Assembly (NCBI GenBank): GCA_021613535.1 | Contig: CP075497.1 | Span: 9,948,585 to 10,012,584 of the forward strand | Direction: 5' to 3' | Length of the DNA stretch: 64,000 nt | Source: Adineta vaga | Lineage: Eukaryota > Animalia > Rotifera | In this document: piece after piece, positions 1-64,000 of the stretch | Layout: each line of letters starts with the position of its first letter | Numbering within the stretch: the stretch's first letter is position 1 | Program-made: the position numbers and the translations under genes | Notes under the pieces: generated by a model | The model's input: only the letters and a program-made list of their open reading frames with translations | The model's database searches: none | Told to the model about the DNA's origin: nothing

Positions 1-2202
1 TTGCGTATAGTTTTCCGATAGAAAATCTAGATAAATAATATTCTGTAAAAAGAATTAGATTCACAATTGATGCTGCACAGATCTGATTAACAAATGTACG
101 AGGAAGATGCAGATATTTTTTTGGTTTGTAATCTAATAATTTTCATTGCACGAAAGTAATCGACCAAAGAATAATTTAGAAATATCTCTCATTTTTTCCT
201 TGTCACAACTTAATTATTTATATAAAATAATATCACTAGAAAAGGATCTAGAGACAATCGTCATAATTTAGTATATACACAATCAAGATATCGATTAATT
301 ATAGCAAGAAAGAAAATATTTCATATAAACAAAGAGACAGATTTGTTGTTCACATTAAATCTTTCCGAACCTATCATCAATTCTAGCTATTGTCACCCTA
401 ATGTTAATGAATGGACTTTTGAGATGTGCTGATATCGTATTTATTATAGGAATTAGTTTGATTTTGCTAGACATTCTATATTTGATTGATAAATAATTCG
501 ATTAATTGAAAAGAAATTGTGGAGCTTGACGAAAAAAGTACGGCTGTTTTTGTTTCATAAAGATGACAAAAATACATTCACCTTCAGTTGCCATTGAACT
601 TTGGTTTATAAGATATCATATCTGTTTATTCAGCTGTTTGGAGATATTATTCGTGATGTATCATCTACTGCTTTGAAAAATGATATCAATATACTAAATA
701 TTATGAATTTTCTATTGATTGATCGCATGTAGTAAAATTTTAAACTAAACTTTTCAGTCAACAGAAATTGTGTTTACGAAGATCTCAAGGATTATGTACC
801 AGTTTAGACTGGATATTCCACGATTTTATTTTATTATTAATTATAAATTAAATCAAATGTTTCTCTTTCTAAAAAAAAGCACAATAATTTCGTTGGTTTC
901 TTAATCTTCTCAAAGATGATAAATAAAATATAATTCTCATGTAAAATGAGATTCATTTCCTAAGAATTTAACAAATGAGAAAAGGAAAGATTCACAATGT
1001 AAATCTCATATTCTTCTACATTCACATTAGTTAGTAGAACTTCTCAACAATCAACATACATCAGTATTCTTCTTTAAAAATCGAAACAAATCTTTTCGAT
1101 TGTATATGACATTTAGACAATGGAAGAAAAGGTGTGAAGAATCTATTTCAATCCATTCGATCATTATCCAATGTAATCGGCATTATCAGAATATGTCAGT
1201 GATGAACCTTTTGATTGACATGTACTGTTTCTGCAATTAATCTGATTGTTTGAACTTTGAAGATGTGTTGCATAGACATGATAAAAGAGATCTGTTCGAG
1301 TTATTATATTGATAGAATAGCTTTCAAATAGAAGTTGCAAGTAGTTCGGATGATGAAAAATGTCTGTATAGTTCTTATGTAACAATAATTTTTGAGTAAA
1401 AAAGAAACTAGTTTGTGTTTATCGTTTATCTTCGTATATCTAAATCGATAAATATATTCGTTAGTGATTAAAACATTGTCACTAAATATAGGATGAATCT
1501 ATAATTCAAAAGTTTCCTAGATTATTTTCTTCTAATAACTTTTTCATTCATCTAAAACGATCAAACATAGACCGGAAAGTATTTATTGAACACTCTTGAG
1601 TTTGTATTCTTTAATAGTTCACTTTCATTTGGTGCCGTTCAGAAAAGGAAGTTATGTAAGAATGAATGATGCCGATCTTCATATGTTAAAAAAACATTTC
1701 TTATTATAACATCCGTTTTAAATGCATTCATCAACGTTAAAATGTTCTTAATTACCAGTTCACATAACCACATATTATATATCACATCCTGTGTCGAAAA
1801 AGAATTCAATACAATACTTTTTATTTTGAATACTCAAGGATTTCATATTCTATGTCTTTCTTTGTAATAAGAACGAATATGACTAAATTAATCTTTTTTA
1901 CTTTCATGAGCAACAGAAGTGCTCGTTATCTTCTATTGATAATAATAATAGCATGTGATCATGTGTATGACGTCAATCGCTGAAAATATTCTTTCCTATT
2001 AGAATTCTAGTACATCTTAGTTGATGTTTTCATTCGTTGGTAACATTTTACATAAAATTGAAAAGAAAAAGAAAGAATTAATGTATATAGATATAATATA
2101 TATGTCCGTTTTATATAATATAAAGACAATAATAAACACAAAATGATGAAATATTTCAACTTGAAAAAATAAATGTTTATTAATAAAAGAAAAAGAAAAC
2201 GA

Positions 2203-2535
2203 CTAGGCCATGCTCGATATAGTTTTCCATGAATTCGTTTGTAAATTATCGGCAGGATTTGCTGTAGATACATGTTGATAATCTATCATTGATATACGAT
2301 TTAAGATTTCGATTTGTTTTTCAACAATTAAGATATTTTCTTCGATATCTTTTTCGTCCATTAGTAATGCTGATTTCATTCGTATGAAATGTTCATAATC
2401 ATCATATTGTTCATTGGAAAAATATTTTCGAAGAATGGCTGTTACAATACGACTACGACGATCAATGCCATCTTTTAATGATTTAGCTTCATCATGTTTT
2501 TGTTGTGCTTTATCACGTCGATCAATTAAACTTGC
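2203..2535 (-). CDS. Shroom-like terminal exon, ASD2 C-terminal half. Stop (TAG) at 2203-2205.
   Basis: Acceptor tcttatgtcttag|GCAAG. Translation ASLIDRRDKAQQKHDEAKSLKDGIDRRSRIVTAILRKYFSNEQYDDYEHFIRMKSALLMDEKDIEENILIVEKQIEILNRISMIDYQHVSTANPADNLQTNSWKTISSMA*. Confidence 0.7.
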   Translation of the reverse strand, partial: ASLIDRRDKAQQKHDEAKSLKDGIDRRSRIVTAILRKYFSNEQYDDYEHFIRMKSALLMDEKDIEENILIVEKQIEILNRISMIDYQHVSTANPADNLQTNSWKTISSMA

Positions 2536-5500
2536 CTAAGACATAAGAATCGAAATAAAATGGCAGATTTCATTCAGAATTACCTTGGTCTGTTCATTGT
2601 TTTCCGGTAGTATTAATAAATCATTTTCAACTTTAGCTAATCGACTACTGAGCTTAAGTAAAACTGATGTTATTGTATCGATTTCATTGATATGTAATTT
2701 GAATTTTTCAATTTCATTGGCTTCTGCATTACTTTCAATGACATTAATAAGCTAAAACGGAAGATAAGTATTAACATAGATAGTTATTGATTTCATACCT
2801 TAGCACCAAGCATTTTATTATCTTCAATTTCTTCAATAATAACTCGTTGATTTTCTTTCAAATTTTCCAAACGTTTTTTCAAACTTATTAACAAATCTTC
2901 CTAAAAGAGAAATACCAACATGAATCATTCTCAATCATTAATTCTTCTATTTTTACCGCTTGTCGAAGAGTATCATCATCATCATTAAAAATACAACTAT
3001 CATTCGATACTGTTCGATGAATATAATCGGATGATGAATTACTTGATGTAGTTATTGAACTAGTATCACCACCTGAACTTTGTCTTGAACGTATTCTTCG
3101 TAAACGATCAGGTATTGGAAATAATGATCGACTATAGTCAGTACTGAGATGATAGTCACTGGAAATAGACAAACGTGCTAATTCATTTAATGAATGATGA
3201 TGAGAGTAACGAAGAAGAAATTCTTTTAAATTCGATTGTAAATCATTTTCATCACGTGATGGAAAACGTCGAATGTTATTCGAAGTTTTATTTGGAAGTT
3301 TTTGAGCAGAACTTATGGGTGATGCTGAGAACAGACCGGGTTTAGCAAGTGAATATGTTTTCGATGTTGTCAATGGACGTGTTGTGAGAACCGATGATTC
3401 AGTCGCAAGTGGCGGAGAACGTTGAATTGCTTTGACGATTCGAATCGGTTTTCGAATAGTTGGTGCTGGAACAAATGATGTTTGATTCAATGTAGATTCG
3501 AAATATGTTTCAGAAGCCGAAAGAACTGGAGGAGGAGGTGGTGGCGGTGGCGGTGGCGGCGGCGGTGGTGGTGGTGTTCGTGGAGGTTGTAATTGTCTGA
3601 ACGATAAGTCATTCCACGATCGTCTAAATAATCATATTTATGTATATTACTATTTCTAACATTGGATTCAATAAAATTAAAAAGAATGCACTGCTAAATG
3701 TCTGTAATATAATTAGGTTATTCTTTCGACCTATAACTGAAGAAGAGAATCAGGACAGGTGTCAGGTAGATTAATTTCATTTCTCGAGAAGTAAAAAAGT
3801 AAGATAAATATATGTGAAATATCTACTATGCTTGTTTTCTTTTTCTCTTTCCAGTTCAAAACAATGTCTATCTACTATTTTATTATCTCCAATGGTGAGT
3901 TTCTTTCCACTTTAAAACAAATTTTTATCGTTATTTTCATATCACAGAAAACATCGTTGTATGCAATCGAACTGATTTATCATGTTATGTCATATGAATG
4001 ATAAAGAGAATGAGAATATCGATGAAATAGTTATTTGCTAGATGATATCATGTTCTATTGAGGTATGTTTGATCATTTTGAAAACTATTGCTCACATTAA
4101 GATATTAGAAATGTGATGCGGTATAGTCAAATTAATATACTGACAGATGACAAGTGTCTAACCTGTCATTCTGTTATTCGATATTTCATGCATAAAAAGA
4201 AAGTCCACTGCTCAAAGGGATTGTACAGTGACGTGTAAAATTGAGCGGCAAGTCTTTTGATAAATAATTCAAGTTTATGAATTGCAAATTCTATTCATTG
4301 TACATCGTACAATTATTTTCATTTATAAACATCTGATATTTTGATTCGTACTCTTTCATCGAATATTTAAACGATGTCTATGTCAAGATAAGACTAGTAA
4401 AACATCTTGAACTGTGTAATAGATGTTTGTTTTTCTATCAAGGAAATCATTTGTTTCTATATGTCGACTAATGTCTGAGCACAGTTTACCTTTTCTTTTC
4501 ACCTGCCATCATTATCATCAACGTAGTTTAATATATAGCTTTTACTATTTTGACTAATCTATTTGCAAACAATGTAAAATGTCGATCGCATAGAAGAGTC
4601 TATCCTTGTCCTTTTTCCTTTCATTGAAACGCAGAAAAAAAGAAGCAAAAAAAGCTGTCTATACCTTGTTATATTACGTTGAGGATTATTATTTAATATT
4701 GTCTGTTGTAAAAGATTATGATTATTAGTATTATTTTGAGAATGATTGGATGGAGATAAAGTATACAATTTGGGTTTCGTTGGTAAAACATTAGTTTGAA
4801 TTGATGATAAGGAAAGATTTGATGGAGTATTGTCTGTATAGATACGATTTTCAAAAAACTCGCGTTTTGATTGAAAATCATTTTCCTGTGTTGGAACGGC
4901 CGGTGATCTGGAAATAATATGTGGTGTTCTTGTTTGTTGACCAACTAATTTTGGCCGAAGAATATGTTCATTTGACGAAGGAATATCTTGAAAATTTAAA
5001 TGTGTATTTGAACGCATATGATATTCATTTAAGGCATCTTTTGACACGGATCGTTTGAAATTAGAAAACATATCATTAGTTCCATTCATTGATATTGAAC
5101 GTGATTTTTCACGTAAACGCTCAGTATAGGATGCTTGAGTGTCTTCTAAAGAAGTATCACTTGCTACAAAAAAAGAAAAGAAAGTATTAAAAAATGCCAA
5201 TCGATGCAAATTTGAAAAAAAATCTTAGCCATGCTGAATTGAAAGTAGGAAGAATAGAGAATAAAAAATCGATAGTCCAATCTGACGCCTTCAGAAAAAG
5301 AAAAGCATTCTTCATGTTTTATACACATCGACATAAAAGAGGAAAAAGAAAAGAATAACGAGTCTTTCTTTTCTTTTATTATTTCTAGCAAGATAAAGAA
5401 CTAAAGAAAGAAAAGAAGCGAGATAAATTTTATGTCTTTCATGATTTTTTTCAATAGATATATATATATATGTGACGAAATGAATTAGACAAGAAAATAG

Positions 5501-8500
5501 GGAATTATTTCGAAAATTGAATTAAAAAGTTAAAGTATCATATAGACTAGTTTGATTTACAAACGTTATATAAACACTTCAAGAAATCAAAGAACTGACT
5601 AAAACATGAAATAAAATGAACGATCGATGGCAATGATCACGAATATTTGAAGAGTTTTTTTTCTCTTTCTCTCAAGGATATATTCATTTCAAAAACAATT
5701 AATGTCATTGAGACAGTTGCGTGATGATAAGTAAAACGACGCCAAATAGATCAGAATGTTTTTGTGTGAATAAGAGAAAAGAAAACGGATGCAAGGTTAT
5801 TAAAACATACCATTTCTTGGACAACCATTACTAAATCTGTATTCTTCATTGTACGAATTGATTTGTTCTTTTGTTGATAATATATCTGTGTGATTGACAT
5901 TCATTGAATCATTGTTGTAACTTGAACTACAAATAAGAACTCATTTATATACTGTATAGATGATACATAAGGTTTCTGATCAGTTGTATAAAAAATTCAA
6001 TATTTACAAAAGAAATGAAAATGACTTTTTACCTAATAATATTATTTGGTATTGGTATTGATTCTGATTGTTTAGTCTATAGATTTTATAAAATCGAATA
6101 AATTTATAAACTTTTTCCATTTTCAATTAACTTACTTGTTCGGCAGTCTTTAATGTCATTGTTGTTAATCCGGAATGTTTATCTAATGTAGATGGTGAAG
6201 GTGGAGGAGGCCAGAAAGCTTGAACAGAATCGGATAATATAACGGGTTTTGTTTTTGTTATCGAGTCATTATTCGTTTCTGAAGATGATGATTTTAATTT
6301 CCAATCGATTAATGCAGATTGAACAACTTTCTTTTGATGTGTTTTATTGACGTTCGTATTAGTATTATTATTATTATTATTATTATTCGTAATAGAAAAT
6401 GTTGAACTTGACAAAGTTTCATCTTCAGCATTGAGTGGAATTCGACTTGACTGTTGATAATCATTATCATGAAGTTGAGATTCATATGATGGATAAGATG
6501 ATGATGAATTTGTACTAAGACTATTGATACTCACATTAGATATCGTTCGGTTTGCTGTTGAAATAATTTTCGGATTCTTTTTTGATGATGATGATACTGA
6601 TGACGATGATGATGAAGATGATAATGTATTTGTGTTATTGATAGGAGGATAAAGATAATAATGATATTGTGGAGGTGTTGTAATAATAAGTGTTGATGTT
6701 TGCATCAGTGTCGATTCATCTCCATTAGATAATGATTTTGGTGGTGAAAGAAAGAAGGGCTCTTTTTGTACTGTTTGATGATTGTGTAAAACATAATCAC
6801 ATTTCGGATCGGTTACCGGTCGAAAAAGAAGACCATTGTCTAATGAATCTCCTTCATCAGATTTAATAATTGTTGGAGAAGAATTCGTTGACATCGATAT
6901 AGAATTTGTAATACCATTACTGTTTGTACACAGTGGGATAGATGAATCTAAATAACGAACGATATTATAAAAAAAAGAAAAGAAAAGAAGAACAAAAAGA
7001 AAATGAAAGAAAGAAAATGAAAAAACCTTCGAATACACTCTACGTACACTTTCGAACATGTCATCATCGTCAACTCTTCTATTGACCTTCTTTCATACAC
7101 TTACCGATGTTAGAAGAACTAGTAGCACTGATATTCTTGTCCGTTGATGTTGAGACAAGAGACATCATTGATTGCCGTTCGCTAGTCTGATTTGTTGTGA
7201 CCTTGTCAAATGTATGAATATCTTCTTTTGATATTTCACAATGATTATTATTATCGTTTGAATATACAGGAAGAATGGATTCGACATCCGTACTGAGACG
7301 TTGATTTCCGTTTGTCCCTGTTGTTAATGTCGTCTGCTGTTTAGCTTTTCGTTGAGCACGTAGTTGGGTGGACGATGTACGTCGCAATTGTTTGTTTTCT
7401 TCGGTCGATATCGATGACTTGTTATTACTGCTATTCGAACGGCCAATAAGACTTAAAAATCCATTACTAAGTAATTTTTTTGCAGATGTTGAAGATGATG
7501 ATGATGATGATGAAGAGGAAGGTGATTGTTGTGAAATTTGTGGATTGATGATTGTATTGAGTGAAGATGTTTTAACAAGTAAACTATTCAACGGCATAGA
7601 TTTATCAACTGATAATGATTGTCGTTTTATTAAATCTAAAGGAGAAAAGAAGAAAAAAAATATTCGTCATTGAATGATTGAAAAAAAAAGTGAAGGAGAG
7701 GTCATTCGTACTTGTATTAGAATTGTTCGTATTATTCGATTCTTTTTTTTGCGAGACGTTGTTGCTGCCGTCATTGAAAGTGACTGTAGCAGTGGTAGTA
7801 GTGCAATGAAGGTGAGTAGCAGCAGTTGTTACTCGTCGACTAGTAGTGTGGTTTAGTTCGTCGACATTTTCTTTTTTCTCTTCTTCTTCTTCTTCTTCTT
7901 CTTCTTGTCGTCGGCTATCGTTGTTACTCTCTTCTTTCGAAAGCGGTGAGGGAGAGAGAGAAAAAGAACGAAGAATTGTACGTGTGGTAGTGGTCAATGG
8001 GTTAGCAGCGATTGTCCTCCTCGTTGTTTCATTTCTCTTATTTTCTCTCAATGTCTCGGCAAGACGTTGATCATCACATAGCTTCTTTTGTTCATCATTG
8101 TCACCATCGCCATTAACATTACCACCACTGGACAAAGGTGATGAAGACGCAATTGTAGCTGTTGGCCGATAATTATTACTACTGCTACTTGTTAAATTAG
8201 TACAACAGCAACGACTTTCCTTGACCGATATTGGTGATATTGAGCGAATGTTTCGAGGCAACTGACAATCAAAATGAACAGATTTTTTTATTCGATTGTT
8301 ATTATTTGTATTTGTTGGTGATTTTAAACAACCATTATTAGACACACTTGTCCTATATATATATATAGACATATATATGTATGCAGATGAGAACTTAAAT
8401 TGAATGAAAAAAAAATAACAACGAACTGACAATCGCTTGTTAGATAGTTGTTGATTAGTATTTCATTCAAAAAGAGAAAGAGAGAGACAAAGAGAAAAGT

Positions 8501-9923
8501 AAATATAGACAGACTGATGTGAATTTCACTTACGATTCTGTTTGATCTCGTTGCTGTTGCTGCTTTAATCCATCAGTATTGTTTGTCGTGATTGTGACGT
8601 TTGCAATAGGAGATATTTGAGCTGTTCTGATGATAGCTTTTGCCGAACGCGTTTGATTATGATGACGATTAGGTGACATTGACATAGTCATTACACTACG
8701 TGTTGTTTTTATTGTTGGAGAACTAATGTTGTCTCCATTTGTATCAATATTCAATGTTTGTGAAGTAAATCCTGCATATTGATTCAAAGACGACCCAATG
8801 GAAGATGACAATGATGGTTCATGACCTTTAGAACAAGTGAATGGAATAGAAGTAGTGAAAAGAGAAGAAACTGGAGATGATGACGAACGAATGGTATTTG
8901 CTTGAGAGACTGGTGATGAAAATTTGTAATCGATCTGTGGAGTATTCTCTCGTTGATATTCATTCAAAAGAGGACGAATAGATGATGAATAAATACGTTC
9001 GTAACTAGGACTTCGTCGTCGAGATGTTTGAGAAAGAATAGTTGAAGATAAAGATGTAACTGTATTTGTCGTTGTTACTGATGAAGCAGTAGACGTATCA
9101 CTGATAAAATCACTAGTATCAAGTGAAGGTGATGCACGTGTTGTAATTTGCACTATTGTATCAACGGAAGATGATGAAGATGATGACGAAGGTTCACGTC
9201 GTTGAGTCGATAAACTATTTGTACGATTCTATTCAAAGAGACGAAAAATTATATGAAGACAATAGTATTATGCAATAAAACTGATAACAAAATATGGCCT
9301 TTGAATATTGCTTAATTGAGTAAGTATGTTATAAAGAATTAAGCTAGATTATATATTCCGGAAAGTTCAATGACAAAGAATATATATATATATATACATG
9401 AACATTGGCTTTTATTACATACCGAAGATAAATTGGAGAGTTTTTCAGGTTGTTGATCAATATGATAACGATCATATTTTTCATTGAATGAAGCAGGTCT
9501 TCCTATTGGTCTTTGATGTTGTTGTTGTTGTTGTTGTGTTGGTTGGTAATATCTTGCCACTTTCGGTCTCATTCGTACTCGATGAAGATTTCTATATGAA
9601 ACTGGTAATTCATTATCGAAACGTTTTCCCGAAGGTGGTAAACCATGTTCATATAGAACGGAAGGACTCCAACTTGCTCGTTTCGATGAACGTCTTTCAT
9701 CAGCAAAATCATTACGTCCGATGACCTTAGATATTTCATTATATAGATAGTCAGAAGATGGTGATGGTTTTTCCATTGAGAATGGTATATGATCTTGTCT
9801 TATGGCGTGACATTGAATTGTTGAATGGTGATCTCTATATGGTAGAGATTCTGAAGATGCTCTTACTTTTTTTTCATCAAGTAATATGGTTTTATCATCG
9901 ATTTTTATTTCCGCGAATCGCAT
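2203..9923 (-). CDS. Shroom-family-like protein, gene-level span. About 11 exons and ~1650 aa. Large S/T/N/P-rich low-complexity body with a C-terminal ASD2 (Apx/Shroom domain 2). No PDZ domain seen.
   Basis: The last four exons translate to ...DTITSVLLKLSSRLAKVENDLLILPENNEQTK / ASLIDRRDKAQQKHDEAKSLKDGIDRRSRIVTAILRKYFSNEQYDDYEHFIRMKSALLMDEKDIEE... These match the Shroom3 ASD2 segments LLLSLSGRLARVENAL and [59 protein letters not shown]. Upstream minus-strand long ORFs are joined by GTAAGT/GTATGT donors and polyPy-AG acceptors. Assignment of the far-upstream exons to the same gene is inferred. Confidence 0.55.
2584..2751 (-). CDS. Shroom-like exon, ASD2 N-terminal half.
   Basis: ccgttttag|CTTATT ... 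CAAG|gtaattct. Translation LINVIESNAEANEIEKFKLHINEIDTITSVLLKLSSRLAKVENDLLILPENNEQTK. Confidence 0.7.
2799..2900 (-). CDS. Shroom-like exon, coiled-coil.
   Basis: tctcttttag|GAAGATTTG ... GCTAAG|gtatgaaa. Translation EDLLISLKKRLENLKENQRVIIEEIEDNKMLGAK. Confidence 0.6.
2957..3623 (-). CDS. Shroom-like exon. Begins with an 18-proline run and ends ...DDDDTLRQA.
   Basis: Acceptor tatttag|ACGATCG and donor GCG|gtaaaaatag. The long ORF 2888..3490 carries on upstream through PPPPPPPPPPPPPPPPPP (encoded by the GGN repeat at 3531-3590). Confidence 0.55.
3528..3590. repeat. (GGN)n / GGTGGC-type microsatellite. On the minus strand it encodes a ~18-residue polyproline tract.
   Basis: ggaggaggtggtggcggtggcggtggcggcggcggtggtggtggtg seen directly. 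Confidence 0.9.
4665..5163 (-). CDS. Shroom-like exon, S/N-rich.
   Basis: Acceptor ttttctttttttgtag|CAAGTG and donor ACAAG|gtatagac. Part of ORF 4559..5209. Confidence 0.45.
5811..5926 (-). CDS. Putative small exon (SSYNNDSMNVNHTDILSTKEQINSYNEEYRFSNGCPRN).
   Basis: tatttgtag|TTCAAG ... GAAATG|gtatgtttt. Supported only by splice signals and an open frame. Confidence 0.3.
6138..6947 (-). CDS. Shroom-like exon. Rich in S/N/T, with an N9 run and PPPPSPS.
   Basis: Acceptor tcgttcgttatttag|ATTCATC and donor GAACAA|gtaagttaattg. Part of ORF 6127..7059. Confidence 0.5.
6361..6391. repeat. (ATT)10 microsatellite. Encodes a poly-Asn run in the minus-strand exon.
   Basis: attattattattattattattattattc. 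Confidence 0.9.
7105..7635 (-). CDS. Shroom-like exon, poly-Ser and basic.
   Basis: Acceptor ttttttttcttcttttctcctttag|ATTTAAT and donor ATCG|gtaagtgtatg. ORF 7079..7597. Confidence 0.5.
7712..8352 (-). CDS. Shroom-like exon with E10 and S-rich tracts. Junctions uncertain.
   Basis: Acceptor tatatatatatag|GACAAGTG. Candidate donor ACAA|gtacgaatgacc joins to the 7635 exon. ORF 7605..8432. Confidence 0.35.
8534..9228 (-). CDS. Shroom-like exon, S/T-rich.
   Basis: Acceptor ctctttgaatag|AATCG and donor GAATC|gtaagtgaaattc. ORF 8530..9153 extended upstream in frame. Confidence 0.45.
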
Positions 9924-9961
9924 TTCTTTTTGTTCAATGTTCAAAACTGAAGAACAAAAAC
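9433..9961 (-). CDS. Putative first coding exon of the Shroom-like gene. Candidate ATG at 9921-9923 (MRFAEIKIDDKTILLDEKK...), then polyQ.
   Basis: Acceptor gtttttttttctctatctctag|G at 9961 suggests an upstream 5'UTR or spliced-leader acceptor. Donor TCG|gtatgtaataaaag at 9433. The ORF-track 'M' at 9944 is really a TTG. Confidence 0.4.
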
Positions 9962-12900
9962 CTAGAGATAGAGAAAAAAAAACTTTTGCTTTTTTTTTGT
10001 TTATTTACTATTAGTTGTTTAATATATTTCTGTTTTAGTTCGTCATCATCTTGTATATGTGTAATTAGCTCGAAACATATTGCTTTGTTGATAGATAAAC
10101 AAATAGAAAAGTAATTCAAGGAAACTAGTAAAACAATGTTTCAAGTACGATGAGAGAATGAAGAAGAGCAATAGCAATAATAGGACGATAAAAAATCAAT
10201 ATAATGTATATCTACCTGATTAATGGAAATTCATATGGTTATTAAGGAAAAGATTTTCCGATAAGAGATCTTTTCGATGTAATATGTAATTTAATAAAGA
10301 CAAAAAAAGACGATTAATATCGTCTTTTTTTAAATAATTTACAATAATAGATAGAAAAATATTGATCTCATTTAATAACGAGCAATATGGAAACAAGGTT
10401 TCGTAGACATCGTCTACACAAAATGAATAAATATATGTATCAATTATTTGGCTTTTTTTCTCGATGTTATTCTTCTGTAATGTTTGTCTCTCATCCTCTC
10501 TTCTGTTTTTTCTCGATTCTTTCTAACACGATACATATTCATTCTCATCTTCATCATTCTCATGATTGTCAGCTATGACAATGACACAAGTGATGACGTT
10601 CGTGTTATTCTATGCTTTATACAACATTATCAAAATAGATTCTCAGTGACGGACAATAAAGAAAAAAAAACTGAAAAGATGGAAAAAAAGTGAACAGTTG
10701 TGATAAAGATTATTCTGTTGTCTGAAATATGTTTCATTGAATCAGCATACTGATCTTCCTTCTATCAATTGTCGATAATCTATTATTCGTTCACTTCTGT
10801 TTAGTCCGAGATGAATGAAGCATAAGCACACTATCATTCTTTCCTTATGTTTAGTAGAATATGTATGAACAATTTATCATTGATTGTACTAGATTCTGAT
10901 CTACAAACAGAGTCTTATTACATCTTATGAATAGATTATGTGTGTAATGAACGAAACAATACACGTCGGTGTCTGTCTACTGGTCTGTCTAAGCCTTTTA
11001 TGCATCTTGAAAAGTATTCTCTCTGATTAAAATAAAAGTCTGAAATACTAATGTGAGCATGAAATTACTTTTCTTGGGATTCTTTTTTTTTTCGTCTTCT
11101 CTACTAAGTTGAAGTCGATATTAATGAAGGCCATATGAAGACATTCTATACTTGATATACGGAGATCGACAACTGGAGAGAAAATTCATTGCAGACAAAT
11201 AATTGTCAAGTACGTACTCATCATCATCATGTATACATAGAATAACTGGATCGTTTGTCATATTTTCTTTGAGACAACATTTGATCGGAATACTAACAGC
11301 AGCTGACCATTTTAGTATAATGAAAGAAAAAGAAAAAGAAAGAAAGAGCGTATGACACTCACATATACATGACATAATGTTCAATAGAGAAGAAGAAAAA
11401 AAAAGAAAAATGATGTAGAAAAAAGACGTGCAACATAAAGGACCCACTTTGCCTGTTTGTTCAACAGTATTAGCAACAAGCAATTGTCGTTTGTTGCTTA
11501 TGTCTCACCATTATGACCAAAAGAATGAGCGCTTAAATCGAACAGCAGTAATAACAATAAAAGAAGAAACAATCATTACATAAGTAAACTACTTGCTGGT
11601 CTGCTTGCCATTTTCTACTCGAACGGTTCTTATGTAGTGAAGGTGTCGAGGTCATCTGTACTGACTTACGAGTTACTCAATTTCGTCAGCATAATTCTTC
11701 TCCTTCTACATAATACACACATACTTATAAGTACGAACATAAACATTGATGAATAAAAAAAAACATATGATCGTTAACTAAGCCCAATGGGACGAGTCAT
11801 GTAGGAATACATGTATTGCGGAGGATGATGAAGATTTAAACCACATTCAAACAAAGATGATGCGACAGCATAGAAATAAATGCTCCCACCTTTTCTCTTA
11901 TATAATCTATTTATATATATATAAATGACAGGCCACACTTTTGTACTTACTAAAAAATGAGAGGCGATGTTTGCTATTGATATACCATTGTCTGAAATAT
12001 GTCTTTTCCTTACTAATAAGAAAATTAAGATACGTTCATAATCAACCTAAATCGATATCTGTGACATTCGATAAAGAAAAGGCAGTCGCAGACGACGTCT
12101 CCTATTTCGTCACAGGTAATAAGTTTGACTTGTTTTTTTTCTTTCTTCTTCTCGTTACTTATTGATTGCTTCTTCCTACTACGAAATAGATATTTTACTA
12201 GATTGCCTAGTTGATTTGAGAAGAATGTTGAAGGATGAACCGAACATTGGACAGGTAAATACTAAAGTATATGTGTACATACTTTTATACATAAATGTAT
12301 GTATACATATACATTTATGTATAGAAAAGAGTAGGTGATATGAATCAATTTAAAATACATTCATGTGTGTAGAAGATATACATGATTGATTAATGTAACT
12401 TGATTTGTGCATTGAAAAGCGGTGCTTAATAATGCTGATATTAGTATAGTTTCGTCATAGAAGCGTTACCATCAATCGCTTTTTCTTCTCGTTTTTTTTT
12501 GATGATTATCGTATCCGTCGAGGTGCACATATGTGAATGAACATATACAAGGCAATAATGGAGGTCACACGAGAAAAATTGTGCATCTTGAAAATGAAAA
12601 CGATAAAATAACTAATTTAATCCTTATCGATAGACAGTATTCAAATAGATCGCAGCCCTGAACTGCCAAAACACTTGAAAATTCATATCATGCCGTTTGT
12701 ATCTAAAGGCAATCATCGGTCCGTTTTCTTTTTCTTCTATTTGACAGTATATATATATCGTTAGGTTTATATTCAAGGTTTCGTTTTTTGACGATGACGA
12801 TTATTACTAACTATAATTATAATGATTAAAAAAAGAAAGAAAAACGGAAAAATAATATAAGATTCATTCATCAATATGATTTAGTAACATTGAAAAATCG

Positions 12901-15219
12901 ATAATAATGAATCAAGTGACCATGATTTCAAGGTATATCAAATTTCGAATAATATTCATTAACAAATAAGTTAGTCTCTTTTTTTCCCTCATAGTTATTA
13001 CTTGAAAAAAATCTCAAGGTGAAATAGAATAAGTTATGCTTTTATTAAATTTTCAGATCATGTTATCTTTTCGTAAATGATTGTAAGAAGGTTTCTATTA
13101 ATTATCTTTCATAGTAATCCATCTGATCGTTATGCTTTTTACACGTGCTACATTCATGCCAATCATTTGATTATCAATCTGGATCTCTACCAAAAAATTT
13201 GATAGATGTCAAGGAAAAAAGTTTGTATAAATCTTGTCTATACCAAAAACTCTTTTATTTGTCTGTTGATTTGTTTATATGTTACGATTGAATGAAATAT
13301 TAATAGTCTGAGACATATTAATGTTTGTAATGAAGGAAATCTGATTGAAAATTTTTTCAATAAGTCTTTCTAATGTGATATCATTAATAGGAAAAAGTCT
13401 CGATAGAAACCAGAAAAAAACAATTTTAATGTAATTGAGTTTATCTGTATTCGATCTATAAAGAAACTGGTTTTATTCAAGGAGAAAATCGAAATGCGCG
13501 GATGTAAAAACCTTATTTAGTAGTTCAAGGAGAAAACTGAACATAGAAGAAAAAGCTAACTATATGTATTTTGAATGATAACGAAGTGTAATAAATCAAA
13601 GAACAAATTTGAAACTGAAGGAAAGATTGAATCAAGTCTAATTTTTTTTATACATTAAAATATTTACAAAAAAACAACCAATACCATGCACACATACTGC
13701 TTAATGAGGCAAATCCTAAGTGTTTCGAAAGATCTTTCACACAATGTTTTCATATGTACGGATCGATATATCAAATTTTCAGTAAAAACATCGTTTATTT
13801 ACTATCGAAATTCATGAATTATTGTTTGTTTTTTCTTTCTATTTACAAGTCAAACATGATTTAATTGGAGGTCAAGCTTAGATTGTGTATTGATTTTAAA
13901 GACAATTCAAATTGCAAAACTTTAAAAGTTGGAACAATCTTACTAACCATACATGTATGATTTTCTAATCCATCAGTAAGCAAGAATTTTCGTGACTTCC
14001 AAGTAGATGAGAAAAGTATGTTTACAGATTGTTTATTTATTCAAAGTCATTGATCATAGAGAGTTATCAAATCAATAAAGATAAAGATGATCATGCATTT
14101 AAGAACGATTTAAGCTTTTCAAATTGTGTATACCTATATTTTTATTCCGACTGAAAATAAATACAGTTGACTGATAATTCGTGATAAAACAACGAACATT
14201 TCATAGTATAAATTGTGATTTTTTTACATATGCAAAAGAATATTATTCTTGAATATCCGAGTTTATTCATAATTTTTACATTTTGGTTATCATGAAGTTT
14301 CATAGAAGAAAAACGAAAATAAGCAGAGAATAGTGTTATGCTCTCGCATATCAAATAGAAATACTACAACTTAAAAGCAATCTTAATGAATTCTTATTAG
14401 TTTTAATTACATACGAATAATGTAACCTTGGGAGATCTAATTTTAAGATAGACCAAAACTCACTTTTGCCTCCCTCCTCACAATTCATTAAAGGAAAGAA
14501 TTGAGTAATAAAATATTTATATTATCATCTATCATACATGCAAATCTTAATTGGAAAATATCAAATTACACAAGTTGTTTTCATCTATTTTTTCAACACT
14601 TCATTTTCCCGTGCAAATTTTGCGCTTATTTCTTACAAGATAAAATGTTAAAAATATCAGGTGAATTTGTTATGTAGTTGATCCAATCATAAATATAGTC
14701 AACAATTTTAGAAATCAATACCACATATGTCCAAAAGATATTTTGCTTTTGCTTGGTTCTAAGATGATGATGATTATTATGCTATCATTGGGAAAAAAAT
14801 AGAAGTAATAACATAAAGAGAAACACCTGTTTAAGTATTGATGCTTATTCTCAATAAGAATATAGAGAAAAACAATCAATTTATTCAACAAGTAGGTCAG
14901 TTAACAGCTTGTAATTTGACAAACAATCTCAGACTAGAATAATAGCAGACTAAAGAATGCTAGTGATGAGTCAGCGAGTACTTTACCTGATATACGAAAT
15001 CATACAAACATGATTTCGCAATGCAAAACAACATGACACGTCATTATATCAACAATAATATGTAAGTTATGTTGGAAATCTGTCGATATGATGCAGACAT
15101 ATAAATAAAGAGACGAGTTTTTCGACGATATAAATGAAAATAAGATAAGGAAAAAACCTTAGATTTCTTTTAAAATTATAACGAGCATCATTACATCAAC
15201 TTTACATTATGTATGAAAT

Positions 15220-15339
15220 GCTTACGGCCATACCACGTTGAATACACCAGTTCTCGTCCGATCACTGAAGTTAAGCAACGTCGGGCTCGGTTAGTACTTG
15301 GATGGGTGACCGCCTGGGAATACCGAGTGTCGTAAGCTT
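15220..15339 (+). rRNA. 5S ribosomal RNA gene, single copy.
   Basis: GCTTACGGCCATACCACGTTGAATACACCAGTTCTCGTCCGATCACTGAAGTTAAGCAACGTCGGGCTCGGTTAGTACTTGGATGGGTGACCGCCTGGGAATACCGAGTGTCGTAAGC is a canonical metazoan 5S sequence. Box A-like (AAGTTAAGCAAC), box C (TGGATGGGTGACCGCC) and the terminal helix pairing GCTTACG/CGTAAGC are all present. Confidence 0.92.
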
Positions 15340-15346
15340 TTTTTGC
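15338..15346 (+). terminator. RNA polymerase III terminator (T-run) immediately 3' of the 5S gene.
   Basis: ...cgtaagcTTTTTTTgc. Confidence 0.7.
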
Positions 15347-17101
15347 TTCGTATTTATTTTTCTTTTCGTTTCTTTGAGGGTAACAACAAGCGAGAATCTT
15401 ATAATGACATAAAACAAATTCTTAGAATTCTTTTCTAAGTATATTTTTGTTTATGACGATGTAAAGTCAGGTAGAGACAAGTATCATCGGATATTTATTC
15501 AAGTCTTTACTAAGAGCAATAGAGAATATCATTTCTAGAATATTAAAACAAACATATTTGAAGATATCAAGAATGTAGACTTTAACAAGAACATGATATA
15601 AACACGTTCAAGTTTAATGAATAACAACAGATTTTTCTCTCTGGTTTATATCTTCTATGACATGTAGTTAAAGAAAATCTGTGTTGTGCACTATGGTGAA
15701 AAGGATTGTATATGATTCAGATATGTTCGAAAAGATGTTGATCGATCCTGTTGTTCTCTTACAGTCTTGCCAGACATTGATTAGCATATATTTGAATTTT
15801 AATAAGTTTTTAATTCATATTGAAAACTTTCTTATTTTCTATTATTCATGTCATCAAAATTTTTTTGTGTTTTTCTTTACATATCCGATGTTCCTTATTA
15901 TATTTGCATGAGAGGTCGTTGGATTTATTAGTTATTATTGACAAAATAGTATTTAATCAATAAGACAATCAAAGCGTACAGATTGGAAATGATAAGAGAA
16001 GAAATCTTTACGAATAGATAGTATTTTCTTTCATTGTTAATGAAAACAAATCATTGAATTCAATTTTGATGATTAAATAACAAAAAACCTGGCATTTGAA
16101 GAGCTTTATCTACATATGAATTTGAAAATTATACGCGTGAATTCAACATTCCATTCATAGCATTTGACACCCGCGCACTTTTTTTAATTTCTTTCGTTCT
16201 TCTTTATCGTATATCTTGCTTTTGAAAAATGGCAACCATTTCAGCAATGGGTTATTTTATATCATAGTTTTTCTTCTTTTCTCTTCTCTTTAATGCTCGA
16301 TTTTATACGTATGAAAGAATGTTGTTCGAGTTTTTCGAGAAACGAAAGAAACGAAGAGAGAGTGAGAGAAGAAGAACAGACAAGCACGGTTGATGTCTCT
16401 TAATAACAACCATGTGTAGGCATTATTACATCCATAAAAACAGCTGATCTATAGACTATCTTATCAGTACGGTAGTAGTATAGTACTATAAAAATGCAGA
16501 AATAGTCTTCTTCACCATCATTCGGTTTTATCGTATTGTATTCAGCAAACAACAGTATTGGTTTAGAGACCTCGACTATCAAATGTCAAAGAAAAGAGTA
16601 CTCAAAAACGATAGGTGACAGATTGTGCACACAGTTATAACACGAGATTGAAAGAATCAATAAAGGCAGGCTGCAAAAGACACACTACGAGTAAGGAGAG
16701 GAAGCGAGAAAGAGAGAGAAAGAGAGAGAAAAGCGATTAAGCTTTCGACAAACTATAATATCATTATTTTAGATTCAAATAGACATAAAATATTTTTATA
16801 CACTTTCAAGGTTGGATATAATAAGAAATGATCGCTTGACTTATTACTAAAAGTAGCTATTGTGTATTTAGTTTTTCTCACAATAACAAATAGCAATAAC
16901 AACAACAACAACAGGTAATCATTTTTTCTTCTCACGTCTGAATAACAACGGTTTATTTTTTCCTTTCTTTCACTTGTTTTTCTACCTCTTATGCGTCATT
17001 TGATTGGAAAAACATTGTAACATATGACTCAAATTGCTTTAGTCATTACCCATTTTTGTTTGATTGCTTTTAAGTATTGCATCTACTTTTTTTCTTCCTA
17101 G

Positions 17102-18104
17102 TTTTACATTCATCAAAATACCACGTTCACTTAATTATTCACGTGACGAAATCGAAGCGCTTTTCAAGCGCGAAGGTCTCGATCAACGATTTCGTTTGAG
17201 TTCTACACATGATCGAAAAACTGGTTCAACATGTCAAGTCTATTATGCACATGATCTATCACAATCTGATCAACGACTCGTGGCATTAAAGATAATCCGT
17301 ACTGATTTTATTGATAGCTTCGTTTCATATGATGATTTATGCAATTTACAACGAACAAAAGATTGGTTTTATAAACCAAAAGATGTTATTTACAATCGTC
17401 GTTTTCCAAATTTCGATAAATACATTCCAATTGAACAGTACATTGGTGAATTGGGACGTCTTTGTCCTAATTTACCAATATCACGATGTATTGAAAATGG
17501 TTCAAGACATTTAAAAACATATGATGGATATTTAATTGCTTTTGAATATGTTCATGGTCGAACAGTATGGGAAAATCTAGTTCGTACTGATTTTACTTAT
17601 CTAAATGAAGAACAAGCATGTTGTTTTGTACGATTATTTATTGAACAACTTCTAATTCTCTTAAAACATCATATTATTCATCGTGATTTAAATACTTGTC
17701 AAAATTATTATTATAGATTTTATGATGAAATTCGAGCACCACCCTCCAGATACGAACATTGGTCATCTGGTGAAGATGGTGAAGATGGCTATTCCAGTAT
17801 GAGTGGAGATAGTCGACAATCATCGTTAGATGATTTAGTATCGTTATCATCTTCATCATCATTAACATTTATTGATTTTGGTTGGTCAATATGTACAGCT
17901 GATTCAGATGATGATCGACATGAAGTTTTACTTCAAACACTTCAAAGCCTCTTTGAACGTACACCACGTATTATTCAATTATTTGGTGGTATAAATTATT
18001 GGAATTTTCGACGAACAATAGAAAATCGACAGATTGGTCTCAAACAATTATTAAATCATCCATGGTTAAAAACAAATGAAAATGAATTTCAATCAACCTG
18101 GTAA
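17102..18104 (+). CDS. Divergent protein-kinase-like domain (probable pseudokinase). Terminal exon. The 5' coding exon(s) have not been located.
   Basis: Acceptor ctactttttttcttcctag at 17087-17101. Kinase landmarks are VALKII (beta3 Lys), a degenerate Gly-loop, HRDLN (catalytic loop, Lys replaced by Asn), IDFGWS (DFG) and a C-lobe ending HPWL. A ~45-aa acidic/Ser-rich insert lies between the catalytic loop and DFG. There is no ATG before the kinase core, so upstream exons are required. Confidence 0.55.
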
Positions 18105-18568
18105 TCCGTTATTTATTTAATCATGCTCGCACATAGAAACTGTGATAGAGTGAGTTGATTTTCTTCTTTTGCCTGGTGATCTCATTATTCATACACACAT
18201 ATATATATATATTTTTTTTCCCGTCTTCTTTCTATTGCTTTTGCATTCTCACCTTATGCACCTACGAAAAGAAAGATCCGTTGTGATGTTTTTTTTTGTT
18301 TTGCCAATGATTTATTTTTGTTCCATATTTTTTCTTGGTGTGTCTAGTCTTTAACTTGTCAGTTATCTGTAATTTGAAAGAAGAATATCAATTGTAACAA
18401 AACAAAACGACGTCACATCTATCCATTTGATAAACATGAATTATTCATTTATTTTTCTCCTATGTAAATGTTTAAAATAAATACACCTGACAGATGCATA
18501 TTATATATTTTAGTAAATAATCTTTTACATGATTCATTTAAAGGAAGAAGGAAAAAAAGTTTTCTTTT

Positions 18569-19387
18569 TTATCTACAAGAATCTAAAGAAATTGGATCGT
18601 AGATTAATAAACGATTCGGATCATTACATTGTATCACAATTCGAGAAAATGAAGGTATAATAACGATGGATTTTGGTTGATGAATATGACAAATTGTTAG
18701 AAGAAGTTTGTCAAGTGATTGCCAGAGAAGACGATCATCGAATGCATCAGCAATAAGCCATAGTTTTGTATTAAATCGAGTTATAGATGTACCCCCAATA
18801 GCAAAACGTCGAATAGAAAATAAAGTTCGATCAAGATATTCTAATTTCCCCGTATGTGTTGAAACAAAATATTGATCATCAAATTCGATATCTTCACAAA
18901 CATGATCAAGACGTTTTTGACGAAGATATTTTAATGTCTTCATATCGTATAATTTCAATGTTCGAGAATCAACACAAGCAATTGTAGTTGAATTGCATGC
19001 AATTCGACATTTATTTTTATCTTTATCAATAATTAAATTATTCGTAAATTGTTCATGTTCTAAATTGTAAGCAAATAATTGTCCATTGGAAATAATTAAA
19101 AATTCATTTCGTTGTATACACCAAACAAAATCATCAATTGAAGAAGTTAAATCAAGCAATTCAATAGAACGAATTAATTGAAAATTAGTATTTTCAATTC
19201 GACATAATTCTAAAATATTTTTCATATTATGGTTATAAATCATTGCAAGTTCATTTCGGGGATAAGGAAGATATGCCATACCACAATACATATAAGAAGG
19301 TTCAAGTGGAATAGAAAATGTTTCGGTTGTAGGATAATTCGATTGATCAAGTTGTTCATGACTATTGATCGACTCAGATGATGTCAT
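18569..19387 (-). CDS. Hypothetical protein, single exon, 272 aa. Possible F-box-like N-terminal segment followed by a beta-rich domain.
   Basis: Uninterrupted ORF with ATG. The N-terminus YLPYPRNELAMIYNHNMKNILELCRIENTNFQLIRSIE loosely fits the F-box pattern. No confident family assignment. Confidence 0.45.
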   Translation of the reverse strand: MTSSESINSHEQLDQSNYPTTETFSIPLEPSYMYCGMAYLPYPRNELAMIYNHNMKNILELCRIENTNFQLIRSIELLDLTSSIDDFVWCIQRNEFLIISNGQLFAYNLEHEQFTNNLIIDKDKNKCRIACNSTTIACVDSRTLKLYDMKTLKYLRQKRLDHVCEDIEFDDQYFVSTHTGKLEYLDRTLFSIRRFAIGGTSITRFNTKLWLIADAFDDRLLWQSLDKLLLTICHIHQPKSIVIIPSFSRIVIQCNDPNRLLIYDPISLDSCR

Positions 19388-19832
19388 ATCTATTTACAAT
19401 CTGAAAATAGAAAACACCTACGGAATAGATAGATATCGATTACAAGGTTTTAATTATAAATCTCATGTTTTGTGATTCATATTCTGGAAATGTGAACATT
19501 CGGTAATTATATTTTTGTCAATTCGACTGTTCTGTTAGTAGATATAGTACTTCATTACATATTTTAAATCTTAGTCTATGATATTTGTATCACGAGTATC
19601 TTCCATACTTTTGATTTCTATACAATTACATCTTAAGAGAATACTTTCCTAGAATCATATCTAAATATGAATGAAAAAGAAGAAAAGAAAATTTATCTTT
19701 GTACAAATATACATTCAGAAAAAAAACGATTTAGAATTGTCTTTATTAATGTATAAATTAACAAAATGTTACAAAGTAGAATAAAATGCACAAAACCGAG
19801 ATTAGAAAAAAACATCACGTCATTATTCTTTT

Positions 19833-20657
19833 TTAAACTGGAATGGACCAAACAAGATAGGATAATTGATGCGTTTGTTGATTAATATTTTGTCGTGATC
19901 GTTCGGTTAATTTTGGACATTGAGTAAAACCAATAGTTTTTAAATTTGGACAATGTTTGAGCAAATAAAGAAAACCATCATCAGTAATTTCTCTACACAT
20001 TTTCAAATTAATTTCATTTAATGTATAATGAAAAGTGGATTGTCCAATTGACATCAATGATTCATCTGTAATACGTGTTTGTGTTAATGCTAATGATCGA
20101 AGATGAGTTATTTGTTGAAGAGCAATAATACCTTGATCAGATATTTGTAAACAACCTGATAAATCAAGTTCTATTAAACGTAAACAATATCTTCCGATCG
20201 CAATAACACTTTCATCTGTTATTTGTGAACAATTTTGTAAACGAATTTTTCTTAAAGATGGAAATTGTTGAACGAACTGTACCAAGCCGTAATCAGTTAT
20301 ATTCGGACTACGTAAATGAAGAACCAATGGATTCAATACGGATGTTGTTGTCGAAACATCTTGACTAGATTGAAGACGTTTCCGTTCAACCTGTGCTGTT
20401 AATGAACAACGTGCCATAATTATCAATGCTTGATCAGTTATATTTGTACAATCACGAAAATCGAATGTACGTGTCCGACAATTGAGTAAAAGTGATAGAT
20501 TATCATCATTTAATAAACCACGATGTGAAAGTAAAGTAAATAAACGTGCTTTAAGATTTGCAGGTAATACATTCAATGTTGATGCTTGTGTTGATAAAAT
20601 GATATTGAAATGATTAACAATTGCATATTCGCATATGACAACTAATTTAGATGCCAT
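19833..20657 (-). CDS. AMN1-like leucine-rich-repeat protein (FBXL-type cysteine-containing LRRs). Single exon, 274 aa.
   Basis: Repeated ...C..ITD..L..L...CP.L..L.L..C..ITD... units (e.g. CSQITDESVIAIGRYCLRLIELDLSGCLQISDQGIIAL). Length and C-terminus are comparable to the AMN1 homolog. Confidence 0.6.
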   Translation of the reverse strand: MASKLVVICEYAIVNHFNIILSTQASTLNVLPANLKARLFTLLSHRGLLNDDNLSLLLNCRTRTFDFRDCTNITDQALIIMARCSLTAQVERKRLQSSQDVSTTTSVLNPLVLHLRSPNITDYGLVQFVQQFPSLRKIRLQNCSQITDESVIAIGRYCLRLIELDLSGCLQISDQGIIALQQITHLRSLALTQTRITDESLMSIGQSTFHYTLNEINLKMCREITDDGFLYLLKHCPNLKTIGFTQCPKLTERSRQNINQQTHQLSYLVWSIPV

Positions 20658-20965
20658 GATCTAAAAGACAAAAATGATAAAAGTTAAGTCCCCAAAGATA
20701 TGTTTAATAACTTAATAAATAAAAAAGAAAGGCAAAAAATTATGTCGTTCACAATATAAAAATTTCACAATTAGATAAAAAGAGAAAAAAAAACCCCGAT
20801 CAGATTAATAAACATTAAATGTTTGGGAATGTGACTGTCATTGTCGTCAGTATTAACATTGCAGAAAAATCACATTTGTATTGCTACAGAGAGAAAATAT
20901 TGAGTAAAAATGATTTGTTCAGATAACTTTAAAAATGATCATTGGCGTCAGTAAAGTTCAAATTA

Positions 20966-22381
20966 TCAGTTTGATAATTCGATTGTATCAAGTACAGAAA
21001 AGCATTTCGAAAAATTAACATTCGAAAGTAAACAACCTTGTCGTCGAGCACCCCAAATTGCAGCACCTAATTCATCAAAAGAGACAGTACTCTTAGAGAA
21101 AAAAAAACGTTTTCATGATTATGCATACCGATTGCGGCTGATGATGTCAATTGGACAAGTTCAATTTTATTAAATGGTAATGTATTTCCCTGAGAAACGC
21201 CTTCCACAAAACCTACAGATAATAAATAATTCAAATGGAAATAGACATGGAAGTCAAAATAGACATACCCTGTTTCAAAAATTTCCAACTACGAAAAACG
21301 GAGCCAACAACAACAACGCGTAATTTACCTTGTTCATATAATTTTTTATCAATTGAAGGTGAAATAGCTCGAAGATGAGCACCCAAAATATATCCCGCAT
21401 CTTTGAATAATTCTCGACTTGCTTCATCATTAGTATTCGAAACCACTATAATAAAAGAAAACCAAGGAGTAAATGTGAAAGAAACAAAATCAATTTGTGC
21501 AAACGAACATTCAGCAATAACTTGAGTGAAACGTGCAATATAATCTTTTTGGAAATTTTTATAAAAATGATTCAACAATTGGCTCATACTTTCTACCTAT
21601 TCATTAAAATAAAATACAATGAATAAAAGAAAACAACATACACTTACTTGAAAATAAGTTTTAATTTCATTCTTCAATTTTGTTAAATCATGAGGTGATA
21701 AATGTAAATTATCTTCGTGATCAAAAACACGTTTTATTGCACGTTGTGCAATCCAATAAGCACTTCCTTCATCCCCCAACAAATGGCCCCATCTAAACAG
21801 ATGAAAATAAAAATGATGAAATATCAATTTGTGTTCTTTACCCTCCAGCTCGTTTCTTTGTACCATCTTCATTATAAACAACACAGTTTGAACCTGTTCC
21901 AGATATAATCACTACTCCACCATTGGGAACTGGCCCGATTAAATCTTCTCCAATAGATATTTTGTTTACATCAATATTAAGTAATTTCAATTCACGACGC
22001 AAATTATCTTGAGATTCTAGTTGTCCAGCTCCACTTAAGACCATTCCCTTTAATAAAATACTTTTAAAAATATTATCTTTCATTTTTTCTCTACTTACAA
22101 CACTAACAAGATAATCCCAATCGACTTCACCTTTAGCAAGAATATCATCGATTAATTGCTTCAATAACTTGGCAACATTATCGAATCCTCTTACCTTGAA
22201 TTACAAAAGAAACAACAACAACAACAACAATAATAATTTGTTCAAATCAACTATATGACATTACCCACGGATTTGACGGTCCTGTTTCTAATGTCACATA
22301 AACTTTGCCATTTTCATCAATCAATACTCCTTCAGTTTTCGATGCTCCGCCTTCAATTCCGATGAATAGTCGATTCATAAT
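20966..22381 (-). CDS. N-acetyl-D-glucosamine kinase-like (BadF/BadG/BcrA/BcrD ATPase family). 6 exons.
   Basis: Approximate exons 22265-22381, 21842-22194, 21647-21792, 21269-21596, 21129-21212 and ~20966-21080. Exon 1 translates MNRLFIGIEGGASKTEGVLIDENGKVYVTLETGPSNPW (the ASKHD ATP-binding start). Later exons give [43 protein letters not shown] and a C-terminal DELGAAIWGARRQG. All junctions are GT..AG. Stop TGA at 20966-20968. Confidence 0.7.
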
Positions 22382-22767
22382 CTAAAGAATATGTAAAACT
22401 ACAATTGTTCTTTCTTTTTCTATTTCTCTTTCTCACTCTCCCTCGGCAGCAATAGATTTAACATTATAAAAAAAAACGGGAGAGACGTTTTAATAAAATA
22501 CTCATAAAAAACACAACATGAAATGAGAAGAAAAAACAGGGAGATAAGTATATTTATATATATATATGTACACATAACAACCAAAAGAACGATTAAAAAA
22601 ATGCTACATGACTACTGAGAAAAAAGAAAGTAAAGGATATAGTTTATAGAGTTTGTAACCTCTGGAAAAGATAAGAAATATGTTTTTATTTGACAACAAA
22701 TAGATACAATAAAAATTTCGAGGGATTTGACTAATATAAATAAAACACACACATACACACACATTAT

Positions 22768-23792
22768 CTAATTGTAAGAGTTCAAATTACTCGGATATGA
22801 CTGAGTTGAGTTGATGTTCGACTGTTCAGATGGAAGATTATTAGTTGCATAATCGACTGAATGTTGATGTTGGATGTAATGACCGTTAGAACGACGATCA
22901 TGATCAGAACGATTTTCTTTAAAAAAAAAACGATTTCTTTTTCGAATCAAAGTTTTATATTTCAAAAAGTCTTTACTTTTATAATAGGATTGTGAAGGAT
23001 GTTGCTGTTCATTATGATAGTATTGTTGATCTCCTTGACGTCGCTGAGTTGGCGGTGAAGATTGAGATTGTTGATGATAATTAGCTGAATTTGTCATTAG
23101 AGCATTCATTGAACGATGTGATGGAAATCGATTCGTTTTAGGATTCCAGTAGGTATCATTATTTCCTCCGCTATAATTTCGTGTATAATTTCCATTACCA
23201 GATCGACGAGGATTATAAGTATTCCAATATTGTTGTCCAGAATGTTGATGAGTATAATGTTGCTGAGATGATGAATTTGAGTGTGAATGTCCTTTCGAAT
23301 AATGTGATGGATTTGTTTCATTCATATGTGTGTTATTTGTCGGTGGTGCTGACAAAGAATTTCCTGTTCGACGTGATCCATCATTATGATTGTGATCAAA
23401 CCAAACTGAACGAAAAATAATGTTCAAATGATTATCATTTTAAAACATCGTGACGAACCTTTCTGTAAATGTTGAATAATATCACAAAAATTCGAGAATC
23501 CTTCCATATTAATTGATGCTGTTGTTATGGATTCAGCGAAGGAACTTGTTCTTGAATTTTGTCCTGATCTATTAGACAAGAAGAAGAAGAAACAAAATTG
23601 AAATCTCAATTTAATCTGCAAAAACTCTATTACTAACCGTTCATTATTATTAGTTGAAAACTGAAATTGTTTTTCACCGATTGATGAATTCGGTGTTGAA
23701 GAATTCGTCGATGGATATCGTTGCCATTGTTCTTCTCGTGAATTTATATATTCTTCATTCGTTTGTATCTCAGGCATATGAACAGTACTCAT
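22768..23792 (-). CDS. Low-complexity Q/N/S/H/Y-rich (prion-like) protein of ~300 aa in 3 exons. Function unknown.
   Basis: Exons at about 23633-23792 (MSTVHMPEIQTNEEYINSREEQWQRY...), about 23517-23575 (...GFSNFCDIIQHLQK) and 22768-23455 (VWFDHNHNDGSRRTG... 33% N/S/Q/H/Y). GT..AG junctions. Confidence 0.45.
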
Positions 23793-26237
23793 CGTGAATT
23801 TATCGTTAATTCAAAAGATTTTTATTAAATAAATATTCAAAAAAAACAAGTTCAATAAATAAAATTTACTAAATAAAAAACAAACAAACAATTGATATGA
23901 ATTCTATTGGATTGATTAACGCAAATAAAAAGTAAATTGAGATACTCTCTAATTAATAGAAATGATTTCAATTCGAAAAAATCATATAGAAGTATCTTGG
24001 AAATAAAATATTACAAAAAAACCGAGTTTTATTCATGTTATACTACCAGCGACATCTATTCTTTTGAGGAATTCGATATAATTTTTATCCAAAAGTAAGA
24101 TTCATCTATCAAATGTAAATGCACGAAACATGTTTCTTTCTATAATAGAAATATATTCTCAAAGAAAACTAGAACACAAATCTGATTCGAACATACTCGA
24201 GACATTCTAGAAAGTTCTTTAGACAAATAAACAAACATGTTTACAAGAAAATTGATCGAAATAATATTGATCAACATTAAATAACCTTGCAGTATCTATT
24301 CACATGACTGATTTGCCTTACAGCTAAACATTATTCTATATAAATAAATATCTTTGTTAGTAGAAAAATACTTCTTAGTACTGCCAAGTTCAATAGTACA
24401 CGATCAATCAACAGGTTTATATTACACAGTAAGATTATGTATCAATATCGATAGGAATTCTTTTTTTCTTTTTTTTTCTATGAATATATTTGATGCTTTA
24501 ACAGTGTCTGTCGTTTGATGATCTTTTCACAGCTTTTCACATTGTTCGTTTGTCTTTTTCCTTAAGGATGTATACGAGAATAGTTGTATACTTGAATAAA
24601 AAAAACTAATTTCGAACAAACACATACTATTCCTTTGTGTCTCTCGCACGATAAAGTAAAACTCTCATGAAAATAACTACTATTAATATATATCTTTTCT
24701 CAGTAACTCATGTCTCTCTATGTAAAATATAGAAACGATAATCAGAGTATGTATTTTTTTGTTTGTATTTTATTTAGAGAGAAAAAAAATACAAAAGCAA
24801 AAAGAATAATTCAATCAGTCGAACTGATCATAAATATAATCTATTTGTTCATTTTTACTGTGTTAGATAGTGCAGCTGACTGCATATACACTGAAAAAAA
24901 AGAACAATAGAAAAAAAAGAGGCAATTCGCTATACAACAAACAAAAGAAGAAGAACACAGAAATTCGTGTCCTCTTGTTTTGTTAACACGGAAATAGTCT
25001 GTATATGATACAACGATGCGTAAAGTCTATATATCTTGGTGAATTCATTGCTTATCATGATCTCATTTACCACAATGAGAACAATGTCGTCTATTTAACG
25101 AATCAAATTGATCATCAATCGAACTATCATTCCTTAACTCCGAGGAGAAATCAAGTCGTGAAGTATTCAACGTTCGTTTTGCTTTCGCTGTTTTCGTTGT
25201 TTGAGTTGATGGAGATGAGACCATAATCCCATTTGTTAGTTTATGTATCGTTCTTCCACGTTTTTTACAACTAATGAAAAAGAAGACAATAATGAGAGTA
25301 TTGAAAAAATGATGTCAACATACCAGGTTGAATCAATCCCGGCATTAATATATATCGAACCATTTAGATCACTGATCTCGGACAAATGTCGATCTAATGG
25401 TTGTGCTGGTGTTTTTCGAATCTTTTGTCGACGGACAATAGTGCTGCTCATAGTGAAAAAGAGAAGTTATAGAAGAAAATTAAAAATGACAAATAGTTGT
25501 ACACAAGAAAATAACGTTACAGATCTTGTATCTGTGAATGACTGTGTATTGGAGTAGGAAGAGTAGGCGAAGAAGAGAACACGTTCTGACGACGATTTAT
25601 TCTCGATCTGAAAGTAACGCGCACATATATATACTTGTTCAGATGTCTGCCGTTCTCTTTCCTATGAAAAGAACGCAAGAGAGAAAGAGAAACGAGAGAA
25701 AATGAGAGATACATAGAAAAAATAGCGTGCCGCTCAAACAATCATTGTCTCACGCTAATGTAATTTCTTTCTCTTCATCGTTCAACACTTTGTCTATCAT
25801 CATATATTACCTGTACGGTTCTTCATATATCATCATCGATAGTTATTCATTAAGTTATGGTCAACTAACAAGTTCTCATCAATTGATTTGTTCTGCATCA
25901 AGATTTTATTTTTCTTCCGAAAAAAAAACATTTCTTTCATAGATTACAATCAAACGAAGAGAGAAAAAGAGAAATGTAGAATAGAGAAGAACGAAAGAAA
26001 GGAAGAAAAAAAAACGAGCGAATATCCGTTTGTCCTCGAAGTACGATGTTAGTCTTAATAAAGAAAATTTAGAGACAGAAGACGAAATCGAATAGACATT
26101 CAATTATTAATATGTTTTTGTTTTTTGAGAACAATTTCTGTTCTATATACATGATAAGCATAAAAATAGTTTAAGAGAATGTGAAAAAGAAAAAAACATG
26201 ATTGCACGTAAATGGTAAAAAGAAGTTTTGAAAATGC

Positions 26238-26919
26238 TTAATCGAAAGATATCAATTGTGGTTCAGGTTTTTCTTCATTAATAACAGGATTCGATTGATG
26301 CTCATACTCATGCTGACGTTGTTGTTGTTGCTGTTGCTGTGGCGGTTGTTGTTGTTGAGTATAAGACATATTCACATTATTAGGAATTGGCATTGAGCCA
26401 GGAGGAAGATTGTAATTGTTATCTACGATATAAAAATAGAAGCATGAGTCAAACGAAACAATCCTTTTGTCAATAGATAGTTATTTCATTTATGACTGAA
26501 ATAGCTCTTATAGATACGTGTTCGATATTTTTTTCTTGTCATTCGTGATATAAATTTTTTTAAAGATAAAAATGAATACCTCCATTAGCTCCCATAGTAT
26601 ATGGCGTAGGCACATGAGGTAATAAGTTTGCATCTGTTTTCGGTGGATACATCATCATTGGTGGATAATGAGTTGGAGGTAAAGATGTTTGTGTCGGAAA
26701 TTGTTGTCCGAATGTATATTGATTTGTTGGATCCGCTAATTGTTGTGTTGGTAAAGTAGTATATGGTGGTTGATAGGGAATATTTTGTTGAGGTAATTGA
26801 CTGTAATCATATGAGACCATTGACTATAAGAATAAATAATTAGTTATTTATAATAAATAAATTCTTATGATTAGGACCTTAAGAAAGCAAATGATTAGTG
26901 TAAGTAATAGATAAGTCCG

Positions 26920-26950
<31 letters not shown>

Positions 26951-29729
26951 TACTTCTTTAGTTATGACTTTCGATATTGTTGGTTTTCATTCTATAGCTG
27001 ATTAGTTTTTTACAGAAAGTCTGCACTTTATCTATTGATCCGATAGAAAAAGTTATTTTCTTCACTCAAGGAAAAAAGGAGCCAGTGATTTTATTATTCA
27101 ATGAATAGTGATAATATTGTTTTTGTTTGTGAAAGAAAACTTCTTACCAATTGAGGATTTTGTGAAAGTTGTTCACGTGCTAATGTCATTTGTCGTTGTT
27201 GTTCGAGACGAGTTTTCATTTCAATTTCTTGTTGTGCTAAACGTTGAAGATGAATTTGACGTTGATATTCAAGATATTCCTATATGAGAAAGAAAATGAT
27301 TTGTTTTCTTTTTCTAAAAATAAACAAGAAAAACAAATCAACAAACTTGTTTCTTTTGTCTCATAAAATCAAGTTTTTGTGCCAATTGAATTTGCCGTTG
27401 TCGATCACGTTCTAAAGCTTCTCGTTGTTTTCTTTCATAATGGTCTGTACGTAAAGCATTTAATGCTTCACGTGCATCTTTTAATTGATTTAGTTTATCT
27501 TGTAAATTCTCAAAATATCCTTAAAAAGAACGAAAATAAAACTTCCTTTTTTATTCAAAATTGAAAATGATCTGAAAGAATTTACCTCGTTTATCTTCTA
27601 ACAATTGCATATAACGGTGTAATTCAGGATGAAGATGTTGAAGCATAACAAAAACTGATTGAACAGCTGTGTCTGTTGTTACATTTCTACTACGTTGTTG
27701 ATTACTTAACATTCGAAATTTAAAATTATTAATATGATCAGTAACAAGCGTAGTAAATTGATCGATTTCACTATCAGTGATGAATTTATTCAATTCATCC
27801 TGAAAAAATATCATCAAACATGTTCGAAATACAGAAAAGAACAGTTCGATTTATTTACCGGTAAAGATGCTGTTAGTTCAATTCCATGCACGTGTCCATG
27901 TCCATTAGAAACGTTCGTCGGAATTGGTTGTTCCTGTTGTTGTTCTCGACGTCCTCGTTCGATATATTTTGTTAATTCCGAATATTCATTACTAGTTTCA
28001 GGAGCACTCTAGAGATGAATAGATTTTACGGATTTGAATCGATATTGTAATTCAATAAGGAATTGAATAATTACCGAAGTATTATTATTTACTGGAGCTG
28101 ATAGAAAACTTGACATAGCATATTTTTGTGTTAACATTTTCTTCTGTCTTTCTTTTTCTTCTGCTTCACTTTGTGACATCGCTAATGCCAATTGAAAAGA
28201 TTCTTCTTCATCAATTTCTGCTTGACTTTTTGTCTAAACATAACACACAATAATGAAATGTTTGCAATTCTATTCTTAAATAATATTTCTCTTACTTGAC
28301 TTGGCGGCGGAGCAGATGATGACATTGTTCTTACTGTTGAAACTGGTTTGACAATTGGATTTGAGCTTAATGGTACTCTAAATTTAATTGGTCTATTGAA
28401 AAAAATCAAGTAAATCTCTTTCATAGTTACCCCGATGTTAATTTTTCATAACATGCATCACAAACACGAACTTCGCGATCGAAACCATATTTTGGAACAG
28501 CACATTGTTTTGAAGAGCCTAGAAAGATTTTTGAGAGATAAATCGTAAACTGTTTACTTATTTTTATTTACATTTATCGCAAAAGATATCGCCACATGCT
28601 CGACAATGATGCTATAAGAAATAATCAAAATGAAACATGAAGAAATGTTCAATAAAAAATTTTACTTTTCGAATAAATGTAGTAAATGTTTGTCGACAAC
28701 GAAAACATTCTTTATCATCTCGCCATTCAGGTGCTATATCACTGTTTTCAAACATAGCTTCACTTTCTTTCAATGGTGGAAAACGATAATTTTCAATTTT
28801 CATTAAATTATATGTGTCAGTAAAAATCTTATGTTGCTGACCTTTGAATAAAAATAAAAACTATGGAATGACCTTTTGTTTTCAAGTGTAAAACATACCA
28901 AGACCATGTGACCAACATTGAAGTAATTCGAGAACTTTATCACGAATCACATCTGGACCATTCTTTCAAACAAAACAAAGATAAATGTATTACTTATCTA
29001 CGTATTTAATTAATAATAATAATAATATACTTTTGCTAATTCACGTAATGCATCGACCATATCTCGTTGTGCAAGTTCTTTATGAACTGATCCTCCACAA
29101 TTTTTAACTATCGATTCCAAACACTGAAAAAAAAAGCGAAAAAAGATATTCAAGTTCAATTAATCTTATCATTTCATGCTTGAAAGTCTTAATTGTGATG
29201 AAGTTATTCTAGACTACTGAGAAATAATTGCAACTAGTACAAGATAATGTAAAACACCTGTTGACTGTTATTATATTACTCGAATGATTAGTCACTAAAT
29301 TCTATCTGATTTCATGAAAACACAAACTAACATGATACACTATAAATAGACTATAATTAGATTTGTTACAATATTAATTTAACATTTACTGTAATTGATA
29401 GATCTATTTTTTTACTTTCATCAACTGTATATGTGAATGTTTGTGACAGAATGGTTTCGAAGAACTTACCTGAAGTGCACTAAGAATAACATGGGCATTT
29501 TCATGGCCAAATTTTTTCTTAATTGTTTGAATGGCATATTTAGCTCTAGAAATGAAATGTGTATTGTGAAGGAAAATCAAATCGAATATTCTTACGGAAC
29601 TTCTTGTGATTTAACGATATCGCATAATTGAAGAACTGATTCCCAATCAGGTTCAAGTAACAATGGACTTGTTGCTTTATCTAATAATTTATCAAAAATC
29701 TTCGTATTTGATAAACTAAATAAACTCAT
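26238..29729 (-). CDS. HGS: Hepatocyte growth factor-regulated tyrosine kinase substrate (Hrs/HGS) homolog. ESCRT-0 subunit. Multi-exon.
   Basis: N-terminal VHS (MSLFSLSNTKIFDKLLDKATSPLLLEPDWESVLQLCDIVKSQE...). FYVE finger (WRDDKECFRCRQTF...RKHHCRACGDIFCDKC...CAVPKYGFDREVRVCDACY). UIM (EEESFQLALAMSQSEAEEKER). Coiled-coil exons. Gln/Pro/Tyr-rich tail ending ...EEKPEPQLISFD*, the clathrin-box motif. Confidence 0.8.
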
Positions 29730-29788
29730 GTTAATCTAAAAAGAATAAAAGAAAAAAGTATAATAAACTCAAATGAAATTCCATGAAT
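29730..29788 (-). promoter_or_regulatory. 59-nt spacer between the LCMT1 stop and the Hrs ATG. It contains a polypyrimidine tract plus AG 6 nt before the ATG, a candidate SL trans-splice acceptor or intercistronic region.
   Basis: Minus strand: TAA-attcatggaatttcatttgagtttattatacttttttcttttattctttttag-attaac-ATG. Confidence 0.4.
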
Positions 29789-30769
29789 TTATTCAAATGT
29801 TATTCTATCTAATCCAAGATTTTGTTCATCTCGATATGCCCATGAAAAGCAATAATGTTCAAATAATTGTTCCAATAATTCCTTTTCATCTAGACCTCCA
29901 TCAATATGTTCAATTCGTTGTTTTTCATTATGATTTAAATAATTTTTATAATATTCATTCAATGTAATACATTGTGCAGATGTAAAATTAGCATTAATAT
30001 ATCTTTGACATTGACTAGTTTTGTTTTCACATGAATCCATTCCTACTAAATGACATGAACGTTGTTTTAAATTTTCAATCATAATCTGTCCGAATCGATC
30101 ATTCATATTGATTTGTTCGAAATTTACAAATAAACAAGATTGAGCAAATGTTTGTGTTAAATATTTTAATAAATTCGATGAATGTTCAGAAGACATATAG
30201 ATTAAAACACATTCACTAATAAATAATGTTGGTAGTGTAAAATCAAGAATTTGATGTTCAGAAAGATATTTCAATTGATGATCTAATTGAGTTAAATCAC
30301 GGAGATCAGCGGGTAAGATTGTATATGAAGATGAATGAAAACCACATGGAATTTTCAATGATTGATTTTCTTGTGGAAATTTCTTTTGAAGAAATGGTAA
30401 ACGACGAATTTTTGTCGATTTTATCTCTGTTAATTCTTCAAAATCTACGTCAACAAAATGTTTAAATTTAAGATTTTCATTATCTAATAAATAGAATATT
30501 GTTGTATCAAAACCACATCCAAGATTGATAATTTGACATTGATTATTTGTTAATTTAATAAATTTTTCAATAAGATAACGAAGTCCATGTACACGAACAT
30601 AATAACCAAGACTTATTTCTGGTGTTCGACGTTCATGATGTGATGAACCGGTCAATATTTTTAAATATGGATCTTTCCAATATCCACGTTCAATTGCATA
30701 TAATTTACATTGACATGCATCGTTATTTGTTTCGATTATATTACTATTATCAACTGCTGTTATATTCAT
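29789..30769 (-). CDS. LCMT1: Leucine carboxyl methyltransferase 1 (PP2A C-subunit methyltransferase). Single exon, 326 aa.
   Basis: DACQCKLYAIERGYWKDPYLK...RTPEISLGYYVRVHGLRYLIEKFIK...CQIINLGCGFDTTIFYL...ISECVLIYM gives the LCMT fold with the SAM-binding GCGFDT motif. Confidence 0.8.
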   Translation of the reverse strand: MNITAVDNSNIIETNNDACQCKLYAIERGYWKDPYLKILTGSSHHERRTPEISLGYYVRVHGLRYLIEKFIKLTNNQCQIINLGCGFDTTIFYLLDNENLKFKHFVDVDFEELTEIKSTKIRRLPFLQKKFPQENQSLKIPCGFHSSSYTILPADLRDLTQLDHQLKYLSEHQILDFTLPTLFISECVLIYMSSEHSSNLLKYLTQTFAQSCLFVNFEQINMNDRFGQIMIENLKQRSCHLVGMDSCENKTSQCQRYINANFTSAQCITLNEYYKNYLNHNEKQRIEHIDGGLDEKELLEQLFEHYCFSWAYRDEQNLGLDRITFE

Positions 30770-32817
30770 ATTACGAAACAGCTAGAAACTTAAGATAAGA
30801 AAAAGAAAGTATACTACTAATGACGTTAGACGAAATAGATTACTCACATTGTTTAGATTAATATGAGTAATATTGTTACGTTTAAAAAAGTTACTTTTTC
30901 GTCCGGTCAAACAGAGTTATCCGATTCGAACATGTTTCATCTGATGAGATATAGTTAGTGACATCTGTAGATTTTTCTTTGAATACTGAAGACGTACAAA
31001 AATGAAAAATTATTTTATTTCTTTTTTATTTTAAATAGAAATTTATTGGAATAAATAGATGAGAAAATTTTTTATACATTTTCTTAATTATCCTTCAGAT
31101 GACGTTGATTTACGTTGATACAATGCGTGATCGTTGATGGATTATGATTGAAAAACGTATTAATCTGAGAAATATTACATGAGTGAACAGACCAGATTTC
31201 TCCCTTTGAAACTTTTAAAATACATCGTTCTTCTTCAATGAAATAATAATATATCGATTTATAGAAAACAATAAACACGTTATTTTCAACTGAAAAAGAG
31301 TTTGTCATTTAATTGAGATGCACTCGAGTCAAAGTTTATAATACAACATTGAACACTACATCAAAACAATAGAAATAATGATCACTTGAAATAGAAAGAC
31401 GTTTCCGATTTATTTCCATATAATGAAAATTATTTCTTCTGATACAATCATTTCTTGTTTCCTTTCAACATCATGGATGAGAGTATAGAGATAAAGGTGT
31501 GGGTGAATGTAATTAGCGAGAAATCCTCAAAATTCTAAGTACGATCATGCATACAATTAGAATATGAAGATTCGTATTCTATTTAACACTATTATTAATC
31601 AAAATATATCAGATGAAATAAAGATTCATCGACGACATTGTTAAATTCCTCATTTTTCTCCTTACTATAGGAAAATATGAGAAAAATTATGCTTGATACT
31701 TGATCTCTCGATATTACTCGTTTTGACAGATCAAATTTAACTTTTTTTTGTAATTAGAAATACATCATTGCGTAATATAGCATCAAAATATCTGGATCGA
31801 ATTACTCTAATCATGTTTCCAAAGAAAGTTGATAGTTTCCTATAATAACATCTAATAGATATCTATGACGTATTAGAATATCACCACCAAACTATTTTGA
31901 GAAAAATTTTCATCATTCTATTTCGAAGAATATTTATTTGACAAAATCATCAATCTTGAGAAATTTTAATGTTCAGTTAGTTTCATATGTTATAACTTCT
32001 GAACAAATTCAATCATCGAAATTTAGCATTGACATTTGATACACATAAAAAGAGAATGGTAGGTATTTTAAGAACATCTTTTCATAATCTCAGAATTCAT
32101 CAAAAGGATTTATGGTTTCAAAGACATGCATTTCTACGGAAAAAATAGAAGAGTTTGAAATTATTTCTTTTAAAAATTAATAACCCTTTTGAATCTTCGG
32201 ATATTTTCATCAGATAAAGTTGTATAGTAGAAAAACAATCAATGCAGCAGCAACTACTACTTAATTATTTTACTCGGCAAGATTCTTTGTTCGAAATTCA
32301 TTTGAAACATCATATAATATTTAATATTGATAATGGGTATGATATCTTTAGAATCGCAACTTCTATTAAAGAAGCCACGGCACAATGTTCTCTTTACATT
32401 GATACTTTCTGCGCAATTACTTTTGAAAGATTCTTCAGTGTCCTCTCATTTTATTGACGTCATAGAAACATGAGAAGTTCGCTTAGTTTATACTTTCATC
32501 TCAAGAGATTTAATTATACTCAACAATAAAATACAAGCATCGGTTATACTTCTATCATGTGAATGTCACACAAAAAGAAGAAGTACTTTCACTAAAAGAT
32601 TTGATTTGTTTTCTTTTGAATAGTTAAAAAATCTTTTATCACGTATTTGTTTTCATCAAACAAGAGAATACTTGATGGTACCGGAGAGAAGGAATTAATT
32701 TGTACCCTCAAATGTAGTTCTTAGTGAGTTTGTCATTGAGAAAAAAAAAGTGTTTTTTAGGTGAAGGAATTTTATTCTTGGTCTTAACTACATCAAAACG
32801 CAATGATGGCGTTGGTG

Positions 32818-32890
32818 ATGAAAATGATGATGATGAAGAAGAAGAAGAAGAAGAAGAAGACGATGATGATGATGATGATGACGATGTTAC
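32818..32890. repeat. (GAA)n followed by (GAT)n trinucleotide microsatellite.
   Basis: gatgatgatgaagaagaagaagaagaagaagaagacgatgatgatgatgatgatgacgatg. Confidence 0.9.
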
Positions 32891-33011
32891 AAATTATTCT
32901 TTTTATGCGTCGTCAAAATAATAGTAATACTGATGAGAAAAAAAATAACTTATTGGCTCCTGTTTTCGTCGATCGAACTTTTATTGAGAAGATAGATTTA
33001 TTCGAATTGAG

Positions 33012-33701
33012 TTATTTCTTGCGACGTCGACCATACTTGAAAATGTACGGTACTTGTTGTTCTTCCATAACTTTTTGTAAAAGCATAGTAAGCCAAGCGC
33101 GCGCAAATGGATTTGTTTCAACCAAAACCTTGAGTGAAGGTGACAGACGTGTTGATTCACTCAATTGACTAAGATTGACAACGCTGTTTGGATCAGATGG
33201 ATCGACTAAAGCTGCTGCGGCGACAGCTGAATTCAAATTGAAATCTGTCGGTAATGTAGGTGGTGCACTGATTGACGGCGAACTGGCTCGTTTTTGTTGT
33301 TTATCTCCTTTAGATTGTTGATATTTTTGTAATAATAATAAGAACTTTCTAGATAATGATTTTGATGGCAATTGCTGAAGATAAAAATCAAATGGCACAT
33401 TGGATTCATGTAAAGACGAACTTAAAGATGATGATGAATCTTGGTAACGATCTTTCATGGTTGAGAATTCGTTGCTTTCGCCTGTCAACATTTCAGAAGT
33501 GTCACCACCTAAATCATAATCGATACTCGGGACGGGATGTTGATGTAAGGGCCTGAGTGGTGAAGATAAATCAGCAGATGGATGATTATGGGTAGAATGA
33601 TGGGTTGAAGATAATTTTGGGAGACCATGTACTGATGTCGTACATAAAAACAATGTTGAAATAAATGTAACAACGAACACGGCCAGAATATCAAATAACA
33701 T
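33012..33701 (-). CDS. Secreted protein with N-terminal signal peptide and several dibasic sites. Possible prohormone-like precursor. Single exon, 229 aa.
   Basis: MLFDILAVFVVTFISTLFLCTTSVHG is a hydrophobic signal peptide. KR/RRRKK sites and the C-terminus ...VPYIFKYGRRRKK* read as Gly plus basic residues (a possible amidation signal). Acceptor ttctttatttcag lies 40 nt upstream of the ATG. Confidence 0.45.
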   Translation of the reverse strand: MLFDILAVFVVTFISTLFLCTTSVHGLPKLSSTHHSTHNHPSADLSSPLRPLHQHPVPSIDYDLGGDTSEMLTGESNEFSTMKDRYQDSSSSLSSSLHESNVPFDFYLQQLPSKSLSRKFLLLLQKYQQSKGDKQQKRASSPSISAPPTLPTDFNLNSAVAAAALVDPSDPNSVVNLSQLSESTRLSPSLKVLVETNPFARAWLTMLLQKVMEEQQVPYIFKYGRRRKK

Positions 33702-36700
33702 GTTTGAAGAAAGGTTGAGGAGGTTAGCAAGTTGTCGGATGTTCTGAAATAAAGAAGAAGAATTTCAAAAAATAAATCTTTCCTCTTTCATATAGTATAT
33801 CAATACATAAATAATATATAGATGTATTTCTTCAGAAAATCATTGCTCAAATGAAGACGTAAGTTACGAGCAAATATACTTTAGATAATGGCGTCCTCAA
33901 GTCATTTCTATTTTTTTTCTAATAAAAAGAGTGACAAGAACATCATATAAAGATCGATGATGATGTTTCGACAAGTTTCTACAAAAGAAGAAGGATTGCA
34001 ACATGAAACTAGTCACCGTTGTTATTTTTTTTATATTTCTTGCATAGCTTTCTTTGTTACACTATTATAATTCTCAGGAGATATCGAGCACAAATGTATG
34101 TATAGATGTCTGCGTATGTAAAAGAGCATGAAAATCAGCAGGAGACTGTTCGTTTGACGTTTGTATGTGACATTAATTGCAATTCTTTTTGTCTTTCTCT
34201 TCTGGTTTTTTTCTCTTCTTTTCGCCTTTCCAATTTATCTCTAATACTATCTTCTATTGAAATCAACTGACAAAAACGAAGAGCATGGCAAACAATTAAC
34301 TTTTATCTCAAGCAATCGCTTACATTTCTATGTTCTATTCATCAATCTCGACGAACTCATATAATATTAAAGAAATCTGAAATCGAATGACATTATGAAA
34401 TCAAATTAGGTGACAAATGAATAAAAAAAACATGCAATCTTAACAATAACATGAAAAAGAAATCAATGATACTAATAGATCTTGTCATTCAACAGTGATG
34501 ACATTAAGATCTCATGTCAAATATCCAACGACAAATCATGGCTTATATTCTATATCTCAATCAAAAAACTTTGCCTTTCTCTTTCTATAAAAGTCAGAAA
34601 ACAAGATTCTAATCTAATAATATTTATTGTATACTCTCAATCTCGAAAATGGCGAAGTAAGGATTAAAGAAAATAAATATACAATTTCCTTCATCTATTT
34701 CACCTACGTAAAAAAAAAGAATTCTTCATCAATAAATGTAGACTTAACGATCGAGTCTAAACAAAAGCTTAATACTAAAGAAAAACTTGCGTCTATATTT
34801 ACCTAACAAACGAACTCATTTACGTGAACAGATTTTCTATCAGGTGAAAAATCCACGTAAATATACAACTAAAGTCTTGTAAATGTTCAATTCTACTCTC
34901 TCACTATGATCATAATTTCAAAAAGAAAACACGAGAAGTCTAACAATAAGTTATTCTGATTTCATAGGAATTAGTAAGGATTACCTTGAAAGAATATTAT
35001 GCTAAAGTATAAGATTTTTTAATATCATGCATACAGTTATATACTATTGTGTTAATAAAACATTTATTGTGATTAACCATACTTTTCATTCATCTGTAGT
35101 ATAATAGAAAAGGCAAAAAAAAAAGGATGATGATGAGATGCATAGAAATGGAACGATTGATTGATTGATTGGTTTTTCCGGAAAGGAAGTAGTAGAGAAG
35201 AAAGAAAGTGTGATATACACAACTCGAAAAGAACTTAGCTGACTCACACGTAACAGTTCAATGTCATAAAATTAATACAGATAGTCAACGCATTAGTTGC
35301 CGATGACGCACAACTTCATAAGGAGAAAAAAAAGAACGCGAATAAATAGATGAAGTTTTGAATTATTCATCGAATGTTTCACAATAATAATGGCAGAGAG
35401 AATTTTAGGTCAATATCCATTTTTTTTTACTTATTAAACAATGACGTAAACACAGAAAAAAGATCCATTGTTTAATATTCATCTACATGTTTAAATTGGT
35501 GAGAAATCTAAATGAAGACGTTTCCTCTACTTATATCATCCTCTTCACTAAAAAACAATCTAACAACTTAGTTTTTCAATAACATTTTGATACTTGCTTT
35601 TTTGAAGATTAACATATTCTAATCAATGTAGAGACGTACTCAATGAAAGTAGGAGAAAAGCAGTGGAATAATTAGCTTTTCTGTTTAGTATCGATGGTAG
35701 AATGGGAGTACTATGAATAATTATTTCCTTCCCACACAATACAAATCTGTCTACATATATATTCATCGATATGATTAAGAAAAAGAAAACCAGTCGATCA
35801 AAGATACGCCCACCTGCTTTTGATATAAAAGAACTGGAATCTGTCAGTTTCTTTTTAATTATTAAAACGAATCGAAGACAATCAAGAATACATAATAGAT
35901 ATAAAGAAAACTAGTATCAATGATCAATACATCATTCATATTTTGAGATGATATGTCATTGAAATTAGAATAAAAAGAAGAAGATAAGAGAAGACTATCG
36001 AAATATTTCAATGAGTAAAAGTCAAAATAGTTCGGAGTAGAAAAAAAATCAAAAGAAAAGACTGACATGTCAACAGTATTATTATCTATGTTTGATTAAA
36101 ATCAAATTCATTTATATCCATCCTAATGAAGAATATATAGTAGGAAATCTAAATTCGAAATTCTTCTCTATATTTCTCTCGTATCAGAACCATGAATTAA
36201 CTTTCTTTTTTTTCACTTCCGTTTCCTCTTTAGTGAAATCTACTGTTAATCTATTCACTTATAATTTCCTGAAGATCTGGAATGAAAAAAAAGATGACAA
36301 AAGGTTTCTTTTCGATAAAAATTTGCTTTCAAAAGGATAAGGAAACTTAATTAAATGTGATATTACTCTACTTTCTACTCACATCATTTTTGACAAACGG
36401 AAAATATGTATTCTTACTTATTTACATATAAATTGTTATCGTATCGTCTTTGTATTTATAAAAAAAATCAATTGAATTTCTAATAAAACGAACAATTACA
36501 ATATCCTTTAAAAGGATTCTTCTTTATGAAAAAAGATTCAAGTGTAAAATTCCTATCCTATCAACGAAATCAAGATATACAACTAAGAGATTATCAAAAC
36601 CTTCGAGCGAGAAAAGGATAAAAATTCTTTTTTTATATTTTCTCATTTGAAATGTCTACTAACCTACGCGTTTTTCTTTAGAACACACGAAGTTCAACTG

Positions 36701-37540
36701 TTTGTTTCCGTTCTCTGTCAAATAGTTGACATAACTTCAAGATATTCAACTGTTTAGCTATAGTATTTTCTACTATCTCTATGTCTTCTATTTTTCTTTT
36801 TTCTTTCCCAGAACATAAATTTTTCTCTCGTCATTTGTTCCTTCCAATCGAATTAGCTTATTAGTTGTTGTTACCATAGCTATCATTGACGTAAGGCAAT
36901 GTTTCTTGCAGTCTTCGATTGAAATCTCCGATTATTGTAGGGATATTATCATCAACAATAATTACTATTCATGACCACAAATATACTTATTTTATTAGAC
37001 AACTTCTATAAATGTCATGATAAATAATAATTTCAAATATAGAAATTTATTTTTAGTTGATATTACTAAACTTTATTCAATTGTTTCCATTCTTGTTATT
37101 TATCAATTATTTAGATATCGACTATTGAAAAGTCGGTATAAAATAATAATAATATCCACTTTAATTACAAAAGATAGATTAGTTCTATTCTTTGATAAAA
37201 TCCATAATATATGATTTCGTCATTTTTATATTCTTTTTGTTTGTTTTAATGCCAGACAGATCAGACCTAATATTAGTAAAGCTGATTCAGGTTTATTATC
37301 TTAAAAGAACGTTTTATCAACAAAATTTCATTCACCGGAAGTAACAAGCATTAGTTCCGAAATTTTCAGAATGTAAAACAAATATAGAAAAGTAGAGGAG
37401 AAAAAAAACCAATCGGAAGTTAATCAGAAGTTGTTTTGATTGGCAAAATTCTAACATTATCGCTTGTGAGATTGTACAGATATCAGAAATTTGCTATTAT
37501 ATCAATCTTTTATTTAATAATACACCAGTTAGAAGAATTC

Positions 37541-37942
37541 CTACTGAACAGAATGAAATGCAACCCATGCAAAAACACCAAGTACAGTTAATATCGTCAA
37601 TACTGTCGTAATTTTGTGTGAGAGACGTTCAGCTGCATTGAATTCTTCTCGTTGAATCATACGACGTAATTGAATTGTTTTATACAGAGCCCAAATGGGT
37701 CCAATAAGAAAAAAACATAAGATCGTAAGAACTAATGCCCATGTGAAATGTACAGCTATGACAGGTGGTTTCAATTTGACGGCATTTTTCGGAAGTTTGG
37801 AAGTTTGTTCTCGTAATGGAGATTTTTTCTTTTGATCTGTATGTGAATGAGATTGAAAACGTTTTGCCTGAAGTTCTTTGGGAGATAATTGAACAGGTGA
37901 TATTCGATTTATAGAATCGAAATTTTCATGTGGCTCTGTCAT
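37541..37942 (-). CDS. Small two-TM membrane protein, CD225/dispanin-like. 133 aa, single exon.
   Basis: Hydrophilic N-terminus, then VIAVHFTWALVLTILCFFLIGPIWALY, a short loop and a second TM TTVLTILTVLGVFAWVAF. The spacing between TM1 and TM2 and the G..A...S pattern resemble IFITM/PRRT/TUSC5. Confidence 0.4.
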   Translation of the reverse strand: MTEPHENFDSINRISPVQLSPKELQAKRFQSHSHTDQKKKSPLREQTSKLPKNAVKLKPPVIAVHFTWALVLTILCFFLIGPIWALYKTIQLRRMIQREEFNAAERLSHKITTVLTILTVLGVFAWVAFHSVQ

Positions 37943-38565
37943 TTGTTATTTCTTTATTCAGCCTTTTGTTAATAAAAACAACAAAATAAACAGGAAAATA
38001 AAAAAAGTAGTGTTATGAGCGATTGCTTAGTGACGTAGAGGAAAAAAACAATTTCTCAATTCTTATGATTGTGATTACCGAATTGGAATGAAAGAAAGAA
38101 AGAAGAAAAAAACTTACAGTTAATTCTTCATTAAAAACATATCTTGTTGCAGAGCGCACATCGTTCTTACAAGAGAAAATCTGGGAATAAGGTGAGATGT
38201 TGCTGCTGCTTATAAAGTAAATATTATTCTATTGATTCATTGGTATTTTGTGACCTTATTTCTTATATTTGTACTTTTTTCATATATAACTTGCCTGTAG
38301 AAATCACGAACGAAAAAAGAAAGAGAAAAACAAATCGCACCAAATTATTAGACATGTGTTTTGATCATTCGTCAATATTTTTTTGTACTATAAAAAGAAA
38401 GTCTTCTGCAAGAGTATATCAATCGAAATGATGATTTCTCTTTTTGAATATTTTATCTTATTTTTATATTAAAAAAAACCACACGCACGCATACAAACAT
38501 ACAAAGCGAATTACATTCAGTGAATAAAGAAAAGAATAGATAGTTATCACCGATAAAACACACTG

Positions 38566-52144
<13,579 letters not shown>

Positions 52145-52735
52145 AAAATGAAGAATTTTTTAAAATACACATACATGTAAATAGTGATAAGCTTAATGAA
52201 TCATGAGAAAGTCATTTTTATTGGAGGAAAGAAATCAACCAATAGAATATCAAATAATTGATGAGTTAATTTGCTTTTTTCAAAGCAATATTGATGAAAG
52301 TTGTTTTTATTATTTCTGAAAGATAAATATTCAGTTAAAAATATATACCTGTTTCGATGTTATTTCTATACTTATTGACTAATCAATTTTTACAGTAAAG
52401 AAAGAATTAGTAATAGTAAGAACATTCCTTTGTACGAAAAAAAGAAAAAGAGATTTAAGTTCGAAATCATTGTTAAATTATTTGCTTTATATGAAACCCT
52501 TATTTCATGTTATTCTATATTTTCTAATAGAAACTCATTCCTTCAGTACATATATAACACATCAGACATATTTAACAATGAATGTTGTGCAGAAATATTT
52601 TTTAGTATGTTGATTCAATGAAACGCGTTTATTTATTGATATAAAAAAATACAGAAGAATTCTTTGTAGACTATATTCACAATCGAACGATGAGATTATA
52701 AAAATATAAAATGGAATTGATGTTTATATATGAGA

Positions 52736-55700
52736 TTATTTCAACGATTGTTTTGGTTTACGAATTTGAGGTGTAATTGTTTTCGTTGGAATCATTTGAA
52801 TATTTGATTCAGTTAAAATTCGATCAAGTACTTTTTCAAATTTTGCATCACCAACTTGTTCACCAATATGATATAATTTTAACATGTAATCCGAATGAAA
52901 AACATTACTATTATCCATAAAACGTTTATAATCAGTTTGAAGTAACTAATATTGAAAAGAAAAAGTCAATCGAAATGAAATTGTAACACAAATAACCTAC
53001 TCGAAAATCACTTTCAAGTCGAGCACGTGACGAGAATTCTCGTCGATAACGTTCTTCAGCTAATTTAATTCTAAATATATCAATACATTCGATTTTTTAT
53101 TATCATAGAAATCGTTTTACTTGTTATTTAATTCAGTAATTTCTTCTGCATGTCGTTGATTAATTATGTCGATATTTTGCATATGTTCTTTCGTTAATTC
53201 ACCTCGGAGTTTTTCCAACGCTTTTAATTCTCGTTCAGCATATTCAGCCTATTGAAAAATCACAGTACTGAGACAAGAAATGTGAATGAAATTTTTTTCT
53301 TCTTACATCTTTTTTAGCAATTAATTCTTGAGCAAATCGTTTTTTTTCTTCGAGAAATTCAAGTGCAAGTAATGAACGTAAACGATCTTCAGCTTGTTTT
53401 ACTGCCTGAAACAATGAATAAACGAAATTCATAATACGATTTTTTCAATATGAATTTCTTACAATAGCAAGTTGTTCATTAGCCAATTTCCATTGTCTGG
53501 CTAATGCTTCTTCACATTCAGCTCTCAATCGTTTGATTAATGCTTCTTCTTCGGCGCGATTTTTTTCGCGACGTAAACGTTCAAAATCTGCCATTATATC
53601 ATCAAATTCCTAAGAAAACAAATTCGAATGAATGTTTCTGTTATTCGACTAAAACCAAATTTACCTTTTTTAATCGACGTCGTTCTTCTTCTAATAGTTC
53701 TTTCCAATGTCGTGTGATTTCTTCCGTTTTTAATCGATATTCATTTTCCAATCGTCGTCGTTCAGCGTCAACTAATTGTTGATAAGTTTGTTGAATACGA
53801 CGTTCATTACTAACTTCCATTTGAAATAATAATTCATCACCAATTACTAAAAAAGAGATAATTAATCATAAATTATTCGTTCTTCTCACCATTAAATCAA
53901 GAATAAATCATCTTCAATTCAATCACAACAGATATATTGATAATGATCTTACCTGGAAAAATTTCATTTCTTATTCTAAAACTATGTTAATAGTGATTAA
54001 TATTGTGCATAAAATTAGTTTTTAATCAAAAACAATAAGAAAAAATAACATACCGAGAATATGTTCATGGGTAACTTGTTGAACTAATTCTTCTTTTGGA
54101 TGATAAAATCGATGCGAAACTTTTGTATCAAGTGGTACTGGTGGCCGACGCATTCGAATTGGTAGAAAACATCGTTTTGATCCACCGGTTGTATGTGGTC
54201 GGTCAGTTGAAAATCGAACAGCTTCGTAATGTGCTTGAGACATGTTATTCTATCTACAAAAATGTTCTTCTATTTTTTTAGAGTGCATATCGCACGAGAT
54301 AAAACGTCACTGATTTATGAAAAGAAAAAAAAAAGAAAATAAAGCCTGAGATCTATGAAAATAAACAATGTTTATGGATTCACGAAGGAAACTTGTCGAT
54401 CCGTTTGTTGATCATCATGAATAGAAAATCGACTTGGTTCATATCGATTTTGAAAATATTTATCAATAATACTATTAGCATCTTCAACTTCAATTGTATT
54501 TTTCACACATTTACGAATATCTTCCCAAATATTATCGGAAAATTTCGTTTCTGGATCAACATTTGTTTCTCGTTCTTGTAAAGATTGTCGAGACCAAGCA
54601 TTCCATATACGCATAGTACAATCAAGAGATACTGTAATATATTGTTTTCGTTCGGGAATGAATAAAACATCTCTACAATTACACAAAGAAATTCGAATTC
54701 ATTTTGAGAACATATTTTTCATACCGAATAACATCAGTATGTCCATCATTAGTTTGAACACATGTATAATCATCCATTTCAAAAACTTTTAACGTATCTT
54801 GATTACCAATTAAAATTGCTTTTTGAACATAATCAATTGCAATTGCATGTATACTTCCTCGTGTATTAATTGCTTGAAGTAATTGTCCATCTTTATTCTA
54901 AAAATTATATTGTAAAATATATGATTTTATTAAATGAAAAATCATTTACCCAAATTCGAAATTCTCCATTATCCATTCCTGTCACCCATTCATTTGTAAC
55001 AAAATTCCATTTAATACATGTCACTTCTGAATCTACTCGTGCTTTTAATTCATACATCAATGTCATTTCTGAACCTACAGAGGAAAATTTTCGTACATAA
55101 ACACACATATCACTTCCAGCTGCATAAGCAAAATATTTCAATTGTGGACTATAATCCATATTATGAATATATCCCATTGAAGCTGCTTCTACCATATCAA
55201 CATGTGTCGCATTTGGATTACTGTAAACATTATACAGTAAGTAATGATTTAAATCCCAAATACAAATACGTCGATCCCATCCAGCACTGAGAAGATAAAC
55301 ATTACCAAATGATTTCACATCATCAACAACTACTAATGAAGTGACAGGTTCGGTATGATTACTGAATATTTTAAGTAATGTAAAACCAACAACACGATTA
55401 GCAACTCCACCTTCTTAAATTTCGAAAAACAAAATTTCATAGAATTGACGAGGAAGAAGATTATCATCAATACCTTCTGTATGATTGTTTTCATCAGTAG
55501 ATTCTTCTTTCAATGTTTTTAAAGCTTGTAATGCTTCTAAATCAAATCCCCAAACATAAATATTTTTATCTTCACTAGCAGCTATAATTAAATCTAATTT
55601 TTCGACAAATATTATTCGAAGAATTGATTTTCCTGTTACTGTTTTCGTTAAATCTTTTAATGATTGTGGTTGATTTTGTTTATCTAAATGTTCGTATTGT

Positions 55701-57662
55701 GAAACATAACCACCAATACCACGTTCACGTTCAGCAATTTTTGCTGATGAACGTGAACGAACATAATATGCTGGTAAACGTTCACTAACAGTTTTAATAC
55801 GTTTACCAGATGCTGCTCGTTTCGAATTCGTTGTTGATATCTTTTCATCGTTATCATTCTTTCCTTGTTCATTTGTTTTGTTTTCTTTCTCTTTCACATT
55901 CGTAGTTGTTGTTGCACTTTTTGTTTCACCCAATGAAACAGCTTGAACTAAATATTCACTTATATCTTTTTTGCCATCGAGTTTTAGAAGACGATCTTTC
56001 GAATACATAATTCGATTAGATTGCATTTGTTCCCATTTGAAAACATTTCCTATTGATGAGACAGAAGATAGAGAGAATATTTTTTAATCAGATCTTTTTC
56101 TTAATATATCATCTGTTTAGTGTATCACAAAAAGAAATTATACAACTGTCACACACAAAGTAATTCGTTGAATTTCTACGCTCACCTTCAGTATCTCCTG
56201 TAAACATCTAATTAAGTAATTAGAAGAAGAAAATAGAATTCTGATGAACATGTAAGGAAAAGAGAGAAAGAGGTAATTATCTTACCAGTATCGGTGCTGT
56301 ACTTGTATAACATACATTTTCCAAAGGCGATTTAAGTCTTAAACATGATACACAACCACTATGATACAAATCATTAAGATAAAAAGTTTGAGAAAAGAAG
56401 AAATATGTTTAATAATTACGTTTTTTTATAGTACCATGCAAGAAATTGTTTAGTATTTGTCGAAGCAACAACAATATTCATTTCGGGTAGATATCGAAGA
56501 GAAACAAGACAATAATTTGGTTTATTTTTATCATTATCAGAATGTTTTTCATCAGCATTGAGAAATGTATCTTTTTGAATAGATACAAATTAATTCAAAT
56601 GATATGTAAAGAGATTTATTCTTACCTATAAAACTTGATACTTTCTCACCACTTTTTGGATCATAAACATCAGCATAATGTTGACCAGCAGCTGCGAATT
56701 ATTCATATATAAAATGGGCATAGTTTATTGAAATTTCAAAAACAATATCCTACCAATCCAAACTGTTTTTGTTGCATTTACAAAAGTTAATCCAGTGACT
56801 GCATATGAAAAGTCCGCAAATTTATACAAGGCTTTACCATCTAAACTCCAAACTTTCGCTGTTTTATCAAATGAACCTGTCATTAACCATTCACTATTAT
56901 CGATGGGATTTTTCTGTGCTATAATACATGTTATTCCAGCAGTATGAGCATTAACATTTTTCGATACAATAGGTGGCTTATTAGTTCGACATTCATATAT
57001 AATTAATTGTCCATCAAAACCGACAGAATATAATTTATCAAGCATTAAAATCCCAGTTGTTATATCTTTATGTTCAAATACTATACTCAATGGTGTTTCT
57101 CGAATAACTTGACCATTTGCAGGGTTGGTATCATATTCATGTAATTGAATACCTATTGATTCGCAGAAATCTCATTATTTAGAAAAAGATATCAGATTGA
57201 TATTTTACCGTTTGAAATACCGAAAATAATCTGTTTTAAACGAGAATGATAACAGATAGCGTATACTACCGAACCAATATTAAGTTTATCAATAACAGAA
57301 CCAATTCCTACATATCAAAACAATGTATGAATGGAAAAACTCTTCTTAATATCAATCTACCATTGTATGTGACAATTGTGGAATCATTACCAGCTGAGAA
57401 AAATACTCGAGCAGCAGCAAGTGAACTCAAAGCAGTAACCCAACCTTTATGTTTATAACAATGATGTATACGTTCACCTAAAGCAAATATATTTCTATAA
57501 AAATCTTTCGTACAAAGTTTAATTTTTACCTGTTTCATGATCAAATGTTTCTACCGAACCATCTTCAAAACCAAGAACTACCTCACGTCGTACTGGATTA
57601 CTTCCAATTGCTGTTACTTTGGATTTAATACTTTTAATATCCAAATAAGCCTCTAAAGCCAT
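52736..57662 (-). CDS. WD40-repeat protein with a C-terminal Arg/Glu-rich coiled coil. Multi-exon. CFAP57/WDR65-like ciliary protein is suggested but the identity is not secure.
   Basis: ATG at 57660-57662 (MALEAYLDIKSIKSKVTAIGSNPVRREVVLGFEDGSVETFDHET, donor CAG|gtaaaaatt). WD units such as HKGWVTALS...SAGNDSTIVTYNG and WLMTGSFDKTAKVWSL, plus IIAASEDKNIYVWGF. C-terminal exons give ...RRLENEYRLKTEEITRHWKELLEEERRRLKK / EFDDIMADFERLRREKNRAEEEALIKRLRAE... Stop at 52736. Confidence 0.65.
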
Positions 57663-57913
57663 TGATCTATATGAAATTCAAGAAAGAGTTTCTTTTCTAT
57701 TCTTTTGCATTTCAACAAAAATTAAAACTAATTTGTAAACAAACTTATTATTATTAAAAAGAAAAGTTTTGCTATAAAAATCTTCTAAATCTACGCAGAC
57801 ATGTTTAATTCTGTGTTAACAAGCACAAATATACATTTCAAGGGAAATAAAAAGAAGCAAATGATAGACAAATACAGTGAAAAACAAAGAGCACTTCAAC
57901 AAAAAAATATTAA

Positions 57914-60900
57914 TTAGATTCTTCTCCATCGAGATTTTCATCTGAATCCAACATCGAAGTTTTCGTTGAATCTGCTGTTAAAGGTCGACGATGTTCAATG
58001 CCTATTGAAAATACATTGATATGAACAAGAAATAATGGAGAACAAACAAATTACCTTTACTAGCTTGAGATTTCCATAAACTAAAAAGTAAAAATGTGAA
58101 TTCAAATAATAATTAAAGTTTAGTTCTTACGAATCATAAGTATGTTGAGAAATATCACCTGATGATAGTGGATTATTCGTGACTAACCCTCGAGTTCTAA
58201 AAACAAACCAAAAAGTTTTTTTCTTTCTCTTATTAAATACGTATTTCTATAGAATATCTATGAGAAGAAAATGAATTCGAGATGATATTCTGTAGAATAG
58301 AATATTTATTAACGAATTTCAAATCATTTCGAATTCATTCTCTTCTTGATATTAATAACAATATACAATAGATTTAATGAGAGTGAAACATTCAATAAAG
58401 AACGTGCGAAGGCGAACAAGAAATGGTATTTAGTGTGTTAGTTTTTTGCATACGTGCTTGCGTTCTTACCGAAGATGGACTAGAAAAAGAAATAATTTGA
58501 TGTTTTTTTTTGGTTAAATCGAACCAAAAATACTACATGTGTACACTCAGAAAAGCAGATTAGCTGAGAGAAAAACATTCAATAATACATACGAAATTTG
58601 TGGCAAATGAACATTAGATGTTTTCCTCGGTGGATTGGTATGTAATGTCGTAAATGTATCAGTTTCATCATCATCGTCCTAAATTTTAAAATAATAAAAG
58701 TTTTAAAATATGATCTTTGTTTACTTGAGTATCGACAGATTGTCGAGATGGTTGAAATACTTGGGCGATTGTGCTAACACCTGGTGTGTGTCCTTTTGTT
58801 GAAGATTCATGTAGTTTTTGATCAATAATTCGTTTTTTATCTGTTAAATTTGATGAACGAGGTGGTACTGAACTTTCCGATTCACTGAAAAAAAGAGATC
58901 ACATCTGTTTTTTGCATCTATGATCTTACCTGTCAGAACGAGTAGGATTTGTTGTTTTAACAAGTGGCTGTCGAGCAAGAGCAGATATAGTACTTTCTCC
59001 ATGATCATGTTTCGTTTTTGATGAAGCTGTTGTTGGAAGTCGACGTTGTTCTGTTGGAGTTCGAGATGTTGAATGTTTGTCACGTTGTTGATCTTCAAAT
59101 GTAACTAATTTACTACCAGTTGAACGTATCGATGTAATGCTACGTCGAACATCAAGTCGTTCATTGACTAATTTTTCTAATGTTCGACTTATATCGGCAC
59201 GAATACGTTCAAATTCAGGTAAATCCTAAGAAAAAGAAATAAATCATGCAATGATTTTTAGTAATTAGAAAAAATCGTCTTTTACATTTTGAATATTTCG
59301 TCGTGTTTGTAGAGCACTTTCCATTTTAGTTCGATAATCTAGATCAGTTAGACGAGTATCATTCTACAATGAAATCAGTTAGTAGTAATTCATTTTGAAG
59401 TAAAAATCTTATTACTTCTGATATGCCGAGATTTTCTTCATCTTGGAGTTCATCATTAAATTGTTTTCTTGCTTCATCACGATATTTTGTTAAAAATTTT
59501 GGATTTTCTCTCAATCGTCCAACAAGATTTGGACAATAATTAGCTAATATAATTTCTGTCGTCTGTATTGGTCGAGTTGGTCGAGTTGGAACTGGTGAAT
59601 CAGTTGAACGTGCTGATGGAATAGGTGATTTACGGTCAGTAGTTGGTGGTGGCGGATTTTGAGATTGATTATTTGTTTGTTGAAGTTCTTCTTGAAGTTT
59701 CTTTCGAAGTAATTTTTCTTCATTATATCGCTAAATAGATTCAATGAATGTCATAAGATTATAAAAGATTGGTATGACTTACATTCTGATAACTAATTAG
59801 TTCTTCTGATAGACGAGTTGAATTTCCGGAAGTACCTTGAAGTAATCGTAGATTTTCTTTGAGATTAACTATTTCTTTTAGAAGCTAAATAGAAAGAATT
59901 CAGAGATGATTAAATACAAGTGAAAGTGAAGATTTACATTTTCATTTTCACGTTCAATACGTTGTCGTAATTTTTGTTCTTTTTTTAAATCGGATTCAGT
60001 TTGTTGAAGTAATTGTTTCTATACATATATATATATATATATACGTAACATAAATTCTAAAGAAACTTGAAATAAGAGATAATTTACCAATTGTTCAATA
60101 TCAGCTCGTAAACTTCTGTTTTCCTTTAAGAGTTCAGAAACTCCAGCATCTCTTCGTTGAGGTGATGGCGAACGTGTATGGCCATTCTTCAAAATACAAG
60201 ACAAAGTATCGAATGAGAAAGTTTTTGGTGTTTAATTTAATATTACTGTTTTCATTAATGAAAATCGATCGTCTAAAATCGTTAATCGAGTTGTTAATGC
60301 ATGAATTTCTTCCTAGAATGAGTTTAATAAGTCAAATATTCTTGAATAAAGTGCAAGGATATTACTTTTAGTTGACGATTATGTGTCTCACGATCACGAA
60401 TTTTTTCTTCGTCAACTGCCTAAAAGAATCAAATTCGATTGAAATAGTTATTCAATCTTGCATGTCATGTTTCGATCAACAATATATGGTGATTTCTAAG
60501 ATGCTCTTATTTATAGTCAATGTTTGATTGTAGCTTTAAATCAATTGATAAGCACTTCTATTCACATTATCAATTTCATGCGAAAATGTATCGTTTTCAA
60601 TTAACAAGAGCGAAAAACACTATTACTTACTATCGTATAATTTATACTAAAATACAGCGAAAAATTTTCGAGCAAAATCATACTAAATATCGATCTTTCA
60701 AACAGTTTATTGTCTGAACTTACCAGATTAGTAATACGAACAACTATTGATTAGAATGTTTCTTTCATTTATCATCTCATTATTTTTATAAACACATATT
60801 CTAAGAATATGGTTAAAAATTTGTGTACATACTTTCTGAACTTTGATCAATTGTAATTCATTTTCTTTTTTATTTAATTCATCTTTAAGACGTTGAATTT

Positions 60901-61861
60901 CTTTTTCAACATCAACATCACGTTCACGTCGTTTATTTGGATCATAATGTGGATGACGACGAGTCATATGTGCTTCTAAATAAGCTATACTTAAGAATGC
61001 ATGTGTACAAACAGGACACTATACAAATAAGATATATACAATTATTTCACGTAAAGAGATGAAATAATTACTGTGTGATAATTTGAATTCTGTGCCATTA
61101 ACATTCGTTGTTGAGTTTCAAGCATTTTTCGTCGTTTTTTTGATTCTTTTTTTGTTTCTAGTAATTCATTTTTTAGTTTTTCTATTTCTCGTCGTGTATC
61201 TTCATGTTCCTAATTGAATTTTAAATGAAAAACATTCATCAAACAAAATGAAATACACTGTTAGAACATACATGAAAACTTTTATTTTTTATTTGTTCAT
61301 AATCTCCTAATTGAACAGTAATTTGATCTTGACAAAGCTAGATGAAATAGAAAATTTCGATTGTAATAATTAAAACAACTGAAAGAAAAGACAAACCAGA
61401 AGATATTCAATTGTTAATTGAGCCATTTTATACAATTTTATAAAATTTGGATCCATAGCTCTTGTGTCCTTTTATGTATTTTTGATTATTTATATCAAGA
61501 TATTTGATCTACCAAATGAAAACTTACAATTTCAGTTTCGATGTTACATAATGTGATTTGATCGAGATTATCTTGTAATGCTTGAAAATCCATTTCTCGT
61601 GAAATACGATCCACATCAACTGCCGCTAGAATCAAAAGATATCATATCTTTGTGTTCAAATTTATCTCGTATACCTAATCGACGCCAATCAATCTTTTCA
61701 TTTCGTTTAAGAAATACTCCTGCTTGATTAGATTGTTGATGAGATGGACTCAAATAAAGATGATTCATATCATAACTAGGTAGTGGTCGTTGAGGTGTCA
61801 TTGCTGTTGAATAATAGTTAGTTTGCATGATTGACACCTGATTAATCCTGATCGTAAAAGA
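57914..61861 (-). CDS. DZIP1: DZIP1 (DAZ-interacting zinc-finger protein 1 / Iguana)-like ciliary basal-body protein. Multi-exon.
   Basis: N-terminal Dzip-like domain VFLKRNEKIDWRRLAAVDVDRISREMDFQALQDNLDQITLCNIETEI|gtaagt matches DZIP1 [38 protein letters not shown]. A single C2H2 finger CPVCTHAFLSIAYLEAHMTRRHPHYD is followed by coiled coil (KEIQRLKDELNKKENELQLIKVQK|gtatgt) and a Ser/Pro-rich tail. Stop TAA at 57914-57916. Alternative upstream ATGs exist at 61921 and 61957. Confidence 0.75.
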
Positions 61862-62238
61862 ACACTCTACAATTGAAAAGTACCCGCCATATTCTTCTAT
61901 TGTTGTACAAAGCGTTTCCATCGAAACGATTACAATGATAAATTCAAAGTCAGTCAAATGAAAAAGATTTCAATCTTCGTTAAAAGAATTATTGAAATAA
62001 ATAAAATTTGAGATTTGAAAATTTTTTAAACGATAAGACGGATTAGATGTCGCTAGTTGCCTACATGATCTTGAAACCGGTTGTATTCAGGAAGATAAGA
62101 GATAGAGAAAAAGACTTATTTGCAGTATATTTGTCAAAATAAGCAAAGACTATTACGTGTAATCTTCATTTTTGTTTCACTTTAAATACAAAAACAACAA
62201 TCAGTTTTTCGTACGTTTTTCTTTGAATATCGACAATC

Positions 62239-64000
62239 ATGTTGAGTCATTCCGCTCATCTCTATCTGCTAGGTATTACTAGTCTAATTGTAAGTAATCT
62301 CGTATTACTTCATGTATGTTGAACACGTAATTTTCTTCAATTAAAGATATCCGTAAACTGCAATCAATTCTTTTATAATTCATTGGATTCAACACTTAAC
62401 CCTGATGTTATAATTAGAAACTGTACAATTGGAACACCGTGTTCCGATTCTATTAATGCTACTTCTGTACATTATTATGCTGTACAATATTCTTTCACGC
62501 CATCAACGGTAAGATATATACACGGGAATAAAATATGTTTTAGTAAACTATAGAATGATCTTCTATGAAAGTTCTATTTTTCTTTTCATTTATCAACAGA
62601 CTGTACGTGTAACAACCGATATGAAATATAACATTACACAAAATGCTCCAATTTTAGTTGTTGTTCGACAAGTTCTTGGGATTATATCATGGACACTTCC
62701 CTATGCTTTTTCTAATGGGTAGAACTCATTCATTCAAACTATTATCTTTTTTATTGAGTTGTGTATTGTTTGTTTAGAATGATTTATTCTAGTGTTGCTC
62801 GTATATTATGTTTACATAATGAAATCAATCGTACTCATCCACATACTAGTACTATTTTTATTGAAATATCCACGTCAAATACAAATTTAATTGACTATTC
62901 TATTCTATTGGAAAATGTAACAGAATACTCACTTCAGTAAATGAGAATGATTACACTTGATACTTAATTCGTTGTTCATTTGTTTTTGAAAATTTAGAGC
63001 AGATGTTAAAACACAATTTATGGTTTCTCCATCGAAACCTGTTTATTATAACTATAAATTTCCACCGGAGATTGATAGTGTTTTTATAGAAATTCAATCC
63101 AAAGATGATCTATGTACAAGTGTATCTGTTCAATCATTTTATTGTCCGGTTTATGATGTAAATGAAATTGGTATTCGACAAGGACATTATCAAACGATGT
63201 CTCGAAGTGCTTCATTTAATGTTTATGTAAGAAATTCATTTCGATTTAACAAAACAAACTCTTTTCATTTGTTTTTAGTCAGATGAATTTATTAATCGAA
63301 ATGACGTTCTTGTTGTTTTTTCTGTTAAACCAACGGATGCTGATTGTTTATATTATAAAGAATCTGCTATGATACAACCTGGTTTGTATAATCATTTCAA
63401 ATACCACTTTATCTGTATTCATTTCAATTTAGCGGGTGTTATCGATGTTCAACGAATGAAAAATATAACAGTTACAATTCATTCCACTAGTTATTGTATG
63501 AAAAGAAGTGTATTGAAATTTTCCAACCATTTATTGATTTTATTGAATAGATAATTATCTACTTATAACTATTGCTCTTACAGTGGTCTTATTTATAATT
63601 ATATATGTAATTGCGTTTACTATTATGTGCAAAAATATTGATATTTAGTAAGCATATTCTTTTGTTTTTCTATATATGCAAAGGTTTTAAATTTTTCATT
63701 GATTTTATTTCATAGTGATAAGTTAGGTCCAGATAATTTACGTACGTATTTCTGTCTTGTAATTTTGTTGAAAATGAAATTTATCTTTGACTATAGCATT
63801 GTTAAAACAACAGACTGAACGTGAACTTACTGGTTTGTATCGATGAATGAAATATTGATTATTTGAAATTTAATTTGAATTGTAGAACATCGACCAAGTG
63901 ACCAACAAAATGAAACATCTGAAAGTGAAGAGAACGTTACTGGATCGAATGGACATCAGCTTGAACGTCAAATAACGAATGTTGATGTTATTGAAATATC
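62239..64000 (+). CDS. SID-1 transmembrane family (SIDT1/2-like) gene. 5' portion with at least 9 exons, continuing beyond the window.
   Basis: Exon 1 MLSHSAHLYLLGITSLI|gtaagt is a signal peptide. APILVVVRQVLGIISWTLPYAFSNG matches SIDT1 PVLVVVRQQKEVLSWQVPLLFQG. FMVSPSKPVYYNYKFPPEIDSVFIEIQSKDDLCTSVSVQSFYCPVYDVNEIGIRQGHYQTMSRSASFNVY matches [50 protein letters not shown]...GVYQSMTKKAAITL. LVVFSVKPTDADC and the first TM exon NYLLITIALTVVLFIIIYVIAF follow. Confidence 0.75.

What the first reader, a model, noticed from the sequence alone, without database searches (positions are those of the whole stretch)
29700..29800. LCMT1 stop codon and Hrs/HGS start codon only 59 nt apart, with a trans-splice-type acceptor: candidate polycistron
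Two unrelated conserved genes, a PP2A methyltransferase and an ESCRT-0 subunit, sit head-to-tail on the same strand with a 59-nt spacer. The spacer ends in ttttttcttttattctttttag 6 nt before the Hrs ATG. That leaves no room for an independent promoter. It looks like the intercistronic regions of spliced-leader trans-spliced operons known from flatworms and nematodes. Strong acceptor-like polyPy-AG motifs also sit just 5' of the start regions of the secreted-protein gene (33741) and the Shroom-like gene (9961).
Basis: partly seen in the sequence, partly recalled or inferred. Interest (0 to 1): 0.7.

Follow-up and report, generated by a model that had tools for sequence, protein, structure and literature searches.

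The report
Conserved LCMT1–Hrs gene pair, bdelloid rotifers

Summary
The LCMT1 stop is at 29791-29789 and the Hrs ATG at 29729, leaving a 59-nt spacer. A polypyrimidine-AG ends 6 nt before the ATG. The organism is Adineta vaga, a bdelloid rotifer, not a flatworm.

Fifteen distinct bdelloid lineages keep LCMT1 and Hrs 21-63 nt apart. Only two parts of the spacer are conserved: AATAAA overlapping the LCMT1 stop (12 of 15 lineages) and the acceptor 3-10 nt (once 33 nt) before the ATG. The acceptors score like genuine intron acceptors.

Didymodactylos has the same gene order with 994 nt between the genes. In Brachionus the genes are unlinked.

Two contigs from independent samples of one relative carry LCMT1, the spacer and a fully intron-less Hrs. 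They are most likely a cis-spliced bicistronic RNA.

A conserved leader exon and a 59-nt 5'UTR intron lie upstream of LCMT1. Nothing comparable lies upstream of Hrs.

Most likely this is a two-gene operon resolved by the 23-nt rotifer spliced leader. I could not observe the leader junction itself. The main rival is cis-splicing from the shared leader exon over the intron-less LCMT1. Rotifer operons are unreported in the literature I searched.

The parts
30848..30871 (-). Conserved 3' part of a non-coding leader exon upstream of LCMT1 (ATTACTCATATTAATCTAAACAAT). It probably includes or abuts the transcription start; its 5' limit is unknown.
   Evidence: The block is conserved in 8-9 lineages whose LCMT1-Hrs spacers do not align. 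No TSS data are available.
30789..30847 (-). 59-nt intron in the LCMT1 5'UTR: donor GTGAGTAAT, branch-like CTAAC, polypyrimidine CTTATCTTAAG acceptor.
   Evidence: Donor, CTAACGTCATT and GTTCTTATCTATAG are conserved across lineages. The length matches the 57.5-nt median of 42 Hrs introns. The same TTCTTATCT..AG sequence is an ordinary intron acceptor at 40835. Inferred; no RNA evidence.
30770..30788 (-). LCMT1 5'UTR segment after the leader intron (TTTCTAGCTGTTTCGTAAT).
29789..30769 (-). LCMT1 coding sequence: one exon, 326 codons plus stop TAA.
   Evidence: Pfam LCM 4e-19. 100% identical to A. vaga I4U23_030396. Intron-less in every bdelloid locus examined.
29788..29793 (-). AATAAA polyadenylation signal overlapping the LCMT1 stop codon.
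   Evidence: It is the only AATAAA/ATTAAA from 29830 to 29700. It is conserved at or just before the stop in 12 of 15 tight-spacer lineages. Its use is inferred.
29730..29788 (-). 59-nt spacer between the LCMT1 stop and the Hrs ATG.
   Evidence: The homologous spacers are 21-63 nt.
29736..29758 (-). Polypyrimidine tract plus AG: a candidate spliced-leader (or leader-exon) 3' splice acceptor for Hrs.
   Evidence: PWM score 13.2, top 4 of 5,712 AGs in the window. An equivalent acceptor is present in all 15 lineages, 3-10 nt (once 33 nt) before the ATG, and AG|AT is invariant.
29730..29735 (-). Predicted 6-nt Hrs 5'UTR after splicing (ATTAAC).
   Evidence: The ATWAAY consensus recurs in most lineages.
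26238..29729 (-). Hrs/HGS coding region: 15 exons, 669 aa. Exons: 29729-29596, 29545-29470, 29123-29031, 28962-28899, 28841-28666, 28611-28572, 28518-28431, 28377-28296, 28233-28075, 28008-27859, 27799-27586, 27519-27347, 27279-27148, 26823-26580, 26422-26238.
   Evidence: Exact spliced match to P0111, A. vaga I4U23_030395. Pfam VHS and Hrs_helical on exon translations; the FYVE domain is in the precomputed list for P0111.
25905..25910 (-). First AATAAA downstream of the Hrs stop; the likely end of the transcription unit.
   Evidence: Inferred.

Best explanation
LCMT1 and Hrs form one conserved two-gene transcription unit, an operon, in bdelloid rotifers.

Transcription starts at a conserved promoter/leader about 80-100 nt upstream of the LCMT1 ATG. 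A 59-nt intron in the 5'UTR is then removed. The LCMT1 mRNA is cleaved and polyadenylated a few tens of nucleotides after the AAUAAA that overlaps its stop codon. The downstream RNA receives its 5' end at the strong acceptor 6 nt before the Hrs AUG, most probably by trans-splicing of the 23-nt rotifer spliced leader. That would give an Hrs mRNA reading SL + AUUAAC + AUG.

The poly(A) signal sits only 14-52 nt from the acceptor. So there is little or no true intercistronic region, and 3'-end formation and trans-splicing must act on nearly the same stretch of RNA.

Shown here: the anatomy, its conservation, and acceptor quality.
Inferred: co-transcription (from one relative's RNA-like contigs and from the lack of promoter space), poly(A) site use, and SL use.
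For: 1. Organism and genes. The LCMT1 ORF is 100% identical to A. vaga I4U23_030396, and Hrs is I4U23_030395, the adjacent locus tag.

2. Conserved tight linkage. The gene order, strand and a 21-63 nt spacer are the same in 15 distinct lineages. These include A. ricciae, Rotaria magnacalcarata, a GC-rich (53% GC) bdelloid and many environmental bdelloids.

3. Selective conservation. In the spacer alignment only the stop/AATAAA and the Y-tract-AG|AT..ATG are conserved; the middle varies in length and sequence.

4. Acceptor quality. The acceptors score 6.1-14.0 on a matrix from 42 real introns (leave-one-out mean 7.0). The A. vaga site is in the top 4 of 5,712 AGs.

5. RNA-like contigs. L002 (Logan SRR5248463) and L005 (JGI 3300002345), from independent samples of one species, carry LCMT1 + a 32-nt spacer + an uninterrupted 651-codon Hrs ORF. 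Its closest sampled relative, L024, has introns exactly where L002 has none. So these contigs are best read as cis-spliced RNA spanning both genes.

6. Promoter evidence. A conserved block of about 100 nt (leader exon, donor, branch, acceptor) lies upstream of LCMT1. Nothing comparable lies upstream of Hrs. Synonymous-site conservation is flat along LCMT1, so there is no sign of an embedded conserved promoter.

7. Polarity. Didymodactylos has the same order with 994 nt between the genes, and Hrs there seems to have its own donor-acceptor pair just upstream. Brachionus has the genes on different contigs.

8. Background. Bdelloids trans-splice a 23-nt SL, GGCTTATTACAACTTACCAAGAG (PMC3795323 Table 1, citing Pouchkina-Stantcheva & Tunnacliffe 2005). 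From memory of that paper's abstract, 50-65% of bdelloid mRNAs carry it.
Against: - No SL-Hrs junction was observed. The scan of JGI contigs for the SL 3' end + 0-12 nt + the Hrs start found nothing, and the SL-prefixed protein search found nothing. Both are weak negatives: only one RNA-like Hrs contig exists in those data, and short SL tips are usually trimmed by assemblers.
- The sample type (RNA or DNA) of L002/L005 could not be confirmed. An intron-less genomic copy is not formally excluded.
- De Bruijn assembly could join an LCMT1 mRNA with a long 3'UTR to an Hrs mRNA if they overlap by 30 nt or more.
- The upstream leader donor offers a cis-splicing alternative.
- Three lineages (L002, L022, L024) lack any recognisable poly(A) hexamer between 40 nt upstream of the stop and the acceptor. 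LCMT1 3'-end formation there is unexplained.
Confidence: 0.55

Rival explanations
1. Shared-leader alternative cis-splicing, like the cholinergic locus. There is one promoter and one non-coding leader exon upstream of LCMT1. The leader donor (GTGAGT at 30847) splices either to the nearby acceptor at 30789, giving LCMT1 mRNA, or about 1.1 kb downstream to the acceptor at 29736. The second choice skips the intron-less LCMT1 as part of a long first intron and gives Hrs mRNA. No spliced leader is needed.
For: - A conserved leader exon with a strong donor exists upstream of LCMT1.
- The LCMT1 coding sequence has no introns in any bdelloid examined, while Hrs has 13-15. A gene living inside another gene's intron would be expected to look like this.
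- The Hrs acceptor is a very strong cis-type acceptor.
- In Didymodactylos, Hrs appears to have its own short leader exon and intron ending at the equivalent acceptor. Loss of that leader would leave the LCMT1 leader donor as the nearest partner.
Against: - The 59-nt leader intron should be removed co-transcriptionally, long before the Hrs acceptor is made. That would leave the acceptor without a donor, which is the classical condition for SL trans-splicing.
- Bdelloid introns are typically about 57 nt; the longest of 42 here is 716 nt.
- SL trans-splicing is very common in bdelloids.
- No leader-Hrs junction was seen, but none could have been seen with these tools.
Confidence: 0.2
2. Two overlapping but independent transcription units. 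Hrs has its own promoter and TSS inside the 3' part of the LCMT1 coding sequence. The short upstream segment is removed at the acceptor, by SL trans-splicing, so the tight spacing reflects genome compaction and not co-transcription.
For: - Bdelloid genomes are compact.
- Acceptor-like sites also lie just 5' of other start codons with long upstream intergenic regions. Examples are 33744, 42 nt before the ATG at 33701, and the Hrs paralogue in L009.
- From my own knowledge, internal promoters occur in C. elegans 'hybrid' operons.
Against: - Synonymous-site conservation does not rise in the last 40-120 codons of LCMT1. By contrast, the real upstream region of LCMT1 has an obvious conserved block.
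- The L002/L005 contigs extend from LCMT1 codon ~8 to beyond the Hrs stop.
- Maintenance of a 21-63 nt spacer in 15 lineages is not required by this model.
Confidence: 0.13
3. A stable dicistronic mature mRNA. LCMT1 and Hrs stay on one polyadenylated mRNA, and Hrs is translated by re-initiation or internal entry. The pyrimidine tract would then act in translation, not splicing.
For: - The L002/L005 contigs run through the junction with all Hrs introns removed.
- That species lacks a poly(A) hexamer between the genes.
Against: - The conserved element is a full 3' splice-site (Y-tract plus invariant AG|AT) that scores like real acceptors.
- AATAAA at the LCMT1 stop is conserved in 12 of 15 lineages.
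- Re-initiation after a 326-codon ORF is inefficient (general knowledge).
Confidence: 0.05
4. Chance proximity in a compact genome, or an annotation or assembly artefact.
For: AT-rich sequence is full of T-runs followed by AG.
Against: - The arrangement is seen in independent assemblies of 15 lineages.
- Both protein termini match full-length homologues.
- The acceptor is in the top 0.1% of AGs in the window.
Confidence: 0.02

Closest known systems
Operons without an intercistronic region: C. elegans SL1-type operons and Ciona intestinalis operons (as summarised in PMC12582326)
   Same: The genes are on one strand. The upstream gene's poly(A) signal lies almost on top of the downstream gene's trans-splice acceptor (here 14-52 nt from hexamer to AG). 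A single SL type is present in the organism. The partner genes are functionally unrelated housekeeping genes.
   Different: The phylum differs (Rotifera). SL use at this site has not been demonstrated. The poly(A) signal overlaps the stop codon, so the LCMT1 3'UTR would be only about 10-30 nt. Three lineages have no recognisable poly(A) hexamer.
Flatworm polycistrons (Schistosoma, cestodes; candidate operons defined by <=300 nt same-strand spacing plus SL reads; PMC12582326)
   Same: Short same-strand spacing and a strong acceptor before the downstream ATG. Chimeric or bicistronic contigs appear in transcript assemblies.
   Different: S. mansoni pairs have a median intercistronic distance of 99 nt beyond the annotated UTRs. 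Flatworm SLs are 36-37 nt and end in ATG. Few flatworm operons are conserved between species, whereas this pair is kept in all 15 tight-spacer lineages.
C. elegans SL2-type operons
   Same: A polycistronic precursor is resolved by 3'-end formation plus trans-splicing.
   Different: They need an intercistronic region of about 100 nt and a specialised SL2. Rotifers have one known SL (PMC2481426 table), and the spacer here is much shorter.
Chaetognath operons (18% of genes; PMC12460157), the nearest phylum (Gnathifera) with documented operons
   Same: An SL trans-splicing lineage with tightly spaced same-strand genes (<250 bp criterion) and no operon-specific SL.
   Different: The SL sequences are unrelated. 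That paper found no synteny between chaetognaths and rotifers, so the origin is presumably independent.
Cholinergic gene locus (VAChT nested in the first intron of ChAT with a shared 5' non-coding exon; from my own knowledge)
   Same: An upstream non-coding leader exon with a donor, then an intron-less gene, then a second gene whose first coding exon is preceded by a strong acceptor.
   Different: The two cholinergic genes are functionally coupled, whereas LCMT1 and Hrs are not known to be. The leader-to-Hrs splice is hypothetical.

Membership tests
Spliced-leader-resolved operon (generic) | Two or more genes on the same strand with a very short intergenic distance (<=250-300 nt in published screens) | tested here: met
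   59 nt in the window. 21-63 nt in 14 other lineages.
Spliced-leader-resolved operon (generic) | The organism performs SL trans-splicing | not testable with these tools
   Literature only: a 23-nt rotifer SL (PMC3795323 Table 1; PMC2481426 table). No SL gene in the window, allowing up to 3 mismatches. Rfam finds only a 5S rRNA gene.
Spliced-leader-resolved operon (generic) | A functional 3' splice acceptor immediately upstream of the downstream cistron | tested here: met
   PWM score 13.2 against a cis-intron leave-one-out mean of 7.0. Conserved in all 15 lineages with AG|AT invariant. Its function is inferred from conservation.
Spliced-leader-resolved operon (generic) | SL sequence found on the downstream gene's mRNA at that acceptor | tested here: inconclusive
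   No SL-Hrs junction in JGI contigs or among predicted proteins. The searchable data hold only one RNA-like Hrs contig, so the negative carries little weight.
Spliced-leader-resolved operon (generic) | A polycistronic precursor RNA spanning both cistrons | tested here: inconclusive
   L002 and L005 (one related species, two samples) carry LCMT1 + spacer + intron-less Hrs. The relative L024 has introns at exactly those positions. The library type is unconfirmed, and this was not tested in A. vaga itself.
Spliced-leader-resolved operon (generic) | A 3'-end formation signal for the upstream gene between or at the end of the cistrons | tested here: met
   AATAAA overlaps the stop in A. vaga and lies at or just before it in 12 of 15 lineages. 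It is absent in L002, L022 and L024.
Spliced-leader-resolved operon (generic) | No independent promoter for the downstream gene | not testable with these tools
   Indirect only: a 59-nt spacer, no rise in synonymous conservation at the LCMT1 3' end, and a conserved promoter-proximal block only upstream of LCMT1.
C. elegans SL2-type operon | An intercistronic region of about 100 nt and a specialised downstream SL | tested here: not met
   The hexamer-to-AG distance is 14-52 nt. Only one SL form is reported for rotifers (PMC2481426 table).
Operon without intercistronic region (SL1-type / Ciona-type) | The poly(A) site of the upstream gene abuts the trans-splice site of the downstream gene | tested here: inconclusive
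   The geometry fits: 14-16 nt from hexamer to AG in L006 and L008, 52 nt in A. vaga. The actual cleavage site is unknown.
Shared-leader nested gene pair (cholinergic-locus type) | A common 5' non-coding exon with a donor upstream of the nested gene | tested here: met
   A conserved leader plus GTGAGTAAT donor at 30847. This is sequence evidence only.
Shared-leader nested gene pair (cholinergic-locus type) | The nested upstream gene lacks introns in its coding region | tested here: met
   LCMT1 is a single uninterrupted ORF in 12 loci. Hrs has 13-15 introns.
Shared-leader nested gene pair (cholinergic-locus type) | mRNA of the downstream gene carries the shared leader spliced to its first coding exon | not testable with these tools
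   No transcript 5' ends for Hrs were retrievable.

The most novel reading that the evidence does not exclude
Bdelloid rotifers have true SL-resolved operons of an extreme, spacer-less kind. The stop codon, poly(A) signal, branch point and SL acceptor are packed into 21-63 nt.

In the lineages with no poly(A) hexamer at all (L002, L022, L024), the 3' end of LCMT1 would be made by cleavage coupled to trans-splicing at the shared pyrimidine tract. That is how trypanosomes do it, and no animal is known to do so.

Didymodactylos, with 994 nt between the genes and an apparent leader of its own for Hrs, may show the pre-operon state.
Probability: 0.1. Interest if true: 0.75.

Novelty: new member of a known kind. 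Interest (0 to 1): 0.55.

Why it matters
SL trans-splicing has been known in rotifers since 2005. Operons have not been reported there: they are listed as 'ND' in PMC2481426 and 'not reported' in PMC7986045, and my full-text searches found nothing.

A concrete, deeply conserved candidate gives rotifer biologists a locus where the question can be settled with existing RNA-seq.

If confirmed, it would do four things:
- Add a phylum to the list in which SL trans-splicing is accompanied by operons.
- Supply a comparison between a ~1-kb and a ~40-nt spacer state within one class, for testing how operons arise.
- Show how far an intercistronic region can shrink.
- Warn annotators of bdelloid genomes about fused or mis-started gene models.

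The alternative, a housekeeping pair sharing a leader exon, would also be an unusual gene arrangement.

Tried and rejected
1. SL sequence in the window, allowing up to 3 mismatches: none. No SL RNA gene is here.
2. Exact-protein look-ups of A. vaga LCMT1 and of the A. vaga Hrs paralogue P0122 were not on record. So I have no A. vaga transcript contigs and no context for the paralogue.
3. JGI scan for the SL 3' end + 0-12 nt + the Hrs start: 0 hits.
4. Protein search with the in-frame translation of SL + 5'UTR fused to the Hrs N-terminus: only 22 candidates were scored and none carried the SL prefix.
5. I first read the terminal A-run of L002 as a poly(A) tail. L005 reads through it, so it is encoded.
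6. I first thought LCMT1 overlapped the Hrs start in the P0024/P0236 lineage. It is a gene-calling artefact: TGA was read as Trp. The real spacer is 31 nt.
7. Literature search for SRR5248463, SRR10663368 and 3300002345, to learn the library types: nothing.
8. An inverted repeat pairing the leader exon with its donor (ATTACTCAT/GTGAGTAAT): 6 invariant pairs, no covariation, -2 kcal/mol. Not supported as a structure.
9. TTCTTATCT as a promoter motif: 3 sites in the window against 1.65 expected, and one of them is an ordinary intron acceptor. Rejected as a distinct motif.
10. A promoter embedded in the LCMT1 3' coding region: synonymous conservation is flat. This is weak evidence against it.
11. 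The original 2005 rotifer SL paper is not held in the library.


Full report
OBSERVATION

Both genes lie on the minus strand. A single ORF at 30769..29789 encodes a 326-aa leucine carboxyl methyltransferase (Pfam LCM, 4e-19). An exon starting with ATG at 29729 encodes the N-terminus of a VHS-domain protein. Further exons carry VHS and Hrs_helical matches.

Read on the minus strand, the junction is...TTTGAA TAA ATTCATGGAATTTCATTTGAGTTTATTATACTTTTTTCTTTTATTCTTTTTAG ATTAAC ATG. The spacer is 59 nt (29788..29730).

ORGANISM AND GENE MODELS

The LCMT1 protein is 100% identical to Adineta vaga I4U23_030396. The Hrs protein is I4U23_030395, the adjacent locus tag. So this is a bdelloid rotifer, not a flatworm.

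I threaded the annotated 669-aa Hrs protein onto the window. It fits exactly as 15 exons, 29729..26238. The N-terminus MSLFSLSNTKIFDKLL... aligns with the start of the other rotifer Hrs proteins retrieved, including Brachionus. LCMT1 ends at the position where the other bdelloid LCMT1 proteins end. Both termini are therefore genuine.

IS THE ACCEPTOR MORE THAN A T-RUN?

I derived 42 real Hrs introns from A. vaga, A. ricciae and Rotaria magnacalcarata (median length 57.5 nt) and built a 23-position 3' splice-site matrix from them.

- Real acceptors score 7.0 +/- 3.4 in leave-one-out scoring.
- The AG before the A. vaga Hrs ATG scores 13.2.
- That places it in the top 4 of 5,712 AG dinucleotides in the 64-kb window, both strands counted.

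COMPARATIVE EVIDENCE

I collected the same junction from several sources:

- NCBI assemblies of A. ricciae (36-nt spacer) and R. magnacalcarata (35 nt).
- Logan contigs: L001, a bdelloid contig with 53% GC (47 nt); L022 (31 nt); L024 (38 nt).
- JGI and ENA environmental contigs, found with a protein-guided scan.

Every contig that contains the start of the main Hrs copy has the LCMT1 stop 21-63 nt upstream on the same strand. That makes 15 distinct lineages in all.

In the alignment of these spacers only two islands are conserved. One is the end of LCMT1 with AATAAA. The other is a pyrimidine tract ending in AG|AT, followed by a short A-rich stretch (consensus ATWAAY) and the ATG. The middle varies in both length and sequence.

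All 15 acceptors score 6.1-14.0. They lie 3-10 nt before the ATG, except one at 33 nt. AATAAA overlaps or immediately precedes the stop in 12 of 15 lineages. The distance from the hexamer to the AG is 14-52 nt.

OUTGROUPS

- Didymodactylos carnosus, which I take to be an early-branching bdelloid, has LCMT1 and Hrs adjacent on the same strand. The real Hrs ATG (MGLFSVSNTKLFDKLL) lies 994 nt after the LCMT1 stop. A GTAAGT donor about 80 nt upstream of an acceptor at -34 suggests that Hrs has its own small leader exon there.
- In the monogonont Brachionus plicatilis no LCM gene lies within 8 kb upstream of Hrs, and LCMT1 is on another contig.
- The paralogous Hrs copy (L009) has a weaker acceptor at -11 and no LCMT1 in the 160 nt available upstream.

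So the gene order is bdelloid-specific. The extreme compaction is shared by every sampled lineage except Didymodactylos.

RNA EVIDENCE

Two contigs from independent samples of one species contain the LCMT1 ORF, a 32-nt spacer (cgtttttttcttctgtttttcttcttcag|att) and an uninterrupted 651-codon Hrs ORF. These are L002 (Logan SRR5248463, 2,965 nt) and L005 (JGI 3300002345, 2,242 nt).

All other loci, in 14 lineages, have an intron after Hrs codon 45 or earlier. The closest sampled relative, L024 (73% LCMT1 identity), has introns exactly where L002 shows clean gaps.

The simplest reading is that L002 and L005 derive from RNA in which the Hrs introns were removed but the LCMT1-Hrs junction was not processed. 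That is what a bicistronic precursor or read-through RNA would look like.

Caveats:
- I could not confirm the library types.
- A k-mer assembler can chain two overlapping mRNAs.
- This is a relative, not A. vaga.
- The species is one of the three lineages without a poly(A) hexamer between the genes. That fits with more read-through.

WHERE IS THE PROMOTER?

A block of about 100 nt upstream of LCMT1 is conserved in lineages whose spacers are unalignable: ATTACTCAT-ATTATCTAAAC-AAY|GTGAGTAAT...CTAACGTCATT...GTTCTTATCTATAG|...TTTTATAAT-ATG.

In the window this reads as three parts:
- a leader exon ending at 30848;
- a 59-nt intron (30847..30789) with donor, branch-like CTAAC and acceptor;
- a 19-nt 5'UTR segment.

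The intron length equals the bdelloid norm. The same TTCTTATCT..AG sequence is an ordinary intron acceptor at 40835. An apparent hairpin between the leader and its donor has no covariation support.

No comparable conserved block precedes Hrs. Synonymous-site conservation along LCMT1 is flat: 0.66-0.70 in the last 40 codons against 0.62 overall, with a range of 0.52-0.74. So there is no sign of a conserved promoter hidden in the coding sequence.

INTERPRETATION

The data fit one transcription unit that starts upstream of LCMT1 and ends after Hrs, where the first AATAAA is at 25910.

The Hrs acceptor has no donor of its own. Rotifers trans-splice a 23-nt leader, GGCTTATTACAACTTACCAAGAG (PMC3795323), reportedly onto more than half of bdelloid mRNAs (my recollection of the 2005 abstract). 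SL trans-splicing at 29735 is therefore the most likely way the Hrs mRNA is made.

With the poly(A) signal 14-52 nt from the acceptor, the architecture resembles operons without an intercistronic region (C. elegans SL1-type and Ciona, as described in PMC12582326). It does not resemble SL2-type operons.

I could not observe the SL junction.

The leader exon I found creates a real alternative. Its donor could splice over the intron-less LCMT1 to the Hrs acceptor, as in the cholinergic locus. Weaker rivals are a promoter inside LCMT1 and a stable dicistronic mRNA.

NOVELTY

Published tables and reviews list rotifer operons as not determined or not reported (PMC2481426; PMC7986045). Full-text searches found no report. 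One 2025 paper names rotifers loosely among lineages with trans-splicing and operons, but it cites only general sources (PMC12460157).

This would therefore be a new member of a known kind, in a phylum where the kind has not been documented. It comes with an unusually deep conservation record and a candidate ancestral state.

VERDICT

Co-transcription is likely; I put a single transcription unit of some kind at roughly 0.8 (the operon, the shared-leader rival and the stable dicistronic mRNA together).
- SL resolution is plausible but unproven. I give the full operon model 0.55.
- Interest is 0.55.

Noticed in passing
window 15220-15338 (+): A complete 5S rRNA gene (Rfam RF00001, 115.8 bits) lies among protein-coding genes. 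In several SL-using taxa SL RNA genes are linked to 5S genes, but no SL sequence occurs anywhere in this window.
   Followed up: partly
window 30789-30871 (-); also L003:4869-4986, L004:4870-4987, L013, L018, L021, L022: A leader exon plus a ~59-nt 5'UTR intron upstream of LCMT1 is conserved across bdelloid lineages far better than the surrounding non-coding DNA. It includes an ACGTCATT element inside the intron and a TTACTCAT element about 20 nt before the donor. Whether these are promoter or TSS elements or splicing signals is open.
   Followed up: partly
L002:944-990, L022:1493-1538, L024:1144-1196: Three bdelloid lineages have no AATAAA, ATTAAA or common variant hexamer from 40 nt upstream of the LCMT1 stop to the Hrs acceptor. 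Two of them use a TGA stop instead of TAA. How the LCMT1 mRNA gets its 3' end there is unexplained.
   Followed up: partly
window 33744 (-), 42 nt 5' of the ATG at 33701; window 9962 (-): There are strong acceptor-like sites (scores 11.9 and 8.2). The first lies just upstream of the start of the 229-aa secreted-protein ORF (33701..33012). It could be an SL acceptor or a 5'UTR-intron acceptor of an ordinary monocistronic gene.
   Followed up: partly
L004:15201-16060 versus L003:13032-14431 and 14755-15279: In Rotaria magnacalcarata one annotated 616-aa gene combines BcrAD_BadFG and F-box/LRR domains. In A. ricciae these are two same-strand genes 324 nt apart. This may be a fused model of another closely spaced pair.
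   Followed up: no
L022:1505-1579 (proteins P0024, P0236): The database gene calls for this lineage's LCMT1 (350 and 355 aa) read the TGA stop as Trp and run into the Hrs exon. That gives a false impression of overlapping genes.
   Followed up: yes
L025:7847-7970 (Didymodactylos carnosus CAJNOQ010002107.1): The annotated Hrs gene starts at 7847. The conserved N-terminus MGLFSVSNTKLFDKLL starts at ATG 7967, preceded by a GTAAGT...CAG intron. The annotated start is probably wrong.
   Followed up: partly
L009:1-400 and proteins P0118, P0122, P0123: Bdelloids carry a second, diverged Hrs copy (about 55-65% identical) that starts at MFDKLL and so lacks the MSLFS.SNTK residues. In L009 no LCMT1 is visible in the 160 nt upstream. 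I could not retrieve its genomic context in A. vaga.
   Followed up: partly

What the first reader, a model, noticed from the sequence alone, without database searches (positions are those of the whole stretch)
33012..33701. Unannotatable secreted protein with dibasic processing sites and a C-terminal Gly-Arg-Arg-Arg-Lys-Lys: candidate neuropeptide/prohormone precursor
There is a clear signal peptide. The mature region is Ser/Pro/Leu-rich with KR and RRRKK sites. The extreme C-terminus ...VPYIFKYGRRRKK has the form peptide-Gly-basic, which amidated neuropeptides use. There is no match to a known family by eye, so it may be a lineage-specific bioactive peptide precursor.
Basis: inference. Interest (0 to 1): 0.55.

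Follow-up and report, generated by a model that had tools for sequence, protein, structure and literature searches.

The report
Bdelloid rotifer orphan peptide-hormone precursor
This is a real, expressed gene of the bdelloid rotifer Adineta vaga that looks like a precursor for a secreted, C-terminally amidated signalling peptide. It belongs to a previously undescribed family seen so far only in bdelloid rotifers, and neither the peptide nor its receptor has been shown experimentally.

Summary
The ORF at 33012-33701 (minus strand, 229 aa) is real. It is identical to an Adineta vaga 'hypothetical protein'.

An exhaustive profile search of 1.84 billion proteins found only 24 clusters (at 50% identity). 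Every named member is a bdelloid rotifer (Adineta, Rotaria, Didymodactylos).

Conservation follows the prohormone pattern. The N-terminal signal-like segment, a Lys-Arg site (70/71 and 69/71), a 38-residue C-terminal block (0.90 identity) and Gly224 (71/71) are conserved. The spacers between them are variable and predicted disordered.

Of 120 homologues, 119 end in -F-K-Y/F-Gly-(2-5 basic)-stop. The two extended products seen in the wider set trace to a read-through TGA or are unresolved.

Metatranscriptome-like contigs show a spliced mRNA with a poly(A) tail. The gene has a 2.9-kb intron in its 5'UTR.

There is no Pfam or PDB sequence match. Profile comparisons with CRH/DH44/ELH and NPF are negative. 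NKY matches only over the last 10 columns.

Best reading: an orphan precursor giving a peptide ending ...PYIFKY-NH2. Secretion, cleavage, amidation and neural expression are inferred, not shown. Interest is moderate.

The parts
36664..36729 (-). Exon 1, non-coding 5'UTR. The 5' end is approximate; the 3' end is the splice donor junction (TAG|GTTAGT).
   Evidence: The first 62 nt of mRNA-like contig L005 align to a conserved block here and in A. steineri (L002 about 6817-6872). In both genomes GT follows the block. In the mRNA the block joins directly to AACATCC.
33744..36663 (-). 5'UTR intron, 2920 nt, GT...AG (acceptor TTTCAG).
   Evidence: Donor and acceptor were located. Contigs L004 and L005 diverge from the genome exactly at the acceptor.
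33702..33743 (-). 5'UTR part of exon 2 (AACATCCGACAACTTGC...CAAAC, then ATG).
   Evidence: Collinear with L001, L004 and L005 and with the A. steineri genome.
33624..33701 (-). Predicted signal peptide, aa 1-26, with predicted cleavage VHG|LP.
   Evidence: Translation. It contains the best Kyte-Doolittle 19-residue window of the protein, 2.45. In 71 sequences, residue -3 is V/L/I/M, residue -1 is G/S/A/T, and +2 is Pro in 64. AlphaFold2 models helix 2-21. SignalP was not available.
33468..33623 (-). Conserved acidic N-terminal pro-region block, aa 27-78 (...ADLSS.LR.L.H.PVPS.DYDLGGD.SEML.GESNE).
   Evidence: Mean column conservation is 0.76 over 115 sequences. D63, G66, D67 and M71 are nearly invariant. 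The block is predicted disordered. Its function is unknown.
33294..33467 (-). Variable, low-complexity spacer, aa 79-136. It includes the RK118-119 site (33345-33350), kept in about 59 of 71 members and deleted in short paralogues.
   Evidence: Conservation 0.56. dN is 0.28-0.30. The region varies in length among homologues. pLDDT is below 50.
33288..33293 (-). Lys137-Arg138, predicted dibasic prohormone-convertase site.
   Evidence: K in 70/71 and R in 69/71 diverse members, although both flanks are variable.
33147..33287 (-). Second variable spacer, aa 139-185. It ends in Arg185, a possible monobasic cleavage site.
   Evidence: Conservation 0.58. Arg185 is present in 66/71 members; the others have P, V or A.
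33033..33146 (-). Conserved C-terminal peptide, aa 186-223: LSPSLKVLVETNPFARAWLTMLLQKVMEEQQVPYIFKY. This is the predicted bioactive product, with Tyr223 amidated.
   Evidence: Translation. Conservation is 0.90. L190, W203, L207, F221 and K222 are invariant. dN is 0.03-0.05. AlphaFold2 models a helix-kink-helix at 188-196 and 198-214 with block-mean pLDDT 71-88, followed by an extended tail.
33030..33032 (-). Gly224, predicted amide donor.
   Evidence: Invariant in 71/71 sequences. It is also kept in the most divergent members, whose basic tail shrinks to RK or KK.
33012..33029 (-). Arg-Arg-Arg-Lys-Lys tail plus the TAA stop. The tail is predicted to be trimmed by a carboxypeptidase.
   Evidence: Translation. 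Tails in the family: GRRRK 40, GRRRKK 26, GKRRK 1, GRRR 1, GRK 1, GKK 1, plus one that runs on (GRRRKKQLNI...).
32757..33011 (-). 3'UTR, about 255 nt. AATAAA lies at 32770-32775 and the predicted cleavage site is near 32757. It contains an A. vaga-specific (ATC)n(TTC)n expansion at about 32820-32885.
   Evidence: L004 carries an ~85-nt A run straight after ...AATAAAATTCCTTTACCTAAG. That run is absent from the A. vaga and A. steineri genomes. L005 ends at the same base.

Best explanation
The gene encodes a small secreted prohormone of an orphan family known so far only from bdelloid rotifers.

Proposed mechanism, all steps inferred:
1. The 26-residue signal peptide directs the protein into the ER and is removed after VHG.
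2. In the regulated secretory pathway a prohormone convertase cuts after Lys137-Arg138. It may also cut after Arg118-Lys119 and after the single Arg185.
3. A carboxypeptidase trims the C-terminal Arg/Lys run.
4. Peptidylglycine alpha-amidating monooxygenase converts Gly224 into the amide of Tyr223.

The main product would be a long peptide ending ...VPYIFKY-NH2. If Arg185 is used it has 38 residues (about 4.5 kDa). If only KR138 is used it has 85 residues. It consists of a helix-kink-helix followed by a flexible aromatic-amide tail. It presumably acts on a G-protein-coupled receptor, in the way long helix-plus-[R/K]-Y/F-amide peptides do.

The acidic N-terminal block is probably a sorting or accessory pro-region. 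It could also be a second product.
For: Shown here:
- The ORF is real and under purifying selection. dN/dS is 0.35-0.49, and dN is lowest in the C-terminal block.
- It is transcribed, spliced across a conserved 2.9-kb 5'UTR intron, and polyadenylated.
- It is a single-coding-exon gene in conserved synteny (Fry, then a CD225-like gene, then this gene) in A. steineri.
- Conservation is mosaic, as in neuropeptide precursors. Values are signal 0.82, N block 0.76, spacers 0.56-0.58, KR 0.98, C-terminal peptide 0.90 and Gly plus basic tail 0.92.
- Gly224 is 71/71, Lys137 70/71 and Arg138 69/71.
- 119 of 120 homologues end in [F/Y]-K-[F/Y]-G-(R/K)2-5 followed by stop. The basic tail varies in length (RRRKK, RRRK, RK, KK), while Gly and the aromatic residue stay. 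This fits an amidation signal better than a fixed basic motif.
- One product that seemed to run on (P0132) is a read-through TGA. The true product ends ...YVFKYGRRRK*.
- AlphaFold2 with 71 sequences finds no globular domain. Only the N-terminal helix and the C-terminal helix-kink-helix are modelled with confidence.
- The region after residue 26 has no Cys and no second hydrophobic segment.
- The C-terminal 10 columns match lophotrochozoan NKY peptides (xxΦ[R/K]YG[R/K]R) at 80% hhalign probability. NPF and CRH controls, which also end in Gly plus basic residues, do not match.

From the literature:
- Other Adineta neuropeptide precursors listed in bioRxiv 10.1101/2024.07.20.604414 (supplementary Figure S7) have comparable signal peptides and Gly-plus-basic sites.
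Against: - No peptide, amidation or secretion has been observed, and no tissue of expression is known.
- SignalP and NeuroPred could not be run.
- The N-terminal hydrophobic segment is unusually well conserved (0.82; Asp4 in 59 of 61 sequences that have the position). It has an acidic rather than basic n-region, and its hydrophobic core of about 16 residues is long. A membrane anchor is therefore not excluded.
- Arg185 lacks the usual upstream basic residue in one of the two paralogue groups, and 5 of 71 members lack it. The N-terminus of the product is therefore uncertain.
- Three or four basic residues are conserved, more than amidation needs.
- The helix is not significantly amphipathic.
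- There is no homology to any peptide with a known receptor.
- From general knowledge: SMIM20/phoenixin shows that an N-terminal hydrophobic segment combined with a C-terminal -F-G-R-K can occur in a membrane protein.
Confidence: 0.68

Rival explanations
1. It is an N-terminally anchored single-pass membrane protein. The hydrophobic segment is not cleaved. The disordered chain and the polybasic C-terminus face the cytosol and act in lipid binding, targeting or retention. The Gly-basic ending is then not an amidation signal.
For: - The N-terminal segment is highly conserved (0.82; dN 0.03-0.05) and Asp4 is almost invariant.
- The hydrophobic core is about 16 residues, and AlphaFold2 models a confident 20-residue helix.
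- Three or four basic residues are conserved at the very end.
- SMIM20/phoenixin is a precedent (general knowledge).
Against: - A polar c-region follows the core. Residue -1 is a small residue (G/S/A/T) in every member that has the position (65/65), residue -3 is an aliphatic one (V/L/I/M) (65/65), and +2 is Pro in 64 of 71 members. This is what signal peptidase needs and an anchor does not.
- Neither flank has the conserved positive charge expected of a type II or type III anchor.
- Invariance of Gly224, together with a basic tail of variable length and an invariant KR between variable spacers, is hard to explain for a cytosolic tail.
Confidence: 0.12
2. It is a secreted, intrinsically disordered protein with no signalling role, for example a mucus, adhesive, matrix or desiccation-related protein. 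It would work as a whole chain, and the basic sites would be incidental.
For: - The sequence is Ser/Leu/Pro-rich and low in complexity, and most of it is predicted disordered.
- The family is restricted to bdelloids, which have many lineage-specific stress proteins (general knowledge).
Against: - The low-complexity parts are the least conserved and vary in length. Short paralogues lack them entirely yet keep both ends.
- Selection is concentrated on a 38-residue block, the Gly, and the KR site.
- Only about two paralogous copies per genome are seen for A. vaga (P0001, P0112), with no tandem expansion.
Confidence: 0.1
3. It is a precursor of a secreted effector peptide rather than a hormone, that is, an amidated helical antimicrobial or toxin-like peptide.
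For: It has a signal peptide, an acidic pro-region, and a C-terminal helical amidated peptide. This is also the architecture of many antimicrobial peptide precursors (general knowledge).
Against: - The predicted peptide has a net charge of only +1 and no significant amphipathic moment (2731 of 5000 shuffles reach the observed value).
- It is extremely conserved across bdelloid genera, unlike fast-evolving immune effectors.
Confidence: 0.05

Closest known systems
Lophotrochozoan neuropeptide KY (NKY-1/NKY-2) precursors. Thiel et al. 2021 (PMC8557429) equate the NKY receptor with the sNPF-type receptor.
   Same: - Signal peptide, pro-region, a basic cleavage site, then a single peptide of about 36-44 residues at the extreme C-terminus.
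- The peptide ends in hydrophobic-[R/K]-Tyr-Gly-(K / RK / RR / RRR)-stop.
- hhalign aligns the last 10 columns at 80% probability (NKY sequences).
   Different: - The diagnostic NKY cores, FW[RQ]P[LM]G and G[YF]WIWMPAQG (PMC6425005), are absent.
- The N-terminal Lys is absent.
- The middle of the peptide is Gly-rich and unstructured in NKY but helical here.
- The penultimate residue is Lys, not Arg.
- Full precursors align only over the signal peptide (27% probability).
CRH / DH44 / egg-laying hormone family
   Same: - One amidated peptide of about 36-47 residues, largely helical, at the C-terminus of a longer precursor.
- By eye, the N-terminus (L-S-P-S-L, or P-P-I-S in members P0131 and P0132) recalls PSLSI and PPISLDL.
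   Different: - Profile-profile comparison gives 0.2% probability.
- The Pfam scan at E<=10, which includes Pfam's CRF model, returned nothing.
- The C-terminal residue is an aromatic amide after a Lys, not an aliphatic one.
NPY/NPF family
   Same: A long peptide with a helix followed by a flexible tail ending in basic-aromatic-amide.
   Different: - Bdelloids have separate bona fide NPF genes ending ...YYAIIGRPRFG.
- There is no polyproline N-terminus and no RxRF/Y motif.
- hhalign probability is 1.2%.
SMIM20 / phoenixin (sequence recalled from general knowledge, not tested here)
   Same: An N-terminal hydrophobic segment and a C-terminal aromatic-Gly-Arg-Lys-stop. Whether the hydrophobic segment is a signal peptide or a membrane anchor is the same open question.
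   Different: SMIM20 is about 67 aa and has no KR site and no long spacer. No sequence similarity was detected. Rotifer phoenixin is reported as a separate gene in bioRxiv 10.1101/2024.07.20.604414.

Membership tests
Amidated neuropeptide / peptide-hormone precursor (generic class) | N-terminal cleavable signal peptide | tested here: inconclusive
   The n/h/c layout fits. Residues at -3, -1 and +2 are conserved (V/L/I/M, G/S/A/T and P). There is only one hydrophobic segment. SignalP was not available. The n-region is acidic and the segment is unusually conserved.
Amidated neuropeptide / peptide-hormone precursor (generic class) | Conserved peptide flanked by basic processing sites, separated by poorly conserved spacers | tested here: met
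   Conservation: KR137-138 0.98, spacers 0.56-0.58, C-terminal block 0.90. dN is 0.03-0.05 in the block against 0.28-0.30 in the spacer.
Amidated neuropeptide / peptide-hormone precursor (generic class) | Gly immediately C-terminal to the peptide, followed by basic residue(s) or the stop codon (amidation signal) | tested here: met
   Gly224 is 71/71. Tails are GRRRK, GRRRKK, GRK and GKK, then stop.
Amidated neuropeptide / peptide-hormone precursor (generic class) | Gene is expressed | tested here: met
   mRNA-like contigs are spliced, and one has a poly(A) tail. The tissue is unknown.
Amidated neuropeptide / peptide-hormone precursor (generic class) | Mature amidated peptide detectable; expression in neurons or endocrine cells; a cognate receptor | not testable with these tools
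   This needs peptidomics, in situ hybridisation and receptor assays.
NKY (neuropeptide KY) | Single peptide of about 38-44 aa at the precursor's C-terminus, ending in [R/K]-Y-Gly-basic | tested here: met
   The 38 aa from Leu186 to Tyr223 end in FKY-GRRRKK. hhalign gives 80% probability over the last 10 columns, while the NPF and CRH controls are negative.
NKY (neuropeptide KY) | Core motif FW[RQ]P[LM]G[YG] (NKY-1) or G[YF]WIWMPAQG (NKY-2), and an N-terminal Lys | tested here: not met
   Neither motif is present in any of the 71 aligned members. The motifs come from PMC6425005 and the sequences.
NKY (neuropeptide KY) | Detectable homology of the precursor beyond the processing motif | tested here: not met
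   The full-precursor hhalign aligns only the signal peptides, at 27% probability.
CRH/DH44/ELH | Sequence or profile similarity to the family (Pfam CRF; N-terminal PSLSI/PPISxDL motif followed by a helix) | tested here: not met
   No Pfam hit at E<=10. hhalign probability is 0.2%. PDB profile search has no peptide hit.
NPY/NPF | Polyproline N-terminus, YY..(I/L).GRPRF/Y-amide C-terminus | tested here: not met
   hhalign probability is 1.2%. Genuine Adineta NPFs are encoded by other genes.

The most novel reading that the evidence does not exclude
This is the founding member of a peptide-hormone family that arose in, or diverged beyond recognition within, the bdelloid rotifer lineage. The hormone would be a roughly 38-residue helix-plus-tail peptide ending in FKY-amide. 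It could be the missing rotifer ligand of an sNPF/NKY-type or another aromatic-amide-activated GPCR. Alternatively it could belong to a lineage-specific signalling system, tied for example to dormancy or anhydrobiosis. Two retained paralogues (the 229-aa and 160-aa forms in A. vaga), perhaps dating from the ancient genome duplication, would give two related ligands.
Probability: 0.4. Interest if true: 0.5.

Novelty: new member of a known kind. Interest (0 to 1): 0.38.

Why it matters
Rotifers and other gnathiferans are the least sampled spiralians for neuropeptide signalling. Thiel et al. 2021 call them 'the next frontier'. The HMM-based rotifer survey of 2024 recovered only families already known from arthropods.

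A strongly conserved, expressed orphan precursor gives a concrete synthetic peptide to test against orphan bdelloid GPCRs. That peptide is LSPSLKVLVETNPFARAWLTMLLQKVMEEQQVPYIFKY-NH2, or a fragment such as VMEEQQVPYIFKY-NH2. It also gives a marker gene for peptidergic cells in an animal with about 200 neurons.

If the peptide is a derived NKY/sNPF-type ligand, it would help reconstruct the spiralian peptide set. If it is truly lineage-specific, it is an example of the birth of a new hormone.

It would not change any general principle.

Tried and rejected
- **Pfam.** Scans of the whole protein and of 26 C-terminal peptides at E<=10 gave nothing relevant.
- **PDB.** A profile search of PDB sequences gave only a chance Arp4 match at E=1.3.
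- **CRH/DH44/ELH.** I formed this idea by eye from 'PSL...NP...R..LL' and from 'PPIS' in two divergent members. hhalign rejected it at 0.2% probability.
- **NPF.** Rejected. Real Adineta NPFs exist elsewhere.
- **PTH-like.** I noticed WLxxxLQxV by eye (PTH sequence recalled from memory). I did not pursue it, because protostome PTH-type peptides are PXXXamides/QSGamides (PMC8557429) and this peptide has Pro at -6, not -4. No formal test was run.
- **NKY.** Only the terminal processing and aromatic motif matches.
- **Amphipathic-helix claim.** Dropped. The hydrophobic moment is not above shuffles.
- **Literature.** Full-text searches for the peptide strings and for 'KYamide' found nothing relevant. 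Searches of three supplement sets for the peptide strings also found nothing relevant.
- **Exact-sequence look-ups.** Those for the A. vaga protein and its paralogue P0112 found no record. The A. vaga paralogue's locus was therefore not examined.
- **Taxon of the GC-rich contig.** I tried to name the taxon of the contig carrying divergent member P0132 through its Rieske/cholesterol-7-desaturase neighbour. Only unnamed metagenome hits came back.
- **Overlapping ORFs.** The plus-strand ORFs 32724-32921 and 32803-33168 are repeat artefacts. They are not conserved in L001.
- **Fold search.** Not run, because the model is mostly low-confidence.

Full report
**What and where**

The window is about 30% G+C and eukaryotic, with no tRNA genes found. 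The ORF named in the finding lies on the minus strand at 33701..33012. It has an ATG start, 229 codons and a TAA stop. Its product is 100% identical to NCBI 'hypothetical protein I4U23_030398 [Adineta vaga]', so the window comes from the bdelloid rotifer Adineta vaga.

- an N-terminal hydrophobic segment (aa 1-26);
- a Ser/Leu/Pro-rich, Cys-free remainder;
- RK118-119, KR137-138, and the terminal ...VPYIFKY-G-RRRKK-stop.

**Gene model and expression**

Three short environmental contigs (L001, L004, L005; about 0.9-1.2 kb) each carry one homologue and little else. L004 ends in an ~85-nt A run placed directly after ...AATAAAATTCCTTTACCTAAG. L005 ends at the same base. Neither the A. vaga nor the A. 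steineri genome has that A run. These contigs are therefore mRNA-derived, and L004 preserves a poly(A) tail.

Upstream, the contigs stop matching the genome exactly at a TTTCAG acceptor 42 nt before the ATG. The 5' 62 nt of L005 instead match a conserved block about 3 kb upstream in both genomes. There the block is followed by GTTAGT (A. vaga) or GTACGT (A. steineri).

The gene therefore has:
- a non-coding exon 1 (about 36729-36664);
- a 2920-nt 5'UTR intron (36663-33744);
- exon 2 (33743 to about 32757), which holds the whole CDS and a ~255-nt 3'UTR with AATAAA at 32775-32770.

In A. steineri the orthologue is also a single-coding-exon gene of 229 aa with the same neighbours. These are Furry (MOR2-PAG1) and then a CD225-like gene.

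**Family and its range**

A word-indexed search found 141 homologues. A profile search that read all 1.84 billion cluster representatives found only 24 clusters, the weakest at 85 bits, and nothing beyond them.

Every member that carries a name is a bdelloid: Adineta vaga, A. ricciae, A. steineri, several Rotaria species, and Didymodactylos carnosus. No monogonont (Brachionus) or non-rotifer protein appeared.

A. vaga has a second, shorter paralogue (P0112, 160 aa, 45% identity). It lacks the central spacer but keeps both ends.

A few unnamed metagenomic members are more divergent. They end in ...SSIFKYGRRRK...SYVFKYGRRRK...APFKFGRRRK...PYIFKYGRK or ...PYIFKYGKK. One of them, P0132, looked like a 338-aa protein. 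Translation shows a TGA directly after GRRRK that the gene caller had read through. Its contig is 40-51% G+C. I could not assign it to a taxon.

**Conservation pattern**

Mean column conservation over 115 full-length sequences:

| Region | Conservation |
|---|---|
| Signal region | 0.82 |
| N block, aa 27-78 | 0.76 |
| Spacer, aa 79-136 | 0.56 |
| KR137-138 | 0.98 |
| Spacer, aa 139-178 | 0.58 |
| aa 186-223 | 0.90 |
| Gly + basic tail | 0.92 |

In 71 diverse sequences, L190, W203, L207, F221, K222 and G224 are invariant. K137 is 70/71, R138 69/71, R185 66/71 and Y223 70/71 (the remaining one is Phe).

The basic tail varies in length from 2 to 5 residues, but the Gly never changes. In 119 of the 120 homologues from the first search the stop codon follows the basic run immediately. 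The exception, P0087, runs on for eight residues. The wider set adds two more extended products. P0132 is the read-through artefact described above. P0134 was not examined.

Nei-Gojobori estimates among A. vaga, A. steineri and L001 give dN/dS of 0.35-0.49 overall. dN is 0.03-0.05 in the C-terminal block and 0.28-0.30 in the first spacer.

This mosaic is what neuropeptide precursors show: conserved processing sites, a conserved peptide, and free spacers.

**Structure**

AlphaFold2 with the 71-sequence alignment gives mean pLDDT 57. No globular domain is predicted. The N-terminal helix 2-21 is confident. The C-terminal helix-kink-helix (188-196, Asn-Pro kink, 198-214) has 10-residue block-mean pLDDT of 71-88. 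The last nine residues are extended. The helix is not significantly amphipathic. This argues against a folded structural or ECM protein. It is compatible with a pro-hormone whose product is a helix plus a flexible aromatic-amide tail.

**Comparison with known families**

- There is no Pfam hit for the protein or for 26 C-terminal peptides at E<=10.
- There is no meaningful PDB sequence hit with a profile of the C-terminal block.
- By eye the peptide recalled CRH/DH44/ELH, but hhalign against ten family members gave 0.2% probability.
- Against NPF peptides the probability was 1.2%. Adineta has separate, typical NPF genes.
- Against 15 NKY-1/NKY-2 peptides taken from the supplement of Thiel et al. 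2021, hhalign gave 80% probability. This covers only the last 10 columns, PYIFKYGRRR against xKxxRYGRx.
- Whole precursors align only over their signal peptides.
- The diagnostic NKY cores (PMC6425005) are absent.

NKY is therefore the closest analogue in architecture and in the terminal motif, but membership is not supported.

**Literature**

The family is absent from the rotifer neuropeptidomes of the NP-HMMer preprint. It is also absent from the supplements of De Oliveira et al. 2019 and Thiel et al. 2021. Searches for the peptide strings and for 'KYamide' found no neuropeptide paper. Thiel et al. state explicitly that gnathiferan peptides remain poorly sampled.

**Mechanism**

Shown: the ORF, its conservation pattern, its expression and splicing, the lack of a fold, and the lack of known relatives.

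Inferred:
1. co-translational ER entry, with signal cleavage after VHG;
2. convertase cleavage after KR138, and perhaps after RK119 and after Arg185;
3. carboxypeptidase removal of RRRKK;
4. amidation of Tyr223 at the expense of Gly224;
5. release of a peptide ending ...PYIFKY-NH2 that acts on a GPCR.

The N-terminal boundary of the product is uncertain. Arg185 is missing in 5 of 71 members. Lys210 is nearly invariant and sometimes forms KK or KR with position 209. A shorter product, VMEEQQVPYIFKY-NH2, is therefore possible.

**Rivals**

The main alternative is an uncleaved N-terminal membrane anchor with a cytosolic polybasic tail. It draws support from the unusual conservation of the hydrophobic segment and its acidic n-region. 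The conserved signal-peptidase-type c-region, the invariant Gly with a basic tail of variable length, and the invariant KR all weaken it.

A non-signalling secreted disordered protein fits the selection pattern and the peptide's properties less well. So does an antimicrobial-type peptide.

**Verdict**

This is a new, apparently bdelloid-restricted family within a well-known kind of gene, the amidated peptide-hormone precursor. It is a useful lead for rotifer neurobiology and for neuropeptide evolution. It is not a surprise in principle.

Noticed in passing
window 32820-32885 (3'UTR of the gene, minus-strand sense): A. vaga carries a ~60-nt (ATC)n(TTC)n trinucleotide expansion in the 3'UTR. It is absent from A. 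steineri and from three mRNA-like contigs. The rest of the 3'UTR has strongly conserved blocks: TATCAATAAAAGT, GAGCCAA, CATTTTGAC and AGACCCAGAATAAAATTCCTTTACCTAAG. The plus-strand ORFs 32724-32921 and 32803-33168 are artefacts of the repeat.
   Followed up: partly
window 33744-36663 and 36664-36729: The ~3.8-kb gap upstream of the CDS that looks intergenic is mostly a 2.9-kb 5'UTR intron. A small conserved non-coding first exon lies about 0.8 kb downstream of the CD225-like gene. The layout is the same in A. steineri.
   Followed up: yes
window 33624-33701 (signal-peptide codons): The signal region is unusually conserved for a signal peptide (0.82; dN 0.03-0.05). An almost invariant Asp sits at position 4. 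No explanation was found.
   Followed up: partly
L006 10001-11017 (ENA metagenome contig, 40-51% G+C): Family member P0132 was called as 338 aa because a TGA after ...SYVFKYGRRRK was read through. The real product is 137 aa. The contig's G+C is far above that of Adineta and Rotaria, and its taxon is unknown. It also carries a Rieske/cholesterol-7-desaturase (Neverland-like) gene about 3.4 kb upstream. A relative of that gene (P0145) is on a contig of the same length as the one holding family member P0090, which hints at conserved linkage.
   Followed up: partly
window 37541-37942 (-) and 42462-49700 (-): The neighbours are a CD225/IFITM-like small membrane protein and exons of a Furry (MOR2-PAG1) homologue. 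The same order is found in A. steineri.
   Followed up: yes
window 2888-9944 (-): A chain of long Ser/Asn/Thr-rich low-complexity ORFs (200-310 aa each). The one ORF tested had no Pfam match. It is probably one large, disordered multi-exon gene.
   Followed up: no
window 17064-18104 (+): A 346-aa ORF with a kinase-like 'IIHRDLN' motif but no Pfam hit at E<=0.001. It could be a divergent kinase or a pseudokinase.
   Followed up: no
window 29789-30769 (-), 19833-20657 (-), 18569-19387 (-), 54905-57090 (-): Ordinary genes: a leucine carboxyl methyltransferase, an LRR protein, a WDR35-like beta-propeller, and WD40-repeat exons.
   Followed up: no
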